A DNA stretch of 63,367 bases, counting the filler, from Anaerolineae bacterium (GTDB lineage: Bacteria; Chloroflexota; Anaerolineae; Epilineales; Epilineaceae), in assembly GCA_029262755.1 (NCBI GenBank). It is 8 parts of 8 records of this genome, joined end to end, with 100 filler letters (N's around TTAATTAATTAA, not from the genome) between each part and the next. Parts side by side here need not be neighbours in the genome. Positions count along the whole stretch, not along the records: positions 51,438 to 54,299 come from JAJCYU010000203.1; 7 more parts are not named here. The stretch is one strand, 5' to 3'. The notes below the pieces were generated by a model, which made no database searches, was not told the DNA's origin, and worked only from the letters and a program-made list of their open reading frames with translations. Made by a program: the position numbers and the translations under genes. Positions 1 to 63,367 of this stretch are shown piece after piece (the stretch's first letter is position 1; each line of letters begins with the position of its first letter).

Positions 1-365
1 AACGAGCGCACGCTGCCAAAGGTGCGTTCCCCGAAAAACAGGACCCCGCCGAGCGAGGCGATCGTGACACCGTAGATCCATGGCGAAAGAACCGCGAGAA
101 CACGCGGGTCCGTGAGGGCCAAGACAACCAGGAAGGCCAGCCCGGCAGCGGCGAAGCTCAGCTGCTTGAGGACCAGGTCGTCCCACCAATGGGTCACCGG
201 CTCGCCGCGTAGCGTGGCGCTGTAGATCATGGCCGCACCGAAGCCGATTGCCATCAAGGCAGCGAGGATGAGCGTCCAATCGATCGCACGCAGCCGGCGC
301 CAATGCCACGGGCTGGTCGAGCGCGCCGCGGAACCGCCCGGCAGCGCGGTCCGCGCGCCGATCAT
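1..365 (-). CDS. rodA: Rod shape-determining protein RodA (SEDS family), N-terminal part, runs off the window start
   Basis: Not in the ORF track. Hand translation from the ATG at 365 (ATGA overlap with the minE stop) gives MIGARTALP...RAIDWTLILAALMAIGFGAAMIYSAT...LKQLSFAAAG, a typical FtsW/RodA N-terminus. Follows minE. Confidence 0.88.
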   Translation of the reverse strand, partial: MIGARTALPGGSAARSTSPWHWRRLRAIDWTLILAALMAIGFGAAMIYSATLRGEPVTHWWDDLVLKQLSFAAAGLAFLVVLALTDPRVLAVLSPWIYGVTIASLGGVLFFGERTFGSVRS

Positions 366-625
366 TGTTTGTCGCTCGCGGCCCTGCCCAATGGGATCTC
401 CGCCACAAGGCGGCCCCCGGCCTCAAGCTTCACCTCGACCTGGCCGTTGCCGAGCGTCACGTGGCGGCTGATCGCCTCGATGATGTCGTCCCGGATCTGG
501 TCGAGCTGGGCCGGCGTCAGCTTGGCGCGGTCATATTCCAATACGAGTTTCAGTCGATCGCGCGCGACCTCTCCGGAGGCTGCCGGAGACCGCGAACCGC
601 CGAACAAACGTTGAAGGAAGCTCAT
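362..625 (-). CDS. minE: Cell division topological specificity factor MinE
   Basis: SGEVARDRLKLVLEYDR and IRDDIIEAISRHV motifs; overlaps the minD stop. Confidence 0.95.
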   Translation of the reverse strand: MSFLQRLFGGSRSPAASGEVARDRLKLVLEYDRAKLTPAQLDQIRDDIIEAISRHVTLGNGQVEVKLEAGGRLVAEIPLGRAASDKQ

Positions 626-1458
626 GAACGGCCTCCGTCTGCGGCCGGCCCAGCCCGAAACAGACTGGAAATGCGGCCCAACAGCCCGGTGTCTTCTACG
701 GTGATTGGCAGGAGCGGCACATCCTCGCCAGCGATTCGGGCCGCGATGTTGTGAAAGGCCTGGCCGGCGCGCGACCCGTCGACCAGGGCCACGGGCTCGC
801 CGCGGTTCGTTGCGGCCACGATGGACCCGTCCTCAGGCACCACGCCGAGGATGCTGACCCGCAGGATGTCGAGCACGTCTTCGGTGGTCATCATGTCACC
901 GCGCGCGACCAACTCCGGCTTGATGCGGTTGAGCACGAGGCGGGGCGACGGCTTGCCGGCTGCTTCCACGAGCCCGATCACCCGGTCGGCATCGCGCACG
1001 GCGGACACCTCGGGCGTCGTGACAAGCACGACCTCGTCGGCCGGTGCAACGGCGTTGCGGAATCCTTGCTCGATCCCCGCCGGCGAATCGATGATCACGT
1101 AGTCGACGTGGTTGCGAAGGGCTTCGCATACCTCGATCATCTCTTCGGGAGAAACATCGTCCTTGTCGCTGTGTTGATCCGCGGCGAGCAGGGATAGCCC
1201 TGCGACACGCTTGTCTCGAATCAACGCTCGCTCCGCGTCTACCGCGCCGCGCACGACGTGCAAGATGTTGTAGACGACCCGGTTCTCAAGCCCCATGACT
1301 ACGTCGAGATTGCGCAGTCCAATATCCCCATCCACGACCGCGACGCGCAGGCCGCGGCGCGCGAGGGCCACGCCGATGTTCGCCGAAGCAGTCGTCTTGC
1401 CGACACCGCCCTTACCCGACGTGATCGTGATGATCCGCCCACCGGCCGTCCCGTTCAT
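622..1458 (-). CDS. minD: Septum site-determining ATPase MinD
   Basis: Deviant Walker A SGKGGVGKTT, DIGLRNLD, IDSPAGIEQGF, TTPEVSAVRDADR and a C-terminal amphipathic helix (GLLGRISSLFR). Start placed at MNGTAGG (ORF track starts at 1509). Confidence 0.96.
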   Translation of the reverse strand: MNGTAGGRIITITSGKGGVGKTTASANIGVALARRGLRVAVVDGDIGLRNLDVVMGLENRVVYNILHVVRGAVDAERALIRDKRVAGLSLLAADQHSDKDDVSPEEMIEVCEALRNHVDYVIIDSPAGIEQGFRNAVAPADEVVLVTTPEVSAVRDADRVIGLVEAAGKPSPRLVLNRIKPELVARGDMMTTEDVLDILRVSILGVVPEDGSIVAATNRGEPVALVDGSRAGQAFHNIAARIAGEDVPLLPITVEDTGLLGRISSLFRAGPAADGGRS

Positions 1459-1638
1459 CGAATCGTTTCTCCCTGGCATGGGCGCGAGGCGCCGCCGCCC
1501 ATAATACATGAAGCCTTGCCGCGCGTCGTTTCCGCGCCGGTCGCAAGGGTTCGGACGCGTTGAAGGTTCCGGTCACGTGGGCGCTTCGGCACCCTTTGTT
1601 CGCGCATCGAATGATGGAACGCGCCCTAGGGTCGCGCC

Positions 1639-2310
1639 CTAACTCCAGGCATCGACCTCGATGGCGCCGTCTCGTTCTCGAGCGACCTCAGGCACGGGAA
1701 CACGGCCAGGCTCTTCGGGCGCGCGCGCGATCGCATTGCCGATGCGCAGCTGCGTTGGTGCCAAGTTCAACGCGCTCACGCTGCTATCCTCGAACACCCG
1801 ACCCGCTTCCACTGTGCCGCGCAGATGGCCCCACACCACGACGCTGCCACCGGCCACGATCTCCGCGCCGGGATTCACGTCGCCAAGCACGAGAATGGGG
1901 CCATCGTGCACGACGCGCTGACCTGACCGAAGCGATCGGCGCACGACGAGGGCAGCGTCCTCCGGTACGGCGGATTCGTTGGGCCGCGCCGCCTGACTGC
2001 GCGGCGCGCTAGGCGATGTCTCGACGTCGACGCCCCGCGACTCCACCCGAACCAGGTGCATCCCACCCTCGCGTAACAGCGCCGCAAGACGCTGGGCGAG
2101 CACGAGGTCCAACTCTCCGTCGGGCAACTCCAGGCTCACGGGCGCGCCGGCGAAGAAGCCCCCGGCGCGGCGCTCGAGCTGTTCGCGCAGGCTCCTTTCG
2201 GCGGCATCGACCGCAACGCCATCGCGCACGCTGACGCGCAGCGAGCGTCCGCGGCCGCGCACGGTCACGGGCAACGGCGGCGGCACGGGCTGTTCGCGAA
2301 GGTTGCTCAT
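1639..2310 (-). CDS. minC: Septum site-determining protein MinC
   Basis: C-terminal beta-helix motifs RSLRSGQ, LGDVNPGAEIVAGG, VWGHLRG and PTQLRIG. Confidence 0.95.
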   Translation of the reverse strand: MSNLREQPVPPPLPVTVRGRGRSLRVSVRDGVAVDAAERSLREQLERRAGGFFAGAPVSLELPDGELDLVLAQRLAALLREGGMHLVRVESRGVDVETSPSAPRSQAARPNESAVPEDAALVVRRSLRSGQRVVHDGPILVLGDVNPGAEIVAGGSVVVWGHLRGTVEAGRVFEDSSVSALNLAPTQLRIGNAIARAPEEPGRVPVPEVARERDGAIEVDAWS

Positions 2311-4484
2311 GGCCCCTCTCCGGATGCGGGCGTCTCGGAATCCGACTCAGGACAATCGCCGCCTTCCGGACAGGGGTTTGGGGTGGTGCTGGTGGCGTCG
2401 GCGGAGCGACGGGGCGGCAGATCGAAGAAGGTGCGCAGAACGTCGGCCGCGATCGGGGCCGCGACCTCGGAGCCCTGGATGACATCGTCGAGCCCCGAAC
2501 CGTCCACGAAAACAGCCAGCGCGATCTGCGGGTCCTCGGCCGGTGCAAAGGCGACGAACCAGGCGTGCGTCAGCAGGTTGCCCTCCGCGTCGCGCCGACA
2601 ATCCGCGAGGCGCGGGTCCCAGTCACAGAATTCAGCCGTGCCGGTCTTGGCGCCGATCGCGATCTCCGTAGGCAGACCGCTCAACCAAGGCTGCGCCGTG
2701 CCATATTCCACGGCGCCGCGCATGCCCTCGCGCACGGCGGCCAAATGGGCGCCATCCACCGGCAAGCGGCCCAGCTCCCCACCCGGACGCGGAATGCTGC
2801 GGGCCGGCTCTCGCTCGACCATCGTCTCGACACGCTCGATGAGGTGGGGCCGATAGAGAATGCCACCGTTGGCGACGGCGGCTACGGCGTTGGCCATCTG
2901 CAACGGAGATGCCAACACATCGCCCTGGCCGATCCCCATGTTGTAGGTTCGACCCGTCGTCCACACTTCACCGTTGAGCGCCGCCAGCCACGCGGGTGTC
3001 GGGACGAGCCCAGCCGCCTCGCCGTACAATTCAATCTCCGTCGTGCGACCCAGACCGAAGGACCGAGCGAACTCCGCTAGGCGATCGCTTCCCAAGCCAG
3101 CCTGGTTGGCACCCTGCTCGTAGTACCCGCCTGCGACCTCGTAGAAAAACACGTCGCAGGAATTCGCGAGTGCGCCGACCACGTTGAGTGCCCCGTGACC
3201 GCTACGGAGCCAACAGACGAAATCGTAGGTAATCTCCGGATTGTATTGGTTGGGCAGGCGGATTACGCCTGGATCGCGAATCGTCGTGGCGCGATTGATG
3301 TTGCCGTCTTGGAGGGCTCCCGCGGCCGTAATGATCTTAAACGTGGAGCCGGGCGGCTGCCCGACGATGGCACGGTTGACCAGCGGCCGCGTCGGGTTTG
3401 ATAGAAGGGCGACGAACTCATCCGGACTCGCACCGGTTGAGAACAGATTGTTGTCGTAGTTCGGCAGCGTGACCAAGGCGCGAACGGCGCCGTCACGTGG
3501 ATCCACGGCGGCAACCGCGCCGGCCTTGGCCCCAACGCGTGCTAACCCTTCCGCAAGCGCTTCTTCGACAGCGCGTTGAAACGACAGGCTCAAGGTCATG
3601 CGCAGGTTGTCGCCGGGCAGGGGAGGGCGGTCTACCCGCACCTCAGCCAGCTCCTTGCCCATCACGTCCACCATGACGGTGCGGCTGCCTTTGTCTCCGC
3701 GCAAGACGTCTTCGTAGGTTGCTTCCACGGCGTCGCGGCCGACGACATCGAAGATCCGGTAGCCGCGCTCTCGATAATCGGACACGGTCTCTTCAGGGAT
3801 CGAGCCCGTGAAACCCAGCAAGTGGGCCATTGTCGGGCCGGCGGGATATTCGCGAACGGAGCCACGCTCCACGATCACACCGGGCAGCGACGTGCCCGCT
3901 TCCTGTAGGAGGAACGCCGCTTCGCGTGATACGTTCCTATCCACGGGGATAGGGCTCCAGCCCGCCCACGCAACGGCGCCGTCCTCATCACGCGGCAAGT
4001 AGCTCTCGAGGCTGCGGCGCTGACCGAAAATCTCGCCGAGCGCCTCGTCCTGTTCGATCCGCGCCGCGTCGCGCACACCGGCGCGACCGACACGCGGGCT
4101 GGCACTGCGACTGCGCCACGGACGGCGCACCACGTTGGCGACCTGCGACATCACGCGTTCACGTTCCAGCGGTGTCAGCTCACCGAGTGCGGCCGGAACC
4201 ACGCTCACCGTCCAGCGCGGCACGTTGAACACGACCTGCTGACCTTCACGATCGTAGATCACGCCGCGATCCGCTTCGATCTCCCGCGGTACGAAGCGAT
4301 TCGACTGCGCCTGCGCGCGCAACGAAGGGCCGCGAACCGCTTGGATGTACCACAGTCGCGCGGCCAAGAGCGCGATCACGCCGACGAGCGCAAGCTGAAG
4401 TACGGCGAGTCGTCGCACCGAGGCGACGCCGGTGACCGGCGTCGCCAGCTCCGCGGGCCGAGGTGCAGGAGGTAGCCGGCTCAC
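2307..4484 (-). CDS. mrdA: Penicillin-binding protein 2 (class B transpeptidase)
   Basis: N-terminal TM helix, RGVIYDR, SxxK (PGSTFK), SxD (SCDVFFY) and KTG (KTGTAE); lies between mreD and minC. Confidence 0.95.
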   Translation of the reverse strand: MSRLPPAPRPAELATPVTGVASVRRLAVLQLALVGVIALLAARLWYIQAVRGPSLRAQAQSNRFVPREIEADRGVIYDREGQQVVFNVPRWTVSVVPAALGELTPLERERVMSQVANVVRRPWRSRSASPRVGRAGVRDAARIEQDEALGEIFGQRRSLESYLPRDEDGAVAWAGWSPIPVDRNVSREAAFLLQEAGTSLPGVIVERGSVREYPAGPTMAHLLGFTGSIPEETVSDYRERGYRIFDVVGRDAVEATYEDVLRGDKGSRTVMVDVMGKELAEVRVDRPPLPGDNLRMTLSLSFQRAVEEALAEGLARVGAKAGAVAAVDPRDGAVRALVTLPNYDNNLFSTGASPDEFVALLSNPTRPLVNRAIVGQPPGSTFKIITAAGALQDGNINRATTIRDPGVIRLPNQYNPEITYDFVCWLRSGHGALNVVGALANSCDVFFYEVAGGYYEQGANQAGLGSDRLAEFARSFGLGRTTEIELYGEAAGLVPTPAWLAALNGEVWTTGRTYNMGIGQGDVLASPLQMANAVAAVANGGILYRPHLIERVETMVEREPARSIPRPGGELGRLPVDGAHLAAVREGMRGAVEYGTAQPWLSGLPTEIAIGAKTGTAEFCDWDPRLADCRRDAEGNLLTHAWFVAFAPAEDPQIALAVFVDGSGLDDVIQGSEVAAPIAADVLRTFFDLPPRRSADATSTTPNPCPEGGDCPESDSETPASGEGP

Positions 4485-4996
4485 CGGCTACCCCATTCCA
4501 TGCGGGGGCCTGCGCCCTTGCGAGCGAGTGCGCGCAGAGGAACGTAGACCACCGGCAGCCAGAGCAAGTTCAATGCGAGAATGGGCAGCAAGGTCGCGCT
4601 GAGATCCGTGACGTTCCAAGGCACATAGCCGCCCCGAACGAAGGATAGGAGCGCGAGCTGGCCAAGGCTGTACACGGCGGTGCCGATCACCGTCATGATC
4701 ATGGGCAAGACGAAATGCGTGCCGAACGCAACATCGCGTCCACCGGTGGTTACCCAGGCAGCAGCCAGGAGCGGGAGGGTATAGAAGCCAACAGGCAGCG
4801 GCGAGAGCTGATCGAGCATCAAGCCGAGGAAGAGGGCCCAGATAAAGCCATTCCGTGGGCCCCGCAGTAGGCCCCAAACGATCACGCACAGCAGGGCCCA
4901 TTCCGGCTGCGCTCCACCGAGCGAAGCGGCCGGTGCCACGGTAGCCTGGAGCAACGCAACGGATACAAGCAGCGCGATGGTCGCGTAGACGTTCAC
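4481..4996 (-). CDS. mreD: Rod shape-determining protein MreD
   Basis: 171-aa hydrophobic protein with LLQAT...QPEWALL...GLMLD, between mreC and mrdA. Confidence 0.88.
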   Translation of the reverse strand: MNVYATIALLVSVALLQATVAPAASLGGAQPEWALLCVIVWGLLRGPRNGFIWALFLGLMLDQLSPLPVGFYTLPLLAAAWVTTGGRDVAFGTHFVLPMIMTVIGTAVYSLGQLALLSFVRGGYVPWNVTDLSATLLPILALNLLWLPVVYVPLRALARKGAGPRMEWGSR

Positions 4997-5003
4997 GCGG
5001 CCG

Positions 5004-5906
5004 TCATCCGTCGCTGCTGCCGCCCACCGCGCCCTCGAGGCTCGGTTCTTCGCCTATGCCGGGATCCGGTCGCCAATCCGTGATGACAAGCACCAGATCC
5101 AATTCGTCGAAGGTCACAAAGGGCCGAACCACCGCCTCTTGGGTCGGCCGTTCGTCGCTCTGCAAGACCTCCACGACCTGGCCGATGGGAATCATGGGCG
5201 GGAAGTGTGCCGCGCCGGAAAGCCCGCTGGAGTAGACGAGGTCGCCCACCTGTACGCGCTCGTCTTCACCCGAAACATTCTGGGGGATGTAGCGCAGCAG
5301 CAAGCGTCCTGACGGCGAGCCGGAGAGGAGGCCGGTGGCCAAGGTCCGTTCGATCCGCGCACCAACACTCGACTCGGCATCGAGGATCAATTGGACGTGG
5401 GCACTGCGATCCAACACGCGCGTCACCCGCCCAACCAACCCACGATTGCTCGCCACGGGATCACCGAGGGCTACGCCCTGCGCGTGACCTGCGTCGATCC
5501 AAGCTCCGTGTACGAGGCTGCCAGGCTCGCGCGCAAAGGTGCTCGCCTGCACGCTCGCACCACGCAAATCCAGATCGATGCGTGCCCGCTTGAAGGCAAG
5601 CAACTCGCGCAGCCGGTCGTTCTCTCGTGTCACTTCGCCTAGCTTCGCATTGTCGATCTTCAGCTCCGCGTTCTCCCGCTCGAGCGCTTCCAAGCGCTCG
5701 AGCGCCACCGCGGAGTTTCCGGGCGCGGACCACAAGACTCTGGCCTGCTTGCCGAACGCATCGGCGACGTTGGCGACCGGCGCCAACACCCGACCCAATC
5801 CGTCGTTCACCATCGCCACACCGGGCCATCCCTGGATGAACGTCATCGACAGCACGACGAGCAATCCGGCCATCATCCAGCGCGGGCGCGTGTCTCGGCG
5901 TCGCAC
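5004..5906 (-). CDS. mreC: Rod shape-determining protein MreC
   Basis: TM helix, coiled coil ending ENDRLRELL, GLVGRV, VGDLVYSSGL and PIGQV. Confidence 0.93.
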   Translation of the reverse strand: MRRRDTRPRWMMAGLLVVLSMTFIQGWPGVAMVNDGLGRVLAPVANVADAFGKQARVLWSAPGNSAVALERLEALERENAELKIDNAKLGEVTRENDRLRELLAFKRARIDLDLRGASVQASTFAREPGSLVHGAWIDAGHAQGVALGDPVASNRGLVGRVTRVLDRSAHVQLILDAESSVGARIERTLATGLLSGSPSGRLLLRYIPQNVSGEDERVQVGDLVYSSGLSGAAHFPPMIPIGQVVEVLQSDERPTQEAVVRPFVTFDELDLVLVITDWRPDPGIGEEPSLEGAVGGSSDG

Positions 5907-5911
5907 GTCCG

Positions 5912-6550
5912 CTACACCCTGCCCGCCACGGAGCCGCTGCCGGCAAAGTGCTCACGCTGCGTCGAGGCCAGGACCGGCGCCAGGTTATCCAGGTCCTCCA
6001 GGACGAGCCCCGCACCACGGGCCACGCAGGCCATGGGGTGCTTGGCGACCTTGACCTCCATCTTGCACTCGGCGGTCAGCCGGGTGGCGAGACCACGAAG
6101 GAGCGCGCCGCCGCCGGCCAACACGATCCCGTGTTCCATCAGGTCCGCAACCAGCTCGGGCGGCGTGTCGTCGATCGCGTCTTTGACGACGTCGATGATC
6201 GTTTGCACCGGACCCGCGAGCGCTTCTCGAATCTCGATGGAGGATACCTCGATGGCCTGCGGCAAACCGGTCAACAGGCTGCGGCCGCGCATCGACATGG
6301 TCAGCTCTTCCTCGAGCGGATACGCCGAGCCGATCTCGTGCTTCAAGGACTCGGCCATGCGCTCACCGATCGCGAGGTTGTAGCGCTTGCGCGCATAGTC
6401 GATGATGGCCTCGTCGAGCTCGTCGCCCGCAACGCGCAGCGATCGAGCGACCACGATCCCGCCGAGCGACAGCACGGCGACCTCTGTGGTTCCACCGCCG
6501 ATATCGACGATCATACTGCCCATGGAGGCAGTGACGGGCAGACCCGCGCC
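5912..6550 (-). CDS. mreB: Rod shape-determining protein MreB, C-terminal part (5' end lost in gap)
   Basis: MIVDIGGGTTEVAV, AGDELDEAI, IGERMAE and GIVLAGGGALLRGL actin-fold motifs. Confidence 0.96.
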   Translation of the reverse strand, partial: GAGLPVTASMGSMIVDIGGGTTEVAVLSLGGIVVARSLRVAGDELDEAIIDYARKRYNLAIGERMAESLKHEIGSAYPLEEELTMSMRGRSLLTGLPQAIEVSSIEIREALAGPVQTIIDVVKDAIDDTPPELVADLMEHGIVLAGGGALLRGLATRLTAECKMEVKVAKHPMACVARGAGLVLEDLDNLAPVLASTQREHFAGSGSVAGRV

Positions 6551-6650
6551 NNNNNNNNNNNNNNNNNNNNNNNNNNNNNNNNNNNNNNNNNNNNTTAATT
6601 AATTAANNNNNNNNNNNNNNNNNNNNNNNNNNNNNNNNNNNNNNNNNNNN
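6551..6650. other. Artificial contig linker; identical linkers at 29022-29121, 43308-43407, 47084-47183, 51338-51437, 54300-54399 and 60146-60245
   Basis: Each is 100 nt of N flanking TTAATTAATTAA, which gives stops in all six frames; genes are cut at the boundaries. Confidence 0.98.
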
Positions 6651-7872
6651 GGTGGCGCTCCCGGCGGCGCTCATGCCTGTTGCGTCGTTCGCGAACCCGC
6701 TGCATTCGATTGGCGGCGCTGGAATCGGTCTCCAGATCGCCCATCACGGACAACTTCGCCGTGCCGCCCGCATTCAAGCGCACCGGGGCGCCACCGCCGC
6801 CCACCTTGCCCGACCACGTCCGTGATCCGCCGCGCGTCTCGACCTCGGCGTTGGGCGCATGAACGCGAACCATCCCGGCTGCAGCAATGTCGATATCGTG
6901 GCTCGCCCCTTCGGCCAGCTCGCACTTGAGGCTGCCACCGGCCGATACGTCGCACGATTGTCCGCCCGCGAGCGAGAGCCGGGCGTTCCCACCGGCACTC
7001 GCCTGGATGGCACCGTGGACTTCGGCGGCCTTGAGATGTCCGCCGACACGCTCAATGGTCAGGTCGCCGTGCACGCCTTGCACCTTCGCATGGCCGGCGA
7101 TGGTCTCGGCCACGAAGCTGCCGTGGATGTCGCGCACCTTCGCATGCCCGCCGACGCGCTCCATGCGCACCGGGCCGTGAATGTCGCGCAACGAGGCGTG
7201 GGCCCCGACACGCTCCACGGAGAGCGAGCCGTGTATCACGCGCGCAGCGAGGTGCGCGCCGACGAGGCGGGCGACGGTGGGCCCGGTCTCGCGAAGGCTC
7301 AGCGATGCCCCCACTGCATCGACGGAAATGGGACCGTGTACGCCTTCGATCTCCAAGTCAGCCGGCAGCTTGCCTTCCGTGGACACCTGCACGTGGGCCG
7401 GCACCGATATGACGGCGTCGCCCTCGATTACGACGACCGTCGTCGTGCCCTCCGTATGCTGCTCGATCCGGCCCGGATGCTTCGCATCGGGCGGTGTGTG
7501 CGCGGCGACGTCGTCCCGATCCTCGCCGACGACCCGGATGGAGCCGTGTTCTACTTCGCGCGACTCCGCGGGCCACGGTCGCAGCATAACGTGCTGGCCG
7601 CCGCCACCGCCATGCGCATGGCGCCGCCACCGTTCGGGCGCCCCGTCGGAAGGGGCTTCGTCCGGAATTACGTCGCCCGCAGGAAAGGACACAGCGCCTT
7701 CCGCGTGCCGGGTCGGCGGCTCCGGTGGAGTCGGCGCGGACGGCGGCGGCGGGGGGGCAGGAGGCTCGGGCAGCGAGGGGGCTGCGGGCGGAATGGGTGC
7801 AACAGGCGGGGTCGGGGGTGTGGGGGCTGTGGGCACGGTCGGCTCCGTTGGGTTCGCAGGCTGGTCGTTCAT
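6651..7872 (-). CDS. DUF4097-like beta-strand repeat (adhesin-like) protein with Pro-rich N-terminus, 3' end truncated by gap
   Basis: Repeated units such as VERVGAHASLRDIHGP, MERVGGHAKVRDIHGS and AETIAGHAKVQGVHGD; translationally coupled to the DUF2089 gene, a common pairing. Confidence 0.7.
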
Positions 7873-8264
7873 TCGTCGTCCTTCGCTCCATGAAGTTGGC
7901 GCAGCGCCGTCTGCGCGTCGATGTCACCGGCGTCCAAGGCGTCCAAGATTCGCTGGCGCGCCTCTTCATCGAGCGCGGGCTCGGCTGCATCATCGCCGCC
8001 CGGCTCGTAGCCGAGCGCGCGAATCACTTCGTGCAATCGGCCGCGCAAGGTGGGGTAGCTCAGCTCCATCTCCCGCTCCATGCGCGTGAACTTGCCCTCG
8101 CAACGCACGAACGTCTCCACGAAGGCCAACTGCTCACGGCTGAGGGCGCCGAGCGCACCCTGGTCGAAGCGCCCCTCGATGGCAACGTCGCAGTCGGGAC
8201 ACCACAAGCGGGTCACCGCGAGGGCACCTTCGCACGAAGGGCAGCGGGTCAAGACGGGTTTCAT
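7869..8264 (-). CDS. DUF2089 family protein (zinc ribbon plus HTH-like domain)
   Basis: CPSC...CPDC ribbon and FVETFVRCEGKFTRMEREMELSYPTLRGRL; AAGGAG SD upstream of the ATG at 8264. Confidence 0.9.
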   Translation of the reverse strand: MKPVLTRCPSCEGALAVTRLWCPDCDVAIEGRFDQGALGALSREQLAFVETFVRCEGKFTRMEREMELSYPTLRGRLHEVIRALGYEPGGDDAAEPALDEEARQRILDALDAGDIDAQTALRQLHGAKDDE

Positions 8265-8310
8265 GAGCACTCCTTGCGATTCTCGTAGTCACCATCGTGA
8301 TTCCTCGGCC

Positions 8311-8338
8311 AGGATACGGATTCGGAATCAATTGTCAA
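8311..8338 (-). promoter_or_regulatory. Putative sigma70 promoter of the DUF2089 operon
   Basis: Minus strand reads TTGACA-N16-TATCCT in an AT-rich patch. Confidence 0.55.
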
Positions 8339-8593
8339 GACCTATATTGATTTTCCTGATATTGAACATCGGTTTTCGAAGATTGCCGCGATGCAGCAAT
8401 TGAGAACGGCATTCGCGAGGACGAGAGCCGAGACCAAGTCGCAAGGGGTTGCAGGTGAGGCGGGAGGTGAGGCTAGGTGTGTGAGTTGGGGTGGGGGGGG
8501 ACAGCACTATCGGACGAGCGGCGGCCAGGCGACACACCGTGGCTGCGCGAGGCGCGCACCACTGGTCACGACGAACCTAAGCCTTTCGCAATG

Positions 8594-10009
8594 CTATCCG
8601 CGCAAGATCGTCCCGTCTGCGACCTTGCGCTGCTCACCGATCTCCGAGCGGACGTGGACGTCACCCTCGCACACGATCCCAGCGCCGAAACGCACGTCGC
8701 CATCGATGCGCAGGCTGCGGCACTCGCGAAGGCTGGGCGCGCCGTAGGGAAAGCGCGCCTCGAAGGCATCGAGCGTCGAGAAATGGGCCGGATCAAGCTG
8801 GACCCGCGGGAGGGGCCGTCCCTGCTGGGCGAAGGCCGGCTCGACGACTACGTGCCAACGATCGTCCACCGCAAACACGTCCGAGCGCACAAGAAGGAGA
8901 TCATCGGTCCGCTTCACGGGAGCGAAGCGCGTTCGCGCGACCTCCACGGCCTGCGCGCCCGCGAACGCACCGATGGCCGCGCCCATCGCGGTCTCGAGCT
9001 GGTACACGGCCGGCGAGCGGGGATCGGCCGGCTCGATCGGCTTCCGGTTACGGATCAGGGGTAGGGGCAGCACGCCGTCGTTACGGGCTAGCGCTTCGGA
9101 TAGCGCATCCAGATCGAGCCAGAGGTTGTTCGTGTTGAAGTAGCGATAGCGCTCGATGTCCTGAAACGCGTCCTGCTCGTCGGGCGGGCACTGCGCCGAT
9201 TCGCGCAGCACCAGCGCGCCCTCGGCGCCGCGCGCGAGATGTCCGCCCTTGCGGTCGGCTTCGGTGCGGCGCGTGACCTCCATGACGAAGGGTAGGCCCT
9301 CCCGCGCCATCCAGCCCGCGATGCGTGGCTCGATGCCCGCGCCAAGATTGTCGCTGTTGCTTACGAAGGCATAGCGGTACCCGGCGGCGCGCAGCGTGTC
9401 CAACATGCCGCTCGAAACCAGCGCAGGGTAGAGATCGCCGTGCCCGGGCGGACACCACGTTCGCGCCTCGTCCGCCGCCCATTCGGCGGGTGCGAGATCG
9501 TCGACACGGATCTTGGGTACCCGGTGCTGGGTGAAATCCAGCGGGACGTCGCCGGCCAGGTCGGGATACGCGGACAGCGCTTCGAGGCTCGGCCCCCGGG
9601 TCGCGAAGCTGTTCATGAGCACGAGCGGCAGCCGTGCGCCGGTCGCTGCGCGCACGGAGAGCACCTGACGCGCGATGATGTCTAGAAACGTCAGCCCGTC
9701 CCGCACTTCAAGAAGCGATTTGGGCCCCCGCAATCCCATGCCTGTCCCAAGCCCACCGTTGAGCTTGAGCACCACCGTTGCGCCGAGGGCGGCCTCACCA
9801 TCGTCGCGATACTCCTCGAGACCATCGACGTGCGGCACGGTGGGCACGGGCTGCGCGTGCTCTCCGACGATCAAGCCCTCGTCGCCTGCCAGCAAACGTG
9901 CGTAATGGCTGCGAAACACGCGGATTGCGACCTCAGGCAGACCGCCCTCTCGCATACGCGCCGCGAAGGGCGCGAAGGCGGTGTCGAGGCGCTCGTGCTC
10001 GGCGTTCAT
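8594..10009 (-). CDS. UTP--glucose-1-phosphate uridylyltransferase, eukaryote-type UDPGP family
   Basis: LKLNGGLGTGMGLRGPKS, WCPPGHGDLY, SNSDNLGA, FNTNNLW, QLETAMGAAI and RFAPVK. Start placed at MNAEHERL. Confidence 0.93.
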   Translation of the reverse strand: MNAEHERLDTAFAPFAARMREGGLPEVAIRVFRSHYARLLAGDEGLIVGEHAQPVPTVPHVDGLEEYRDDGEAALGATVVLKLNGGLGTGMGLRGPKSLLEVRDGLTFLDIIARQVLSVRAATGARLPLVLMNSFATRGPSLEALSAYPDLAGDVPLDFTQHRVPKIRVDDLAPAEWAADEARTWCPPGHGDLYPALVSSGMLDTLRAAGYRYAFVSNSDNLGAGIEPRIAGWMAREGLPFVMEVTRRTEADRKGGHLARGAEGALVLRESAQCPPDEQDAFQDIERYRYFNTNNLWLDLDALSEALARNDGVLPLPLIRNRKPIEPADPRSPAVYQLETAMGAAIGAFAGAQAVEVARTRFAPVKRTDDLLLVRSDVFAVDDRWHVVVEPAFAQQGRPLPRVQLDPAHFSTLDAFEARFPYGAPSLRECRSLRIDGDVRFGAGIVCEGDVHVRSEIGEQRKVADGTILRG

Positions 10010-10175
10010 AGGAGCTCCGCGGGACGGTCTGGCGCGCGATTCCGGGGCGAAAGGCCGGCCGGGCATGATACCATGACGCTCGCTGCGGTCTTGAACGGTG
10101 GTTGGAATTCGGCTATAACCGCCGCGCTCGTCCCAACGCCGATGCTCCCCCCCGCTAAGCACGCAGGAGAGATCC

Positions 10176-11138
10176 ATGCGCTCAGGTCCTCGCCTTCCGA
10201 TCCGATTGATGTTGATTCCAGCCTTACTGCTCGCAGCGACGATGGGTATCGCCGCCTGCGACAACTCTTCGCAGACGGCAGGCTATCCGCCGCCCGTTGT
10301 CGATCCCGCCGCTGCGCGCGACCCTGGGTACCCCGCACCCGGCGATGAAGCGAGCGAAGACGTGGACGAAGACGGGGCCGATGAAGCCCAAACCGAGACC
10401 GCGGAAGACCCGACCATCGTCGACGAAGGCAGCATGCTCGGCGGCGACCTCGGTGGTCGGGTGATCCGCATCGGCACGGACGCGACCTACCCGCCCTTCG
10501 AGTCGGAAGAGCCGGACGGCGCAATCGTCGGATTCGATCCGGACCTGCTGCGGCTGTTGTGTGACCACGCCGGCTGTACGGCGGAGTTCGTCGCTACGGA
10601 TTGGACCGGGATCTTTGCCGCGCTAAAAGCCGGCGAGTTCGACGCGTTGATGAGCGCGATCACGATCCTGCCCGAGCGCGAGGAGAATTCAGGCGGCCTC
10701 TTCACGGTGCCCTACTACAGCATCGGTCAGGTCATCGTGGCCGCAGCGGACAATGCCGACATCGCCGGGATCGACGACCTCGCGAGCACGGAGGCCCTAG
10801 TGGGCGTCCAAACGGGCACGACGGGCGATACGGCAGCTACGGAAGGTGGTGTACCCGAGGACAGCATGCAACGCTACGACACGATCCCGCTGGCCTTCCA
10901 GGCCCTGCTCAACGGTGACCTTGACGCGATCGTGTGCGACGCGCCCACGGCAGCCAACTACGTCGGTGAGAACCCGGACGACCTGCGCGTGGTCGGTGAG
11001 CCGTTCACGACGGAGGACTACGGCATCCTGGTGCCGGATTACGACACGGAGCTGCTCGACGCGTTGAACGCCGCGATTCTGGCCCTGGACGAGAGCGGCG
11101 ACATCGCGCGGCTGGCGGAGATTCACGGCATCGAGTAG
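10176..11138 (+). CDS. Polar amino-acid ABC transporter substrate-binding lipoprotein (SBP family 3)
   Basis: Lipobox-like IAAC, IGTDATYPPFE, GFDPDL, GVQTGTTG and EDYGI. Confidence 0.92.
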   Translation: MRSGPRLPIRLMLIPALLLAATMGIAACDNSSQTAGYPPPVVDPAAARDPGYPAPGDEASEDVDEDGADEAQTETAEDPTIVDEGSMLGGDLGGRVIRIGTDATYPPFESEEPDGAIVGFDPDLLRLLCDHAGCTAEFVATDWTGIFAALKAGEFDALMSAITILPEREENSGGLFTVPYYSIGQVIVAAADNADIAGIDDLASTEALVGVQTGTTGDTAATEGGVPEDSMQRYDTIPLAFQALLNGDLDAIVCDAPTAANYVGENPDDLRVVGEPFTTEDYGILVPDYDTELLDALNAAILALDESGDIARLAEIHGIE

Positions 11139-11161
11139 GAGCCAGGAGCCGCGCGAATTGG

Positions 11162-11190
11162 GGCGGGGCGCCGAGATTCGGCGTCCCGCC
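11162..11190 (+). terminator. GC-rich stem-loop after the SBP gene (weak terminator or mRNA-stabilising hairpin)
   Basis: GGCGGGGCGCCGA-gat-TCGGCGTCCCGCC followed by GTCCTTTCC. Confidence 0.5.
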
Positions 11191-11276
11191 GTCCTTTCCA
11201 TTGCGCAACGTGTACTGCGTCCTACCGCATCCCCATCCGTGCAGGAGGCTGCGCCCCCAACGCATAGGAGCCGACC

Positions 11277-12137
11277 TTGAGCCGCCCGTCCGAGCGCCCG
11301 TGGTGGCTGGTCGTGGTAGCCGTCGGCCTTGCGCTGGCCGCGTTCACGATTCTCGGCGACCCGGAGCTCACCGAGACGCTGCGCGTCTTGCGGCGCGGTA
11401 TCGCGGTCACGGTGCGGGTGACGGTGTTTGGCTTCGCGCTTGCCCTTGCCCTCGGCCTCGTCGCCGGTCTTGGTCGGGCGTCGGGCAACGCCTGGGTGCG
11501 GCAGGCATCGACACTCTACGTGGAGGTCGTGCGTGGCGTCCCCATGCTCGTCCTCGTGCTCTGGTTCGGCTTCGCCTTTGCGCCATGGATCGTCGGTGTC
11601 CTGCGCGATCCGTTGATCGGGCCCGTCGACGAGCTGATCGCCGCGGGCTGGAGCCTCGGCGGTCTGCTGCCCGCGCTGGCTGCGAAGCTGGCGGCCTGCG
11701 CGCGCCCTTCGGCGTGCATGCCCATGGAGGCGCGCGGCATAGCCGGGCTCGGCGTGGGCTACGGCGCCTACATCGCCGAAATCGTACGCGCCGGCATCGA
11801 GTCGGTCGGGGCGGGGCAGCGGGAGGCCGCGGCCAGCCTCGGCATGAGCCGTCGCCAAGCGATGCGCTTTGTCGTCCTGCCCCAGGCGTTGCGTCTTGCC
11901 CTGCCCCCGCTCGGCAACGACCTGGTCGCCCTGCTCAAGGACAGCTCCCTGATCAGCATCCTCGCAGTGCCCGACCTCGTCCATGTCGCGCGCGTCCACG
12001 TGGCGCGCACCTTCGACGCGCTGGCCACCTGGAACCTCGTCGCCCTGCTCTATCTGGTGCTCACGCTGAGCTTGTCTGCCGTCGTTCGGCGGCTCGAACG
12101 ACGCGGCGACTGGGCGCGCCGCGCCGGGGACGGGTGA
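11277..12137 (+). CDS. Amino-acid ABC transporter permease (HisM/GlnP type)
   Basis: YVEVVRGVPMLV, AYIAEIVRAGIESV, EAA loop GQREAAASLGMS, and LLKDSSL. Confidence 0.93.
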   Translation: MSRPSERPWWLVVVAVGLALAAFTILGDPELTETLRVLRRGIAVTVRVTVFGFALALALGLVAGLGRASGNAWVRQASTLYVEVVRGVPMLVLVLWFGFAFAPWIVGVLRDPLIGPVDELIAAGWSLGGLLPALAAKLAACARPSACMPMEARGIAGLGVGYGAYIAEIVRAGIESVGAGQREAAASLGMSRRQAMRFVVLPQALRLALPPLGNDLVALLKDSSLISILAVPDLVHVARVHVARTFDALATWNLVALLYLVLTLSLSAVVRRLERRGDWARRAGDG

Positions 12138-12141
12138 GCAC

Positions 12142-13578
12142 GTGACAGCCCCACTGCCCTCGCCCTCGCCCTCGAGTACGCCCTCGTCCGGAGCCAGTGC
12201 GAGCCCCGCGCCCGGCCCGTTCGCGCCGGCCTCGTGGCGAAGCCTCGTGTCCGCCGTCATTCCCGACGCGACCGGTGCGCGCTTCCTCGTCACCGGCGAC
12301 GCGCAGTCCGCCTTGCCCCGCATCGTGATCCCGGACCACCACTGGGCCGCCGAATGCGACGCCGTCGTGGACGGCTTCCAAGACAGCCTCGGCTTCCGCC
12401 CCTGGGTGCTGCGACCATTGCGCTTCGTCGAGGACGAGGCCCAACGCACCGTGCACATGACGGTTGCGCTGGACGCGCCGCCTGCCAGCTGGTCGCGCTC
12501 GAAGGGTCTAACGTGGGCGTCCCTCGACACGCCTCCGCCGCTCGACGACGCGGCCGAGCGCACGCTCGTGGCGACCTTGCGCGCCGAACGCGCGCACGGC
12601 GCACCCGCCTCGCGCCAGCCGTGGGCGCACGCCGGCGGCGCGTGGCGCGACCGCGCGCTCGCGTGGATCGACCGCACGTTGGCCACGGCCGGACGCCTAC
12701 GCACCGGCGAGCCTCTGCAGCAACGAACGTGGGGCATATCCAGCGTCCTGCGCGTGCCGACCGATGCCGGCCGCGTCTTCTTCAAGAGTGCGGCGCGGCT
12801 GCCCCTCTTCGTCAATGAGGGCGCCTTCGTGCGCTGGCTGGCGGACGCCGCGCCCGAGCATTCCGTCGACGTAGTGGGCCATCATCCGGACGAGGGCTGG
12901 CTGCTCAGCGCCGACTTCGGCGCAACGATGCGCCCCACGGACAAGGGGGAGACGATCGACACGACGCTGCGCGAAGCGATGGGCGCCTACGGTGCGCTGC
13001 AGCGCCGCCTCGCCCCCCGCATGGCCGAAGCGCGTGCCGTCGGGGCCAAGCCGCGCGACCTCGCATGGCTCGCGAACGAGATCGCGCCGCTGCTACGCGA
13101 CCCCTTCGTCCAGGCGACCGTGGACGCCGATGTCTTAACGAACGTGGCATCGCTTGCACCGCGGCTAACCAACTGCTGCGCCGAGCTCGCCGCCTGCGCG
13201 CTGCCGGATAGCCTTGTGCACGGCGACTTGCACCCCGGCAACCTTGCCGTCCGAGACGGGCGCACGCTCTTCTTCGACTGGACGGACGCGGCCATCGGCC
13301 ACCCATTCCTTGACCCATACGTCAGCACCAGTCGTCATTTCCCAGCACGCACGGCCGCGATCGCCGAGGGCTACCTCGCCGCATGGGAAGGCGCCGCGGA
13401 CCGCGCGACGCTGGAGCGCGCATGGCTGCTGGCGCGACCGCTGACGATGCTCTACCAGGCCTGCAGCTATCGCCACCTGCTCACCGGGCTCGAGCCGCAG
13501 GCACGCGACGGGCTGAACGGGGGCTTGTCGGGCTGGCTCGCGGCGCTCGTGGCGGAGGATGCGTGGGAGGGGGTGTAG
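12142..13578 (+). CDS. Aminoglycoside phosphotransferase / choline-kinase-like (APH family) protein
   Basis: Brenner motif LVHGDLHPGN, FFDWTDAAIGHPFLD and GRVFFKS. Confidence 0.85.
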   Translation: MTAPLPSPSPSSTPSSGASASPAPGPFAPASWRSLVSAVIPDATGARFLVTGDAQSALPRIVIPDHHWAAECDAVVDGFQDSLGFRPWVLRPLRFVEDEAQRTVHMTVALDAPPASWSRSKGLTWASLDTPPPLDDAAERTLVATLRAERAHGAPASRQPWAHAGGAWRDRALAWIDRTLATAGRLRTGEPLQQRTWGISSVLRVPTDAGRVFFKSAARLPLFVNEGAFVRWLADAAPEHSVDVVGHHPDEGWLLSADFGATMRPTDKGETIDTTLREAMGAYGALQRRLAPRMAEARAVGAKPRDLAWLANEIAPLLRDPFVQATVDADVLTNVASLAPRLTNCCAELAACALPDSLVHGDLHPGNLAVRDGRTLFFDWTDAAIGHPFLDPYVSTSRHFPARTAAIAEGYLAAWEGAADRATLERAWLLARPLTMLYQACSYRHLLTGLEPQARDGLNGGLSGWLAALVAEDAWEGV

Positions 13579-13719
13579 TAGGGCGGGTTTGGGCATGTCT
13601 TACGGGAATCAATCGGTACAGATCCGGTGCTTCGTGTCGTTCATTCTCCTCGACCCTGCAATACTGGTCTGTTCGCATTTCGCAGTTCAACCGGACCTCT
13701 CCAGGAGCCACTCGATTCC

Positions 13720-14310
13720 ATGGACTTCAATCCAAAACCCCGCGCCAACGTCTCAGAACCGCTCATCGTTCGCTGGTTGCTCGAAGACCCACTGGCCGGC
13801 TGGCTGTGGCTCGTGCCGCGGCTGTGGGTCGGCTGGTCGTGGCTTCAGGCTGGACGACATAAGTTGAGCGACCCCGCGTGGATGGACGGTGGTGATGCGC
13901 TGCTCGGGTACTGGAAGGGCGCGGTCGCGATCCCGGGCGAAGGACGGCCCGCGATCGCCTTCGACTGGTATCGCGTCTTCCTCGAGAGCCTGATCGACAT
14001 GCAGGCGCAGACGTGGTTCGGTCCGATCGTCGCATGGGGCGAGTTCCTGGTGGGCATTGCATTGATCGCGGGTGCGTTCACTGGTCTCGCTGCGTTCGCC
14101 GGCGCGTTCATGAACTGGAACTTCATGATGGCCGGCTCCGCGAGCACGAACCCGATGCTCTTCGTGATCGCGATCGGCTTGATCCTGGCGTGGAAGGTGG
14201 CCGGCTACATCGGCGCCGATCACCTCCTGTTGCCGTGGATCGGCACGCCGTGGAAGGACAGCATCGGCGACGCGCCGCCACGATCCCCGGCGCCGGCTAC
14301 GCCTGGTTGA
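13720..14310 (+). CDS. DoxX family membrane protein (DoxD-like)
   Basis: RLWVGWSWLQAG, WGEFLVGIALIAG, FMNWNFMMAGSASTNP and AGYIGAD; AGGAG upstream. Confidence 0.9.
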   Translation: MDFNPKPRANVSEPLIVRWLLEDPLAGWLWLVPRLWVGWSWLQAGRHKLSDPAWMDGGDALLGYWKGAVAIPGEGRPAIAFDWYRVFLESLIDMQAQTWFGPIVAWGEFLVGIALIAGAFTGLAAFAGAFMNWNFMMAGSASTNPMLFVIAIGLILAWKVAGYIGADHLLLPWIGTPWKDSIGDAPPRSPAPATPG

Positions 14311-14325
14311 CGCGGGCGCCGGCGG

Positions 14326-14567
14326 CATTTCCCAGTACGCACGGCCGCGATCGCCAAAGGCTATCTCGCCGCGTTGGACGAGGTCGCGGACCGCGCGACG
14401 CTGGAGCGCGCATGGCTGCTGGCGCGCCCACTGACGAAGCGCTACCGGGCCTGCCACTATCGCCACCCGCACACGCATCTAGCGCCGCAAGCATGCGACG
14501 GGCTGAACGGAGCTTGTCCGGCTGGCTGGAAGAACTTTCGGCGGAAGAGGCCTCGGAGGGAGTGTAG
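14326..14567 (+). pseudogene. Decayed copy of the last 81 codons of the APH gene (13336-13578)
   Basis: Hand alignment gives about 43 differences over 243 nt (about 82% identity), including a 1-nt deletion; both copies end GTGTAG. Confidence 0.85.
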
Positions 14568-14670
14568 GCGGCCGACGACGGAGGGCCCGCGACCAACCTA
14601 CTTCCTCACGTACCGTCACGTTGAACGGAGCTCTCGCGTAGGCATTCTCGACAACGAGGAGAGTTGAGCG

Positions 14671-16911
14671 ATGACGACGTCCATCCCCTTCCCCCGATTC
14701 CGCACCGCGCTGTTCACGCTCGCCCTACTGGCAACCTCCTCCGTTGGAGGACCCCCGCCTTCTCTGTCGGCGGCAAGCCCGGCAGATGAGCCCGCGACGC
14801 CCTGGGCACAGACCGGCGGCGCCATGCGGGCCGCGGTCGAATTCGAGGATCTACTGTGGATCGGCATCGGCCCGCGGATCGCGGTGCTTGATCTGTCGAT
14901 CCCCGCTTCGCCGCAACTCGTTGCACGCTCTTCGGTGCTACCTGGCGTCGTCAACGACCTGGCCATGGATGTCGACCGGTCCCAACTGTGGGTGGCCGCA
15001 GGAGACGAGCTGTTGACGTTCGACGTCGACGACCCACGACTCCCGCGCGTCGTGGCCCGCGCGCCGTTCGGCGAGCATGCGCTGCGGGTCGTCATCGATG
15101 CGGGGCGGGTCTGGGCGATGGGCGGCGCGGGCGCCGTCGCCGGCTTCGCTGGCGATGCGCGCGGCGTGCACGCGCCGTTGGTGCGGATTCCCGCGCCGGC
15201 CGGTCAACGCGTAGCCGAGCTGGCCGCTGGACGGGGCGAACTTCTGCGCCTCGGGCTTCGCGCAACCCCCGCAGACGCGCCGCTCTACATCGACCGCTGG
15301 AACGTCAGCGATCCCGACGCGCCGCGTCCGCTCCCAAGCTTCGACCTTCCCGGCGAGCACGGCTACCTCATGGGCCACGAGCGGCTGCTGTGGCAGGCGG
15401 ATCGACTGTGGGTGCTGCATGAGCGTGGCCTCTCGAGCTTGCGCTTCGAGAAGGACGGACCGACCCTCGCAAGCCACGACGACCTTGGCTGGGGCGGCGT
15501 GCCCATCGGTTTCGCGCTGCGCGGCGAGCGGGCCTATGCCAGCTTTGCCTCGGGCTGGAGCGACAACTTCGGTGTCGGCGTGTTCGATCTTTCCGATCCC
15601 GACGACATCGTGCCGCTGACCGACGCCGGCTGGATCATCGGGCGCTATCCCGGCGTCTTTACGCGCGCGGCGGCCATCGTGGGCAATACGTTCTGGGTGT
15701 CCTCCAGCGGCGGATTCCTCACCGGCCTCGGCGTCGCGCCCGAGTCCTTCATGCGCCTAGCGGGGGTCATGTCAACGATCGGCGAGGCCACCGCCCTAGA
15801 GAGGGTCAACGGCCGCCTCGTTGCGACCTCCAACCAGTCGATGCAGTTCGTCGACACTGACAATCCGCTCGCTCCCACCCACGGCGCCATGATCTCTGCC
15901 GGCTACCACTACGGCAATGTGACCGCTTCGGGCGATCTCCTCGCTATCGCCGTGCTAGGGCAGAGCGACATGTTGAACCAAAGCCTGCACCTGGTTCGCC
16001 GCGCGGGCCCGCGCGGCTACGAGCGTGTGGCCGAGCTCGACTCCCCCCTGCCCGGCGCCGGCGGGGGCTTCGTCGCCCTGGAGGGCTCGAGCCTGGTCTA
16101 CGCCGTATCCAGTCTCGCCGGCGGCGTGCTCACCATTTACGACCTGCGCGATCCGACCAAACCGCTGCAGGTGGGGCGATCCGCGGTGAGCGGGAGGCCC
16201 ACCGCCCTGTCGCTCGCGAACGGCACGCTACTCAGCCTCGTGCTCGACGGCGGGGCGCTGCGCCTCCTCCGCCACCGCGTGGCCGACCATGCCCTGCTCG
16301 ATTCTACGAGCCAGCCGCTGCGTGGCGGGCTCGACGAGTGGGCCGACACATGGATGGCGCGCGCCGACGAGCGCGTGGTCGTCCTCGCCCGCGACGCGGA
16401 CCCCGATGCGCCCACCAGCCCACCGCGCCATCGCCAGTTCCTCGCCGTGCTCGACGTCCCGCCCGAGGGGCCGATGATGCTGCGTTCGAGCACAGAGCTC
16501 GGCTGCCCCGACGGCGCGCGCCCGGCCGACATCGCACTCGACGGCGAGTACCTGCTCGTAGCCTGCACCGGCGACGAGCCCGGCGTCGCCGTGCTCGACC
16601 TGGCCGACGCCGAAGCTCCGCGACGCACGCGATACCTGCGCATTCCCGTGGCGGCCTCGGGCCTCGCCGTCGCCGACGGCCACCTCTACCTCGTTGCCGG
16701 CGCGGCCGGCATGCTCGTTTACCCCGAGCCGCCCGACGGCTGGGCCGCCTCACCGGTCCCGCCGCCGACGGCGACGGTGACGGTGACTGCGACGATGCGC
16801 GTGACGCGGACTCCGGTCGCCACGGCCTCGCCGAGCGGCACGCCCGAGGCGCCGACGCGTACGCCGACGCCGTCCGGCGCAACAATCTGGCTACCGGTGG
16901 CGCATCGATAG
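14671..16911 (+). CDS. Secreted beta-propeller / LVIVD-like repeat protein with Thr/Pro linker and C-terminal IWLPVAHR
   Basis: Signal peptide, repeated (L/F)DxSxPxxP units, and a PTATVTVTAT...TPTP linker. Confidence 0.75.
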   Translation: MTTSIPFPRFRTALFTLALLATSSVGGPPPSLSAASPADEPATPWAQTGGAMRAAVEFEDLLWIGIGPRIAVLDLSIPASPQLVARSSVLPGVVNDLAMDVDRSQLWVAAGDELLTFDVDDPRLPRVVARAPFGEHALRVVIDAGRVWAMGGAGAVAGFAGDARGVHAPLVRIPAPAGQRVAELAAGRGELLRLGLRATPADAPLYIDRWNVSDPDAPRPLPSFDLPGEHGYLMGHERLLWQADRLWVLHERGLSSLRFEKDGPTLASHDDLGWGGVPIGFALRGERAYASFASGWSDNFGVGVFDLSDPDDIVPLTDAGWIIGRYPGVFTRAAAIVGNTFWVSSSGGFLTGLGVAPESFMRLAGVMSTIGEATALERVNGRLVATSNQSMQFVDTDNPLAPTHGAMISAGYHYGNVTASGDLLAIAVLGQSDMLNQSLHLVRRAGPRGYERVAELDSPLPGAGGGFVALEGSSLVYAVSSLAGGVLTIYDLRDPTKPLQVGRSAVSGRPTALSLANGTLLSLVLDGGALRLLRHRVADHALLDSTSQPLRGGLDEWADTWMARADERVVVLARDADPDAPTSPPRHRQFLAVLDVPPEGPMMLRSSTELGCPDGARPADIALDGEYLLVACTGDEPGVAVLDLADAEAPRRTRYLRIPVAASGLAVADGHLYLVAGAAGMLVYPEPPDGWAASPVPPPTATVTVTATMRVTRTPVATASPSGTPEAPTRTPTPSGATIWLPVAHR

Positions 16912-16994
16912 GGTGGCGCGCTGGACGCCGCCGCGGATGGCATGAAAGATTGCGGGGCTACGACGATCCTACGCCTCTCGGAGTCACGTGCCCC

Positions 16995-19508
16995 ATGGCC
17001 CTCAAGAAGTCCGAGCTCTATAGCTCGCTCTGGCAGAGCTGCGACGAGTTGCGCGGCGGTATGGATGCCAGCCAGTACAAGGACTACGTGCTCGTCCTGC
17101 TGTTCATCAAGTACATCAGCGACAAGTACGCGGGCCAACCCTACGCACCCATCACCGTGCCCGAGGGCGCGAGCTTCGCCGACATGGTGGCCCTCAAGGG
17201 GCGCCCAGACATCGGCGATCAGATCAACAAGGCCATCATCGCGCCTCTAGCCGCGGCCAACCAGCTCTCCGACTTCCCCGACTTCAACGACGCGTCCAAG
17301 CTCGGTAGCGACAGGGAGATGGTCGACCGGCTGACCAACTTGATCGCGATCTTCGAGAATCCGGCGCTCGATTTCTCGCGAAACCGGGCCGACGGTGACG
17401 ACATCCTCGGTGACGCCTACGAATACCTGATGCGGCACTTCGCCACCGAGAGCGGCAAGAGCAAGGGCCAGTTCTACACACCGGCCGAGGTCAGCCGCGT
17501 GTTGGCCAAGATTCTGGGCATCGGCGAGGCTGATACCAGCGCCGCGACCACGGTCTATGACCCCACCTGCGGCTCGGGCTCGCTCCTGCTAAAGGTGGCC
17601 GACGAGGCCGGCACCAAGGTCACGATCTACGGCCAGGAAAAGGACGCCGCAACGAGCAGCCTAGCGCGCATGAACATGATCTTGCACAACTACCCCACGG
17701 CCCTGATCAGGCAGGGCAACACGCTTTCCAACCCCAAGTTCTTAAACGACGACGGCCGCGTCAAGACCTTCGACTTCGTCGTTGCCAATCCCCCCTTCTC
17801 GGACAAGCGATGGAGTACCGGCCTCGACCCGCTCGATGACCCGCACGAGCGCTTCACGCCCTTCGGCGTGCCCCCCGCGCGGCAAGGCGACTACGCCTAT
17901 CTGCTGCATATCGTCCGCTCCTTGAAGCACACCGGCCATGGCGCATGCATCCTCCCGCACGGTGTGCTCTTCCGCGGCAACGCCGAAGCCGGCATCCGAC
18001 GTGCGCTCGTGAAGCGCGGTTACATCAGTGGCATCATCGGCCTGCCGGCCAACCTCTTCTACGGCACGGGCATCCCCGCCTGCATCGTCGTCGTCGATAA
18101 GGAGCGGGCCCAGGAACGCGAAGGCATTTTCATGGTCGACGCCAGTCAGGGCTTCATGAAGGACGGCCCCAAGAACCGCCTTCGAGACATGGACATCCAC
18201 CGCATCGTCGACGTCTTTAACGCCCGTCGCGACACCCCCGCCTTCGCCCGGCTCGTACCCTTCGAGGAGATCGAGCGCAACGACTACAACCTCAACCTTC
18301 CCCGCTACATCGACTCCCAGACGGCCGACGACCGCCAGGACATCGAGGCCCACCTGCGCGGCGGCATCCCCACCGCCGACGTGGACGCCCTCGCGCGCTT
18401 CTGGGCCGTCTGCCCCGGCCTGCCCGATGCGCTCTTCATTGCCAGCCGCCCCGGTTATGTCGACCTTACCGTCGAGCCGGCCGCCATCAAGCCCGCGATC
18501 CAGGACCACCCCGAGTACGCCGCCTTCCTCTATCGCATGCGCACGCACTTCGCGTCCTGGAGCGCGCCCGTCTCCGACACGCTGCGCGCCCTGCAACCCG
18601 GGTTCCTGCCCAAGCAGCTAATCGCGGAGCTATCCGAGTCCCTTCTGTCCCATTACGCCGACGAGCCGCTCGTCGACGCCTACGACATCTATCAGCACCT
18701 GATGGACTATTGGGCCGAGACCATGCAAGACGACGCCTACCTCATCGCCGCCGACGGCTGGGTGGCCGAGGCCACGCGCATCGTGGAGCGCACCAAGTCG
18801 GGCAAGGAAAAGGACAAGGGCTGGGCCTGCGATCTCGTCCCGAAGGAGCTCGTCGTCGCCCGCTACTTCGCACTCGAGCAAGCCGAAATCGACGCGCTGG
18901 CCTCCGAGCGCGACGCGATCTCCGCCGAGCGCGACGAGCTCGAGGAGGAGCATGGAGGCGAGGAGGGCGCTTTCGCCGAGCTGGATCGGATCAACAAGAC
19001 GAACGTCGGCGCGCGGTTGAAGGAACTGGCGCGGGAGGCGAAGGATGAGAAGGAGGAAGGGGGAAGGGCGGGCGCGAGTAATCGGACGAACGGCATGGAC
19101 GCCACCGTCGCGGACGCGCGGAACGACGGAATGGCCGTGGCGGACGCGGCCGACGAGGTCGACGAGGCGGAGGTGCTCGCGCTGTGGTTGGACCTCTATC
19201 GCCGCGAAGCGGACCTCAAGCGCGCCCTAAAGACGGCGGAGGCCGCACTCGACCAGCAGGCGCACGATAAGTACCCGGCGCTGGACGAGCGGGACATCAA
19301 GGAGCTGGTCGTCGCCGACAAGTGGCTCGCCGCACTGGAGGCCGCCATCGGCGACGAGGTCGAACGCGCCAGCCAAGCCCTCGCGACGCGCGTGAAAGAC
19401 CTCGCCGAACGCTACGGGACGCCACTCCCGACGCTGAGCGAGCGCGTGGACGAGGTGGAGTCGCGGGTGGCGGCGCATCTAAAGCGTATGGGCTTCGCAT
19501 GGACGTGA
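16995..19508 (+). CDS. hsdM: Type I restriction-modification methyltransferase subunit M
   Basis: MALKKSELYSSLWQSCDELRGGMDASQYKDY, GQFYTP, YDPTCGSG and the N6-adenine motif VVANPPFS. Real start is the ATG at 16995. Confidence 0.96.
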   Translation: MALKKSELYSSLWQSCDELRGGMDASQYKDYVLVLLFIKYISDKYAGQPYAPITVPEGASFADMVALKGRPDIGDQINKAIIAPLAAANQLSDFPDFNDASKLGSDREMVDRLTNLIAIFENPALDFSRNRADGDDILGDAYEYLMRHFATESGKSKGQFYTPAEVSRVLAKILGIGEADTSAATTVYDPTCGSGSLLLKVADEAGTKVTIYGQEKDAATSSLARMNMILHNYPTALIRQGNTLSNPKFLNDDGRVKTFDFVVANPPFSDKRWSTGLDPLDDPHERFTPFGVPPARQGDYAYLLHIVRSLKHTGHGACILPHGVLFRGNAEAGIRRALVKRGYISGIIGLPANLFYGTGIPACIVVVDKERAQEREGIFMVDASQGFMKDGPKNRLRDMDIHRIVDVFNARRDTPAFARLVPFEEIERNDYNLNLPRYIDSQTADDRQDIEAHLRGGIPTADVDALARFWAVCPGLPDALFIASRPGYVDLTVEPAAIKPAIQDHPEYAAFLYRMRTHFASWSAPVSDTLRALQPGFLPKQLIAELSESLLSHYADEPLVDAYDIYQHLMDYWAETMQDDAYLIAADGWVAEATRIVERTKSGKEKDKGWACDLVPKELVVARYFALEQAEIDALASERDAISAERDELEEEHGGEEGAFAELDRINKTNVGARLKELAREAKDEKEEGGRAGASNRTNGMDATVADARNDGMAVADAADEVDEAEVLALWLDLYRREADLKRALKTAEAALDQQAHDKYPALDERDIKELVVADKWLAALEAAIGDEVERASQALATRVKDLAERYGTPLPTLSERVDEVESRVAAHLKRMGFAWT

Positions 19509-20770
19509 GGCCGGGGTACAAGCAGACCGAGGTGGGCGTGATCCCGGAGGATTGGGAGATTCAGTGCGTAGGCGACGTCGCTGATCTTCAGACTGGGCCG
19601 TTCGGCACTGTTCTAAAGGCTTCCGAGTATGCGGAGACCGGCGGCGTTCCTCTCATTTCCGTTCGTGAAATTGGTGTAGGGAGTATCGAGGTCGATGCAA
19701 AGACGCCTCGTGTTCCGATGGACATCGTGTCAAGGCTCCCAAGGTACAGATTGCGACAGGGCGACATCGTGTTCGCGAGAAAGGGAGGTGTCGACCGTTC
19801 CGCGGCGGTTGAAGCTCATCAAGAGGGTTGGTTTCTCGGATCGGACGGCATTCGCGCACGGCCGGCTCGTCGATACAGCAACAAGTATCTGGCTTACCAA
19901 TTCCAGAGTTCTCGTATTCGTCAGTGGTTGCTTGAGTATGCAATAGGTACGACTATGCCCTCACTCAACGAGGGCATTCTCCGCGCGATCAGAATTCCGA
20001 TCCCCCCCACCCTCGCCGAACAACGCGCCATCGCCAACGCCCTGAGCGACGCGGACGCCCTCATCGAGTCCCTCGAGCAACTCCTGGCCAAGAAGCGTCA
20101 GGTCAAGCAAGGCGCCATGCAGGCGCTGCTCAGCGGCGAGCGGCGGCTGCCGGGGTTCGAGGGGGAGTGGGAGGAAACGCGCCTTGGACAGATGGGAGAC
20201 ACTTTCGGAGGCTTATCTGGCAAGACCAAGCGAGACTTTGGGCATGGCGGCTCTCTATACATCCCGTTCCTGAACATCATGAACAACGTGGAAGTCGATT
20301 GCCGCGAACTCGAGCGAGTCGATATTCGTCCGGGCGAGTCCCAACGCGGTGTTCGACAGGGCGACTTGTTCTTCAATGGTTCATCCGAGACGCCGATTGA
20401 GCTCGGGCTTTGTGCAGTGCTGTCCAGAGAGGTCACCGACGTATACCTCAATAGCTTCTGCTTCGGATATCGGTTGCATGATCGGCTGCATATGGACGGG
20501 ATCTTCTTGGCCTACTTCTTCAGGAGCAGCGTTGGCCGCCGCCTTCTGGCGCCGCTCGCACAAGGCGCCACTCGCTACAACCTGTCGAAGAGGGCCCTCA
20601 TGGACCTGGATCTGCAGCTCCCCCCCCTCGCCGAACAACGCGCCATCGCCGCCGTCCTGTCCGACATGGACGCCGAGATCGATGCCATTACCGCCAAGCT
20701 CGACAAGGCGCGGCTGGTCAAACAAGGGATGATGCAGGAGCTACTCACCGGGAGGATTCGGCTCGTATGA
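19499..20770 (+). CDS. hsdS: Type I restriction-modification specificity subunit S
   Basis: GYKQTEVGVIPEDW, two lower-GC TRDs, two conserved LAEQRAIA helices, and KQGMMQELLTGRIRL. Confidence 0.95.
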   Translation: MDVRPGYKQTEVGVIPEDWEIQCVGDVADLQTGPFGTVLKASEYAETGGVPLISVREIGVGSIEVDAKTPRVPMDIVSRLPRYRLRQGDIVFARKGGVDRSAAVEAHQEGWFLGSDGIRARPARRYSNKYLAYQFQSSRIRQWLLEYAIGTTMPSLNEGILRAIRIPIPPTLAEQRAIANALSDADALIESLEQLLAKKRQVKQGAMQALLSGERRLPGFEGEWEETRLGQMGDTFGGLSGKTKRDFGHGGSLYIPFLNIMNNVEVDCRELERVDIRPGESQRGVRQGDLFFNGSSETPIELGLCAVLSREVTDVYLNSFCFGYRLHDRLHMDGIFLAYFFRSSVGRRLLAPLAQGATRYNLSKRALMDLDLQLPPLAEQRAIAAVLSDMDAEIDAITAKLDKARLVKQGMMQELLTGRIRLV

Positions 20771-22113
20771 CCGAATCGCAGCACGTCGAGTGGAAGCGCT
20801 CTTGGCGGGACGAGTACTTGAAGTGGATTTGCGGCTTCGCCAACGCGGAGGGCGGGACGCTGGTCCTCGGCAAGGACGATCGCGGTCAGACCGTTGGGCT
20901 CGACGATGCCGAGAGGCTGATGGAGGAGATCCCCAACAAGGTGCGCGACCTGCTCGGCATCATGGTCGACTTCAATCGCCGCGAGGAGGACGGGAACGTC
21001 GTCCTCGAGGTCGTGGTGCAGCCCTATCCCTATCCGATCAGCCATCGCGGCGCGTATCACTACCGCAGCGGGAGCACCAAGCAGGAGTTGAAGGGTGCGG
21101 CGCTGGACCGCTTCCTCCTGCGCAAGCAGGGGCGGCATTGGGATGGGGTGCCGGCGCCCGGCTTCGAATTTTCGGACCTGGATCGCGAGGCGCTACACCG
21201 ATTCCGGGAGCTTGCGCGCCGAAGCGGGCGGCTCGACGACACCTTGCTCGACGAGACGGACCCGGTGCTGCTCGACAAACTGCGGCTGGTCGAGAACGGC
21301 TATCTGAAGCGCGCGGCCATGCTGCTCTTCGGTCGCGACCCCGAAAGGTTGATCACCGGCGCCTTCGTCAAGATCGGTTTCTTCCGCACGAACGCGGACT
21401 TGCTCTACCACGATGAGGTGCACGGTCATCTGCTGCGCCAGGTCGAGCAGACCTTGGATCTCTTGCTGACCAAATACCTTCGCGCCGGGATCCGCTACGA
21501 CGGCCTGCAGCGGATCGAGGCCTTCCCCGTGCCCCGCGCCGCTCTGCGCGAGGCGCTGATCAACGCCGTCGCCCACAAGGATTACGCGACGGCGCACCCG
21601 ATTCAGATCAGCGTCTACGACAACAAAGTGATGATTTGGAATCCGGGCCACCTGCCGGAGGGGTGGTCGATGGACGACCTATTGGCCAAGCACGCCTCCC
21701 GACCCTACAACCCGGACGTGGCCAACGTCTTCTTCCGCGCAGCGCTGCTCGAATCGTGGGGGCGCGGCATCGAGCTGATCACGGCCGCGTGCCGCGCCCA
21801 CGGCGCACCGGAGCCGAACTTCCGCTGGGACGCGGGGCTGTGGGTCGAGTTCCCTTTTGCGGCAGAAGTACTCGGACCGGACAGTGACGGCGCGGGCACT
21901 GTGGTGAAGACTGTGGTGAGGACTGTGGTAAAAACTGGGGAGAAGATCCTCGAATTAGTCTCCGCTCATCCCGAGATCACGATCCCCGAGATGGCGGATC
22001 GACTCGACCTGTCGCGCCGTGGCATCGAGTACCAGATCGCCAAGCTCAAGCGCGACGGCCGCCTCCGCCGCGTTGGACCAGCGCGCGGCGGCCATTGGGA
22101 GATCGTCGAATGA
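20767..22113 (+). CDS. AlbA_2 (Schlafen-like) domain + HATPase_c-like ATP-binding domain + C-terminal HTH protein
   Basis: ESQHVEWKRSW...ICGFANAEGGTLVLG, ALREALINAVAHKDY, ESWGRG and GRLRRVGPARGGHW; overlaps both hsdS and hsdR. Confidence 0.88.
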   Translation: MTESQHVEWKRSWRDEYLKWICGFANAEGGTLVLGKDDRGQTVGLDDAERLMEEIPNKVRDLLGIMVDFNRREEDGNVVLEVVVQPYPYPISHRGAYHYRSGSTKQELKGAALDRFLLRKQGRHWDGVPAPGFEFSDLDREALHRFRELARRSGRLDDTLLDETDPVLLDKLRLVENGYLKRAAMLLFGRDPERLITGAFVKIGFFRTNADLLYHDEVHGHLLRQVEQTLDLLLTKYLRAGIRYDGLQRIEAFPVPRAALREALINAVAHKDYATAHPIQISVYDNKVMIWNPGHLPEGWSMDDLLAKHASRPYNPDVANVFFRAALLESWGRGIELITAACRAHGAPEPNFRWDAGLWVEFPFAAEVLGPDSDGAGTVVKTVVRTVVKTGEKILELVSAHPEITIPEMADRLDLSRRGIEYQIAKLKRDGRLRRVGPARGGHWEIVE

Positions 22114-25100
22114 TCGGCATCGGCCAACCCGAACGGGCCACGCAGGCTCGCGTGATCGCCCTTTTCCGCGACGAGCTTGGGTACGAGTACCTCGGCGACT
22201 GGTCGGATCGGGCGGGCAACTCGAACGTCGAAGAGCATCTGCTAGCGGCCAACCTCGAGCGCCGAGGCTACGGTGCGAGGCTGATCAGCCAGGCAATACA
22301 CCGTCTGCGCCGCGAGGCCGATCGACACGGTCGCTCGCTCTACGACATCAACGAGGCGGTGTACAAGCTGCTGCGCTATGGCGTGCCGGTGAAGGAGGAG
22401 GCGGGCGCGACGACCGAGACCGTGCACCTGATTGACTGGCGTCGGCCCGAGCGCAACGACTTCGCGGTCGCGGAAGAGGTGACGCTGCGCGGGCCGCTGG
22501 AGCGAAGGCCGGACGTGGTGCTCTACCTCAACGGTATTGCGATCGGGGTGCTGGAGCTCAAGAACAGCCGTGTCAGCCTGAGCCGTGGCATCCGGCAGAA
22601 CCTCTCGAACCAGCAGACGGAGTTCAACGCATGGTTCTTCGCGACCGTGCAGTTGGTCTTCGCCGGAAACGACTCGGAAGGGCTGCGCTACGGGGCGATC
22701 CTCACACCGGAGAAGTACTTCCTGGCCTGGAAGGAAGACGAGGCGGACGACAGCCGCACCAAGCTCGACAAGTACCTGCTGCGCATGTGCCGCAAAGAGC
22801 GTCTGCTGGAGTTACTGCACGACTACGTGCTCTTCGACGGCGGGATCAAGAAGCTGCCGCGCGTACACCAATACATGGGGATCAAGGCCGCTCAGGCCCA
22901 CGTCGCACGCAGGGAGGGCGGCATCATCTGGCATACCCAGGGCAGCGGCAAGAGCATCGTGATGGTGATGCTGGCCAGGTGGATCCTGGAGAACGAGCCC
23001 AACGCGCGCGTGGTGGTCATCACCGACCGCGACGAGCTGGACAAGCAGATCGAGGGCGTCTTCCGCGCCAGCGGCGAGCCCATCGTGCGCACCCGTAGTG
23101 GGCGGGAGCTCATGCGCCTGCTCGGCATGGCCACGCCGCGGCTGTTGTGCTCGTTGGTGCACAAGTTTGGTCCGCGCGACGTCGACTTCGACCGCTACAT
23201 CGAGGAGCTGGAGTCGCAACCCAGCGAGACCGTGGGCGATGTCTACGTCTTCGTCGACGAATGCCATCGCTCGCAGGGCGGCCGCTTCCATCGCGCCATG
23301 AAGGCGCTGCTGCCGGAGGCGGTTTTCATCGGCTTCACCGGCACGCCGCTGCTGGCCAAGGACCGCGCGACCAGCCGCGAGGTCTTCGGCGACTACATCC
23401 ACACCTACAAGTTCAGCGAAGGCGTGGAGGACGGCATCGTGCTCGACCTCGTCTACGTGGCCAGGGACATCGATCAGCGACTGGGCTCGACCGGCAAGAT
23501 CGACCAATGGTTCGAGGCCAAGACGCGCGGTCTCAACGATTGGCAAAAGGACGAGCTCCGCCACCAATGGGGCACGCTGCAGAAGGTGCTCAGTTCACGC
23601 TCGCGCATGGACCGTGTCGTAGCGGACATCGTATTCGACTTCGAGGTCAAGCCGAGGCTGTCCAGCCAACGCGGCAATGCGATCCTCGTGGCAGGCAGCA
23701 TCTACGAAGCGTGCCGCTACTACACGCTATTCCTGAAGACGCCGTTCAAGGGCAAGTGCGCCGTCGTTACGTCGTACAACCCTTACGCCGGGGACGTCAC
23801 GACAGAGGAGACGGGCGCGAACACCCAAACCGCCAAGCAGTTCGTTTTCGACACCTACAACGAGCTGCTGGCCACGGTCGAGCCGCTCGCTGGGCGCACC
23901 AGGACGGAAGCCTACGAGGAGCAGGCCAAGCGCCTCTTCACCGAGCAGCCGGCCAACATGAAGCTGCTCATCGTGGTGGACAAGCTGCTCACCGGCTTCG
24001 ACGCACCGCCGTGCTCCTACCTCTACATCGACAAGTCCATGCAGGACCACGGTCTCTTCCAGGCCATCTGCCGCGTCAACCGCCTCGACGGCGAGGACAA
24101 GGACTTCGGCTACATCGTCGACTACAAGGACCTGTTCACCAAGGTCGAGAACGCGATCGCGGTCTACGCCTCCGAGCTCGATCACAGCGCGGAGGGCGCC
24201 GATCCGGAGATCCTCCTGCAGGACCGCCTCACGCTCGGCCGCGACCGTCTGGATGCCGCCCTGGAAGCCCTCGAGCTCCTGTGCGAGCCCGTGGAGCCGC
24301 CTCGCGGCGAGCTGGACTACATCCACCATTTCTGCGGCAATACCGAGCTAGCCTCCGATCTCCAAGAACGTGAGCCGCGCCGCGCCACGCTCTACAAGGC
24401 AACCGTCGCCCTGGTGCGCGCCTACGCCAACATCGCCGACGACCTCGGGGCCGCCGGCTACGACGAGCCGTCCATCAGACGCATCAGGGTGCGTCAAAAA
24501 CACTTCCTCGACGTGCGTGACATCGTACGGCTCGCCAGCGGCGAGACCATTGATCTCAAGGCTTACGAAGCCGACATGCGCCACTTGATCGACACCTACA
24601 TCGAGGCCGATGAGCCGCGCACGATCTCGCCTTTCGCGGACATGGGTCTGCTGGAGCTGATCGTCGACACCGGCATCGGCGAGGCCATCGCTGCGCAGCT
24701 GGGAGGCCTCAAGGGCAATCGCGACGCCATCGCTGAGACAATTGAAAACAACGTGCGGCGCACGATCATCAAGGAGCACCTCAATGACCCCGCCTATTAC
24801 GCTCGCATGTCGGAGCTGCTCGACGAGATCATCCGCAACCGAAAAGCCAAGGCCCTCGAGTACGAGGCATATCTGCAGAAGATTGCCCGGTTGGCCAAAG
24901 ACGTCGCGCAGGGTCAGGCCGACGACACGCCGGAAGCCTTGAAGGCGAGCCCCGCCTTGCGCGCGCTTTACCACAACCTGAGGCCGCAAACGGACGTGCC
25001 GGACGAGCGCCCGAAGGTGGCGGACGATCGCGGTCGCTACGGCGTCGAAGGCGATCCGCGCTTGGGCCTCGCGCTCCGCATCGACGCGGCGATCAAGCGC

Positions 25101-25232
25101 GTGCGCCCCGACGCATGGCGCGGGATACCGGCCCGTGAGCGGGTCATCAAGGCCGCGCTCTACAAGGAACTCCGAGACGAGGCCGAGGTAGAGCGCCTCT
25201 TCCCGATCATCAAGGCGCAGGCCGAGTATTGA
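22110..25232 (+). CDS. hsdR: Type I restriction endonuclease subunit R
   Basis: RPDVVLYLNG...ELK nuclease motif, HTQGSGKS Walker A, DECHRS, FTGTP, LLTGFDAP and QAICRVNR. Confidence 0.96.
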   Translation: MIGIGQPERATQARVIALFRDELGYEYLGDWSDRAGNSNVEEHLLAANLERRGYGARLISQAIHRLRREADRHGRSLYDINEAVYKLLRYGVPVKEEAGATTETVHLIDWRRPERNDFAVAEEVTLRGPLERRPDVVLYLNGIAIGVLELKNSRVSLSRGIRQNLSNQQTEFNAWFFATVQLVFAGNDSEGLRYGAILTPEKYFLAWKEDEADDSRTKLDKYLLRMCRKERLLELLHDYVLFDGGIKKLPRVHQYMGIKAAQAHVARREGGIIWHTQGSGKSIVMVMLARWILENEPNARVVVITDRDELDKQIEGVFRASGEPIVRTRSGRELMRLLGMATPRLLCSLVHKFGPRDVDFDRYIEELESQPSETVGDVYVFVDECHRSQGGRFHRAMKALLPEAVFIGFTGTPLLAKDRATSREVFGDYIHTYKFSEGVEDGIVLDLVYVARDIDQRLGSTGKIDQWFEAKTRGLNDWQKDELRHQWGTLQKVLSSRSRMDRVVADIVFDFEVKPRLSSQRGNAILVAGSIYEACRYYTLFLKTPFKGKCAVVTSYNPYAGDVTTEETGANTQTAKQFVFDTYNELLATVEPLAGRTRTEAYEEQAKRLFTEQPANMKLLIVVDKLLTGFDAPPCSYLYIDKSMQDHGLFQAICRVNRLDGEDKDFGYIVDYKDLFTKVENAIAVYASELDHSAEGADPEILLQDRLTLGRDRLDAALEALELLCEPVEPPRGELDYIHHFCGNTELASDLQEREPRRATLYKATVALVRAYANIADDLGAAGYDEPSIRRIRVRQKHFLDVRDIVRLASGETIDLKAYEADMRHLIDTYIEADEPRTISPFADMGLLELIVDTGIGEAIAAQLGGLKGNRDAIAETIENNVRRTIIKEHLNDPAYYARMSELLDEIIRNRKAKALEYEAYLQKIARLAKDVAQGQADDTPEALKASPALRALYHNLRPQTDVPDERPKVADDRGRYGVEGDPRLGLALRIDAAIKRVRPDAWRGIPARERVIKAALYKELRDEAEVERLFPIIKAQAEY

Positions 25233-25948
25233 TGGCCACGCGGCTGCGCATCAGTGACATCGAGATCGACGTCGTCCGCAAGGACATCAAGAACGTCCAC
25301 CTGAGCGTATATCCGCCGGAAGGGCGGGTGCGCATATCTGCGCCAAGCCACATGAGCGCGGAAACGATTCGCCTCTTTGCCATCGCGAAGCTCGACTGGA
25401 TCCGGCGCGAGCAATCCAAGCTCCGAATCCAGCCCCGTGAGACAGCGCGCACCTACGAGAATCGCGAGAGCCACTACTTATGGGGCGAGCGCCTCCTGCT
25501 CACGGTCAGCGAGCGCGACGCTGCGCCGCGGGTCGAGATCAAGCCGGGCCATATGCGCTTGTCGGTCCGCCCCGGCAGCGATCTGGATCGACGCGCAGCG
25601 GTAGTCGACGCCTTTTATCGCGCAGCGGTCAAGGCGGCCGTGCCCCCGCTACTTGCGCGTTGGGAACCACGACTCGATGTGTCGTGCGCGGGCTTCTACG
25701 TGCAGCGCATGAAGACCAAGTGGGGCAGCTGCAATCCCAAGGCCCGCACGATCCGGCTCAACACGGAACTGGCCAAGAAGCCGCCGGTCTGTCTCGAGTA
25801 CATCGTCGTGCACGAACTCATGCACCTGCTCGAGCCCACGCACAATCCTCGCTTCCGCGTCCTAATGGACCACCACTTCCCGCAGTGGCGGCAGCACCGG
25901 GACACGCTAAACGCGCTTCCGGTCCGGCAGGAGGATTGGGAGTACTAG
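25232..25948 (+). CDS. YgjP/DUF45-like (M48/SprT-like) zinc metalloprotein associated with type I R-M
   Basis: RKDIKNVHLSV, MKTKWGSC and the HExxH motif EYIVVHELMHLLEPTHN. Confidence 0.9.
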   Translation: MATRLRISDIEIDVVRKDIKNVHLSVYPPEGRVRISAPSHMSAETIRLFAIAKLDWIRREQSKLRIQPRETARTYENRESHYLWGERLLLTVSERDAAPRVEIKPGHMRLSVRPGSDLDRRAAVVDAFYRAAVKAAVPPLLARWEPRLDVSCAGFYVQRMKTKWGSCNPKARTIRLNTELAKKPPVCLEYIVVHELMHLLEPTHNPRFRVLMDHHFPQWRQHRDTLNALPVRQEDWEY

Positions 25949-25973
25949 TGCATCCGTTTCGAATTCACCGCCC

Positions 25974-26288
25974 CTACGCTCCCTCGCCCTCCGCCGCCAC
26001 TACCCTCAATTCCACCATCGTCAGCTGCAGCACGTCGCCGGCCACCAACGGCGCCTGGCCCACCACGAGCTTGCCGTTCAACCACGTCGGGTTCTTGTAG
26101 CTCAAGTGCTTGAGATGCCAGCCACCCTCGCCGTCGGGGGCGATCTCGCAGTGCCGGCGGCTGACGGACATCTCGTCGAACACGACGTCGCACGCGGGGT
26201 CGCGGCCGATTACAAGAACTCGGTCGCCGGGCAAGGGCAACGTCACGGTGCGGTCGGCTTCCTGCCAGCGTAGGCCAAGCGAGGTCAT
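25974..26288 (-). CDS. Stand-alone FHA domain protein
   Basis: IGRDPACDVVF...SVSRRHC...NPTWLNG signature. Start is uncertain (MTSLG at 26288 chosen). Confidence 0.82.
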   Translation of the reverse strand: MTSLGLRWQEADRTVTLPLPGDRVLVIGRDPACDVVFDEMSVSRRHCEIAPDGEGGWHLKHLSYKNPTWLNGKLVVGQAPLVAGDVLQLTMVELRVVAAEGEGA

Positions 26289-26328
26289 GAACGTCCTCAG
26301 TGGGGCGGACCGGAGGTGCGCCAGTCGC

Positions 26329-26400
26329 GGCCACGGCAGCAGCGACGGTAGCGGCAACGGCAACGGCGACGGCAGCGGCGACGGCGACGGTCGCGGCGAT
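26329..26400. repeat. Imperfect hexanucleotide tandem repeat, 12 units of about GGCRRC
   Basis: ggccac ggcagc agcgac ggtagc ggcaac ggcaac ggcgac ggcagc ggcgac ggcgac ggtcgc ggcgat. Confidence 0.75.
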
Positions 26401-26612
26401 TCTGTGGCGACGACCCTGTGAAGCAACGCCTCCGTAGCGCGACATCTATGTAGGGCGACACCTCTGTACGCGGACACTGTGGAGCGTCAGGGGCGAGGGC
26501 ATTGGTTTGACACCCTGGTCGGCAGGCTAGCAGCCGTGTCCGTGCGACGCTAGCGGCGCCGCACGACCGCCATGATGCCGTCCCTCCCGCCCCCTGTGCT
26601 ACCCTCCGCCGC

Positions 26613-27707
26613 ATGTCGCTTGAGATCGGGATCGTCGGCCTGCCCAACGCCGGCAAGTCAACGCTGTTCAACGCCCTTACGCAGGCAGGGGCCGCGACGG
26701 CGAGCTACCCCTTCACCACGATCGAGCCGAACGTGGGGGTCGTCGCGGTCGCCGACGCGCGCCTCACGCGGCTGGCGGAGATCGTCCAGCCGCGCGAAGT
26801 GATCCCGACCTCGATCCGCTGTGTGGACATCGCGGGCCTCGTGGCCGGCGCGCACCAAGGCGAGGGGCTGGGCAACCAGTTCTTGGGCCACATCCGCGCG
26901 GTGGACGCCGTCGCGATGGTCGTGCGCTGCTTCGAGGCGGAGGATGTCGTGCACCCGATGACGGACCTCGACCCCGTGCGCGACATCGAGGTCGTGGATA
27001 CGGAGTTGTTGCTGGCCGACTTGGCGGTGGCCCAGAAGCGGCTGGAAAAGGTCACCGCGAGCGGCAAGGGCAACCCACGTTCCGTTGCCGATGAGGTGGC
27101 ATGGCTTGCCGGACTCGAGACTGCCTTGGCCGAAGGGCGCCACGCAGCAACCCACATCAACGAAGAGCGGCACGTCGGCTGGGCCAGCGCGATGGATCTC
27201 CTGACCGCGAAGCCGCGGCTCTTCGTGGCCAACGTCGCGGAGGACGCCGATGCGTCGGACGAGCGTGCGCAAGCCGTCGCCGGCTACGCCGCCAGCGTGG
27301 GCGCGACGTGCGTCGCGCTATCGGCGCGGCTGGAGGCAGATCTCGCGGCCTTCGACGTGGACGAAGCGACGCTTCTGCGCGCCGACACAGCGTGGCCCGA
27401 GCCGGGGCTACCACGCTTTGCCAGAGCGGGTCTCGACCTGCTCGACCTCGTGACCTTCTTCACCACGACCGGCGGCACGATCGCCCAAGCATGGACCGTC
27501 CGCCGCGGCACGAAGGCGCCGGCGGCGGCAGGCACGATTCACGGTGACTTCGAGCAGGGCTTCATCCGCGCCGAGGTCGTCGCGATGGACGACCTGGACG
27601 ACGCCGGCAGCGTTGCCGCGGCGCGGGATCGCGGCCGGCTACGCCTCGAAGGCCGCGAGTACGTCGTCCAAGACGGCGACGTGATCCACTTTCGCTTTGC
27701 CGTCTGA
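26613..27707 (+). CDS. ychF: Ribosome-binding ATPase YchF
   Basis: GIVGLPNAGKSTLFNALT, YPFTTIEPN, DIAGLV, GEGLGNQFL, and a TGS domain ending EGREYVVQDGDVIHFRF. Confidence 0.96.
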   Translation: MSLEIGIVGLPNAGKSTLFNALTQAGAATASYPFTTIEPNVGVVAVADARLTRLAEIVQPREVIPTSIRCVDIAGLVAGAHQGEGLGNQFLGHIRAVDAVAMVVRCFEAEDVVHPMTDLDPVRDIEVVDTELLLADLAVAQKRLEKVTASGKGNPRSVADEVAWLAGLETALAEGRHAATHINEERHVGWASAMDLLTAKPRLFVANVAEDADASDERAQAVAGYAASVGATCVALSARLEADLAAFDVDEATLLRADTAWPEPGLPRFARAGLDLLDLVTFFTTTGGTIAQAWTVRRGTKAPAAAGTIHGDFEQGFIRAEVVAMDDLDDAGSVAAARDRGRLRLEGREYVVQDGDVIHFRFAV

Positions 27708-27960
27708 CTGCTTCAAGGTCAGGATGGGCGAGCGATCAACAAGCAGGATGCGCGAGCGTTAAACACGTTTTGCGCGAGCCTTCAACACGTTTGCGGTTAC
27801 GCGATCACACGCTCAGAGAATGTCGCTCCCGCAGGGCAGTACGGAGCGCAGGCCCGATGCAAGACGCCGGTTCGCGGCCTTTCGCGCGATCTGCTCGTCA
27901 CGGAATGAACACGAAGTCGACACAAGCGCCCGACGTCCCACTCCCACCCAAGGCCCCGCC

Positions 27961-28728
27961 ATGACCCGCGCTCACGACGCCGTGCTCTTCGACCTCGACG
28001 ACACCTTGCTGGACTGGTCCAACGCCCGCGTGGATTGGGTGGCGGAATATGCGCGTCTGCTTGCGCCCGTCCACGCGATGCTGCACCCGAGCGACGGGCC
28101 TGCCGGCGTGGCTACGCTCTCCGCGGATTCGGAGCTGGAGGAGTTCAGCACGGTCGTCCGCGAGGCGTCGATGGCCGAGTGGCGGCGGGCCAAGATCGAC
28201 CACGCGGCGCCCAGTTTGGAGCGCGCGCTGACCAGTGCGATTAGCGGGCTTGGACACGATCCCGCCACCTGGAACGTCGAGGATGCGATGCGTGCATTCG
28301 CGGCGGGTTGGCGGCGCATACCGGGCGTCGAGCTCTTTCCGGACGCGCTCGATGTACTGGATGCGCTCACGGAGCGCGGCTACCGGCTCGGGCTCGTGAC
28401 CAACGCCATGCAGCCGATGTGGGTGCGCGATCTGGAGCTGGTGGATACCGGGCTGATCGAGCGGCTTCCCTTCCGCATTTCGGCCGCGGACGCCGGGTAC
28501 ATCAAGCCGCATCGCGCCATCTATGAGCAGGCGGTTGCCGCGCTGGGCGTCGAGGCGAGCCGGACCGTCTTCGTCGGAGACCGACCGAGCAACGATGTCG
28601 CGGGCGCGAACGCGATGGGTATGACCAGCGTGTTGATGCGTCTGACCTACATCGAGCATCCCTTGGACGGCCACCACCCGGACCACCAGATCTCCGCCCT
28701 GAGCGAGCTGTTGACGCTGCTCGACTGA
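27961..28728 (+). CDS. HAD-superfamily hydrolase (subfamily IA)
   Basis: FDLDDTL, LVTNA, KP and FVGDRPSNDVAGA motifs. Confidence 0.9.
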   Translation: MTRAHDAVLFDLDDTLLDWSNARVDWVAEYARLLAPVHAMLHPSDGPAGVATLSADSELEEFSTVVREASMAEWRRAKIDHAAPSLERALTSAISGLGHDPATWNVEDAMRAFAAGWRRIPGVELFPDALDVLDALTERGYRLGLVTNAMQPMWVRDLELVDTGLIERLPFRISAADAGYIKPHRAIYEQAVAALGVEASRTVFVGDRPSNDVAGANAMGMTSVLMRLTYIEHPLDGHHPDHQISALSELLTLLD

Positions 28729-28876
28729 AGCCGCCCAGCGGCTATGCTTGGTGCGCGGCACCGTGTCGAGGCGTTGGCCGACGAAGGAGCCGATTCCGTG
28801 TCCGAATCCCAATCCGCCCAGAATGGCCGCTCCACTGCCCGCCCCGCCGGCGCGTCCGCGGGCGTGGGCGCGGACA

Positions 28877-29021
28877 TGAGCCTGCGGGGCACGAACGCGC
28901 CACCGGTTGCAGCCGCGCAGAGCCGCGCCCGCTACACGCGACTAGCGCCGCCGGCGCCGCCCGCGCCGGGTCCCGCGTTGGACGTGGTGGTGATCGGCGG
29001 TGGACCGGGCGGATTGTATGC
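28877..29021 (+). CDS. FAD/NAD(P)-dependent oxidoreductase, N-terminal fragment
   Basis: DVVVIGGGPGGLY Rossmann motif just before the gap; start uncertain. Confidence 0.6.
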
Positions 29022-29121
29022 NNNNNNNNNNNNNNNNNNNNNNNNNNNNNNNNNNNNNNNNNNNNTTAATTAATTAANNNNNNNNNNNNNNNNNNNNNNN
29101 NNNNNNNNNNNNNNNNNNNNN

Positions 29122-29370
29122 ATCCGTCACCTCGAACATGACTTCTTCCTTCGTGAACCGAAGAAACTTGATGCTCCGCCCGGCTTCCCCGGCGGCGGTC
29201 TTCAGCCGAGCCTTGAGGGTCTGTTTCGATACCTTTTCCTCCGCGACGGAGGCTCGGCCACCCTCACCCAGGCGAAGGGTCTTGAAGAACTCGACGTACT
29301 CGGGAACAGCGGACCGCTTCCGTGCTCCATGCGCTGCAAGATCCTGCGGGGTGAGCTTCTGAATAGGCAT
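29122..29370 (-). CDS. Small basic hypothetical protein (possibly DNA-binding), 3' end at gap
   Basis: MPIQKLTPQDL...EYVEFFKTL...KQTLKARLKTAAGEAG...; protein-like composition. Confidence 0.55.
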
Positions 29371-29504
29371 GGGTGTCTTCCATCGGGGGATATCGGCGCG
29401 TGTGCAGGCACCTACGATACCACTAGCTGATTGGAAGCCGCTGGCACGACGAGTTGGGATCCCCGCTTGCCACGCGCGACCTCCGTGCCCAGCGCGTCCG
29501 TGCG

Positions 29505-29777
29505 CTAATCCCACATCGAGCGGAACTGGCTCAACCATCCATCCACTTCCTCGAGCGGATCCGGGTCCAACGAGTAATGGCGCTTCGGTCCCTCCGCGCG
29601 CACGGTCGCGAAGCCGCTCTCCCGCAACACGCGCAGGTGCCGCGACACAGCAGGCTGTGAGATGTCGTGCTCGGCTTGGATGACCATCTGGATCCACCGC
29701 GTGGGCTGCTCGTCGACCAAGAGCAGCTCGAGGATGCGGCGTCGAACGGGATCCCCGAGCACGTCGAAGGCGTTCAT
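29505..29777 (-). pseudogene. ArsR/SmtB family regulator cut short by an in-frame TAG
   Basis: MNAFDVLGDPVRRRILELL...ISQPAVSRHLRVLRESGF; the family-like tail RTDALGTEVARGKR continues in frame after the TAG at 29505-29507. Confidence 0.75.
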
Positions 29778-30032
29778 CAGGGCTTCCTCGCGGAGGGTTT
29801 CTGGGCGCGTGACAGGGGGTCGGGGTGTCCTCCAAAACAGCATATCACCCCGCGGTTATATAAGGCAAGCGTTATATAGGGTTTTGGAGGAGACCCCAGC
29901 CGGCGATGCATCGTCGGCACACAGGCTGGCGCTTCGGGGCTGGTGCCCGACGACGCACCCCAAAGTGCGTCCCCCTAGTGCGCACCCACATTCCGCCCCC
30001 ACAATGCGTCCCCCTTATCCTCTGCTGACGTC

Positions 30033-32246
30033 ATGGCATCCACACCGCACCACCAACCAGGAACCCCCGCGTGCCGGCGGCACGCCAGCGGAGCCGTTAT
30101 GTTCGCATCGCCCCCATCGGCTTGCACCAAAGGCAGCCATCGCACCGTCGTCACGCGCCTCATAGACCGCACCCGACGTCTGACGCTGACGATCGCCCTC
30201 GTGCTCGGCGCAACGTCCGCGCACGCCGCGCCCGCGGCCCAGGGTGAGCTGATCCGGCTGGGTGAGCCCCTGCCAGCGGACCTGACCGCCATCGAAGTGC
30301 GCGGGCTATCCGTAACGGCCATCGAGGGCGGCGAGGTCGGCGCGATCGCGGTGGATGGAACGCGTGAGATGGCATGGGTGGGCCGCGGGTGGCGTGTCAC
30401 GGCCTATGACGTGGCCGGCAAGATTCCGCGCGAGTTAGGGCGCACCCCGGTGCTACCAGGACCGGTAGTCGACCTCGCGGCCGTGGCCGACGGCGTCATC
30501 ATCCTGAGCGGTGGCGCCGCGCCTGGCACGTGGTGGCTGGATGGGCGCGACCCCACCCGGCCGCACGACGTGCGGCCCATGGATGTGGGCGGCACCCCAC
30601 ACGCCGTGGGCGCGGACGGCGACAAGGCGGCCTTGCTGATGCGCGGCGAATTGGTGTGGCTGGACTTCGCCAACATGAGCGAGCCACGCGTGGTAGCCCG
30701 TCGCACGTTTTCGGATAACTCCTCGGGGCCGGTGCCCGCTGAGTTGGCCGTCTCGGGAAGCCGCGTGGCCGCGTATCTGGCCAATCGCGTGCTCCTGACG
30801 GACTTTGACGAACAGGCCGACCCGAGGGTGCTGCGCCTGTTGATGGACGGCGGCGGGACCGCCATCGCATTCTCCGATAGCAACCTCGTCATCGTCCAGG
30901 GCGGATCGATTCTCATGATCTTCGATGCCGCTGCCGCGAACGCACTCGCGAAGTGGCACGAGATCGATGTGCATGAGCCCGATGACAGTACGTCGTTCGT
31001 GCACGCCACGACGGTGGTGGGCGACCGCATCTTCATGCTTGTAAGCCTGCTCCGCGATCGCGGGCCCTTGGTACGCGTGCTGGACCGCGATGCGAACACC
31101 GGCATCTGGAAGGAGATCCACGGGCTCGCGATGCCGGATCAAGGACCGGGGCCGATGGCAGTCTATGAAAGGTCTTCCACGGAGTTGCGCGTGGTCGCGG
31201 CCGGCCCCGTCAGGGTCCACCTCATGGACACCACGGTGAGCGCGGGCAGTTTCTCCGGCAACGGCATCGCGCGTTGGCCCATCGGTCGCGTGACGGGCGC
31301 CGCTGTGCGAGGGGATGTCCTGTTGGCCGAGGGGCCAGGCGGGCTCACGCGCCTGGACACGTCCGGATCGGGAGCGCCGGTCGTGGACGGGTTCCTTGCA
31401 TTGCCCGAGGCGACCACGAGCGATACGGGTTGGTCCTCGGGCGGAGCTTGGCACGGCGAAACTTACTGGCTCCCGACAAACACAGCGGTCCACGTCATCG
31501 ACACCAGCCGACCAGGAGCTCCCCTCGAGCTGACGCGGATTCCGCTGCCTTGTGGGAATCGAGCCGAGGTCGTGGTATCCGAGCCGTGGGTGCTTGTGGT
31601 CGGGCAGCGCTGCGTGACGGTGATCGATCCGCGGGATCCGACGGCGCCGCGGGTCGAGGCGGAGTGGCCGCTGCCCAACCTCCTCGTTCACGTCATTGGA
31701 GTCGCTCGAAACGCGCTCTGGCTGACCGTGGCCGCGGGAGCCGGCTCACGGCTGACGGCCATCGACCTGACCACAGGGGAGGCCGCGCACGCGTCGCGCA
31801 CGGTCCCGATCGTAGGCACCGTGCTCGGCGGTGCGACCCTCCACGAACGCCTGCTCACCGTCCTTTGGCGCAGCCCGAGCTCCCCCACGAGGCTCGTGCT
31901 CACTATGTTCGACGTGGCCACGAGCGGCCGGCTCCGAGCCCAGGGCGGCATCGAGTTCGAGCAGATGAGACCTGGCCCCCCGCTGCTCACGGGAAAGCCA
32001 CTGGTCGATGGCCACGATCTCCTGCTCACGATCGCCGACGACTGGCTGGTCCGCATCGACCTGCGCGACCCAGCGCGCCCCGACGAGGTCGCGCGCTGGC
32101 GCCTGCCGGGCCCGTGGCGGGCGCAGGCTTTTGCCTCGGCGACGCTCTGGGCAACGACGCGGGACGGAACGCTCGTAGGGTTGGCGATGGGAGCGCGGCC
32201 CGCGGAACCGAGAGTGCGCGCGTGGTTGCCGTGGGTGATGCGGTGA
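30033..32246 (+). CDS. Secreted beta-propeller-like protein with C-terminal AWLPWVMR
   Basis: Signal peptide (true start probably further downstream); N-terminal blade AWVGRGWRV...GRTPVLPGPV resembles those at 14671 and 39088. Confidence 0.72.
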   Translation: MASTPHHQPGTPACRRHASGAVMFASPPSACTKGSHRTVVTRLIDRTRRLTLTIALVLGATSAHAAPAAQGELIRLGEPLPADLTAIEVRGLSVTAIEGGEVGAIAVDGTREMAWVGRGWRVTAYDVAGKIPRELGRTPVLPGPVVDLAAVADGVIILSGGAAPGTWWLDGRDPTRPHDVRPMDVGGTPHAVGADGDKAALLMRGELVWLDFANMSEPRVVARRTFSDNSSGPVPAELAVSGSRVAAYLANRVLLTDFDEQADPRVLRLLMDGGGTAIAFSDSNLVIVQGGSILMIFDAAAANALAKWHEIDVHEPDDSTSFVHATTVVGDRIFMLVSLLRDRGPLVRVLDRDANTGIWKEIHGLAMPDQGPGPMAVYERSSTELRVVAAGPVRVHLMDTTVSAGSFSGNGIARWPIGRVTGAAVRGDVLLAEGPGGLTRLDTSGSGAPVVDGFLALPEATTSDTGWSSGGAWHGETYWLPTNTAVHVIDTSRPGAPLELTRIPLPCGNRAEVVVSEPWVLVVGQRCVTVIDPRDPTAPRVEAEWPLPNLLVHVIGVARNALWLTVAAGAGSRLTAIDLTTGEAAHASRTVPIVGTVLGGATLHERLLTVLWRSPSSPTRLVLTMFDVATSGRLRAQGGIEFEQMRPGPPLLTGKPLVDGHDLLLTIADDWLVRIDLRDPARPDEVARWRLPGPWRAQAFASATLWATTRDGTLVGLAMGARPAEPRVRAWLPWVMR

Positions 32247-32292
32247 GTGCGAGTCGCGGAGCTCGGACCCCCGCCCGGCCGGCATGGCGACG

Positions 32293-33204
32293 TCAGTCGG
32301 GCTCGATCCACGGTCCGCCGACTTCTCCCCAGCCCCATGTGGGCATGGGGCCATCGGCGTTCACGGAGGTGCCGGGCTGCGAGTTGATCACCGCAAGGCG
32401 CGAGCCCCATTCCACGTAGGCCGCTAGGGCCGAGCGGAACTCCGGATCATCCGGGAGACCCACCCTGTCGGCCGACTCGAAGAGCAAGCGTGCCCACCGC
32501 GCGCGTTGGCGTTGCGTCAGGTGACGCTCCAGGTGGGCCCGGATCATGTTCGGGTGCCCGCCCCGCTCTCGAGTGTAGGCATCCGGCCCGCCGAGCACTT
32601 CAGCGATGAACTGCGCCACGAAGGTGGGATGGCGTCCGTCCATGTGCTCGAAAACAGGCGCAAGCTCGGGGTCCTCGCGGACCACGCCGTAGAAGTCTTC
32701 GATCCAGGCCTGGATGGCCATGGCCCCGCCGGCCCACTCGTAGAGCGAGGGAGGTCCGTCCGCCTCGCACAGCGCCTTCAGCCGCTCCAGCGCCTTCGGC
32801 CAACTCTCTTGCATCATCTGCTCGAATTCACCGCTCACGTCCTGCTCGATGATCAACTCGGTGCCGCCCGCCACCGGCCGGAAGATGTAGTTCTCGTAGG
32901 CGGGCGCCCATGCGCGTACCGCCTCGCTTTCCGTGTCCTCGACTCCGTTCATCACGTAGCCGAGGTGGCGGATCGAGATCCGCTCGTGCCGCAGATTCTC
33001 TGCGATCTCGGCGATCATCCCGTCGCCGGAGGGACTCAAGAAGCGGATGCCCTCGCCTTGCACCCACGAACCCTCGAAGTACGAGCCCTCGTGAAACGCC
33101 GCCGTCCATTCACAGTAGCTCTCGTCCCCCAGCATCTCGTCCCACACCCGCTCCACCGGCGCGGCGATGGTAGTCCTGAACTCAAGGCGTTTAGCGTCCG
33201 ACAT
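32293..33204 (-). CDS. Fusion of an SRPBCC (START-like) domain and a group II truncated haemoglobin
   Basis: N half: IAAPVERVW...FEGSW...SWPKALERLKALCE. C half: PSLYEWAGG...FYGVVREDPELAPVF...EVLGGP...HPNMIRAH...LPDDPEFRSA...YVEWGSR. Confidence 0.85.
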   Translation of the reverse strand: MSDAKRLEFRTTIAAPVERVWDEMLGDESYCEWTAAFHEGSYFEGSWVQGEGIRFLSPSGDGMIAEIAENLRHERISIRHLGYVMNGVEDTESEAVRAWAPAYENYIFRPVAGGTELIIEQDVSGEFEQMMQESWPKALERLKALCEADGPPSLYEWAGGAMAIQAWIEDFYGVVREDPELAPVFEHMDGRHPTFVAQFIAEVLGGPDAYTRERGGHPNMIRAHLERHLTQRQRARWARLLFESADRVGLPDDPEFRSALAAYVEWGSRLAVINSQPGTSVNADGPMPTWGWGEVGGPWIEPD

Positions 33205-33389
33205 CCGTCACTCCTCGTATGGTGGAGGGGGGAAGGCAAACTCTAGCAGCGCAACATAGCAGCCCAACGGAAGGGCCTCAGCCGTAGACACACAGCAACA
33301 GGGATGCTCGCCGCGCCTATGATTCGGAAACGGAGTTTGAGAAGCGCAGACTTATCGTACCGATCCACTCGTCCGAAGGATGATGCTAC

Positions 33390-33941
33390 ATGACACAAAG
33401 CGAAACGAAGTCCGCGTTCGACGCGAAGCTTCTGCGTCCAGCCAAGGCAAACGGCGACGCCCCGTACGCCTTCGTCCTGGTCCCAAAGGAAGCGAGCGCA
33501 GCCCTTCCGCGACGCGGCAGGGCGACGGTCGACGGCACGATCAACGGCCATTCCTTCCAGGTGACCCTGGAGCCGGACGGCCAGCTCAGCCACTGGCTGC
33601 CCCTCGACAATGAGCTACTCAAGGCCGCCGGCGCCCAAATCGGTGACAGCGCTGCATTCGAGATCAAGGCCGTGGAGCAGGAGCCCGAGCCGGAGATCCC
33701 CGCAGACCTGCTCGAGGCGCTCCATGCTTCCCCCGAAGCCAAGGCAACGTGGGACGACACAACCACGATCGCCCGCCTGGATTGGATCCATTGGATCGTG
33801 TCCGCCAAGCAGAACAAGACCCGCGTGAAGCGCATCCGCGACGCCTGCGACAAGCTCAGCTCGGGCAACCGCCGCGTGTGCTGCTTCGATCAATCGGGCT
33901 TCTACAGCAAGGCATTGAAGGCGCCGCAAGCGGCGGAGTAG
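33390..33941 (+). CDS. DUF1905 + YdeI/OmpD-associated family protein
   Basis: LPRRGRATVDGTING, IPADLLEAL and DWIHWIVSAKQNKTRVKRI. Confidence 0.85.
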   Translation: MTQSETKSAFDAKLLRPAKANGDAPYAFVLVPKEASAALPRRGRATVDGTINGHSFQVTLEPDGQLSHWLPLDNELLKAAGAQIGDSAAFEIKAVEQEPEPEIPADLLEALHASPEAKATWDDTTTIARLDWIHWIVSAKQNKTRVKRIRDACDKLSSGNRRVCCFDQSGFYSKALKAPQAAE

Positions 33942-34010
33942 CGTGCCACCCATTCGTTCGCCTACCGTACCCGCATGCTCTTGTGTGCCCCCCGCAATCG
34001 AGGTGAACGA

Positions 34011-35657
34011 ATGGCGTTGCAGACTCTGTTTCCCGGCTCCGGCGAGATGGTGCCCCCCCAACCCGAGCATGAGCACCTTCGCTTCACGTTCAAGATGTGG
34101 GGCGCGGCTACCGCGCCCGACGTGCCTCTCTCCGACATCCGGGCGTTCCTCGGGGTTTGGGACCCTATGACCGGCGACTTCCGGGTGTGGGATTCCAACG
34201 CCAACGATTGGGCCACCGTACTCACCCGGCAAAGCTACGGACGGCTCCCCGCGCGACGCGATGCGCCGGCGGATATCGATCGCGGCGAACCGGTCCCCGC
34301 ATGGTTCGAGCAAGGCGCCCCCATCGAGCAGGCCGGCGCGCCGACGTTAGAGACCGTTGGGCTGCATTTCATCCCCGCCACGCCCTTCCAGGTCGCCATT
34401 CCGGAGAGCTCGTTCCCCCGGCATCCGTTTCCGCTGACCATCGACGGTAACACGCCAAACGATGTGGACGTGCTGCTCATTCAGCTCGCCGGGCGCTCCT
34501 CCGGCCGCAAGAAGTGGTTTCGGGGCGCGAATCGCAACGGCTTTGTGGCACGGGTGAACTTTCTCGACAGGGATCAGCCCCAAGTGTCCATGACCTCGCC
34601 GGTGCAGTGGAACGCGGGGGCGATTGCGTTCGGTGTTGCCAATACGCCCATCACGTTCAGCGGTCGCGTCATCGATCCGACCACCCCCAGGACGAGCGGT
34701 ATTTCGGGCGCTTTCCTCACCATCTACGATCGGGGCTCGATACCCGAACGCGTGTGGGACTTTCCGCTGTCCCAATGGCGGGATCTCGAACCGGGCCCTG
34801 TTCTAGAGGGCCCGCCGCATCGCGCGCTGGAACTGGAGCCGGTCGTCGGCGAGCCCGGCGCTGCGAGCTTCTCCACGGTGTGGCAGGAGCCTGCAGGCGG
34901 CAGCGGGTTCTTCGAGGCCAACATCCATGTCGTGGACAAGCGAGGCAACGAGCGCACACAACGGTGGTGGTTCTTGACGGACGAGGAGGCGCCGACGCTG
35001 CAGATTCATGTACCGGCCCCGAACCAATCGGTCATCGGACCCCAGGCGATCGTCGAGGCGGAGGCAAGCGACGGCACCATTCTCCGGCAAGTCACCCTGC
35101 AGATCGTGGACAACTTCAAGGGCCAGTACTGGCACCCCAGGCGTCTGAATTGGGTGAACACGCCGACGGCGTTTGAACCTCCGACTCGAGAGGAGCACGG
35201 ACGGACCGTCCTTCGCTACCGCTTCAATCCCTTGAAAAAGAGCGGCTACTTCTCCGTCCGTCTTCGCGCCGTGGACCAGGCGGGCAACGTCAGCACGGCG
35301 ATGCGCACCATGCACTACCTGGCCGAGGACACGGTGGCACCGATCGTCCAGATCCAGAGCCCCTTGAACGGTTCTATCCACCCGTCCGGTTCGGTCGAGT
35401 TGTCCGGCCGCGTTTTGGACAATCATCAGGTGGCGGTGTTCCACCTCTATATCGACCCGCTACACGTGACGAACTCCCCTCACTTTGTGCAATCCATTCC
35501 CCTCACCCCCGTGGCCAACGGGTGGCAGACCTGGTCTCACACCCTGGACATGGCGCGGCTCGACGGTCCCGGAAGCTACAAGGTGACTGCCATCGCGATC
35601 GATCCGGACGACAACGAGAGCCAGACTGACATGGTCGTGCATCTGGGGACGCCTTGA
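34011..35657 (+). CDS. Protein with at least three tandem bacterial Ig-like domains
   Basis: Repeats P-x-(V/L)-x-(I/M)-x-x-P...VD(K/Q)xGN; GAGGTG SD before the ATG at 34011. Confidence 0.65.
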   Translation: MALQTLFPGSGEMVPPQPEHEHLRFTFKMWGAATAPDVPLSDIRAFLGVWDPMTGDFRVWDSNANDWATVLTRQSYGRLPARRDAPADIDRGEPVPAWFEQGAPIEQAGAPTLETVGLHFIPATPFQVAIPESSFPRHPFPLTIDGNTPNDVDVLLIQLAGRSSGRKKWFRGANRNGFVARVNFLDRDQPQVSMTSPVQWNAGAIAFGVANTPITFSGRVIDPTTPRTSGISGAFLTIYDRGSIPERVWDFPLSQWRDLEPGPVLEGPPHRALELEPVVGEPGAASFSTVWQEPAGGSGFFEANIHVVDKRGNERTQRWWFLTDEEAPTLQIHVPAPNQSVIGPQAIVEAEASDGTILRQVTLQIVDNFKGQYWHPRRLNWVNTPTAFEPPTREEHGRTVLRYRFNPLKKSGYFSVRLRAVDQAGNVSTAMRTMHYLAEDTVAPIVQIQSPLNGSIHPSGSVELSGRVLDNHQVAVFHLYIDPLHVTNSPHFVQSIPLTPVANGWQTWSHTLDMARLDGPGSYKVTAIAIDPDDNESQTDMVVHLGTP

Positions 35658-35720
35658 GGTCCCGCGGATCTTATCAACGCTGCCGCAGGACCGAGAGGCA
35701 AGTCAGGATATCTACGTCTT

Positions 35721-36548
35721 TCAGCGCTCATCCGCAGCAAGGGCCAGCACGATCGCCTCGGTCGTCAAGGCTCGCTGGCGCTCGGGATCCACGCCGGCGC
35801 GACAATCGCCCGGTTGGAAGCCGTAGTTGCCGAATTGGGAGTGGTTGCCGCCTTCGATCACGATCCAGCGCGTGGTCGCCGGCAGCAGCGGCCGACGGCG
35901 CTCGCTCTTCGCCAGATCGGCGATGCAGTCCTTGTCGCCGACGATCTTCGTCATCGGCACGTCGGACGCCGCCAGGCTGAAGTCGCGCGGATGGGTCGTA
36001 CCGACGAGCACGAGCGCCACGATGCCGCTTGCGTCCTCGTGGAGCATGCGCGCCGCGACCACCGCCCCTTTGGAATGCCCGGCGACGACCCAGCCGCTTG
36101 CCTCCGGGACGGACGCCATCGCCGCGCGGGCGCGATCGATGACCTCGGGTCCGTCCGCAGCGCCAAACGCGCCGCGGTTCGGGAGCTCGACCAAGAGGAC
36201 CGGGTACCCGGCCGTGGCTACGTCGCGCGCCATGGGTGCGTAGGCGATGGGATCCACAAGCGCACCGGCGAAGAACAGTAGGCCGCGAGCTGGGGAGGTG
36301 GCGACGCCGCGCGGTGCGAACTTCCAATGCCCGTCGCCTCGCGTGACCTGCACGAGATCGTCGCCGGCAATCGCCGCCCGCGCGCTGCCGTCGGCGCGAT
36401 AGGCGATTGCGGACCAGCCTGCGAGGACGACCAACACGATCGTGCCGATCGTGGCCCATACTCTGCGCACGCGTTGCAGATACCACCGGAAGCCGCGCTC
36501 TTGCGATGCGCGGGATGCCGGACTGGAATCGTGCGTGGGGTGGGTCAC
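35721..36548 (-). CDS. Membrane-anchored alpha/beta hydrolase
   Basis: GALVDPIAYAP, nucleophile elbow GHSKG, and IEGGNHSQFGNYG. Confidence 0.88.
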   Translation of the reverse strand: MTHPTHDSSPASRASQERGFRWYLQRVRRVWATIGTIVLVVLAGWSAIAYRADGSARAAIAGDDLVQVTRGDGHWKFAPRGVATSPARGLLFFAGALVDPIAYAPMARDVATAGYPVLLVELPNRGAFGAADGPEVIDRARAAMASVPEASGWVVAGHSKGAVVAARMLHEDASGIVALVLVGTTHPRDFSLAASDVPMTKIVGDKDCIADLAKSERRRPLLPATTRWIVIEGGNHSQFGNYGFQPGDCRAGVDPERQRALTTEAIVLALAADER

Positions 36549-36834
36549 GGTGTTCGTTCCTCCGGGCAGGCCCGTCCATGCGGCCGCTGGCTCTGCAGGC
36601 TGCCGAGATCACCGAGCTGACGTACTTGGGGGCCAACACTGCGAGGGACAACGGCTCCGCTGCAACGCACCCTGCAACAAGACTGGGTGAGCAGGACCAA
36701 ACAATACCAAGTAAGGGAACCGGCAGGTGTAAGTAGGGCATTGGGCACGTTGCCTACTTACAAGTCCCGTTGACAAGCTGGCGTGTGGATCGTGACGAAG
36801 GAACGGCACCGGTTGGTGTTGGTGCCTCCCATAC

Positions 36835-37248
36835 CTACACCTTCAGGAAGGGGTTGACCACCTGCATGCCATCGAAGTCCTGGCCGTGCTGGAGGTCTTC
36901 GGTCAGCAACGTTCGACAGCCCATGGCCTGGGCCGCGGCGACGATGGCTGCATCCCAGTAGCTGATCGACCCGCGCTTGCTCAGCGCCAGTGCGGCTTGC
37001 AGCACGTCCGTCGTGATGGCTTGGATGGGGTAGCGCGCCATCGTGTCCATGAAGGCGGTCGCGGCATCGTGGGCGATCCGGACGGCCGTGGTCGGGCGTG
37101 TGGCCTGGACGTAGAATTCCTGCAGCACCTGCACGGACAGGGCGAGATCGCGCTCACGCAGCAACGCTGTTGCACGCGCCGCCTTCTCTGCTTCGTCCGG
37201 CCTTGAGCTGATCGCATACAGCAGGACGTTCGTGTCAACGAAGCGCAT
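36835..37248 (-). CDS. vapC: PIN-domain (VapC) toxin
   Basis: FVDTNVLLY, VQVLQEFY, SYWDAAIVAAA and LTEDLQHG...NPF. Confidence 0.92.
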   Translation of the reverse strand: MRFVDTNVLLYAISSRPDEAEKAARATALLRERDLALSVQVLQEFYVQATRPTTAVRIAHDAATAFMDTMARYPIQAITTDVLQAALALSKRGSISYWDAAIVAAAQAMGCRTLLTEDLQHGQDFDGMQVVNPFLKV

Positions 37249-37489
37249 CGCGACCATGAACGTCGTCGCGGGACAGGCGGTCGGAGGCCGCGAAGCCGGG
37301 GTGCTCCTGACGGATGCGCTCGATCACGGCCTCTTGCTCTCGCTGGAGCCTTCGGAAACGCGCATCGCCCTGAACGAGCCCTTGAAGGAAGGCGCGCACC
37401 ATCGCGGACACCGTGGAGCCCTCCTCGGCCGCCCGGACTCTCGCTTGACGATACAGTTCATCATCGACTGTCACGGTAATATTCCTCAT
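37235..37489 (-). CDS. Ribbon-helix-helix antitoxin
   Basis: MRNITVTVDDELYRQARVRAAEEGSTVSAMVRAFL; overlaps the PIN gene. Confidence 0.85.
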   Translation of the reverse strand: MRNITVTVDDELYRQARVRAAEEGSTVSAMVRAFLQGLVQGDARFRRLQREQEAVIERIRQEHPGFAASDRLSRDDVHGRDALR

Positions 37490-37492
37490 GGG

Positions 37493-37516
37493 TTCACAGT
37501 ATCACAGTTTCACAGT
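37493..37516. promoter_or_regulatory. Three tandem 8-bp repeats (WTCACAGT), probable antitoxin operator
   Basis: TTCACAGT ATCACAGT TTCACAGT, immediately upstream of the antitoxin start codon. Confidence 0.65.
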
Positions 37517-37583
37517 CAGCGCAATGGCCCGCATGGCCACGATCGCGACCGGCTGGGCGCCGCGATGGCGACTAGTGCCATCC

Positions 37584-37620
37584 AACAAGAAGGCCCCGAC
37601 CGAAGTCGGGGCCTCTTGTT
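37584..37620 (-). terminator. Intrinsic terminator of the HU-like gene
   Basis: Minus strand AGGCCCCGAC-TTCG-GTCGGGGCCT (cUUCGg loop) followed by TCTTGTT. Confidence 0.75.
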
Positions 37621-37674
37621 TGGTGCGCCTGCTGGTCAAGCGGGTTATTGCAAGCCCGCGATTGCGCGATGCGG

Positions 37675-38097
37675 CTACGCTGCCAGACTGAACCCGGGCG
37701 GCAGCTCCACCAGATCGTCCGGGTGCTCCTCGTTCCAACGCAAGACGACCTCGGACGTGCTCAGCCCGATGTTCTCGCGTCGCCGGATCTCGCCGCGGAA
37801 CGCAGCGACGTCTTGCAGCGAGGTGCGCAGATCCCGGTCGACCGAGACTGCCGGGCGCATCCGGCCGTCCAACCGCACATGTACTGAGAAGCGCCCGATG
37901 CCGGGCAGGCGCACGGCGTTGCCCTTGCGCAGTTGCTTGCGCAGCTCCACCTGCAGATCCGTGAGCACCATGCGCGCGATGCTCTCGCTGAACAGGGAGC
38001 CCTGTGCCAGGTTCTCGGCCAGTTCTTCCATGCCGATGGTTTCCTTCGGTACAACCCGCGGACGATGAGCATTCACTGCTTCGATCAACGTGGCCAT
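37675..38097 (-). CDS. HU/IHF-fold DNA-binding protein, extended type
   Basis: LRKQLRKGNAVRLPGIGRFSV HU signature plus a C-terminal extension. Confidence 0.75.
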   Translation of the reverse strand: MATLIEAVNAHRPRVVPKETIGMEELAENLAQGSLFSESIARMVLTDLQVELRKQLRKGNAVRLPGIGRFSVHVRLDGRMRPAVSVDRDLRTSLQDVAAFRGEIRRRENIGLSTSEVVLRWNEEHPDDLVELPPGFSLAA

Positions 38098-38274
38098 GAC
38101 AAACTCCTTACAGTCGCTAAGGCCAAAAAGAGAGAACGGGGCGGGTTCAAGTGAAGCGCTTCAGTGGCCCCTAACGCGACAGCAAGGCGAGCGGTTCCTC
38201 AGGTTTGATGAGAGCTTCATTGGAACGTTGCGTTACCTCTCTAGAAACGCTTTACTTCTGGTAGGAGGTAACGA

Positions 38275-38517
38275 ATGGCAAACGAACTGGCGACATCGCG
38301 ACTGTCCTCCAAGCGACAGATCACTGTTCCGGCAAGGATGGCGCGCGCCCTGGGTCTTGAGCCGGGCGATCGGGTGATTCTGCGCCTGGAAGCTAATCAC
38401 ATTGTCCTTGCTCCAGCACCCGATTCACTGGCCGATGCGATGGCAGGGAGTCTGAAGGGGCGCTACGGCGACGTGGAGAGCTACGTTCGCGAAGAGCGAG
38501 GCTCCTGGGGCGAATGA
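38275..38517 (+). CDS. vapB: AbrB/MazE/SpoVT-type antitoxin
   Basis: SRLSSKRQITVPARMARALGLEPGDRV; AGGAGG SD. Confidence 0.88.
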   Translation: MANELATSRLSSKRQITVPARMARALGLEPGDRVILRLEANHIVLAPAPDSLADAMAGSLKGRYGDVESYVREERGSWGE

Positions 38518-38966
38518 CGTCGCGATCCGTCGCGATCGAGTCGTTTCGAAGGGTTGCGCTCGATACGAACGCCCTGATCTACTACCTGGACGGCGTCGCG
38601 CCCTATGCCGCGCCTATGACGGCGCTCATGCGACACGCGGAGGCGGGCCGCCTGGAGCTCGTCGTCCCGTCCTTGGTCGAGTTGGAGCTCCGCGTGGGGC
38701 CACTTCGCGACCATGACGCGGAGGCGCTGCGCCGCATCGACCTGCTACTGAGCTACTTTCCGAATCTCCGGGTGGCCGACATGGGGCGAGACGCGGTACT
38801 CGTGGCCGCGGAGCTGCGCGCCCTTCATGGCCTGAAGACGCCGGATGCCCTGGTAGCCGGCGTGGCGCGGGTCGAGGGCTGCGACGCCATCGTGGGCAAC
38901 GACCATCGCTGCGCCGCGGTTCTGAGCGAACCTCGATACATCCTGCTGGACGAATTGCCCGGCTGA
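38514..38966 (+). CDS. vapC: PIN-domain (VapC) toxin
   Basis: ALDTNALIYYL, ELRVGP, LKTPDALVAG and VGND; ATGA-coupled to the antitoxin. Confidence 0.9.
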   Translation: MTSRSVAIESFRRVALDTNALIYYLDGVAPYAAPMTALMRHAEAGRLELVVPSLVELELRVGPLRDHDAEALRRIDLLLSYFPNLRVADMGRDAVLVAAELRALHGLKTPDALVAGVARVEGCDAIVGNDHRCAAVLSEPRYILLDELPG

Positions 38967-39087
38967 GACGCGTATCCCTGGACACCGCGGCGCCGGCTCG
39001 CTCGCGCGAAGAATTGCTTGGAGGCCAGGCGCGGGCGAGACCTTCAGCGGAGCGATGAACTCGGCCCCGCCCATACGGTAGCCCCGG

Positions 39088-41208
39088 CTATCCGTCTCCC
39101 AAGGCGAAGGGTAGGTAGAGGCGAGAGCTTGGAATGAAGGGCCGATCGTGAGGGCGTAGGCCGAAGAGGCCGCCACGCTGGCCCGTGGTCCAGTGAGTGC
39201 CGCGACCGGGATGGAGTCGCGTGAGGGGCTCAGGGGAACGAGCTTCATGGACCACGTCCGGAATGTCCGGCACGCTCACGTCGATCCAGAGTACCCGTCC
39301 ATTCGTGAGAGACACCACCACCGTGTGGTCTTCGTGGGTCACATGTTGCACCAGCGGCCGACTCGGCGGACTCCGCAAGTCCGTCTCGAATTCAATGTTT
39401 CCCCGAACCACGGGTCTTAGCGGGTCTCCAACATCGATAATGCTCAATCTCGCCAAACGGTTCGTTTCGGTGACGATGGCGATCAAGCGGCTGTGCACCA
39501 TCGTGCCGAGGAGGGTCGAACCCCTGGGCAGAGGGAAGCTCGTGACGATCGATGGCGAAAGCGGCAGCGCGAGGTCGATACCGAGGATGCGTGGGGGGCT
39601 CGGCAGGGCAGTGCCACCCGCGTTGCCAAGGTCCAGGACCCACAAGATCCCGTCGACGATGGCGAGCAGGTTCGCCCAACGTGCGGGGAGCGACATGCGG
39701 TGCGCCAGCGTGGGGTTGCCGGGATCGGCGATGTCAATGAACAGGAGCTGCCCCTCCCACGACTGCAGCAAGTAGTCGCCGTGGCGCAGGAGGGTCCCTC
39801 CGCTGGCCTCCCGCAACACGACGTCCAGGGACGCCGAAGCGCCCGCCGCCACGTCGAGAGACAGGAGACCGGAATCGGATGGTATCCAGAGACGGTCTAT
39901 GAGCCACAGCCCCGAGCCACTCCGAGCCGCGGAACCGGAGAGAGCGCGTGCATTCCGCGAGGACAGGCGGCGGAGTTGGTCCGGGTTCCGCGCATCCTCG
40001 ATCTCGAGCACAGACTGCGACGCGACGGCGAGTCGGTCCCCCTGGGCCAGGAGCGATATCGTAGGAAGGCGTTGCGTCGACCAAGTGCCTCGCGCTGCGC
40101 CGATCGGCTGTCCCTTGTCGAGCCATGCCACCACCTGCACGTCCAAAACGCTCCCGACCAACACGTAGGTTGCGGCGTGTTCCGGCCTGACGATCGAGAC
40201 CGACCGCGGGGCGGCGTAGTGCGATTGGATGGGCGCGGTGCCGAGCTCGACCCAGGGCTCCACACCTTCACGCGACTCGAATCGGTGTACTTGGTGCGGC
40301 CTGCCGGCCCAATAGACCAGCACGGCCAGATGATCGCCATCCGCTGCGATAGACTCGATTCGCGTAGGCCGACTGGGCCCGCTCGGCGCTTCCAACGTGA
40401 TGTCGTGCGCGAAGGTGAGGCGATTCTCGTTGTCGATGTCGAACACGCGCACGACGAGGTCTGCGATTATCACGAACAGCCGATCGCCCGCTAGCGACAT
40501 GGCCTTGAAGGGGACGTCGAGGCCCGAATGGACGACGAAGGACGCGTCGGTTCCATGGAGATCAGCGACGAGGATCCGGTTGGGGACCAGCACCGCGACC
40601 CGCCCAGCATCGATCACCAGCCCAAGGATCTTGCTACCCTGGCCTGGCCCGAGCGCCCATCGGCCGGTGCGGATCGGCGCGGCTGGGTCGGACACGTCCA
40701 ACCGCAGCACATCGTCCCCGACAACGAGCGCGGCGTGATCCCGGTCCGCCGTCACGGCGTGCACCTCGCCGTTCAACGCGAGACGCCGCACGGCGCGTGG
40801 CCAGGTGGGGTCACGGCCGTCGACGAGCCACGCGGAACGCTCCGGTTGAGCCAGAACGGCCAAGACGAAGCCGTTCACCGGCGCCAGCCATTCGATGGTC
40901 CCAGGCAGCACCGGCGACCGGCCGACGGCCCGTGGCTCGGCGCCGGAGGTGTCGAGCGCGACCACGCGTCCGCCCATGCCGACCCATGCGATGGAGCGCG
41001 TCGTTTCGGCCGCCACGCCCGTGATCTCGCCGTTCTCATAGTGCACGGCCGGCAGACCCATGTCGTGGAGCGTGCCAAGGTCGGACGCGACGAAGGGACC
41101 CAGGGGCACGGGCTCCGATTGGATCGCCGGGCGCGCCGAGGCAGGGGCTGCGCCGAGCGCGGCGATCAGAAGCAGCGAGCACGTTGTGGCGATGATGGCC
41201 GAACGCAT
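39088..41208 (-). CDS. Secreted beta-propeller-like protein with C-terminal LYLPFALG
   Basis: Signal peptide; AWVGMGGRVVALD...GRSPVLPG and WLVDGRDPTWP are shared with the 30033 gene. Confidence 0.75.
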   Translation of the reverse strand: MRSAIIATTCSLLLIAALGAAPASARPAIQSEPVPLGPFVASDLGTLHDMGLPAVHYENGEITGVAAETTRSIAWVGMGGRVVALDTSGAEPRAVGRSPVLPGTIEWLAPVNGFVLAVLAQPERSAWLVDGRDPTWPRAVRRLALNGEVHAVTADRDHAALVVGDDVLRLDVSDPAAPIRTGRWALGPGQGSKILGLVIDAGRVAVLVPNRILVADLHGTDASFVVHSGLDVPFKAMSLAGDRLFVIIADLVVRVFDIDNENRLTFAHDITLEAPSGPSRPTRIESIAADGDHLAVLVYWAGRPHQVHRFESREGVEPWVELGTAPIQSHYAAPRSVSIVRPEHAATYVLVGSVLDVQVVAWLDKGQPIGAARGTWSTQRLPTISLLAQGDRLAVASQSVLEIEDARNPDQLRRLSSRNARALSGSAARSGSGLWLIDRLWIPSDSGLLSLDVAAGASASLDVVLREASGGTLLRHGDYLLQSWEGQLLFIDIADPGNPTLAHRMSLPARWANLLAIVDGILWVLDLGNAGGTALPSPPRILGIDLALPLSPSIVTSFPLPRGSTLLGTMVHSRLIAIVTETNRLARLSIIDVGDPLRPVVRGNIEFETDLRSPPSRPLVQHVTHEDHTVVVSLTNGRVLWIDVSVPDIPDVVHEARSPEPLTRLHPGRGTHWTTGQRGGLFGLRPHDRPFIPSSRLYLPFALGDG

Positions 41209-41453
41209 GATGGTTTGGTCCTTCCCAATGGCCGCGGTTGGCTCCCTGGCTCCGATCGAAGGTTCCGCCCCGGACGCTACTGCCTTCAGGAGCTAACTAC
41301 CATACATTGCGCATGCCGACGAAAGCGGGCACCCGTTCCGAGGAAATCGGGTACCGGTCGGAGCGAAGTGGCGCTGGGTCGAGGCAGGGGTGCAAGACGT
41401 GCCCGGTTTGGACAAGGGGACGTCATGCCGACGCCGGTTGCGCGTCGATCGCA

Positions 41454-42029
41454 TCACACCGGCGGTTCGCCCCGCGCCGCCCGCTCGACGATCTGCGCGA
41501 TGCGCCCCGCCCGCGTATCGACGCGTTTGGCGGTCTTGATGTGGTAGAGCGCCTGCTTGCGGGCAGACGGATTGGTCTCGTCCCACGCGGCCAGTGCCGC
41601 GGGCGACGCGTCCAGAGCCGCAACCAGATCGTCCGGCTCGATGAGCGCGTCGATGTCGTCGAGGAAGGTCCAGCTGCCGTCCGCGATGGCGGCGTCGATC
41701 AGGCGCTGCCCGGCGGGGGTCATCAGGCCCTTCGGCTGCAGCTCAGCCACGTGCCGCTTGTTGAGCGCGCTCCAGATGCTGCCGGTCTTGCGCGGCGAAA
41801 GGTGCCGCTTGACGCGCTCCTCATCGACGCGCCGCGTGCGGCCGTCGATCCAACCAAAGCACAGCGCCTCCTGCACGATCTCCGCCCAGGCCACATAGCG
41901 ATCGCCGCAGTGCTTCTTGTAGGTCACCACCCAAGCCCCATCCGTCCGGGCATGGTTCGCCGCCAACCAGTCCCGCCACTCTGCCCGCCTCGTGATCTCA
42001 ACGTGGGGAAGTTCGTCGATCTTGCTCAT
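41454..42029 (-). CDS. YdeI/OmpD-associated family protein
   Basis: EWRDWLAANH, EALCFGWIDG, WSALNK and AKRVDTRAGRI. Confidence 0.9.
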   Translation of the reverse strand: MSKIDELPHVEITRRAEWRDWLAANHARTDGAWVVTYKKHCGDRYVAWAEIVQEALCFGWIDGRTRRVDEERVKRHLSPRKTGSIWSALNKRHVAELQPKGLMTPAGQRLIDAAIADGSWTFLDDIDALIEPDDLVAALDASPAALAAWDETNPSARKQALYHIKTAKRVDTRAGRIAQIVERAARGEPPV

Positions 42030-42162
42030 CTACCGTCCTTGCTGGGCGTTGGCCGGTGGTTGTCAGGATAGACGACGCCTCCGGGGAACATCATGTGATC
42101 CCAACCACATCGGCGCTCCCCGGGACGGTAAGATCTCACCGTGATCCCTTTGGCGCAGACTC

Positions 42163-42735
42163 ATGTCACAGCGCCGGCACCCCATTCGGGAGACTTCGAT
42201 GGTCGTCCTATACACCGCCGTCTTTGTCGTCCTGGAACTCGTCTATGGAATTCTGCTCCATCGAACACAGGGGCATCAAAGCGTCTGGTTTGAGAAGCAT
42301 TACCGCGTACCCCAGCCCCGGCTACCTTCCGCTGCGAAGTTGTTGGCCGTCGCTTTGCCTGGCGCGGTGAGCTTCTTCATTGTCGATGCTCTCACGCCCG
42401 ACACCGGTCTCGTGCACTTCATGGCCGGGGCGTTGCTTGGCCATCAAGCCGTCCTCGTTGGCGCCGGGCTGAGGAACCTCCGAACCATCCGCTGGGTGCA
42501 GAAGAACCCGGACGAGATTTCCGGCTCAATCGAGTTCGGCAGGGAATGGATCGTCTCCAAGACGCAATCGGATTGGCTCGCCCTACTGCCGCTGATCTTC
42601 GTGATCGCTGGACTCAGCCCTTCGCCCTTCGTGGGCGGCATGCTGCTCACGGGGGTCATGAATGTCGTGCTCGCTCGGAGCGTGACTCGTGTCCACTATC
42701 CGCCTTCGCAGGAGGCTGTGAGTCCGGACGTGTAG
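42163..42735 (+). CDS. Hypothetical membrane protein
   Basis: 190-aa ORF with several hydrophobic segments and somewhat lower GC. Confidence 0.55.
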   Translation: MSQRRHPIRETSMVVLYTAVFVVLELVYGILLHRTQGHQSVWFEKHYRVPQPRLPSAAKLLAVALPGAVSFFIVDALTPDTGLVHFMAGALLGHQAVLVGAGLRNLRTIRWVQKNPDEISGSIEFGREWIVSKTQSDWLALLPLIFVIAGLSPSPFVGGMLLTGVMNVVLARSVTRVHYPPSQEAVSPDV

Positions 42736-42982
42736 CTGGCCAGGGTCGGCGCGGGCGCGCCGAATGCGCGTCCCTCTTGGAGTTGACCGTCACAGGCACC
42801 CTGTCCAGCACATTCGAGCCAATCCGCTGTCGCATCGCAATGCGCCCTTCTTCAATTGAGTACGAGTCTGATCTCACACGGACCCGATCGCCTCTCAAGA
42901 CTACCCAGTGACTAAGAGCAATATAGGGCTTGTCGACGGGGCGGACCCGAGCCATGAAGGCTCTACAGACCTGGCCCGCTGC

Positions 42983-43029
42983 TTGGACGCTCACCCACGC
43001 AATCATATAATCGTATAGATGATTATATG
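42983..43029 (+). promoter_or_regulatory. Sigma70 promoter with overlapping palindromic operator upstream of the Fic gene
   Basis: TTGGAC(42983)-N17-TATAAT(43006); inverted repeat CATATAATC-N8-GATTATATG at 43004-43029. Confidence 0.7.
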
Positions 43030-43059
43030 CGGAATCAACTCGGGGTGGAGCGAGCGTTC

Positions 43060-43307
43060 ATGTATCGGTATCGGTTGACAGACGAGCTCTCCGACCTGCT
43101 CGCACACGTCGAGCGGCTGCGGAGCGAGCTGGACACGCGGGGTGTGCTGCCGCGACGTTGGCTGGGCCGCTTGCGTCGAGATCTCGAGACGGAAGCGATC
43201 GCGGCCTCTACCTCGATGGAGTGCGTACCGGTCACGGTCGACGACGTGCGCCGTATTCTGGCCGATGACCGGCCCAGCGGCGTATCCGAGCATGACGCGG
43301 CGTTGGT
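43060..43307 (+). CDS. Fic family protein, N-terminal fragment
   Basis: LPRRWLGRLRRDLETEAIAASTSME resembles the Fic N-terminal (S/T)xxxE(G/N) helix; the catalytic motif lies beyond the gap. Confidence 0.65.
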
Positions 43308-43407
43308 NNNNNNNNNNNNNNNNNNNNNNNNNNNNNNNNNNNNNNNNNNNNTTAATTAATTAANNNNNNNNNNNNNNNNNNNNNNNNNNNNNNNNNNNNN
43401 NNNNNNN

Positions 43408-43623
43408 TTCGTGTTCGTCGTCGAGGACAAGGAGCGCTACGCAACGGACGCCGTCCCGTCCCAACGAATTTTCGGTTCGACCCCGCGTCGCATGCTCAAC
43501 CTCATCACGTGCGACGGTGCTTGGAACTCCGGCGAGGCGAACTACCAGCAGCGTCTCGTCGTCTACAGTCGATTGTCGGACTCGGATTCGGACAGCGTCG
43601 AGGAGGGGGCGTCCGGCCCCTAG
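43408..43623 (+). CDS. Class F sortase, C-terminal fragment
   Basis: LNLITCDGAWN...YQQRLVVY carries the catalytic Cys and Arg. Confidence 0.82.
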   Translation, partial: FVFVVEDKERYATDAVPSQRIFGSTPRRMLNLITCDGAWNSGEANYQQRLVVYSRLSDSDSDSVEEGASGP

Positions 43624-43777
43624 CCCTTCGTCGAGCTTGCAACGTCCCACCTCATTGGGCGGCGCACGCGCGTCGCGAAAATAGCCGGTGATGATGATTC
43701 CTACACGAATCAGACGGGATGCCCGAAATGGGTCACGAATTCCTTAAGTTTGCCGGCCCGTCTAGAACACCCGGTCC

Positions 43778-43825
43778 ACACAATATGTGGTAGCGCGCAG
43801 CGGCCCACCCTACCGCATGTAGCGT
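43778..43825. promoter_or_regulatory. Tandem NrdR-box-like sites
   Basis: ACACAATATGTGGTAG at 43778 and a weaker CTACCGCATGTAGCGT 32 bp later; the NrdR consensus is acaCwAtATaTwGtg. Confidence 0.5.
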
Positions 43826-43996
43826 CACCCCCAGTGGCCTTGGAGCAGGCGCGATGGCTCGCGCTGTTCGGCGGCCCGCGAGCCTGTTACCATCTCGGTC
43901 CAAGGATTCGTGACAGGATGCAGTCCTCATTGTGCGTCCCGCCAGGATCCCGACCCCGTCCGTGAACCGGCGCTCACGCGATCCTTGGAGCCAGGT

Positions 43997-46651
43997 ATGC
44001 CGCCCCTTTGGCAACCGCTGGTGGATTTCGCCCTGTCCAGCGGGCCGGCCATCGTGCTTTCCCTTGGCCTGCCGATCTTGCTGCTCGCAATCTGGCGAGC
44101 GCGGCCCGATCGACCAACCGAACACCCCAACCTCGATTATCTCGGGCTTGCCGTGACAAGCCTGCTTGTCGTTGCGTTGCTCCAATTGCCGTTTTGGCTC
44201 TATCTGGAGCGCTACGTGGCGGATGCGATCCGCTACGTGGCCCCACTCGATCGCCTGTTCACGACCGTCCTGTTGGCCGCGCTCGCTGTGGCCCTTACCG
44301 GATCGGTCGGTGCACGGCGTTGGCGCTCAGCGATGATCGGCTGCCTCGCCGCCGCGACCCTTGCCTGGGCTGGTTGGGCGCCCATCTGGGCCAGCGAAAT
44401 GGCGGCCGTCCCGCCCACCCTGTCCGACCCGACGGGCATCGCCCGTCCTTGGGACTTCGCTTTGGCCGCACTCGCGTTCGCATTCGCCGCCGTTCTGGCC
44501 GCACGCAAGAGCAGGCCGCCTGCATGGGTCTTCGCCGTGCCCGGCATTCTGGCGGTCGGCAGCCTGCTCGACGCGCTCGGGCCGGCGCCGGTGACCGGTG
44601 CGGTCGGTGCGCGCAGCGCCCAGCTCGCGCTCGGCCTCATGTTCGGCCTCGTCGCGACGCGACGCGGAACGTGGCAGGGTTTGCGCGGCTCTTCGTACGC
44701 GGCCAGAGAGCGGCTGCTGCGCCTTGCCGGCACCCGCCTACGCACCGTACCCGCAACGCGCGCGACACGTCTGACGCGCTCCACGCTTCCCACGAATCCG
44801 GCGCCCGCCTCCGCACCCGTCGCCGTGCGCCGGCTCGCCTCCCCAGCCGAGAGCCTCGGCGAGGTCGCGATCGTCGACGACGCGCTCGTCGAGCTCACGG
44901 ATTCTCTCGGCGCCGCTTCGGCGATGGTAGTGCTGCGTCGCGGCGACGATATCGAGATCTGGGCCCGCGCCGCCGCCCGCCGCGCCCGTCGCCTCGGCCG
45001 CATGCCGCTCAGCGAGTTCCCCACGATCGCCCGTGCGATGAGCACCGGCTCGTTGAGCGTGCCGACCTACACCCACGCACGCGACATCGAGGCCCTGTAC
45101 GTCCATCTCGGCTCCCCCGACGCGGGCGAGGTGCACCTCACCTCGCTCGGCGGCTCCGCGCGCGGCGCGGTGTTGGCCGGGCGGGCCTTTGGCGCGTGGC
45201 CGCCGGACGCGCTCCGGCGCATCGGAGCCCTCGCGGCGCGCCTCGATGACCGCCTGGCGGCCGTCGAGCGACACGGCGCAGCGGGCGACTCGTTGGATCG
45301 GGTTCTGGGCGCCCTGGAGGCCCAGTCCGCCACCCTCCACCGGCTCGGCCGACAGGTCGACCAGCTGGACGGACGGATCGGCGTCGTCGAAGGCGCGGTG
45401 CAGCATGCGGGCCCGGCGCGACCGGGAGCGGGTGGGTTCCCGACCCCGGTGGCAGCCCCGGGCCGATCGGCGAATCGCCGAGGGCGGCCCATCAACGACG
45501 GGCGCGCGGACCGCGCCTATGCCGCCCGGCTCGAGGCCTTTGAACACGCGCTCGCTCGCGTGCCATGGGGCGTCCTTGTCACCGAGCGCGACGGCACCAT
45601 CGTGTTCGCGAACGCGGCGGCCCGAACTCTCTTCGATGCGCCCCGTCCGGAAGGCCGTGATCTGGCCGCCCTGGCGGTCGAGCCCGATGCGTTGGCAGAC
45701 ATCATCGGCCTGCTCGACCCGGTCGAAGTCGATAGCAACGGGCTAGACGAGGACGCGTTGGACGCCATCCCCGAGCAAGGCGAGGCGGTGGCGCGCTGCA
45801 TGACGGGCGGGCTTGTCGTGGAGGCTGAAGTCCTACGCAGCCCGGGACTCGGCCCCATCGGCCTACTCGTGATCGTCGCCCCGGAAGAGGCCATCGATCA
45901 CGATCCGGAGCACGCCGCCGGCATGCTCGTCGGCGACGCGAATCCCGACCAGGCTCCCGCGCTGCTGTTGATCCCCGACTTGGCCGACGCCCTGCGCGAA
46001 CCGATGAAGGCGATCATGACCCACCGTGACGTCCTCGCGCGCCGGCCGGCGTTCGCGGAGCCCGAGCTATCGCGTCACATCGGCTCCGTCGATGCGCAAC
46101 TGGGCCGCTTGGACGTACGGCTGACCGACCTGTTGACGGCGTTGGAAATCTCCACCGGCCACTACCGGCTCGCAACCGGTCTGCTCGACGTCGAGGAGCT
46201 CATCGACGCGGCGCTGGAGCGCTCCCGATCCTTGTTCCAGGACAAGGGCCTGCGAGCCCAGCGCCAGCTGGCGGACGCCCTACCGGCCGTGCGCGGCGAC
46301 CGACGCGCCCTGTCCCACGTGCTCGACAACCTGTTGGCCACCGCGGTGGATCGCTCCGCGCACGGAGCCGTGATCACCATCAGCGCCCGGCCGCGCACCG
46401 TCACCGTTCCAGCGAAGAGAGCCGGTATCCAAGACGCGCGCGAGCCGATCCTGGTCATCAGCGTGCAATACCGAGACTGGTGGTACCGCGAGGTCGCCGA
46501 GCGCGTGTTCGCCATCGGCGAGGGCCCGGACGACACGCCCGCATTGCGCGTCGCCCGCCTGCTGACGGAAGTCCAGGGCGGCCGGGCGTGGGGTGAGCAT
46601 CTCGGCGAGGACGGCCGATTGTTGCTCAACGTAGGGCTGCCTACCTCGTAG
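43997..46651 (+). CDS. Membrane sensor with GAF-like, PAS and degenerate HisKA/HATPase domains (pseudo-histidine kinase)
   Basis: Multiple N-terminal TM helices, PAS (WGVLVTERDGTIVFANAAA) and LPAVRGDRRALSHVLDNLL; the H, N and G boxes are degenerate. Confidence 0.75.
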   Translation: MPPLWQPLVDFALSSGPAIVLSLGLPILLLAIWRARPDRPTEHPNLDYLGLAVTSLLVVALLQLPFWLYLERYVADAIRYVAPLDRLFTTVLLAALAVALTGSVGARRWRSAMIGCLAAATLAWAGWAPIWASEMAAVPPTLSDPTGIARPWDFALAALAFAFAAVLAARKSRPPAWVFAVPGILAVGSLLDALGPAPVTGAVGARSAQLALGLMFGLVATRRGTWQGLRGSSYAARERLLRLAGTRLRTVPATRATRLTRSTLPTNPAPASAPVAVRRLASPAESLGEVAIVDDALVELTDSLGAASAMVVLRRGDDIEIWARAAARRARRLGRMPLSEFPTIARAMSTGSLSVPTYTHARDIEALYVHLGSPDAGEVHLTSLGGSARGAVLAGRAFGAWPPDALRRIGALAARLDDRLAAVERHGAAGDSLDRVLGALEAQSATLHRLGRQVDQLDGRIGVVEGAVQHAGPARPGAGGFPTPVAAPGRSANRRGRPINDGRADRAYAARLEAFEHALARVPWGVLVTERDGTIVFANAAARTLFDAPRPEGRDLAALAVEPDALADIIGLLDPVEVDSNGLDEDALDAIPEQGEAVARCMTGGLVVEAEVLRSPGLGPIGLLVIVAPEEAIDHDPEHAAGMLVGDANPDQAPALLLIPDLADALREPMKAIMTHRDVLARRPAFAEPELSRHIGSVDAQLGRLDVRLTDLLTALEISTGHYRLATGLLDVEELIDAALERSRSLFQDKGLRAQRQLADALPAVRGDRRALSHVLDNLLATAVDRSAHGAVITISARPRTVTVPAKRAGIQDAREPILVISVQYRDWWYREVAERVFAIGEGPDDTPALRVARLLTEVQGGRAWGEHLGEDGRLLLNVGLPTS

Positions 46652-46740
46652 CGAAGATGCGGGGGCGTCGGCGGGATTTGCGGCAGGGCGGCACGGAGGC
46701 GAGTCCGCCGGATCTTACGAGCTTTCAACGATTGGAATCA

Positions 46741-46796
46741 CGAGCCCGGTATCGCGAGCCCGGTATCGCGTACTCGGTAACACGCGCCAGGAACCG
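46741..46796. repeat. 14-bp tandem repeat, four progressively degenerate units
   Basis: cgagcccggtatcg cgagcccggtatcg cgtactcggtaaca cgcgccaggaaccg. Confidence 0.65.
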
Positions 46797-46802
46797 CGCC
46801 GC

Positions 46803-47039
46803 TCAGCGCCCGACCACGACCTTGAGCACGCGTCCTTCGGCCGAAACGGTCACCTTGGCGCTCTGCGTGATCGAAGGGCCGCCCGGCGCGACGCGCACGG
46901 CTTTGCGGAAGCTGTAGACCCTTTGGTCGCCCACCGTCCGCACACTCGGCTGAACCCCGCGCAGCGCGGGCACCTTGCGCCAGGCCGTCTTGCAGGCGGC
47001 CGTCTTGGCTGCCGCCGCACACGTTGGATCGCCCGCCAT
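46803..47039 (-). CDS. Small basic hypothetical protein
   Basis: 78-aa ORF starting just after an upstream stop, with a beta-rich C-terminus (KVTVSAEGRVLKVVVGR). Confidence 0.6.
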   Translation of the reverse strand: MAGDPTCAAAAKTAACKTAWRKVPALRGVQPSVRTVGDQRVYSFRKAVRVAPGGPSITQSAKVTVSAEGRVLKVVVGR

Positions 47040-47185
47040 ATCAGCTCACCGCCCGGAAGGCGGCGCCGTGATGCGCCGGCTCANNNNNNNNNNNNNNNNN
47101 NNNNNNNNNNNNNNNNNNNNNNNNNNNTTAATTAATTAANNNNNNNNNNNNNNNNNNNNNNNNNNNNNNNNNNNNNNNNNNNNCC

Positions 47186-47881
47186 GCAGGCGGTTCCAAA
47201 CTGTCGCTCGGCATTGAAGAAGGGTTGCGCCTTTTGACCCGCGGGCGGGAAGACGATGCGGGCCCTGTCGGGGCGCGGGAGGCTCTGGTGGTCTTGAGCG
47301 GCACGGTCCCGGACTGTGAAGCGGCCGAAGAGATTACGTCGCGCGCAAGGGCGGAAGGCGTGGTGATGGCGGCCGGCTTCTTCTGTTCCGGGCCGCTGTG
47401 CGACGAGCTCTGTTTGCCGCGTATCGCAGACTCGCCGCAACTTTACTTCGACGATGGAAATGCTGTTCCTTTGAGCTTGTGGCTGGACGAGCATCGCCAG
47501 GGACGGTTGCGGCCGGCGCCGTTCTCTGTGACGATCAGCACAACGTTGCCGGCGAACGTCGCTCTCGTAGCGGATAGCTCGGAGCCTGCCTCGGCGCAGT
47601 ATGAGCCGAGCGATCGCAGCCTGACGTGGCAGTTCGATGCGCCGGCGCCCACGGTGATCACAACGAGTTGGCGCGTGCGCGGTCTGCGGCCCGGGCTCGC
47701 ATCCTTCGGTCCCTCGGGTGCGGCCATCGGGCTGCGCGACGATGCGCCCAGCGCCTTCGCTCGCTTCAGCGCGCCGTCCGTGCTCATCGTCGCGCCCCGT
47801 GAACTGGCAACGGCAACCCCGGTACGGGATGAGGGGTTGGTCTATCTGCCGTCGATTATCCGTGGCGTGGCGGGGCGGTGA
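47186..47881 (+). CDS. C-terminal part of an exported protein (degenerate VWA + DUF11-like domain + VYLPSIIR tail)
   Basis: Frame is open from the gap: GGSKLSLGIEEGL...ALVVLSG, then VTISTTLPANVALVADSSEP and TATP...VYLPSIIRG. Confidence 0.65.
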   Translation, partial: AGGSKLSLGIEEGLRLLTRGREDDAGPVGAREALVVLSGTVPDCEAAEEITSRARAEGVVMAAGFFCSGPLCDELCLPRIADSPQLYFDDGNAVPLSLWLDEHRQGRLRPAPFSVTISTTLPANVALVADSSEPASAQYEPSDRSLTWQFDAPAPTVITTSWRVRGLRPGLASFGPSGAAIGLRDDAPSAFARFSAPSVLIVAPRELATATPVRDEGLVYLPSIIRGVAGR

Positions 47882-47974
47882 GGGCTAGCCGAGCAATTCG
47901 AGGCAGCTACCGAGGGCGCCTCTGATTGATTGACGCGTCCTACGTCGGCACGCTGGAAGCTTGGGTCAGCCGAC

Positions 47975-50137
47975 CTAGTCCTGGGCCCAGGCGAGGCCGA
48001 TCCGGCCTCGATCCGGCTCCACGGAGAGGACCAGGACGTCGATGACGTCGCCCACGGATAGGTCGTGCAGGTGGCGGCCGCGGCCGACGTTGCTGCGGTG
48101 CACGAGGCCGTCCTGACCGACGCCGATGTCGACGAATGCGCCGAAGTCCACGACGTTGCGCACGGTGCCGGGTATGCGGGCGCCGACGGGCAGTTCGGCG
48201 ATCGACATGGCCTCGCCGCGCAGGAGTGGCGCCGGCGCATCCTCGCGCGGATCACGGCCGGGACGGATGAGCTGGTCGAGGATGTCGTCGAGCGTCGGGC
48301 GGCCGACGCCCAGGTCCGCGGCGAGCGCGTCTGGCGGGCGCTGCGCGACGAGGCCTTCGAGTGCGGGAGCGCGCTCGGCGGGGGGCGGGGGATCGCGGGG
48401 GTCTAGGCCTGCACGGCGCAGGAGCGCGCGTGCGGGCTCGTAGCTCTCCGGGTGGATCGCGCTGGCGTCGAGCGGCTCCGCGCCGAGCACGCGTACGAAC
48501 CCCGCGGCTTGCTCGAAGGTCTTGGGGCCGAGCCCGGCAACCGCGAGGAGGTCGCGCCGGCGTGCGAAGCGGCCCTGCGCGTCGCGGTGGGTGACGATCG
48601 CGTCGGCGAGCTTGGGGCCAAGGCCGGCAATGCGTTGGAGCAGCGCGGGCGAGGCCGTGTTCAGGTCCGCGCCGACGGCGTTGACGACGTCTTCGACGAC
48701 ACCGTCTAGGGTGCGGGCCAGCTCGTTCTCGTCGAGATCATGCTGGTAGAGGCCGACGCCGATGCTCTGCGGATCGATCTTGACCAGCTCCGCCAGCGGG
48801 TCCTGGATGCGACGTGCGATGGACACGGCGCCGCGCAGCGTCACGTCCATGTCCGGCAGCTCTTTCCCGGCCAAGGGGCTGGCGCTGTAGATGCTGGCAC
48901 CGGCCTCGTTGACAACCGCGTAGCGGATCTCCGTGTCGAGCTTGGGCAGGAGAGCGGCGATGAACGTCTCTGTTTCGCGCGAGGCCGTTCCGTTGCCGAT
49001 CGCGATCAACGTGGCGGCGTGCGTGCGCACGAGGCGCGCGATGGTTGCGCGAGCCGCGTCTGCCTGGTGCTGGGGCGCATGCGGATAGATCACGTCCGTG
49101 GCCAGCACGGCGCCGGTTGCGTCGATCACGGCCAGCTTGCAGCCCGTACGGTAGGCCGGATCCACCCCGAGGACGACGTGCCCGGTGAGCGGCTGCAGGC
49201 GCAGGAGCGCGGCAAGGTTGCGTGCGAAGACCTCTCGGGCGTGGGTGTGGGCCTCTTCGGTGAGCCCGCGGCGCAGGTCGCGGGCGATCGCGGGGCGCAG
49301 AAGGCGGGTGTCGGCGTCCGCGATGGCCGCGCTCAGCTCGCCGGACCAGGCGGAGCGGCGGTCGGGCGTGAACCGAAGGCCGATCGCGGTCAGCGCGTCG
49401 CGTTCGGGGATGTCGAGCGCCACGCGCAGGACCTTTTCGGCCTCGCCGCGATCGATGGCCAGCGTCTGGTGTGGGCGGAGACGGTCGATGCGTTGGCTCA
49501 TGTCGTAGTAGGCGGAGAAGACCTCCTTCGGGTCTTCGCCTGCCGTCTTCCCGCCACGACGCTTCACGCGCAGCGTCGCCCATGTCGCGGCTTTGGCGCG
49601 TAGGGCCTGACGTACGTCGGGATCGTCCGCGATCCGTTCCGCGACGATGTCGCGCGCACCGGCTAGCGCCGTGTCGGCATCCGGGACGTCGGGGCCGAGG
49701 AAGGATTGCGCGCGGGCGTGGGGTGGGAGGCCGGAGGGGGGCTGGGCGAGGATCGCTTCGGCCAAGGGCTCGAGGCCCAGCTCGCGTGCCATCGTGGCGC
49801 GCGTCCGCCGGCGAGGGCGATAGGGCGCGTACAGGTCTTCCAGCGTGGTGCGGCTGGTTGCGTTTTGGACGGCGCGCGCGAGCTCATCGGTGAGGACGGC
49901 CTGCTCTTGGAGTGAGGCGAGGATGGCAGCGCGACGGTCTTCCAGCGTGCGCAGGCGCTCGTGGCCCTCGGCGATCGCGCGGAGCGCGATCTCGTCGAGA
50001 CCTTCGGTGGCCTCCATGCGATAGCGGGCCACGAACGGGATCGTGTGGCCTTCGTCGAACAGGGCAACGGCTCGGGCGACGCGCGAAGGCGACAGCTTCA
50101 GTTCGGACGCGAGTCGCTCGGAAATGGAGGTGGGCAT
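47975..50137 (-). CDS. tex: Tex family transcription accessory protein (YqgF-like, HhH and S1 domains)
   Basis: TIPFVARYRME, LGVDPAYRTGCKLA, IGNGTASRET, ELVKIDPQSIGVGLYQHD and S1 motif NVVDFGAFVDIGV. Confidence 0.95.
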   Translation of the reverse strand: MPTSISERLASELKLSPSRVARAVALFDEGHTIPFVARYRMEATEGLDEIALRAIAEGHERLRTLEDRRAAILASLQEQAVLTDELARAVQNATSRTTLEDLYAPYRPRRRTRATMARELGLEPLAEAILAQPPSGLPPHARAQSFLGPDVPDADTALAGARDIVAERIADDPDVRQALRAKAATWATLRVKRRGGKTAGEDPKEVFSAYYDMSQRIDRLRPHQTLAIDRGEAEKVLRVALDIPERDALTAIGLRFTPDRRSAWSGELSAAIADADTRLLRPAIARDLRRGLTEEAHTHAREVFARNLAALLRLQPLTGHVVLGVDPAYRTGCKLAVIDATGAVLATDVIYPHAPQHQADAARATIARLVRTHAATLIAIGNGTASRETETFIAALLPKLDTEIRYAVVNEAGASIYSASPLAGKELPDMDVTLRGAVSIARRIQDPLAELVKIDPQSIGVGLYQHDLDENELARTLDGVVEDVVNAVGADLNTASPALLQRIAGLGPKLADAIVTHRDAQGRFARRRDLLAVAGLGPKTFEQAAGFVRVLGAEPLDASAIHPESYEPARALLRRAGLDPRDPPPPAERAPALEGLVAQRPPDALAADLGVGRPTLDDILDQLIRPGRDPREDAPAPLLRGEAMSIAELPVGARIPGTVRNVVDFGAFVDIGVGQDGLVHRSNVGRGRHLHDLSVGDVIDVLVLSVEPDRGRIGLAWAQD

Positions 50138-50173
50138 GGTGGCTCCGATCGGGGCCGGGATGATACAAGGCTA

Positions 50174-50202
50174 TTGACATACTAGAACAAATGTTTTAGG
50201 CT
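50174..50202 (+). promoter_or_regulatory. Sigma70 promoter with a LexA-type (GAAC-N4-GTTC) box in the spacer
   Basis: TTGACA(50174)-N17-TAGGCT(50197); AGAAC-AAAT-GTTTT at 50184-50197. Confidence 0.7.
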
Positions 50203-50381
50203 GCAACGGGCTGCGCCCTGCCCCGCTGGTCGACGCATGCGAGCGCAAATTGTAAGTGCTTCGCGGATCGCATGTGCGCTCTTGATTGAAGCCTTGGAGC
50301 GATCAGCGTTGTGTCGCGCATCGTCCCGCGATCCCCGGGCGCGGACCTCCATCCTACCCGCCTGACGCAAGGAGATCCCCC

Positions 50382-50747
50382 ATGGCGAGTTCCCTGAATT
50401 GGTTCGAGATTCCCACGAAAGACCTCAACCGCGCGGCCGAATTCTACCGCACGGTCTTGGGGGCCGAGCTTCCGATCATCGACGTCGGCACGGAGAAGAT
50501 CGCCATGTTCCCCGTCGACCAGGGCGGTATCGGCGGTGCGTTGTGCAGCCGCGACGGAATGGAGCCGGCGACGGAAGGCACGTTCGTCTACCTCAACGGC
50601 GGCAACGACTTGGCGGGACCATTGTCGCGCGTCGCGGCAGCGGGCGGCACGGTGCTGGCCGAGAAGACCGACATCGGTGACAACGGCTTCATCGCGGTCT
50701 TCCTCGACACGGAAGGCAACAAGGTGGGGCTGCACTCGATGGGGTGA
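50382..50747 (+). CDS. VOC family (glyoxalase/bleomycin-resistance) protein
   Basis: NWFEIPTKDLNRAAEFY...AAGGTVL...FLDTEGNKVGLH; AAGGAG SD. Confidence 0.92.
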   Translation: MASSLNWFEIPTKDLNRAAEFYRTVLGAELPIIDVGTEKIAMFPVDQGGIGGALCSRDGMEPATEGTFVYLNGGNDLAGPLSRVAAAGGTVLAEKTDIGDNGFIAVFLDTEGNKVGLHSMG

Positions 50748-50838
50748 GGGGCTGGATGTACCGAACACGGAGGGAAGGGCTGAATAGCCCCGCCCTCCCT
50801 GTTGCTTACTGGCCGCACGGAAGGCACGAAGCTACTGC

Positions 50839-51337
50839 CTATTGGTCCTCGCGCAAGCTTCCTGCGACCCAATTGAACGGACTCTCAGCAGATCTCTCGC
50901 GGCCCCCGCCGACGACCGAGAAGTCACCCGTGGCCTCGTTGCGGAATCCTCCAGTGACTGTCGTGACCTCACCTGACACATGACCCCCGAAGCCGCCGCA
51001 GATTGTTGTCGTGAAGCCCTCGGCAATATTCTCTTTCCCGCCGAGCACCGCGGTGTACTCACCATGCGCAGTGTTGTCGCGGCCCACCACGACGCCGCCG
51101 TAGCCGGTCCAGTTGTTGCGCGTGCCCACACCGAGCATGTGGGAACCCGAGCGTTCGTCGAGTCCGTCGCCCCGAGTCTCGTTGTAGCCGATGATCACGT
51201 TTCCAAGGCCATTCGGCTCGCTGTCCGTAAACTCCAGGCCGTTCACGACGCGAAGATTCGCACCAGAGATGATGAGCTCATCCTCTGTGCGCCGAACGTC
51301 TTCAAGCAGTCTCTCCAAACGGGCGATTCGGTCCTCA
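50839..51337 (-). CDS. C-terminal fragment with a coiled coil and Gly-rich beta-roll repeats (adhesin- or fibre-like)
   Basis: RIARLERLL...GANLRVVNG...GLGNVIIGYNE and repeats such as N-x-A-x-G-x-x-(T/S)-x-(V/I)-x-GG. Confidence 0.55.
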
Positions 51338-51437
51338 NNNNNNNNNNNNNNNNNNNNNNNNNNNNNNNNNNNNNNNNNNNNTTAATTAATTAANNNNNNN
51401 NNNNNNNNNNNNNNNNNNNNNNNNNNNNNNNNNNNNN

Positions 51438-52988
51438 GACCTGCTGGACCAGCAGCGCCAGGAAGTAGGGCGTGCGCAGGAGTTCCAGGGTCGGTGTGCC
51501 GGCGATCTGTCGCCAGATCTCGGTTGCCCGCTCCGGGTTGTACAGCGCCAGAAACTGCTGCACGCGGCGGTCGTCGAAGGCCTCGACGCGGACCTGCGGC
51601 ACGCGCAGCGAAGGGGTCGACAGCGGCGCGCTGTAGTCCAGGCTGCGACAGCTGAAGACCGCCTGGTTGCCCGGCCGACGCCGGATGACTTCCTGCAAGG
51701 CGCCGCGCCAGGCTTCGACCTTGTGCCGGTACTCAGCGTCATCCGCGTGCGGCATCTCGTTGAGGCCGTCGAGCAGCAGCACGAGCCGGCCGGCGTCGAT
51801 GAAGGTCTCGAGTGACGGCAGTTGTGGATAGCGACGGCGCCACAATTCGGCGAGCCAGGCCAGGGGTGGTGGCGCCGCCCCGCCCATGTCGCCGGCGCGG
51901 TAGCTGTTGAGCGGCACGAAGAGGGTGACCGGTCCGTCGTGCTCGTCGCTCCGGCGCAGCGCGTCCGAGCAGATGCTCAGCTCCAGGTAGCGCAGCAGGG
52001 TGCTCTTGCCGCTGCCCGGCGGGCCGAGCACGACCAGCACCCGGTGCTCACCGTCGGCCAGGATGCCGGACAGGCTCTCGTGCCGCTCCGATTCGGCGAC
52101 CCACCGTTCGCCTGCCACCTGCTCGCCCTTGTCCATCAGCAGGCTCAGGCTCACGAAGCGCGTGTCGATCTGGTAGCGCGGCTGCGACCACTCCGCGATA
52201 CGCCCCAGGCGCTGCGCGTCCAGATCGGCCGGGTCGGCGTGGGCCATCGTTGCCAGCTCGCTCGGGCGCAGCTTGACCTCGGCCTCCGTCCCCTCAACGC
52301 CGCGGCGCAGCAGGTCGGCGATCGCCACCAGATCGCGCGGCCCCGAATCGTCCGGCGCGCCCTCCGCCACGAGCCCCACACGCAGCGGAGGTCGGCCAAG
52401 GGAGGAGATCGGGCGATCGACGTCCGGCAGTCCGTCCGCGACGGCGCGCACGAGCGGCTCGGGCGCGCTCAGGTCCTTGAGCCAATGCTCGCCGCAATCG
52501 TGGATGGTCACGCCGGCAGGCAGCGCGTCGCCGATCTCGGCCATCGTCGTCTGTGAGACGAGCACCTGGCCGCCGTGGCCGGCGCCCGCGATGCGCGCGG
52601 CGCGATGGATCTCGAAGCCCGCGTAGTCCTCGTCGAAGCGCGTTACCTCGCCGCTGTGCAGCCCCATGCGTACCAGGAGCAGCTCGCCGTGCGGCCAGTC
52701 GTGGCCGTAGAGCGCGCGCTGTCCGTCCGTCGCGCCTGCCAGGGCGTCGGCCGCGTCTTGGAAGACGTAGAAGAAGGCGTCGCCCATCGTGCGCACCTCG
52801 ACGCCGCCACGTCCGCGAAAGGCGCCGCGCAAGAGCCGGTTGTGATGATCGAGGACCTCAGGAAACTGCGGCCCCAAGCGCTTGACCAACTCGGTCGAGC
52901 CCTCGATGTCGGTAAACAGGATCGTAAGCCGACCCTCGGGCAGGTCCCTCAAGCCGGAAGCTCCCGTGCGCGGCGGCGGTAGGTGCAC
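51438..52988 (-). CDS. Class III adenylate/guanylate cyclase domain fused to a NACHT NTPase, 3' end truncated by gap
   Basis: TILFTDIEGST, MGDAFF, RMGLHSGE and HRAARI in the cyclase; Walker A VLGPPGSGKST, Walker B LLLDGLNEM, FSCR and ELLRTPYFL in the NACHT domain. Confidence 0.88.
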
Positions 52989-53039
52989 CGCGGTAGGCGA
53001 CGTGCGGAGTGGCGCCGTATGTATGCCGCCGGGCGACGC

Positions 53040-54299
53040 CTACTGCGATTCGGCATAGGGCATGTAGATGCGCGCCACCGGCTCGGTCGGCGGGGTGCTG
53101 TCGGGGATCGCGGTGGGCTGGGCGCTTGGAATCGCGCTCGGCTGGGCGGAGGGCATCGCGCTCGGCTGCGCGCTCGGCTGTGCGGAGGGCTCGGCGCTCG
53201 GAACCGCGCTCGGGACGGGCGTCGCGGGGGTCGTCGGGACGGCGGTCGGCTGGGTTTCGCCGGAGCCGGGGTTGCCGTACCAGCAGAGCGTGCCTGCGAT
53301 GCTGTTCTGGGTGAACTCCGATGCGATGAAGTCGATGTCGCCGTCCTTGTCCACATCCGCCATGTCGATGGAGTTCCACTTGTGGTCCTTGCTCCTCGAG
53401 TGCTGCATCGAGGTCGGATTTCGTACGAGGTCGGTGCCGTCGCCCGGGTTTAGCCACGCGAAGACGTTGTAGGGCCGCGCGCCGTCCTGGCTCGTGACGA
53501 GGATGTCGAGGTCGCCGTCGCCGTCGACGTCGCCCATGGTCAGGTCGCGCACGTCCGGCTCGCGGCCGTCACCGGCGCGCTCGAAGATGCGGTCGTCGCC
53601 GTCGATGCGCTGCAGCCACCAGGAGATGGAGTCGCCCGTCTTGTCCGTGGCCGTCGCGAGGTCGAGTAGGCCGTCTCCGTTGAGGTCGCCGCTCGTCACC
53701 GCGACGATCTGGCGTGCTTCGCTGCCGGTGAGAAGGTTTGTTGCGCGTCCTAGGTCGATGTCACCGGTGGCGCCTTCGCTCGGGTACCAGGTCACGTCCC
53801 TGCCGTCGCGCACCACGAGCAGGTCGTCGTGCAGGTCGCCGGAGTCCGCGTCGATGTTGGCGGCGTGAACGTAGCCCGCGCCCGAATAGACGCGGCCTCC
53901 GCTCTTGCGCCGATCAAATTTTGCCTCGCCCCCCTCGTTCAGCCACGCGCTGACGTTGCCGTTGGGCTCAACGGTGAGGATGTCGGCATGCGAATCGCCG
54001 TCGAAATCGCCGACTGCAAGCAAGAGATCTGGGTCGCGCGACGCGCCGCGCACGTCGATCTCCGCGGAGAACTTCGTCGCAGGTCCCTTGCCCGGATCCG
54101 GGTCCATCTGGCGCCACCACTTGAGCTTTTGCTCGATCACGACCCCGGTCCCACGATCGTAAACCGCCTCAAGACCCACAAAGTCCACGCGCTCGTCGGC
54201 GTCGAGATCGTCCCCGCGCACGAAGTCGACGCCGGGCGCGGGGATCACGTCGTTGCGCTCGAAGGGTTGGGGGCCGGCGTGGTCGGCGAGATCGGCGGC
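53040..54299 (-). CDS. FG-GAP/VCBS repeat protein with PSAx linker and IYMPY tail, 5' end truncated by gap
   Basis: GDFDGDSHADI, GDLNGDGLLDL, GDVDGDGDLDI and ADVDKDGDIDF; the frame stays open to the gap. Confidence 0.85.
   Translation of the reverse strand, partial: AADLADHAGPQPFERNDVIPAPGVDFVRGDDLDADERVDFVGLEAVYDRGTGVVIEQKLKWWRQMDPDPGKGPATKFSAEIDVRGASRDPDLLLAVGDFDGDSHADILTVEPNGNVSAWLNEGGEAKFDRRKSGGRVYSGAGYVHAANIDADSGDLHDDLLVVRDGRDVTWYPSEGATGDIDLGRATNLLTGSEARQIVAVTSGDLNGDGLLDLATATDKTGDSISWWLQRIDGDDRIFERAGDGREPDVRDLTMGDVDGDGDLDILVTSQDGARPYNVFAWLNPGDGTDLVRNPTSMQHSRSKDHKWNSIDMADVDKDGDIDFIASEFTQNSIAGTLCWYGNPGSGETQPTAVPTTPATPVPSAVPSAEPSAQPSAQPSAMPSAQPSAIPSAQPTAIPDSTPPTEPVARIYMPYAESQ
53110..53217 (-). 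repeat. 12-bp coding tandem repeat (about nine P-S/T-A-x units)
   Basis: Encodes VPSAVPSAEPSAQPSAQPSAMPSAQPSAIPSAQPTA. Confidence 0.85.
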
Positions 54300-54399
54300 N
54301 NNNNNNNNNNNNNNNNNNNNNNNNNNNNNNNNNNNNNNNNNNNTTAATTAATTAANNNNNNNNNNNNNNNNNNNNNNNNNNNNNNNNNNNNNNNNNNNN

Positions 54400-54615
54400 T
54401 CCCACCGTGTCGTGCTCTCCCTCTTCGAGTTCAGCGAGTTTTCGGCTCCCGAAGTCGGTCACGTGCTCGGCATCAACGCGGCCGCGGCACGCAAGCGTCG
54501 TCAACGCGCGAGGGAAGCGCTTGCGCGTGTGCTCAAAGGCGAGGTGCGCGCGCTGCGGCGTACGAAAGCACGCTCCGAACCGAGCTCGGCTGTGAACGGG
54601 GAGGGGCGATCATGA
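54400..54615 (+). CDS. ECF sigma factor, region 4 fragment
   Basis: HRVVLSLFEFSEFSAPEVGHVLGINAAAARKRRQRAREAL; ATGA-coupled to a zinc-finger anti-sigma gene. Confidence 0.78.
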   Translation, partial: SHRVVLSLFEFSEFSAPEVGHVLGINAAAARKRRQRAREALARVLKGEVRALRRTKARSEPSSAVNGEGRS

Positions 54616-55889
54616 ACTGTCAACAAATACGGCGGCTGATGCCCGCAAACCGCTATGCGCGCCTCGTCCCCACGGCCCTGGCCGCCTTCGAGCAACACGT
54701 CGATGGCTGTCCCACCTGTGCATCCGCTTGGCTGGACGAGCAGTTCGTCGATGCACACCTTTCCGCGTTGCCCATCCCGGAGCCGCCGGGGGGATTGAAA
54801 GCCGCGTTGCTTGCCGTTCCGCGCTCCGCCGCCGCACCGTCTTCGACGGCACGCAACGAACGGGCCGTCGCCACACAAGACGCGCCCATGACCCTTTCGG
54901 AGTGGCTGCGCACCTTCGTGGTCTTGTTGGCGCTTGGGCTCCTCGGCGGCGGTTTCGCCGGCGAGAGCCGACGCGCAACGAACGTGCCGATCTCGCCGGA
55001 GACCGTCGCGCCGCTGTCCGGCGCCGGGCCGACGATCATCGCGCGTCAAGGGCAGGTAGATCTCTCCGTTCCTGCTGCGGAGCAGGCGGCGATCGTCTCT
55101 CGCGTCGACCGATCCGCTCCCAGCGACACCTTCGTAACGCCACCTCGAGCCGCCACCCTCACACCCGAGGCGTTGGCCCTGGCAATTGTCCCAGAGCTCG
55201 TGCAGGAAGCCGCGCCCCTTGACGCGCCGCGCCGCAACGAAGGACGCCGTTCGTCGAGCGATAACGATGATGAGCCGGCCACGGAGCCCGCGCCGCCGAC
55301 TGACACAGCGAACGCGCCGAACGTACCGGTCGCCGGACAGGATCGCGGTGGGAAGGACGGCGGCATGGTGGGCGCGCGCCCCGATCCCGTCTCGCCCACG
55401 GAACCGCCGGACGATGAGGCGCCCTGGCCAACGGCGCACGCTCGCGTGCCCATCGTCGTCTTCGCCGACGTCGGCGGCGTCCCGGCCTTCGGCTGCCGCG
55501 GCTGCGACGGTCATCTATCGCAATCCGACCGGGACATTGCGGCCTCGGAGGGCCTCGTGCTCCCGCCCTTCCAGATCGCGATCTCCGACAGCGCCAGCCG
55601 TGTATACGAGTTCAGCTTCGTGCCGGACGGCCCTGTATTCAGCGCGACGCTGGACATCGAAGGGGTCGCGCCCTTCCAGGCAACGCTCTACGTGCAGTCG
55701 GAAACGTGGCTGCCCTGCGCCAACGTCGATGCGCGCTCCCATAGCTTCGTGGTTCCGCTCGCCGGCGCGCTGCGCTTCCCCGTCGTCGATCAATGTCCTG
55801 CGCCGGTCGGGCCGGAGCCGGAACCGGAGCCCTTGCCGACCGCATGGTCGCCGGGCGAAGGCTCCCCGGCGGGAACGGCGCGCCCTTGA
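54612..55889 (+). CDS. zf-HC2 (ZAS) anti-sigma factor with TM helix and extracytoplasmic Cys-containing domain
   Basis: MNCQQIRRLM...FEQHVDGCPTC (HxxxCxxC) and TM segment FVVLLALGLLGGG. Confidence 0.78.
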   Translation: MNCQQIRRLMPANRYARLVPTALAAFEQHVDGCPTCASAWLDEQFVDAHLSALPIPEPPGGLKAALLAVPRSAAAPSSTARNERAVATQDAPMTLSEWLRTFVVLLALGLLGGGFAGESRRATNVPISPETVAPLSGAGPTIIARQGQVDLSVPAAEQAAIVSRVDRSAPSDTFVTPPRAATLTPEALALAIVPELVQEAAPLDAPRRNEGRRSSSDNDDEPATEPAPPTDTANAPNVPVAGQDRGGKDGGMVGARPDPVSPTEPPDDEAPWPTAHARVPIVVFADVGGVPAFGCRGCDGHLSQSDRDIAASEGLVLPPFQIAISDSASRVYEFSFVPDGPVFSATLDIEGVAPFQATLYVQSETWLPCANVDARSHSFVVPLAGALRFPVVDQCPAPVGPEPEPEPLPTAWSPGEGSPAGTARP

Positions 55890-57010
55890 GCGCGGCGCGA
55901 GCCGCTCGTGCCCACGTCGGTGCCTCGAGCACCCGTCGTGGCGTGCTGTTGTTCCTCGCCGTCCTCTGCGCATTGCTGTTCACCGTGCAACCGGACAAGG
56001 CCCTGGCCGAAGGGTGTCGCGCGGAAGGTATTGCCACGCTCTCTTCGAAGCTGGTCTGTCCCTACCAACCCGTCGAGCTTCGTTGGGCGATTCGGCTCAG
56101 CTGTGACGAAGGCATCGCGCCGAGTTGCGTGCGCACCGTCCGTCTCGTGGATGCGCTGCCCGAGGGCATCGTGGCATGGCGCACCGATACGAACGGCGCG
56201 GAGCCGGACATCGGCGACGACTGGACGCTCGAGTTCACCGACGGTTTCGGTGAGGCGCTCGAGACCTCCCGTCGCGTCGTGGCCGTCCGCGGCGGAACGT
56301 TCGCCCTGGGCGGAGCGGACATCACCGTGGAGGACGAGTCCGGGCAGACGATCAACACCTCGCTGCCGCCACAGCAGCTCACCGTCGTCCCACAATGTCC
56401 TCGCTGGGGTACGGTGCCCATCTTCCTGCCGATCATGCACCGCCCGAGCTGTCTCCCCAGCGCCGAGCCCGCCGATATCGTGCTGGCCATCGACCGCTCA
56501 GCCAGCGTCGGCGGTGACGGGCTCGCGGCCATCGGCCAACACGTTCGTGTGTTGCTCGACACATTGGATCACAGACCAGGCGAAGACCGCGTCGGCCTCG
56601 TGGCCTTCGACCGACGGGCGGTGACCCTCGCCCCGCTCGGTACGACACCCGCGTTGCTCGATCTGGCGTTGCGCGAGCTACAGCCCCACCACGGCACACG
56701 GCTCGAACATGGCATCGCCGAAGGCGTTCGCGCCCTCGGCCCCACCATCGACGGGCGTCGCCGCATCCTCGTGCTCATCACGGATGGGGTGGCCATCGGC
56801 ATGGGCGGCAACGAGGCGGCCCATACGGCGGCTCGCGACGCGCGCGAGGCCGACGTACGCATCCTGGCCATGGGGATCGGCCCGGCGCCGGACTGGCGGC
56901 TGCTGAACGCCCTCCAAGAGCCGGGATCACCCCGCATCGCCGCCACGAGTTCGGCGGCGCTACCCGCCGCGTTCCGCGGCCTTTCCACTGCAACGAGTTG
57001 CGTCCGCTAA
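55886..57010 (+). CDS. Exported VWA-domain protein
   Basis: Signal peptide, internal IFLPIMHR, and MIDAS residues DRSAS, GTRL and LITDG; the TTG start overlaps the anti-sigma stop. Confidence 0.82.
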   Translation: MSAARAARAHVGASSTRRGVLLFLAVLCALLFTVQPDKALAEGCRAEGIATLSSKLVCPYQPVELRWAIRLSCDEGIAPSCVRTVRLVDALPEGIVAWRTDTNGAEPDIGDDWTLEFTDGFGEALETSRRVVAVRGGTFALGGADITVEDESGQTINTSLPPQQLTVVPQCPRWGTVPIFLPIMHRPSCLPSAEPADIVLAIDRSASVGGDGLAAIGQHVRVLLDTLDHRPGEDRVGLVAFDRRAVTLAPLGTTPALLDLALRELQPHHGTRLEHGIAEGVRALGPTIDGRRRILVLITDGVAIGMGGNEAAHTAARDAREADVRILAMGIGPAPDWRLLNALQEPGSPRIAATSSAALPAAFRGLSTATSCVR

Positions 57011-57025
57011 AGGCTCGTCCTGGGC

Positions 57026-57054
57026 TTGAGAGCCTCTGGGCACTCGGCTATCAT
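57026..57054 (+). promoter_or_regulatory. Putative sigma70 promoter
   Basis: TTGAGA-N17-TATCAT upstream of the 57160 gene. Confidence 0.55.
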
Positions 57055-57159
57055 GGCCGGCCGCCGACCGAAAGCCCTCCGTTCCCGCGTGGAACGGCGT
57101 TTTTATGAGGCCCGATTCCCTCCCCCCGCTTCGACAGACGATGCAGGAGTCACGCGCCG

Positions 57160-58164
57160 ATGGTCATGTCTACCCGTCCCCGAACACTGTCATTCCACAC
57201 GCTGCTCGCTTTGGCTGCCGCCGTCGGTCTTGCCGGCGTGTTCGGCGCGCCCGTGCGGCCCGCCGCCGCGGCGCCCGTATCCCAAGGCTGTGCAGGCAAC
57301 TTGCTTGCCAACCCCGGTTTCGACGCCGGTTCCTACAAAACCGAGAGCCTCGGCACAAGCCTTTCTTCGTCTTCCGGCGAGGCGTGGACGCCGTGGTTCA
57401 TCAACGGCAACGACGAGACGTGGAACCGTGAGCCGGAGTTCAAGCTCAATATCCCCGGCCTCACCGGCGACGCCTACCGCGTCCGCGCGGGCAACTCCAT
57501 GAAGTGGTTCACGACGTGGGGCACCCACGATGCCGGCGTCTGGCAGCGGGTCGGGGTCTCCCCCGGTGCCGCGGTGACCTTCTCCGCCCACGGAATGATC
57601 TACAGCGGCGAGGATGACGGTCACCGTCCCGATCTAGACACCTTCTTCTCCGATCCGGAGAAGAACGGTAGCTATCGCATGCAGGTCGGCATCGACCCAT
57701 ACGGCAACACGCCCGCGATGGGCGCCCCACCGCCCGATACGGTCGTATGGTCGGCCGAAGAGTTCACACCGGACGTCTTCGTGAACCAAGCGGTCACCAC
57801 CGTTGCCCGCGCGGGCGCGGTGACGGTCTTCGTGCGCGGCAAGGCCATCTGGCCCGTGAAGCACAACGATTCGTTCTGGGAGGACACCTGCCTACGCTAC
57901 GGTGGCGGCGCCCCCGCCCCCGCGCCGGTCGCCGTCGAAGCCGCGGCGCCCGAACCGGTCGTCGCGGCCCCTGTTGCGGTGGAGGCAGCCGCAGCGGAGC
58001 CTGTCGTCGAGGCGCCCGCGCCGGACCCGGCCGCGGAGGTCTCTGCCGCGGAAGAGACGGACGATGCGCCCCGTACGCGACGCTCCACGTTGCCCAAGGG
58101 CCAACGCGCCGCGCCGGCCCAACCCACGCTCAAGCGTGGCGGCAACTGGGCGGTACCGCGCTAG
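57160..58164 (+). CDS. Secreted protein with a carbohydrate-binding-like jelly-roll domain and Ala/Pro/Glu-rich tail
   Basis: Signal peptide, NLLANPGFD, THDAGVWQRV, MQVGIDPYG and HNDSFWED. Confidence 0.7.
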   Translation: MVMSTRPRTLSFHTLLALAAAVGLAGVFGAPVRPAAAAPVSQGCAGNLLANPGFDAGSYKTESLGTSLSSSSGEAWTPWFINGNDETWNREPEFKLNIPGLTGDAYRVRAGNSMKWFTTWGTHDAGVWQRVGVSPGAAVTFSAHGMIYSGEDDGHRPDLDTFFSDPEKNGSYRMQVGIDPYGNTPAMGAPPPDTVVWSAEEFTPDVFVNQAVTTVARAGAVTVFVRGKAIWPVKHNDSFWEDTCLRYGGGAPAPAPVAVEAAAPEPVVAAPVAVEAAAAEPVVEAPAPDPAAEVSAAEETDDAPRTRRSTLPKGQRAAPAQPTLKRGGNWAVPR

Positions 58165-58195
58165 GCTTTCTTGGCACGCGGGGAACCGATCTACC

Positions 58196-58240
58196 AACGA
58201 AGAACGCGGCGCTCCAAACTGGGGCGCCGCGTTTCGTTTG
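58196..58240. terminator. Bidirectional intrinsic terminator between convergent genes
   Basis: AACGCGGCGCTCCA-aac-TGGGGCGCCGCGTT, flanked by AACGAAG and TCGTTTGT. Confidence 0.75.
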
Positions 58241-58252
58241 TCGGGACGGATC

Positions 58253-58311
58253 CTAGTGGTCCTACCAGCCTGAATCTACGGGTTCGGGAGCCAAGCTGGT
58301 TGGACTACTAG
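58253..58311. repeat. 59-bp imperfect palindrome bounded by CTAG (MITE- or REP-like)
   Basis: CTAGTGGTCCTACCAGCCTG ... CAAGCTGGTTGGACTACTAG. Confidence 0.6.
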
Positions 58312-58313
58312 CC

Positions 58314-58760
58314 CTACGCCGATTCTTCCGTTCCGCGCGCAAGATCATCCGCGGTCCACGCCTCGGGCAGCAGATCGCCCAAGCTCAGGATCCGATAGGC
58401 CGCGTCCTCGGCCGACGCGATCGCCACGACCATCTCGGGTCCGCCGAGCTCGGAGAGCACCTGGCGGCAGGCGCCGCAGGGCGTGCCGCCGCCGCGTGTT
58501 ACCACGGCCACCGCGCGCAGACGCCGCCCACCGGCTGCGACGGCCGTGAAGGCCGCGACGCGCTCGGCGCACATGGTCGCGCCGTACATGGCGTTCTCAA
58601 CGTTGCAACCGCCGTGGATTGCGCCGTCATCCCCCAGCACCGCCGCCCCGACCGGATAGCGCGAGTAGGGGGCGTAGGCCGACGCACGGGCCGATCGCGC
58701 TCGCCGCACCAGCTCGTCCAGCGTTGCGGCATCGACGGTCTCCGCGCCCGTGCTCTTCAC
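58314..58760 (-). CDS. cdd: Cytidine deaminase
   Basis: AYAPYSRYPVGAA, GCNVENA, CAER and PCGACRQVLSE. GTG start at 58760 chosen. Confidence 0.93.
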   Translation of the reverse strand: MKSTGAETVDAATLDELVRRARSARASAYAPYSRYPVGAAVLGDDGAIHGGCNVENAMYGATMCAERVAAFTAVAAGGRRLRAVAVVTRGGGTPCGACRQVLSELGGPEMVVAIASAEDAAYRILSLGDLLPEAWTADDLARGTEESA

Positions 58761-58791
58761 GTGACGCCCGACCGTGGCGCCCGGCGGGCGC

Positions 58792-59730
58792 TCATCCGGC
58801 CGCGGCTCGCGCGTCCGCGGTTGCATCGTCCGCGTCGATTGGGCCCAGTTCTGGATCCTCTGCGACGAGCGCACTGCAGCGTACGAGTTGGACACGCCTT
58901 CCGTCGACGGCGAGAACCTCGATCTCGGCATCGTCGAAAACGGCCTTGTCCCCGGTACGTGCGACCCGCCCCAGCTGATCGATCACGAGGCCGCCCAGCG
59001 TGTCGGAGTCGCCGTCCGCCGGCAGGGCGAGGCCGAGCAGGCGGTTCACGTCGTCGATGTCGATGCCCGCCTTGAACACCCCTTCGCGTGCCTCCTCGTC
59101 GAGGCGTACGACATCCGGCTCCTCGGCGTCGAACTCGTCGTGGATCTCGCCGACGATCTCCTCCAGCAGATCCTCGATCGTGACGACGCCTGCCGTTCCG
59201 CCGTGCTCGTCTACGACGATCGCAAGGTGCACCCGACGTGACTGCAGCTCCGGCAGCAGCAGGTCGAGCGTCTTGCTCTCCGGAACGAAGTACGCGGGGC
59301 GCAGCAGCTTCGCGATACGCACGTCGTCGAAACGGCGATCCCGGTAGTGTTCCAGCAGATCTTTGGCATACAGGACGCCTGCAACCTGGTCGATCGACTC
59401 CCGGTAGACGGGAATGCGCGAATGGCCGCAGCGCAAGATGATGTCGAGCGCCTCCTGCAGCGTGGACTCCTCGGGCATGGCGACCACGTCCATGCGGGGC
59501 ACCATGACCTCACGCGCCCGCGTTTCGCCCAACTCGAAGATGCTCTCGATCATCTCCAGGGACTCTTCCTCGAGGTCGGGACCCTCGTCGGCCTCCGCGA
59601 TCGCCCGCAACGTCTCGTCGCGCGAGACCGGTTCGGTCTGCGCGGCGAAGCGGCGCGCAAACGCGAACCACGCACCACCGCCGCCGAGAACAAGGCCGGC
59701 CAGCATCCCCACAACGAACGTCGTGCTCAT
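58792..59730 (-). CDS. Hemolysin/CorC-family CBS-pair protein
   Basis: AREVMVPR, GHSRIPVY and VDEHGGTAGVVTIEDLLEEIVGEIHDEFD, with a CorC_HlyC tail; a single N-terminal TM helix replaces the full CNNM domain. Confidence 0.9.
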   Translation of the reverse strand: MSTTFVVGMLAGLVLGGGGAWFAFARRFAAQTEPVSRDETLRAIAEADEGPDLEEESLEMIESIFELGETRAREVMVPRMDVVAMPEESTLQEALDIILRCGHSRIPVYRESIDQVAGVLYAKDLLEHYRDRRFDDVRIAKLLRPAYFVPESKTLDLLLPELQSRRVHLAIVVDEHGGTAGVVTIEDLLEEIVGEIHDEFDAEEPDVVRLDEEAREGVFKAGIDIDDVNRLLGLALPADGDSDTLGGLVIDQLGRVARTGDKAVFDDAEIEVLAVDGRRVQLVRCSALVAEDPELGPIDADDATADARAAAG

Positions 59731-59755
59731 CCCCCGTGCTCCCTCGTATCGATGT

Positions 59756-60145
59756 TCAGATCCGCGCCGATCCGGGCGGATTGTTCGCTGTGGGCTCGCC
59801 GTCTGTGGCGTCGGTGGCGGCGGAAGGCGCGTCGTCCGGCGCCGCGGGCGACGCATCGTCGCCCTCGGCACCCCCGATCGGCCGCGCCGGCACACCGACC
59901 ACGGTGCTACCCGCCTCGACGTCGCGCGTCACGACGCTGCCCGCCCCGGTGCGTGCCCCATCGCCCAACCGCACGGGCGCCACGAGCATCGTGTCGCTAC
60001 CGACGAAGACATCGTCGCCGATCGTCGTTTCGTGCTTGGCTTCCCCGTCGTAGTTGCATGTGATCGTCCCCGCTCCGATGTTGCTCGCCCGTCCCACCGT
60101 CGCGTCACCGAGATAGCTGACGTGGCCCATCCGCACGCTGTCTGC
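59756..60145 (-). CDS. glmU: Bifunctional GlmU, C-terminal acetyltransferase fragment
   Basis: [21 protein letters not shown] and [12 protein letters not shown]. Confidence 0.93.
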
Positions 60146-60245
60146 NNNNNNNNNNNNNNNNNNNNNNNNNNNNNNNNNNNNNNNNNNNNTTAATTAATTA
60201 ANNNNNNNNNNNNNNNNNNNNNNNNNNNNNNNNNNNNNNNNNNNN

Positions 60246-61630
60246 CCGCGCAGATCGCCGGCCAGCGCGAACGCGGGTTCCTCGTCACCGTGCACCAGGA
60301 ACGTGCGCTTTAGCTGGCCGGCGTCGCGCGTCTTCACCGCCCAATCCATCAGCTCGGAGTGGTCGGCGTGGGCACTGTAGCCGCTGATCCGCTCGATCTT
60401 GGCGCGCACGTCCATCTCCTCGCCGTAGACCCGAATGGGGTTCACGCCTTCGAGGACGCGGCGGCCCAAGGTGTGCTGGCCTTGGTAGCCCACGAACAGG
60501 ATCGTGGTCGTGGGGTCACCGGCGTGGTGGATGAGGTGGTGCAGGATGCGACCGCCTTCGAGCATGCCCGAAGCGCTGATGATGACGGCCGAACCCTGGA
60601 GCGTGTTGAGCAGCATCGAGTCTTGGGGGCTGCGGTAGTAGTGCAGGCGGTCGAAGCCCAACGGGTCATTGTCTTCGTCGTCCCGCATGAGGCGGCGCAT
60701 TTCGGCATCGTAGACTTCCGGGTGAATGCGCAGCACGTCCGTGGCGTTGATGGCCAAGGGGCTGTCGACGTAGACGTCGATCGCCGGCAGACGGCCTTCC
60801 AGGCGCAGCTGGTTGAGGCGGTAGATCAGCTCCTGCGTACGACCGACGGCGAAGGCGGGGATCAACAGCTTGCCGCCCTCCTTGTGCTTTGCCTCGACAA
60901 TGCGCCGCAGGTGCTCCTTGGCCTCCCCTGTGGACTCGTGCTCGCGGTTGCCGTAGGTGCTCTCCATGATGAGGAAGTCGGCGCCCTCGGGGATCTCGGG
61001 ATCCTTGATGATCGGCATGTCCGTGCGGCCGATGTCGCCCGAGAACACGAGGCGCTTGCGGCGCGATTCACGCGTCGTTCCCCGGCCCTCGATGTCACCG
61101 CCGCGGTCGTCGATGTCGAGAATGACACTCGCGGCGCCCATGATGTGGCCGGCGAAGATGAACTCGGCCGATACATCCGGCATGGGCGAGAAGGGGCGAT
61201 GGAAGGGCACCGTAACGAAGCGCTCTAGGGTCTCCTCGGCGTCGTCACGGGAATAGAGTGGCTCGAAAGGTGTCTGACCGCGCTTCACCCTGCGCTTGTT
61301 GACGTACTTCACGTCTTTCTCTTGGATGTGTGCTGAGTCCAGGAGCATGTAGGCGCACAGGTCGCGGGTGGCCGACGTGCTGTAGATCGAGCCCTTGAAG
61401 CCGGCCTTGATCAACGACGGCAGGTTGCCGCTGTGGTCGATGTGCGCATGGCTGAGCACGACTGCATCGATGCTCGTGGCGTCGAAGGGCAGGTTGCGGT
61501 TGCGCTCGAAGGCGATCTTGCGCCGACCCTGATACATGCCGCAGTCCAGCAACAGCTTGCGTCCGTTGATATGCACGAGGTGCATGGACCCGGTGACGGT
61601 GCGGGCTGCGCCCCAGAATTGCAGGATCAT
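60246..61630 (-). CDS. MBL-fold beta-CASP RNA-processing nuclease, 3' end truncated by gap
   Basis: GAARTVTGS, LSHAHIDHSG, AGHIMG, MESTYG, PAFAVGRTQE and SAHAD. Confidence 0.92.
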
Positions 61631-61676
61631 GGTTCGGCCTTTCGTTTTTGCGTGGCAGGGGTGCTCGTTGTGCTCG

Positions 61677-63059
61677 TTACTCTGCGCTTGCGGCGAGCCG
61701 TCCGTCTGTGTCGCGTTCCGCCAATGCTTCCAACACGTGCTCGGCGTCGGCTTCCCCGAGCTGCACGATCCGACGGCCCGGAGAAGCGCCGCCCAGGTTA
61801 TCGGCCGCAATGCCTTCGAGGACGCGCTCGACGACATAGCGTGCTTCGTCAAAGATCTCGTCGACGTCGCGATGGGCAAACTGGGCGTTGCGGCCCAATA
61901 GGTGCAAGCGTGGGTGGCGTCCAAAGAACGCGGCCGCGAGCGCCAACTCCTGGTCGCTCGCGCGGTCGTAGATGGGGTAGGCGCGGGCGATCGGGATGAT
62001 CATCGAGTCGAGCACGTCTTCCGGATTCACCATACCCGCCGCATGCAACTCCGCGACGACCTTCTCCAACGACGCGCGTTCCGTGGCGGTCACCTCGCAG
62101 CACAGAACCGTGCGATCCTCGTCCGGCTGGGCGCCCTGGAAGTTGCGAAACTCCGACACACGGTTCAGGCAATAGTCGCCGTCCGCGAAGTACACCCAGT
62201 GGTTGGGGCTCACCTGTCGCTGGTTGACCAGCAGATAGTAGATGTCGGCGGCGCGGAAGCGCAGGCCGATCGTCTCGCCGAGCAGCGATGCCACGTTCGA
62301 GATCGGCAGCGTCGAGATCACGACGTCGAAGTCCTCGTCGTAGGCCTGCCCGTCGTGGCGTAGTCGGGCGGTGTAGCCGCCGCTCTCGCGCTCGGTCAGG
62401 CCCTCGAGGCGCGTCTGGAGGTGCACGGATTCGCCCACGTGTGCGTAGAGCGCGTCACAGATCGAGCCGTAGCCGCCTTCCTTCGGATAGTGGAAGGAGC
62501 GGAAGTAGAGCTTGGTATTGCGCCGGATCATGTCCTTGAACCCGGAGACGCGCAGCTTGCGACGTCCCCACTCGGGCGAGATCTGGTCACCGGGAATCCC
62601 GAAGAGCTTCTCGGAATAGGGCTTGAAGAAGAACTCGTTCAGCCCGCGTCCGAACCTCGAGAGTACCATCGCCTCGAAGCTGTCCTCTTGGTCTTCCGGC
62701 ACGCGCTTGCGGAACAGGTAGTGCCAGCCGATCGCCAAGCTCTTGAAGGGCAGGAATTTGAGCATGATCTCGGCCGCATTCACGGGGTCCGCGACCCACT
62801 TACCCTGGATGAAGATGCGGCTGTTGCGTCGCATGCGGTTCATCGGCACGAGCGAGGTCAGCTCGCGCAGGACGCGCTCGTCGTTGGTGTAGAGCCTGTG
62901 CGGCGCGATATCGCAGCGGAAGCCGTGCCAATCAAAGGATCGGGCAAGACCGCCCACCTCGTCGCCGGCTTCCAAGACGTGCACGTCGTGCCCGCTGTCG
63001 CGCAGAAACCAAGCGGCGCTCAGCCCGGCCGCGCCGGCGCCCATAATGCCGATTCTCAT
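61677..63059 (-). CDS. FAD-dependent oxidoreductase (HemY / UDP-galactopyranose mutase-like, glycan-related)
   Basis: IMGAGAAGLSAA, VGGLARS, FFKPYSEKLFG, YPKEGGYG, AYPIYD and LLGRNAQF. Confidence 0.82.
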   Translation of the reverse strand: MRIGIMGAGAAGLSAAWFLRDSGHDVHVLEAGDEVGGLARSFDWHGFRCDIAPHRLYTNDERVLRELTSLVPMNRMRRNSRIFIQGKWVADPVNAAEIMLKFLPFKSLAIGWHYLFRKRVPEDQEDSFEAMVLSRFGRGLNEFFFKPYSEKLFGIPGDQISPEWGRRKLRVSGFKDMIRRNTKLYFRSFHYPKEGGYGSICDALYAHVGESVHLQTRLEGLTERESGGYTARLRHDGQAYDEDFDVVISTLPISNVASLLGETIGLRFRAADIYYLLVNQRQVSPNHWVYFADGDYCLNRVSEFRNFQGAQPDEDRTVLCCEVTATERASLEKVVAELHAAGMVNPEDVLDSMIIPIARAYPIYDRASDQELALAAAFFGRHPRLHLLGRNAQFAHRDVDEIFDEARYVVERVLEGIAADNLGGASPGRRIVQLGEADAEHVLEALAERDTDGRLAASAE

Positions 63060-63367
63060 AGTGCGGGAACTCCTTCAGCCGGCCACACGTGGCGACGCCC
63101 GAGGCGGCCGGAAACCTGCCGGGATCATAGCCGTGGGGGGCGGGAGGGCAAGGATCGCGGGCCCGTGAAACGACGCGGTAACATGCCGCGCGAAGCTCGA
63201 AACGAGCGCTTGTGGAGTGCTTGACGAGCCCTGGACGACGATCCCGCGCACCCCTATGCTGCGCCCGATGCACCGGGCGACACCTTGCACGGCGCGAGCA
63301 TGTTGCCGACGACGTCCCAGGACCGGTCTCCTCCCGATCTCCCGCCGGTCGCATCCCTTCCGCAAAC

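Follow-up and report, generated by a model that had tools for sequence, protein, structure and literature searches.

A predicted cyclase-NACHT-FGE-sulfatase protein and its paralogs in a Caldilineae-type Chloroflexota genome

In the available text of Kibby et al. (10.1101/2022.07.19.500537), cNMP cyclases are listed as predicted N-terminal effectors of bacterial NACHT proteins, and the FGE-sulfatase (FGS) domain is presented as an 'antigen-receptor-type' C-terminus of these proteins. The accessible part of a 2026 preprint on Pucsar (10.64898/2026.08.12.744502) describes 'Immune clade 1' cyclases that are fused to NACHT or AP-ATPase domains, and the consulted portion of Kaur et al. 2021 (PMC8195603) describes STAND-FGS as a counter-invader system. 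The idea of a cyclase-STAND fusion is not new: to judge from these partial texts, such proteins have already been published as putative, uncharacterised sensors of immunity, and recent papers name them as a likely, predicted branch of nucleotide-based immunity.

Here, we describe a gene of this kind in a Caldilineae-type Chloroflexota genome. The window, i.e., the whole 63,367-nucleotide stretch of DNA that was analysed, consists of 8 MAG contigs glued together, and the gene in question is one of at least eight cyclase-NACHT-FGS paralogs in its own genome. We see an even chance that its product, a single chain of ~1,111 amino acids, acts as a STAND/NLR-like sensor, in which a trigger would drive oligomerisation and thereby cNMP synthesis, most likely in a conflict or immunity role. 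The protein combines a defined domain order with intact catalytic and NTPase motifs, belongs to an expanded set of paralogs and has no linked effector; an immune role for it is plausible.

Gene extent and domain architecture

The gene is cut at position 51438, which is the end of the 2,862-bp contig C203. The original prediction held that the C-terminal sensor is lost in a gap, but this gap is an artificial contig spacer, and the sensor is encoded on another contig of this assembly, C74. There, outside the window, the remaining 606 codons occupy G000:C74:2730-4550(-). The C203 reading frame terminates in ..LLVQQV and the C74 frame opens with VAETGEV..., while the orthologs read ..LLVxQVAETGxLP.. 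across the joint. Judged from these sequences, the two parts together are one gene of about 1,111 codons, encoding cyclase, NACHT, helical and FGS domains, and the locus becomes a complete example of the architecture once they are read together. Contig C177 was rejected as the missing C-terminus, for which C74 fits instead; it overlaps residues 440-517 with an identity of just 63%, and is therefore taken as another paralog.

The open reading frame predicted for 51438..52988 is real, but its likely start, from sequence comparison, is TTG 52952 rather than GTG 52988, because the five closest relatives all begin M/V-R/K-D/N-LPEG at this point and GGGAG is located 8 nt upstream. The segment 52953..52988 is probably a 5' UTR, with GGGAG as the ribosome-binding site. 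Residue numbers of the window protein are counted from GTG at 52988. The features of the locus are collected in Table 1.

Table 1. Positions of features along the window
Feature	Position	Strand	Remark
Artificial contig joint (N run, TTAATTAATTAA, N run)	51338..51437	.	not biology
5' part of cyclase-NACHT-FGS gene	51438..52952	-	505 codons from likely TTG
NACHT NTPase domain	51546..52043	-	residues 316-481, Pfam PF05729
NACHT sensor Arg448 (SCR)	51645-51647	-	
NACHT Walker B LLLDGLNE	51756-51779	-	
NACHT Walker A GPPGSGKST	51999-52025	-	
Tether and small helical/beta module between cyclase and NACHT	52074..52418	-	residues 191-305, least conserved part
Class III nucleotidyl cyclase catalytic domain	52458..52949	-	residues 14-177, Pfam PF00211
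Asp121, His128 and Arg132 (the last two in IHRAAR)	52593..52628	-	His128 52605-52607, Arg132 52593-52595
Arg66-Thr-Met-Gly-Asp70 (EVRTMGDA)	52779..52793	-	Arg66 52791-52793, Asp70 52779-52781
Asp27, first metal-binding Asp (FTDIEGS)	52908..52910	-	Asp in 121/121 aligned relatives
12 extra in-frame codons from upstream GTG	52953..52988	-	five orthologs start at TTG position
FG-GAP/VCBS repeat protein gene, Pro/Thr-rich tail	53040..54299	-	Pfam FG-GAP_3 87.9 bits

All of the motifs quoted in the original prediction (FTDIEGS, EVRTMGD/MGDA, IHRAAR, GPPGSGKST and LLLDGLNE) are present on the minus strand, and the fusion of a cyclase with a NACHT domain is borne out by Pfam, where both domains score above their cut-offs, well beyond what chance would give: Guanylate_cyc (PF00211) at 36.8 bits over residues 20-150 (cut-off 21.9) and NACHT (PF05729) at 36.2 bits (cut-off 26.7). 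The cyclase part matched the solved adenylyl cyclase Ma1120 with an E-value of 1.5e-19 and LipJ (1ybt) with 1.6e-12. In the AlphaFold2 model of an 82%-identical ortholog, P0002, the cyclase domain superposed on Ma1120 with a TM-score of 0.92 and an rmsd of 2.4 Å (Foldseek). The domain is thus a class III cyclase by both sequence and fold. With the NCBIfam LipJ model, for which the cut-off is 800 bits, the protein reached 66.9 bits and is hence no LipJ equivalog. A homodimer prediction for the cyclase (two copies of residues 1-185 of ortholog alignment A1) returned a score of 0.00 and a mark of 0.42, and is counted neither for nor against dimerisation.

The P0002 model has a mean pLDDT of 91.0 and a pTM of 0.79, and is composed of three modules and a low-confidence tether, in which residues 187-197 fall below a pLDDT of 50. 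Its NACHT module matched NLRP3 (9gu4) with a Foldseek E-value of 3.5e-10. In the NACHT domain, GxPGxGKST, LLLD[AG]LNE (D..NE) and the Arg of SCR are invariant in 121/121 relatives.

The C-terminal domain proved to be FGE-sulfatase, one of the three guesses that had been offered for it (FGE-sulfatase, TPR and WD40). PF03781 scored 154.9 bits on the C74 part, which also matched EgtB (E 2.6e-30), ToxD, PvdO and TvpA, and the FGS module of the P0002 model found ToxD, EgtB and FGE in Foldseek, with E-values of 8e-15 and weaker. Cyclase, NACHT and FGS follow each other in this order in all five relatives scanned; of the 120 database relatives listed, all have PF03781 and 119 have PF00211. The protein therefore has the tripartite STAND layout, with the cyclase followed by NACHT and helical domains and then by FGE-sulfatase. 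Following Kaur et al. 2021, we read the FGS domain as a putative binding-only, lectin-like domain.

Diversification of the FGS domain by a diversity-generating retroelement was rejected for this genome. The reverse transcriptase model RVT_1 had no match anywhere in the genome (84% complete), and no template-like repeat was found, since the 3'-terminal 300 nt of 13 FGS genes matched paralogs alone, mostly with an identity of 67-72% over 120-300 nt, besides some shorter segments of 44-82 nt with 76-84%. Among the paralogs, the FGS part is not more divergent than the N-terminal half (identity 47-50% vs 42-50%).

In the mechanism that we propose for this layout, the C-type-lectin-like FGS domain would bind the trigger, and the NACHT NTPase would then exchange nucleotide and oligomerise. 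The N-terminal cyclases, which would be obligate dimers with their active sites at the interface, would be brought together on their flexible tethers by this oligomerisation. Once assembled, they would make a 3',5'-cyclic mononucleotide, a signal that cyclic-nucleotide-binding proteins encoded elsewhere in the genome may read in trans. The role would be to sense phages or other invaders in a filamentous Chloroflexota lineage, in which the scaffold has been expanded and its N-terminal outputs swapped. If NACHT oligomerisation indeed switches the cyclase on, the protein would parallel the activation of TIR in NLR resistosomes, with a cyclic mononucleotide as output.

Active-site variants of the cyclase domain

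Arg66 of the window protein occupies the substrate-specifying Lys position, at which the 121 aligned relatives have K in 99, D in 11, R in 6, A in 3, T in 1 and H in 1. Asp121 is the second substrate-specifying position (D 106, G 15), and His128 stands at the position of the canonical transition-state Asn (N 114, H 6, S 1). The second metal-binding Asp, Asp70, is kept in 119/121 relatives and the transition-state Arg132 in 121/121. The canonical Lys/Asp pair is found together with the transition-state Asn in 96/121 relatives, and the window's clade, with six members, has Arg and His in place of Lys and Asn and retains Asp121. Both replacements are conserved and specific to this clade, so that a product other than cAMP is possible.

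The assignment of Arg to the Lys position and of His to the Asn position in the original prediction holds in HMMER alignments with Ma1120 and LipJ/Rv1900c, the closest solved cyclase domains. At the position of Arg66, Ma1120 has the substrate Lys and LipJ has Asn; at that of His128, Ma1120 has Ala and LipJ, likewise without the Lys, also has His. Both are named adenylyl cyclases. Rv1900c was reportedly found to be active by Sinha and colleagues in 2005, with N342 and H402 said to be dispensable. In Ma1120, the Ala in question is A164, and activity was lost when Asn was introduced there, according to the part of the report available to us (PMC4215837).

With two canonical catalytic or specificity residues replaced, the cyclase of the window's clade might be catalytically dead and serve as a dimerising or nucleotide-binding adaptor. 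Inactive cyclase domains do occur in some conflict-system components, as stated in the accessible text of Kaur et al. 2020 (PMC7159879), and an own-genome paralog (on contig C223) has also lost the first metal-binding Asp. We nevertheless regard a dead cyclase as highly improbable. The window protein keeps both metal-binding Asp residues, Asp121 and Arg132, and its His and the Ala of Ma1120 at the Asn position both belong to the range seen in named adenylyl cyclases. Moreover, conservation within the window's clade is highest in the cyclase, with 89.8% identity to P0002, as compared to 80.7% for NACHT and 75.7% for the linker. The window cyclase looks active, as predicted from its retained catalytic core of both metal-binding Asp residues and Arg132.

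Three active-site types are encoded in this one genome, namely Lys/Asp/Asn, Asp/Gly/Asn and Arg/Asp/His, the last being that of the window copy. The types without Lys form one well-supported clade, in which the substrate-contacting residues change together. Guanylyl cyclases, Cya2 among them, have Gly at the second substrate site. A tentative extension of our proposal, which we think unlikely, is that the NLR-like sensor paralogs within a cell signal through several distinct cyclic-nucleotide channels. If so, the Lys/Asp/Asn type would be of the cAMP type, Asp/Gly/Asn would perhaps make cGMP, and Arg/Asp/His perhaps cCMP or cUMP. Different products could keep the triggers apart and be read by different, scattered cNMP-binding proteins, in a multi-messenger NLR network that lacks operon linkage. 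The series of active-site variants within one genome makes both product specificity and activation by proximity testable with purified proteins.

Paralogs, genomic context and possible roles

The own genome contains 13 matches. All of the 16 family genomes have matches, with 2-35 per genome, and none of 250 genomes sampled elsewhere in the phylum has one at E<=1e-80. Family genes also occur in tandem runs, e.g. four copies at G011:C4 24-44 kb. The Caldilineae-type family is a lineage with an expanded scaffold, of which each genome has many copies.

The N-terminus of the scaffold is variable. TIR precedes the cyclase in four own-genome NACHT-FGS copies, and a single protein on contig C255 of the same genome is composed of TIR, cyclase, AAA_22 and TPR. 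Among 13 relatives scanned, the NACHT-FGS scaffold carries cyclase plus TCAD9, TCAD9 alone, BTAD or unassigned N-termini. The presence of TIR, TCAD9 and BTAD at this end of the same scaffold suggests, at the level of sequence, that the cyclase occupies an effector-like position.

These swaps bear on the main alternative, a non-immune signalling role, in which the paralogs would be the lineage's principal cAMP-producing intracellular receptors. Their FGS domains would sense an endogenous or environmental glycan, peptide or metabolite, and the cNMP would feed CRP-type regulators, channels or enzymes, on the model of the mycobacterial cyclase-ATPase-TPR-HTH proteins or the MalT/AfsR-type STAND regulators. 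We rate this alternative as rather unlikely. In its favour, the BTAD N-terminus is of the AfsR type, so the scaffold can also drive transcription, and one copy in genus g8 has a small cNMP-binding protein and an ECF sigma factor as neighbours. The genome has 12 Guanylate_cyc matches, of which at least nine are in STAND proteins, two are on contig-end fragments and one is in a classical sensor cyclase with a GAF-GAF-PAS-cyclase arrangement (contig C373), by which the notion that all cyclases of the genome are STAND-fused was rejected. On the other hand, TIR domains on five own-genome proteins and TCAD9 (a domain named from conflict systems) count against it, the large and variable copy numbers with tandem arrays resemble immune receptor families, and the published assignment, as far as the available texts go, is to conflict systems, as a prediction (PMC8195603; 10.64898/2026.08.12.744502).

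The surroundings of the genes favour non-immune signalling. At ten own-genome paralog loci, the neighbours are housekeeping genes (sigma-70, DnaK/GrpE, TsaD, L28, ABC exporters, cytochrome oxidase assembly and a two-component system), and no defence island was found there. PADLOC matched 6/65 of these neighbours, all through generic or accessory domains: a sigma factor, ABC ATPases, CorA, a Uma2 nuclease and a WYL regulator. On the window protein itself, PADLOC yielded weak P-loop-level matches alone (best mad8, 2.1e-5) and no Pycsar match, and NCBIfam EruA scored 23.9 bits against a cut-off of 1000. As a candidate NLR-like defence system, the protein thus retains its architecture and lacks a defence-island context. 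A common family without defence-island association weakens the defence reading, but leaves the idea of an oligomerisation switch untouched.

The window gene is a stable ortholog, with synteny conserved in a second genus. The FG-GAP/VCBS gene lies upstream of it on the same strand, with its 5' end cut by the contig end, and copies with 62-63% identity immediately precede the orthologs in L022 and L023; on this sequence evidence, the two genes are syntenic neighbours. Stability and a conserved upstream neighbour suggest a fixed function rather than the rapid turnover of immune genes, as would be expected of a non-immune receptor. If the family does serve ordinary cAMP signalling, it would warn that STAND fusions should not all be interpreted as defence systems.

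The original prediction had pointed to the neighbourhood as the place to find cNMP-binding effectors. No cNMP_binding gene adjoins the window locus, its C74 part or the other own-genome paralog loci; the single case in the own-genome flanks retrieved is separated by three genes and 3.9 kb from a cyclase fragment at a contig end (C36). In five relatives, 3/32 cNMP_binding matches adjoin a cyclase-NACHT-FGS gene, all at one orthologous locus of one genus, where the Pfam cyclase is partial or absent and two of the three copies contain an in-frame TAG. A cNMP-binding protein was hence rejected as a general linked partner. Elsewhere, the own genome encodes 13 cNMP_binding domains in 10 ORFs, fused to CRP-type HTH, patatin/NTE, MscS, NDH-2, aldehyde dehydrogenase, bPH or methyltransferase. 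Ordinary regulatory kinds such as CRP-like, MscS and NDH-2 proteins are again what non-immune signalling would employ.

The lack of a linked receptor gene at the own-genome loci could also mean that no dedicated receptor is needed, and that the cyclase itself kills or arrests the cell by draining NTPs or flooding it with cyclic nucleotide. The cyclase does take the place that is held in the sister proteins by TIR NADases, enzymes that act by depletion. The 10 ORFs with cNMP-binding domains count against such a killer, and the coordinated changes of the substrate residues fit the identity of a signal more easily than bulk depletion. To our knowledge, class III cyclases do not deplete NTP pools. 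We therefore consider a killing cyclase very unlikely, and retain oligomerisation-driven signalling as our preferred reading.

Comparison with described systems

Rv0386-type STAND proteins consist of an N-terminal class III cyclase, a P-loop NTPase and a TPR(-HTH) repeat sensor. The own-genome protein on C255, with its additional TIR in front, belongs to this kind. The window protein differs from them in having a NACHT-clade NTPase and FGS, without TPR or HTH. With respect to the closest solved domains, Ma1120 is fused to nothing and LipJ to an alpha/beta-hydrolase, whereas the window cyclase is fused to a STAND sensor.

The proteins of Kibby et al. and of 'Immune clade 1' share with the window protein a class III-type cyclase N-terminal to NACHT, their function being predicted in the portions of text available. 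The Arg/Asp/His variant, the several variants per genome and the missing linked receptor do not appear in those portions, and the exact cyclase-NACHT-FGS architecture may already appear in the tables of Kibby et al. or the Pucsar preprint. The accessible supplementary files of a 2026 STAND survey (PMC13581612) have no entry for cyclase, Guanylate_cyc, PF00211, FGE-sulfatase or Chloroflex.

Pycsar and Pucsar resemble the window protein in using a class III-fold cyclase whose alarm signal is a cyclic mononucleotide, which for the window protein is a predicted product, and in all of them the residues that contact the base depart from the Lys/Asp pair of adenylyl cyclases. In EaPycC, a cCMP synthase, R142 is reported to specify CTP and lies four residues before the second metal-binding Asp, D146, in the part of the source available (PMC11224242). 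Arg66 of the window protein likewise lies four residues before Asp70, a match by numbering rather than by structural alignment. No PycC chain was among the PDB sequence matches of the window protein at E<=0.01. Pycsar cyclases are stand-alone proteins adjoining the gene of a receptor-effector, a cNMP-binding TIR or TM protein, whereas the window cyclase forms one chain with its presumed sensor and has no receptor adjacent.

The systems of Kaur et al. 2021 (PMC8195603) are compared here from the consulted portion of that paper. Their FGS domains are frequently linked to diversity-generating retroelements, whereas neither a reverse transcriptase nor a template repeat was found here. Their N-termini include TIR, DRHyd, calcineurin, peptidases and kinase/FHA, a list without a cyclase. 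The features in common are a NACHT or other STAND NTPase combined with a C-terminal FGS domain and a variable N-terminal effector, and an occurrence in several differing copies per genome, preferentially in multicellular bacteria.

The recovered full-length protein

As the window is non-contiguous DNA, made up of eight MAG contigs with seven joins of the N-TTAATTAATTAA-N type, gene neighbourhoods are not readable across the spacers. In the open frame on contig C203, Pfam detects Guanylate_cyc (PF00211) at residues 20-150 (numbered from the GTG at 52988; 36.8 bits versus a cut-off of 21.9) and NACHT (PF05729) at residues 316-481 (36.2 bits versus 26.7). With both domains above the cut-offs, the predicted cyclase-NACHT fusion is borne out, and all of the motifs quoted for it are present in the frame. 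Because the five closest relatives all begin with M/V-R/K-D/N-LPEG, which corresponds to the TTG at 52952, and GGGAG lies 8 nt upstream of this codon, the true start is probably TTG 52952. The interval 51438..52988 of the original prediction thus holds the 5' part of the gene, with a start that is likely 12 codons too early.

The closest full-length relatives, L022 (genome G011, 64% identical) and L023 (G001, 63% identical), measure about 1,127-1,130 codons from stop to stop and end in an FGE-sulfatase domain (FGS; PF03781), which is putatively lectin-like. The C-terminal 605 residues of L022 were searched against the own genome, and the frame found on contig C74 shares 65% identity with L022, the level also seen for the N-terminal part in the window. 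The C203 frame ends in ..LLVQQV and the C74 frame starts with VAETGEV..., and across that point L022 and L023 read ..LLVxQVAETGxLP..; the two contig ends overlap by 3 nt only, a Val codon. On the grounds of this perfect in-frame abutment, with no assembled junction, we assigned C74 as the 3' half. It would supply the missing 606 residues and bring the protein to about 1,111 aa, as compared to gene calls of 1,107-1,115 aa in the relatives. The C74 part matches FGE-sulfatase at 154.9 bits (Pfam), as well as the solved structures of EgtB, ToxD, PvdO and the Treponema variable protein TvpA. The C-terminal sensor, said in the original prediction to be lost in the gap, is probably not: the C74 frame appears to continue the window gene, and the terminal domain, sought in own and related genomes, is FGE-sulfatase, one of those guessed beforehand.

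Since the window protein is split over two contigs, we modelled its 82%-identical ortholog P0002 with AlphaFold2 instead (84-row alignment; mean pLDDT 91.0, pTM 0.79). From N to C, the model is composed of the cyclase (1-175), a low-confidence tether (187-197), a small helical/beta module, the NTPase and helical domains, and the FGS domain. Its three modules each found separate Foldseek matches in the PDB: the cyclase with Ma1120 adenylyl cyclase (TM 0.92 over the target, rmsd 2.4 A), the NTPase module with NLRP3 (E 3.5e-10), and the C-terminal module with ToxD, EgtB and FGE (E 8e-15 to 1e-10).

Coordinates of the genes and loci discussed (L-numbers, fetched loci; G-numbers, genomes, with G000 the own genome; C-numbers, contigs)
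Feature	Location	Strand	Remarks
Spacers	window 6595, 29066, 43352, 47128, 51382, 54344, 60190		artificial contig joins
Contig G000:C203	window 51438-54299		2,862 bp, shortest of eight; carries cyclase-NACHT gene
Open frame on C203	52988 to contig end 51438	minus	517 codons
Frame assigned as 3' half	G000:C74:2730-4550	minus	607 codons; runs off contig end
Frame downstream of 3' half	L038 (G000:C74) 1-2550	minus	850 codons; open at contig end
Two C218 family members	L027 11084-14449; L028 6910-10809	minus; plus	about 8 kb apart; different active-site types
C223 copy	L031 7833-11726	minus	
Ninth protein, C255	L035 6839-10906	minus	TIR-cyclase-AAA_22-TPR; 1,356 aa
Cyclase-TCAD9(APH-like)-NACHT-FGS	L056 (G011:C18) 1757-6499 and 6999-12038	minus	tandem pair
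Relative	L058 2803-7635	plus	listed with cyclase-TCAD9(APH-like)-NACHT-FGS and BTAD-NACHT-FGS relatives
Patatin/NTE-like phospholipase	L044 (G000:C155) 244-2565	minus	two cNMP-binding domains
Two CRP-like proteins	L046 (G000:C359) 3619-7924		two cNMP-binding domains each; flank a GT4 glycosyltransferase
g8 locus	L050 (G015:C6), L051 (G013:C4), L052 (G007:C30)		catalase, cyclase-NACHT-FGS, ECF sigma factor, small cNMP-binding protein, ParA-like ATPase
Genes unrelated to the finding, neighbouring contigs	window 47975-50137; 50286-50747; 54412-55889; 55793-57010	minus; plus; plus; plus	Tex-like transcription accessory protein; glyoxalase-fold protein; ECF sigma factor tail, then zf-HC2 anti-sigma factor; VWA protein

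Active-site types and the paralog family

The window protein and its 120 best database matches were aligned to the cyclase region of the query, a sample in which the window's clade is over-represented. The first metal Asp (position 27) and the transition-state Arg (132) are present in 121/121 members and the second metal Asp (70) in 119, and the GxPGxGKST, LLLD[A/G]LNE and SCR Arg of the NACHT are invariant in all 121. The substrate-specifying positions vary: position 66, Lys in adenylyl cyclases, is K in 99, D in 11, R in 6, A in 3, and T and H in 1 each, while position 121, Asp in adenylyl cyclases, is D in 106 and G in 15. Position 128, the canonical transition-state Asn, is N in 114, H in 6 and S in 1. 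Taken together (66/121/128), the canonical adenylyl-cyclase set Lys/Asp/Asn is found in 96 members, Asp/Gly/Asn in 11, Ala/Gly/Asn in 3 and singletons in 5. Arg/Asp/His occurs in exactly six, namely the window protein and the five members closest to it, which are monophyletic (FastTree, 517-residue region, support 0.998) and nested in a 21-member clade (support 1.0) that takes in every member without Lys66 except a lone His66 sequence.

The nearest solved class III examples are Ma1120 and LipJ. In HMMER alignments, Arg66 falls on the substrate Lys of Ma1120 and an Asn of LipJ/Rv1900c, and His128 on an Ala of Ma1120 and a His of LipJ, confirming the substitutions first read as Arg for the adenine-selecting Lys and His for the transition-state Asn. 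Rv1900c is reportedly active, with N342 and H402 dispensable (Sinha et al. 2005). In PMC4215837, the Ma1120 residues are named as K101, D157, A164 and R168, Asn introduced at position 164 lowers activity, and guanylyl cyclases are given as Glu with C/S/T/H/A/G, Cya2 being Glu-Gly. Between the window protein and P0002, identity is 89.8% in the cyclase, 80.7% in the NACHT and 75.7% in the linker; for the database relatives P0003 and P0004, cyclase identity is 70.6% and 74.6%. The cyclase is the best-conserved segment inside the window's clade, which argues that the domain is maintained and not decaying.

The own genome (5.06 Mb, 428 contigs, 84% complete) yielded 13 matches to the query, eight of which cover both cyclase and NACHT (C203, C218 twice, C60, C30, C328, C277 and C223). 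Pfam finds cyclase and FGE-sulfatase in all eight, and NACHT in all except C328 at the threshold used. TIR precedes the cyclase in C218b, C223, C277 and C30, an arrangement with two potentially proximity-activated enzymes in tandem per sensor. The active site is Arg/Asp/His in the window copy, Asp/Gly/Asn in C218a, and Lys/Asp/Asn in C60, C328, C277, C218b, C30, C36 and C255. In C223, Glu occupies the first metal site and Arg and Ala the two substrate positions; this copy keeps its TIR, but its cyclase may be inactive as a result. The C255 protein places the TIR-cyclase output arm on a different STAND sensor, and adjoins a NACHT protein whose N-terminal 400 aa are unnamed.

All 16 other genomes of the same family have matches (2 to 35 per genome, NACHT-only matches counted in), with tandem runs on G011:C4 (24, 28, 32 and 43 kb) and G008:C9 (194-209 kb). 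In the rest of the phylum, none of 250 evenly drawn genomes had a match at E<=1e-80, with at most six candidates scored per genome and a threshold that leaves out distant fusions. Of 8,000 candidates scored in a database search, at least 2,377 proteins reached E<=1e-10; those with a name are 'SUMF1/EgtB/PvdO family nonheme iron enzyme' from Caldilineae, Ardenticatenia/Ardenticatenales or Anaerolineae MAGs. The best 120 of these carry PF03781 in 120, PF00211 in 119, PF05729 in 110 and a TIR family in 4. Among 13 NACHT-FGS copies picked for a match beginning after the cyclase region, the N-terminus was cyclase plus TCAD9 in two, TCAD9 without cyclase in three, BTAD in one, and without any Pfam name in seven; the N-terminal slot of the scaffold is variable. 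The domain name TCAD9 derives from ternary conflict systems.

A putative oligomerisation switch and its genomic setting

The layout of output domain, NTPase switch and ligand-binding C-terminus is that of a STAND/NLR receptor. In the best-supported reading, every step of which we infer from anatomy, ligand-triggered oligomerisation switches on cNMP synthesis: the FGS domain would bind a ligand, releasing the NACHT switch and allowing the protein to oligomerise, and the clustered cyclase domains could then pair and make a cyclic mononucleotide to be read in trans. This path from ligand to oligomer to cyclase pairing is favoured because class III cyclases are active as dimers, their active sites lying at the interface, because the cyclase of the P0002 model lies on a flexible tether, and because four sister proteins carry TIR, which is activated by induced proximity in other NLRs, on the same N-terminal arm. 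We consider the chances about even that the protein is such a switch and serves in conflict or immunity. In favour of the immune role are the fusions to TIR and TCAD9, the variable copy number and the presence of tandem arrays.

The only neighbour on C203 lies upstream, is transcribed from the same strand and encodes an FG-GAP repeat protein, of which a 62-63% identical copy lies directly upstream of both orthologs (L022 and L023). The 850-codon frame on C74 matches no Pfam family and has no counterpart beside the orthologs; weaker paralogs of it lie on C153, C265 and C135. The neighbours of the other own-genome copies are housekeeping genes (sigma-70, DnaK/GrpE, flavodoxin, ABC exporters, TsaD, ribosomal protein L28, cytochrome oxidase assembly and a PhoR/PhoB-type pair), and the flanks also hold a Uma2 nuclease, a WYL regulator and a PIN/Phd pair, one of each. 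PADLOC matched 6 of 65 neighbouring proteins, all generic or accessory, and gave weak P-loop matches only for the window protein. No reverse transcriptase was found in the 84% complete genome, and for 13 FGS genes the terminal 300 nt match paralogs only, mostly at 67-72% over 120-300 nt, short stretches of 44-82 nt reaching 76-84% in a few cases; thus, there is no sign of a diversity-generating retroelement.

Nine of the 12 Guanylate_cyc matches in the own genome belong to STAND proteins, one to a GAF-GAF-PAS sensor cyclase (C373) and two to contig-end fragments. The cNMP_binding domain gave 13 matches in 10 frames: one CRP-like, two double-domain CRP-like, one with this domain alone, and fusions with NDH-2, aldehyde dehydrogenase, patatin/NTE, MscS, bPH and methyltransferase. 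The patatin/NTE protein, of a widespread family, is a possible membrane-damaging reader of a cyclic nucleotide. The GT4 glycosyltransferase on C359 also matches Pfam 'GT4-conflict' (35.8 bits). The linked cNMP-binding effector sought around the own-genome copies did not appear, as none of the 10 frames adjoins a family member and the nearest, the methyltransferase fusion, lies 3.9 kb and three genes from the contig-end cyclase fragment on C36. Among the cNMP_binding matches of five relatives, 3 of 32 adjoin a family member, all at one orthologous locus of one genus (g8), the sole such adjacency seen. A cNMP-binding protein as general partner was rejected, given this single locus, its cyclase detected by Pfam partly or not at all, and an in-frame TAG in two of its three copies.

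The same switch in an ordinary signalling role, a reading that we regard as possible and less probable, would fit with the lack of a defence context, the conserved synteny and the cNMP readers of ordinary kinds. The boldest reading, in which paralogous NLR-like sensors feed several orthogonal cyclic-nucleotide channels, seems unlikely. The NLR-like second-messenger system of the original prediction is partly supported, although not original: its architecture and intact motifs stand, but neither a defence island nor a linked effector was found.

Comparison with known systems

The window protein has the class III cyclase fold, the metal site and the features of a NACHT STAND protein. It falls outside the definition of Pycsar, in which a stand-alone cyclase has an adjacent receptor, because its cyclase is fused and no receptor adjoins it; nor, with no DGR sign found, does it belong to the DGR-FGS systems. 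In PMC11224242, the cCMP synthase EaPycC has F100, R142 and Q144 as CTP-specifying residues and metal Asp at 102 and 146. Compared by numbering instead of by structural alignment, the two proteins offer a lead: R142 precedes the second metal Asp by four residues, as Arg66 does Asp70, and F100 the first by two, as does Phe25 Asp27, this Phe being family-wide.

For bacterial NACHT proteins, Kibby et al. (10.1101/2022.07.19.500537) include the cNMP cyclase in their domain list, place it among 'nucleotide-signal-generating' effectors (supplementary discussion), and treat FGS as one of two antigen-receptor-type C-termini. In Kaur et al. 2021 (PMC8195603), STAND-FGS systems are widespread, their N-terminal effectors can be swapped and they are often linked to DGRs; the passage describing them does not name the cyclase. 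According to Kaur et al. 2020 (PMC7159879), conflict systems of multicellular bacteria commonly use cNMP cyclases to generate their signals. 'Immune clade 1' of a 2026 preprint (10.64898/2026.08.12.744502) comprises cNMP cyclases fused to NACHT and AP-ATPase, yet to be characterised. The kind is thus already in print, its members catalogued as predictions, and a literature search with most subscription journals outside its reach found no functional study of any member. The window protein is a further member of this catalogued kind. What is new is the recovered full gene, an expansion confined, among the genomes sampled, to a single Chloroflexota family, the finding of neither a linked receptor nor a defence island, and substrate-contacting residues that change in coordination, giving three or four active-site types in one genome.
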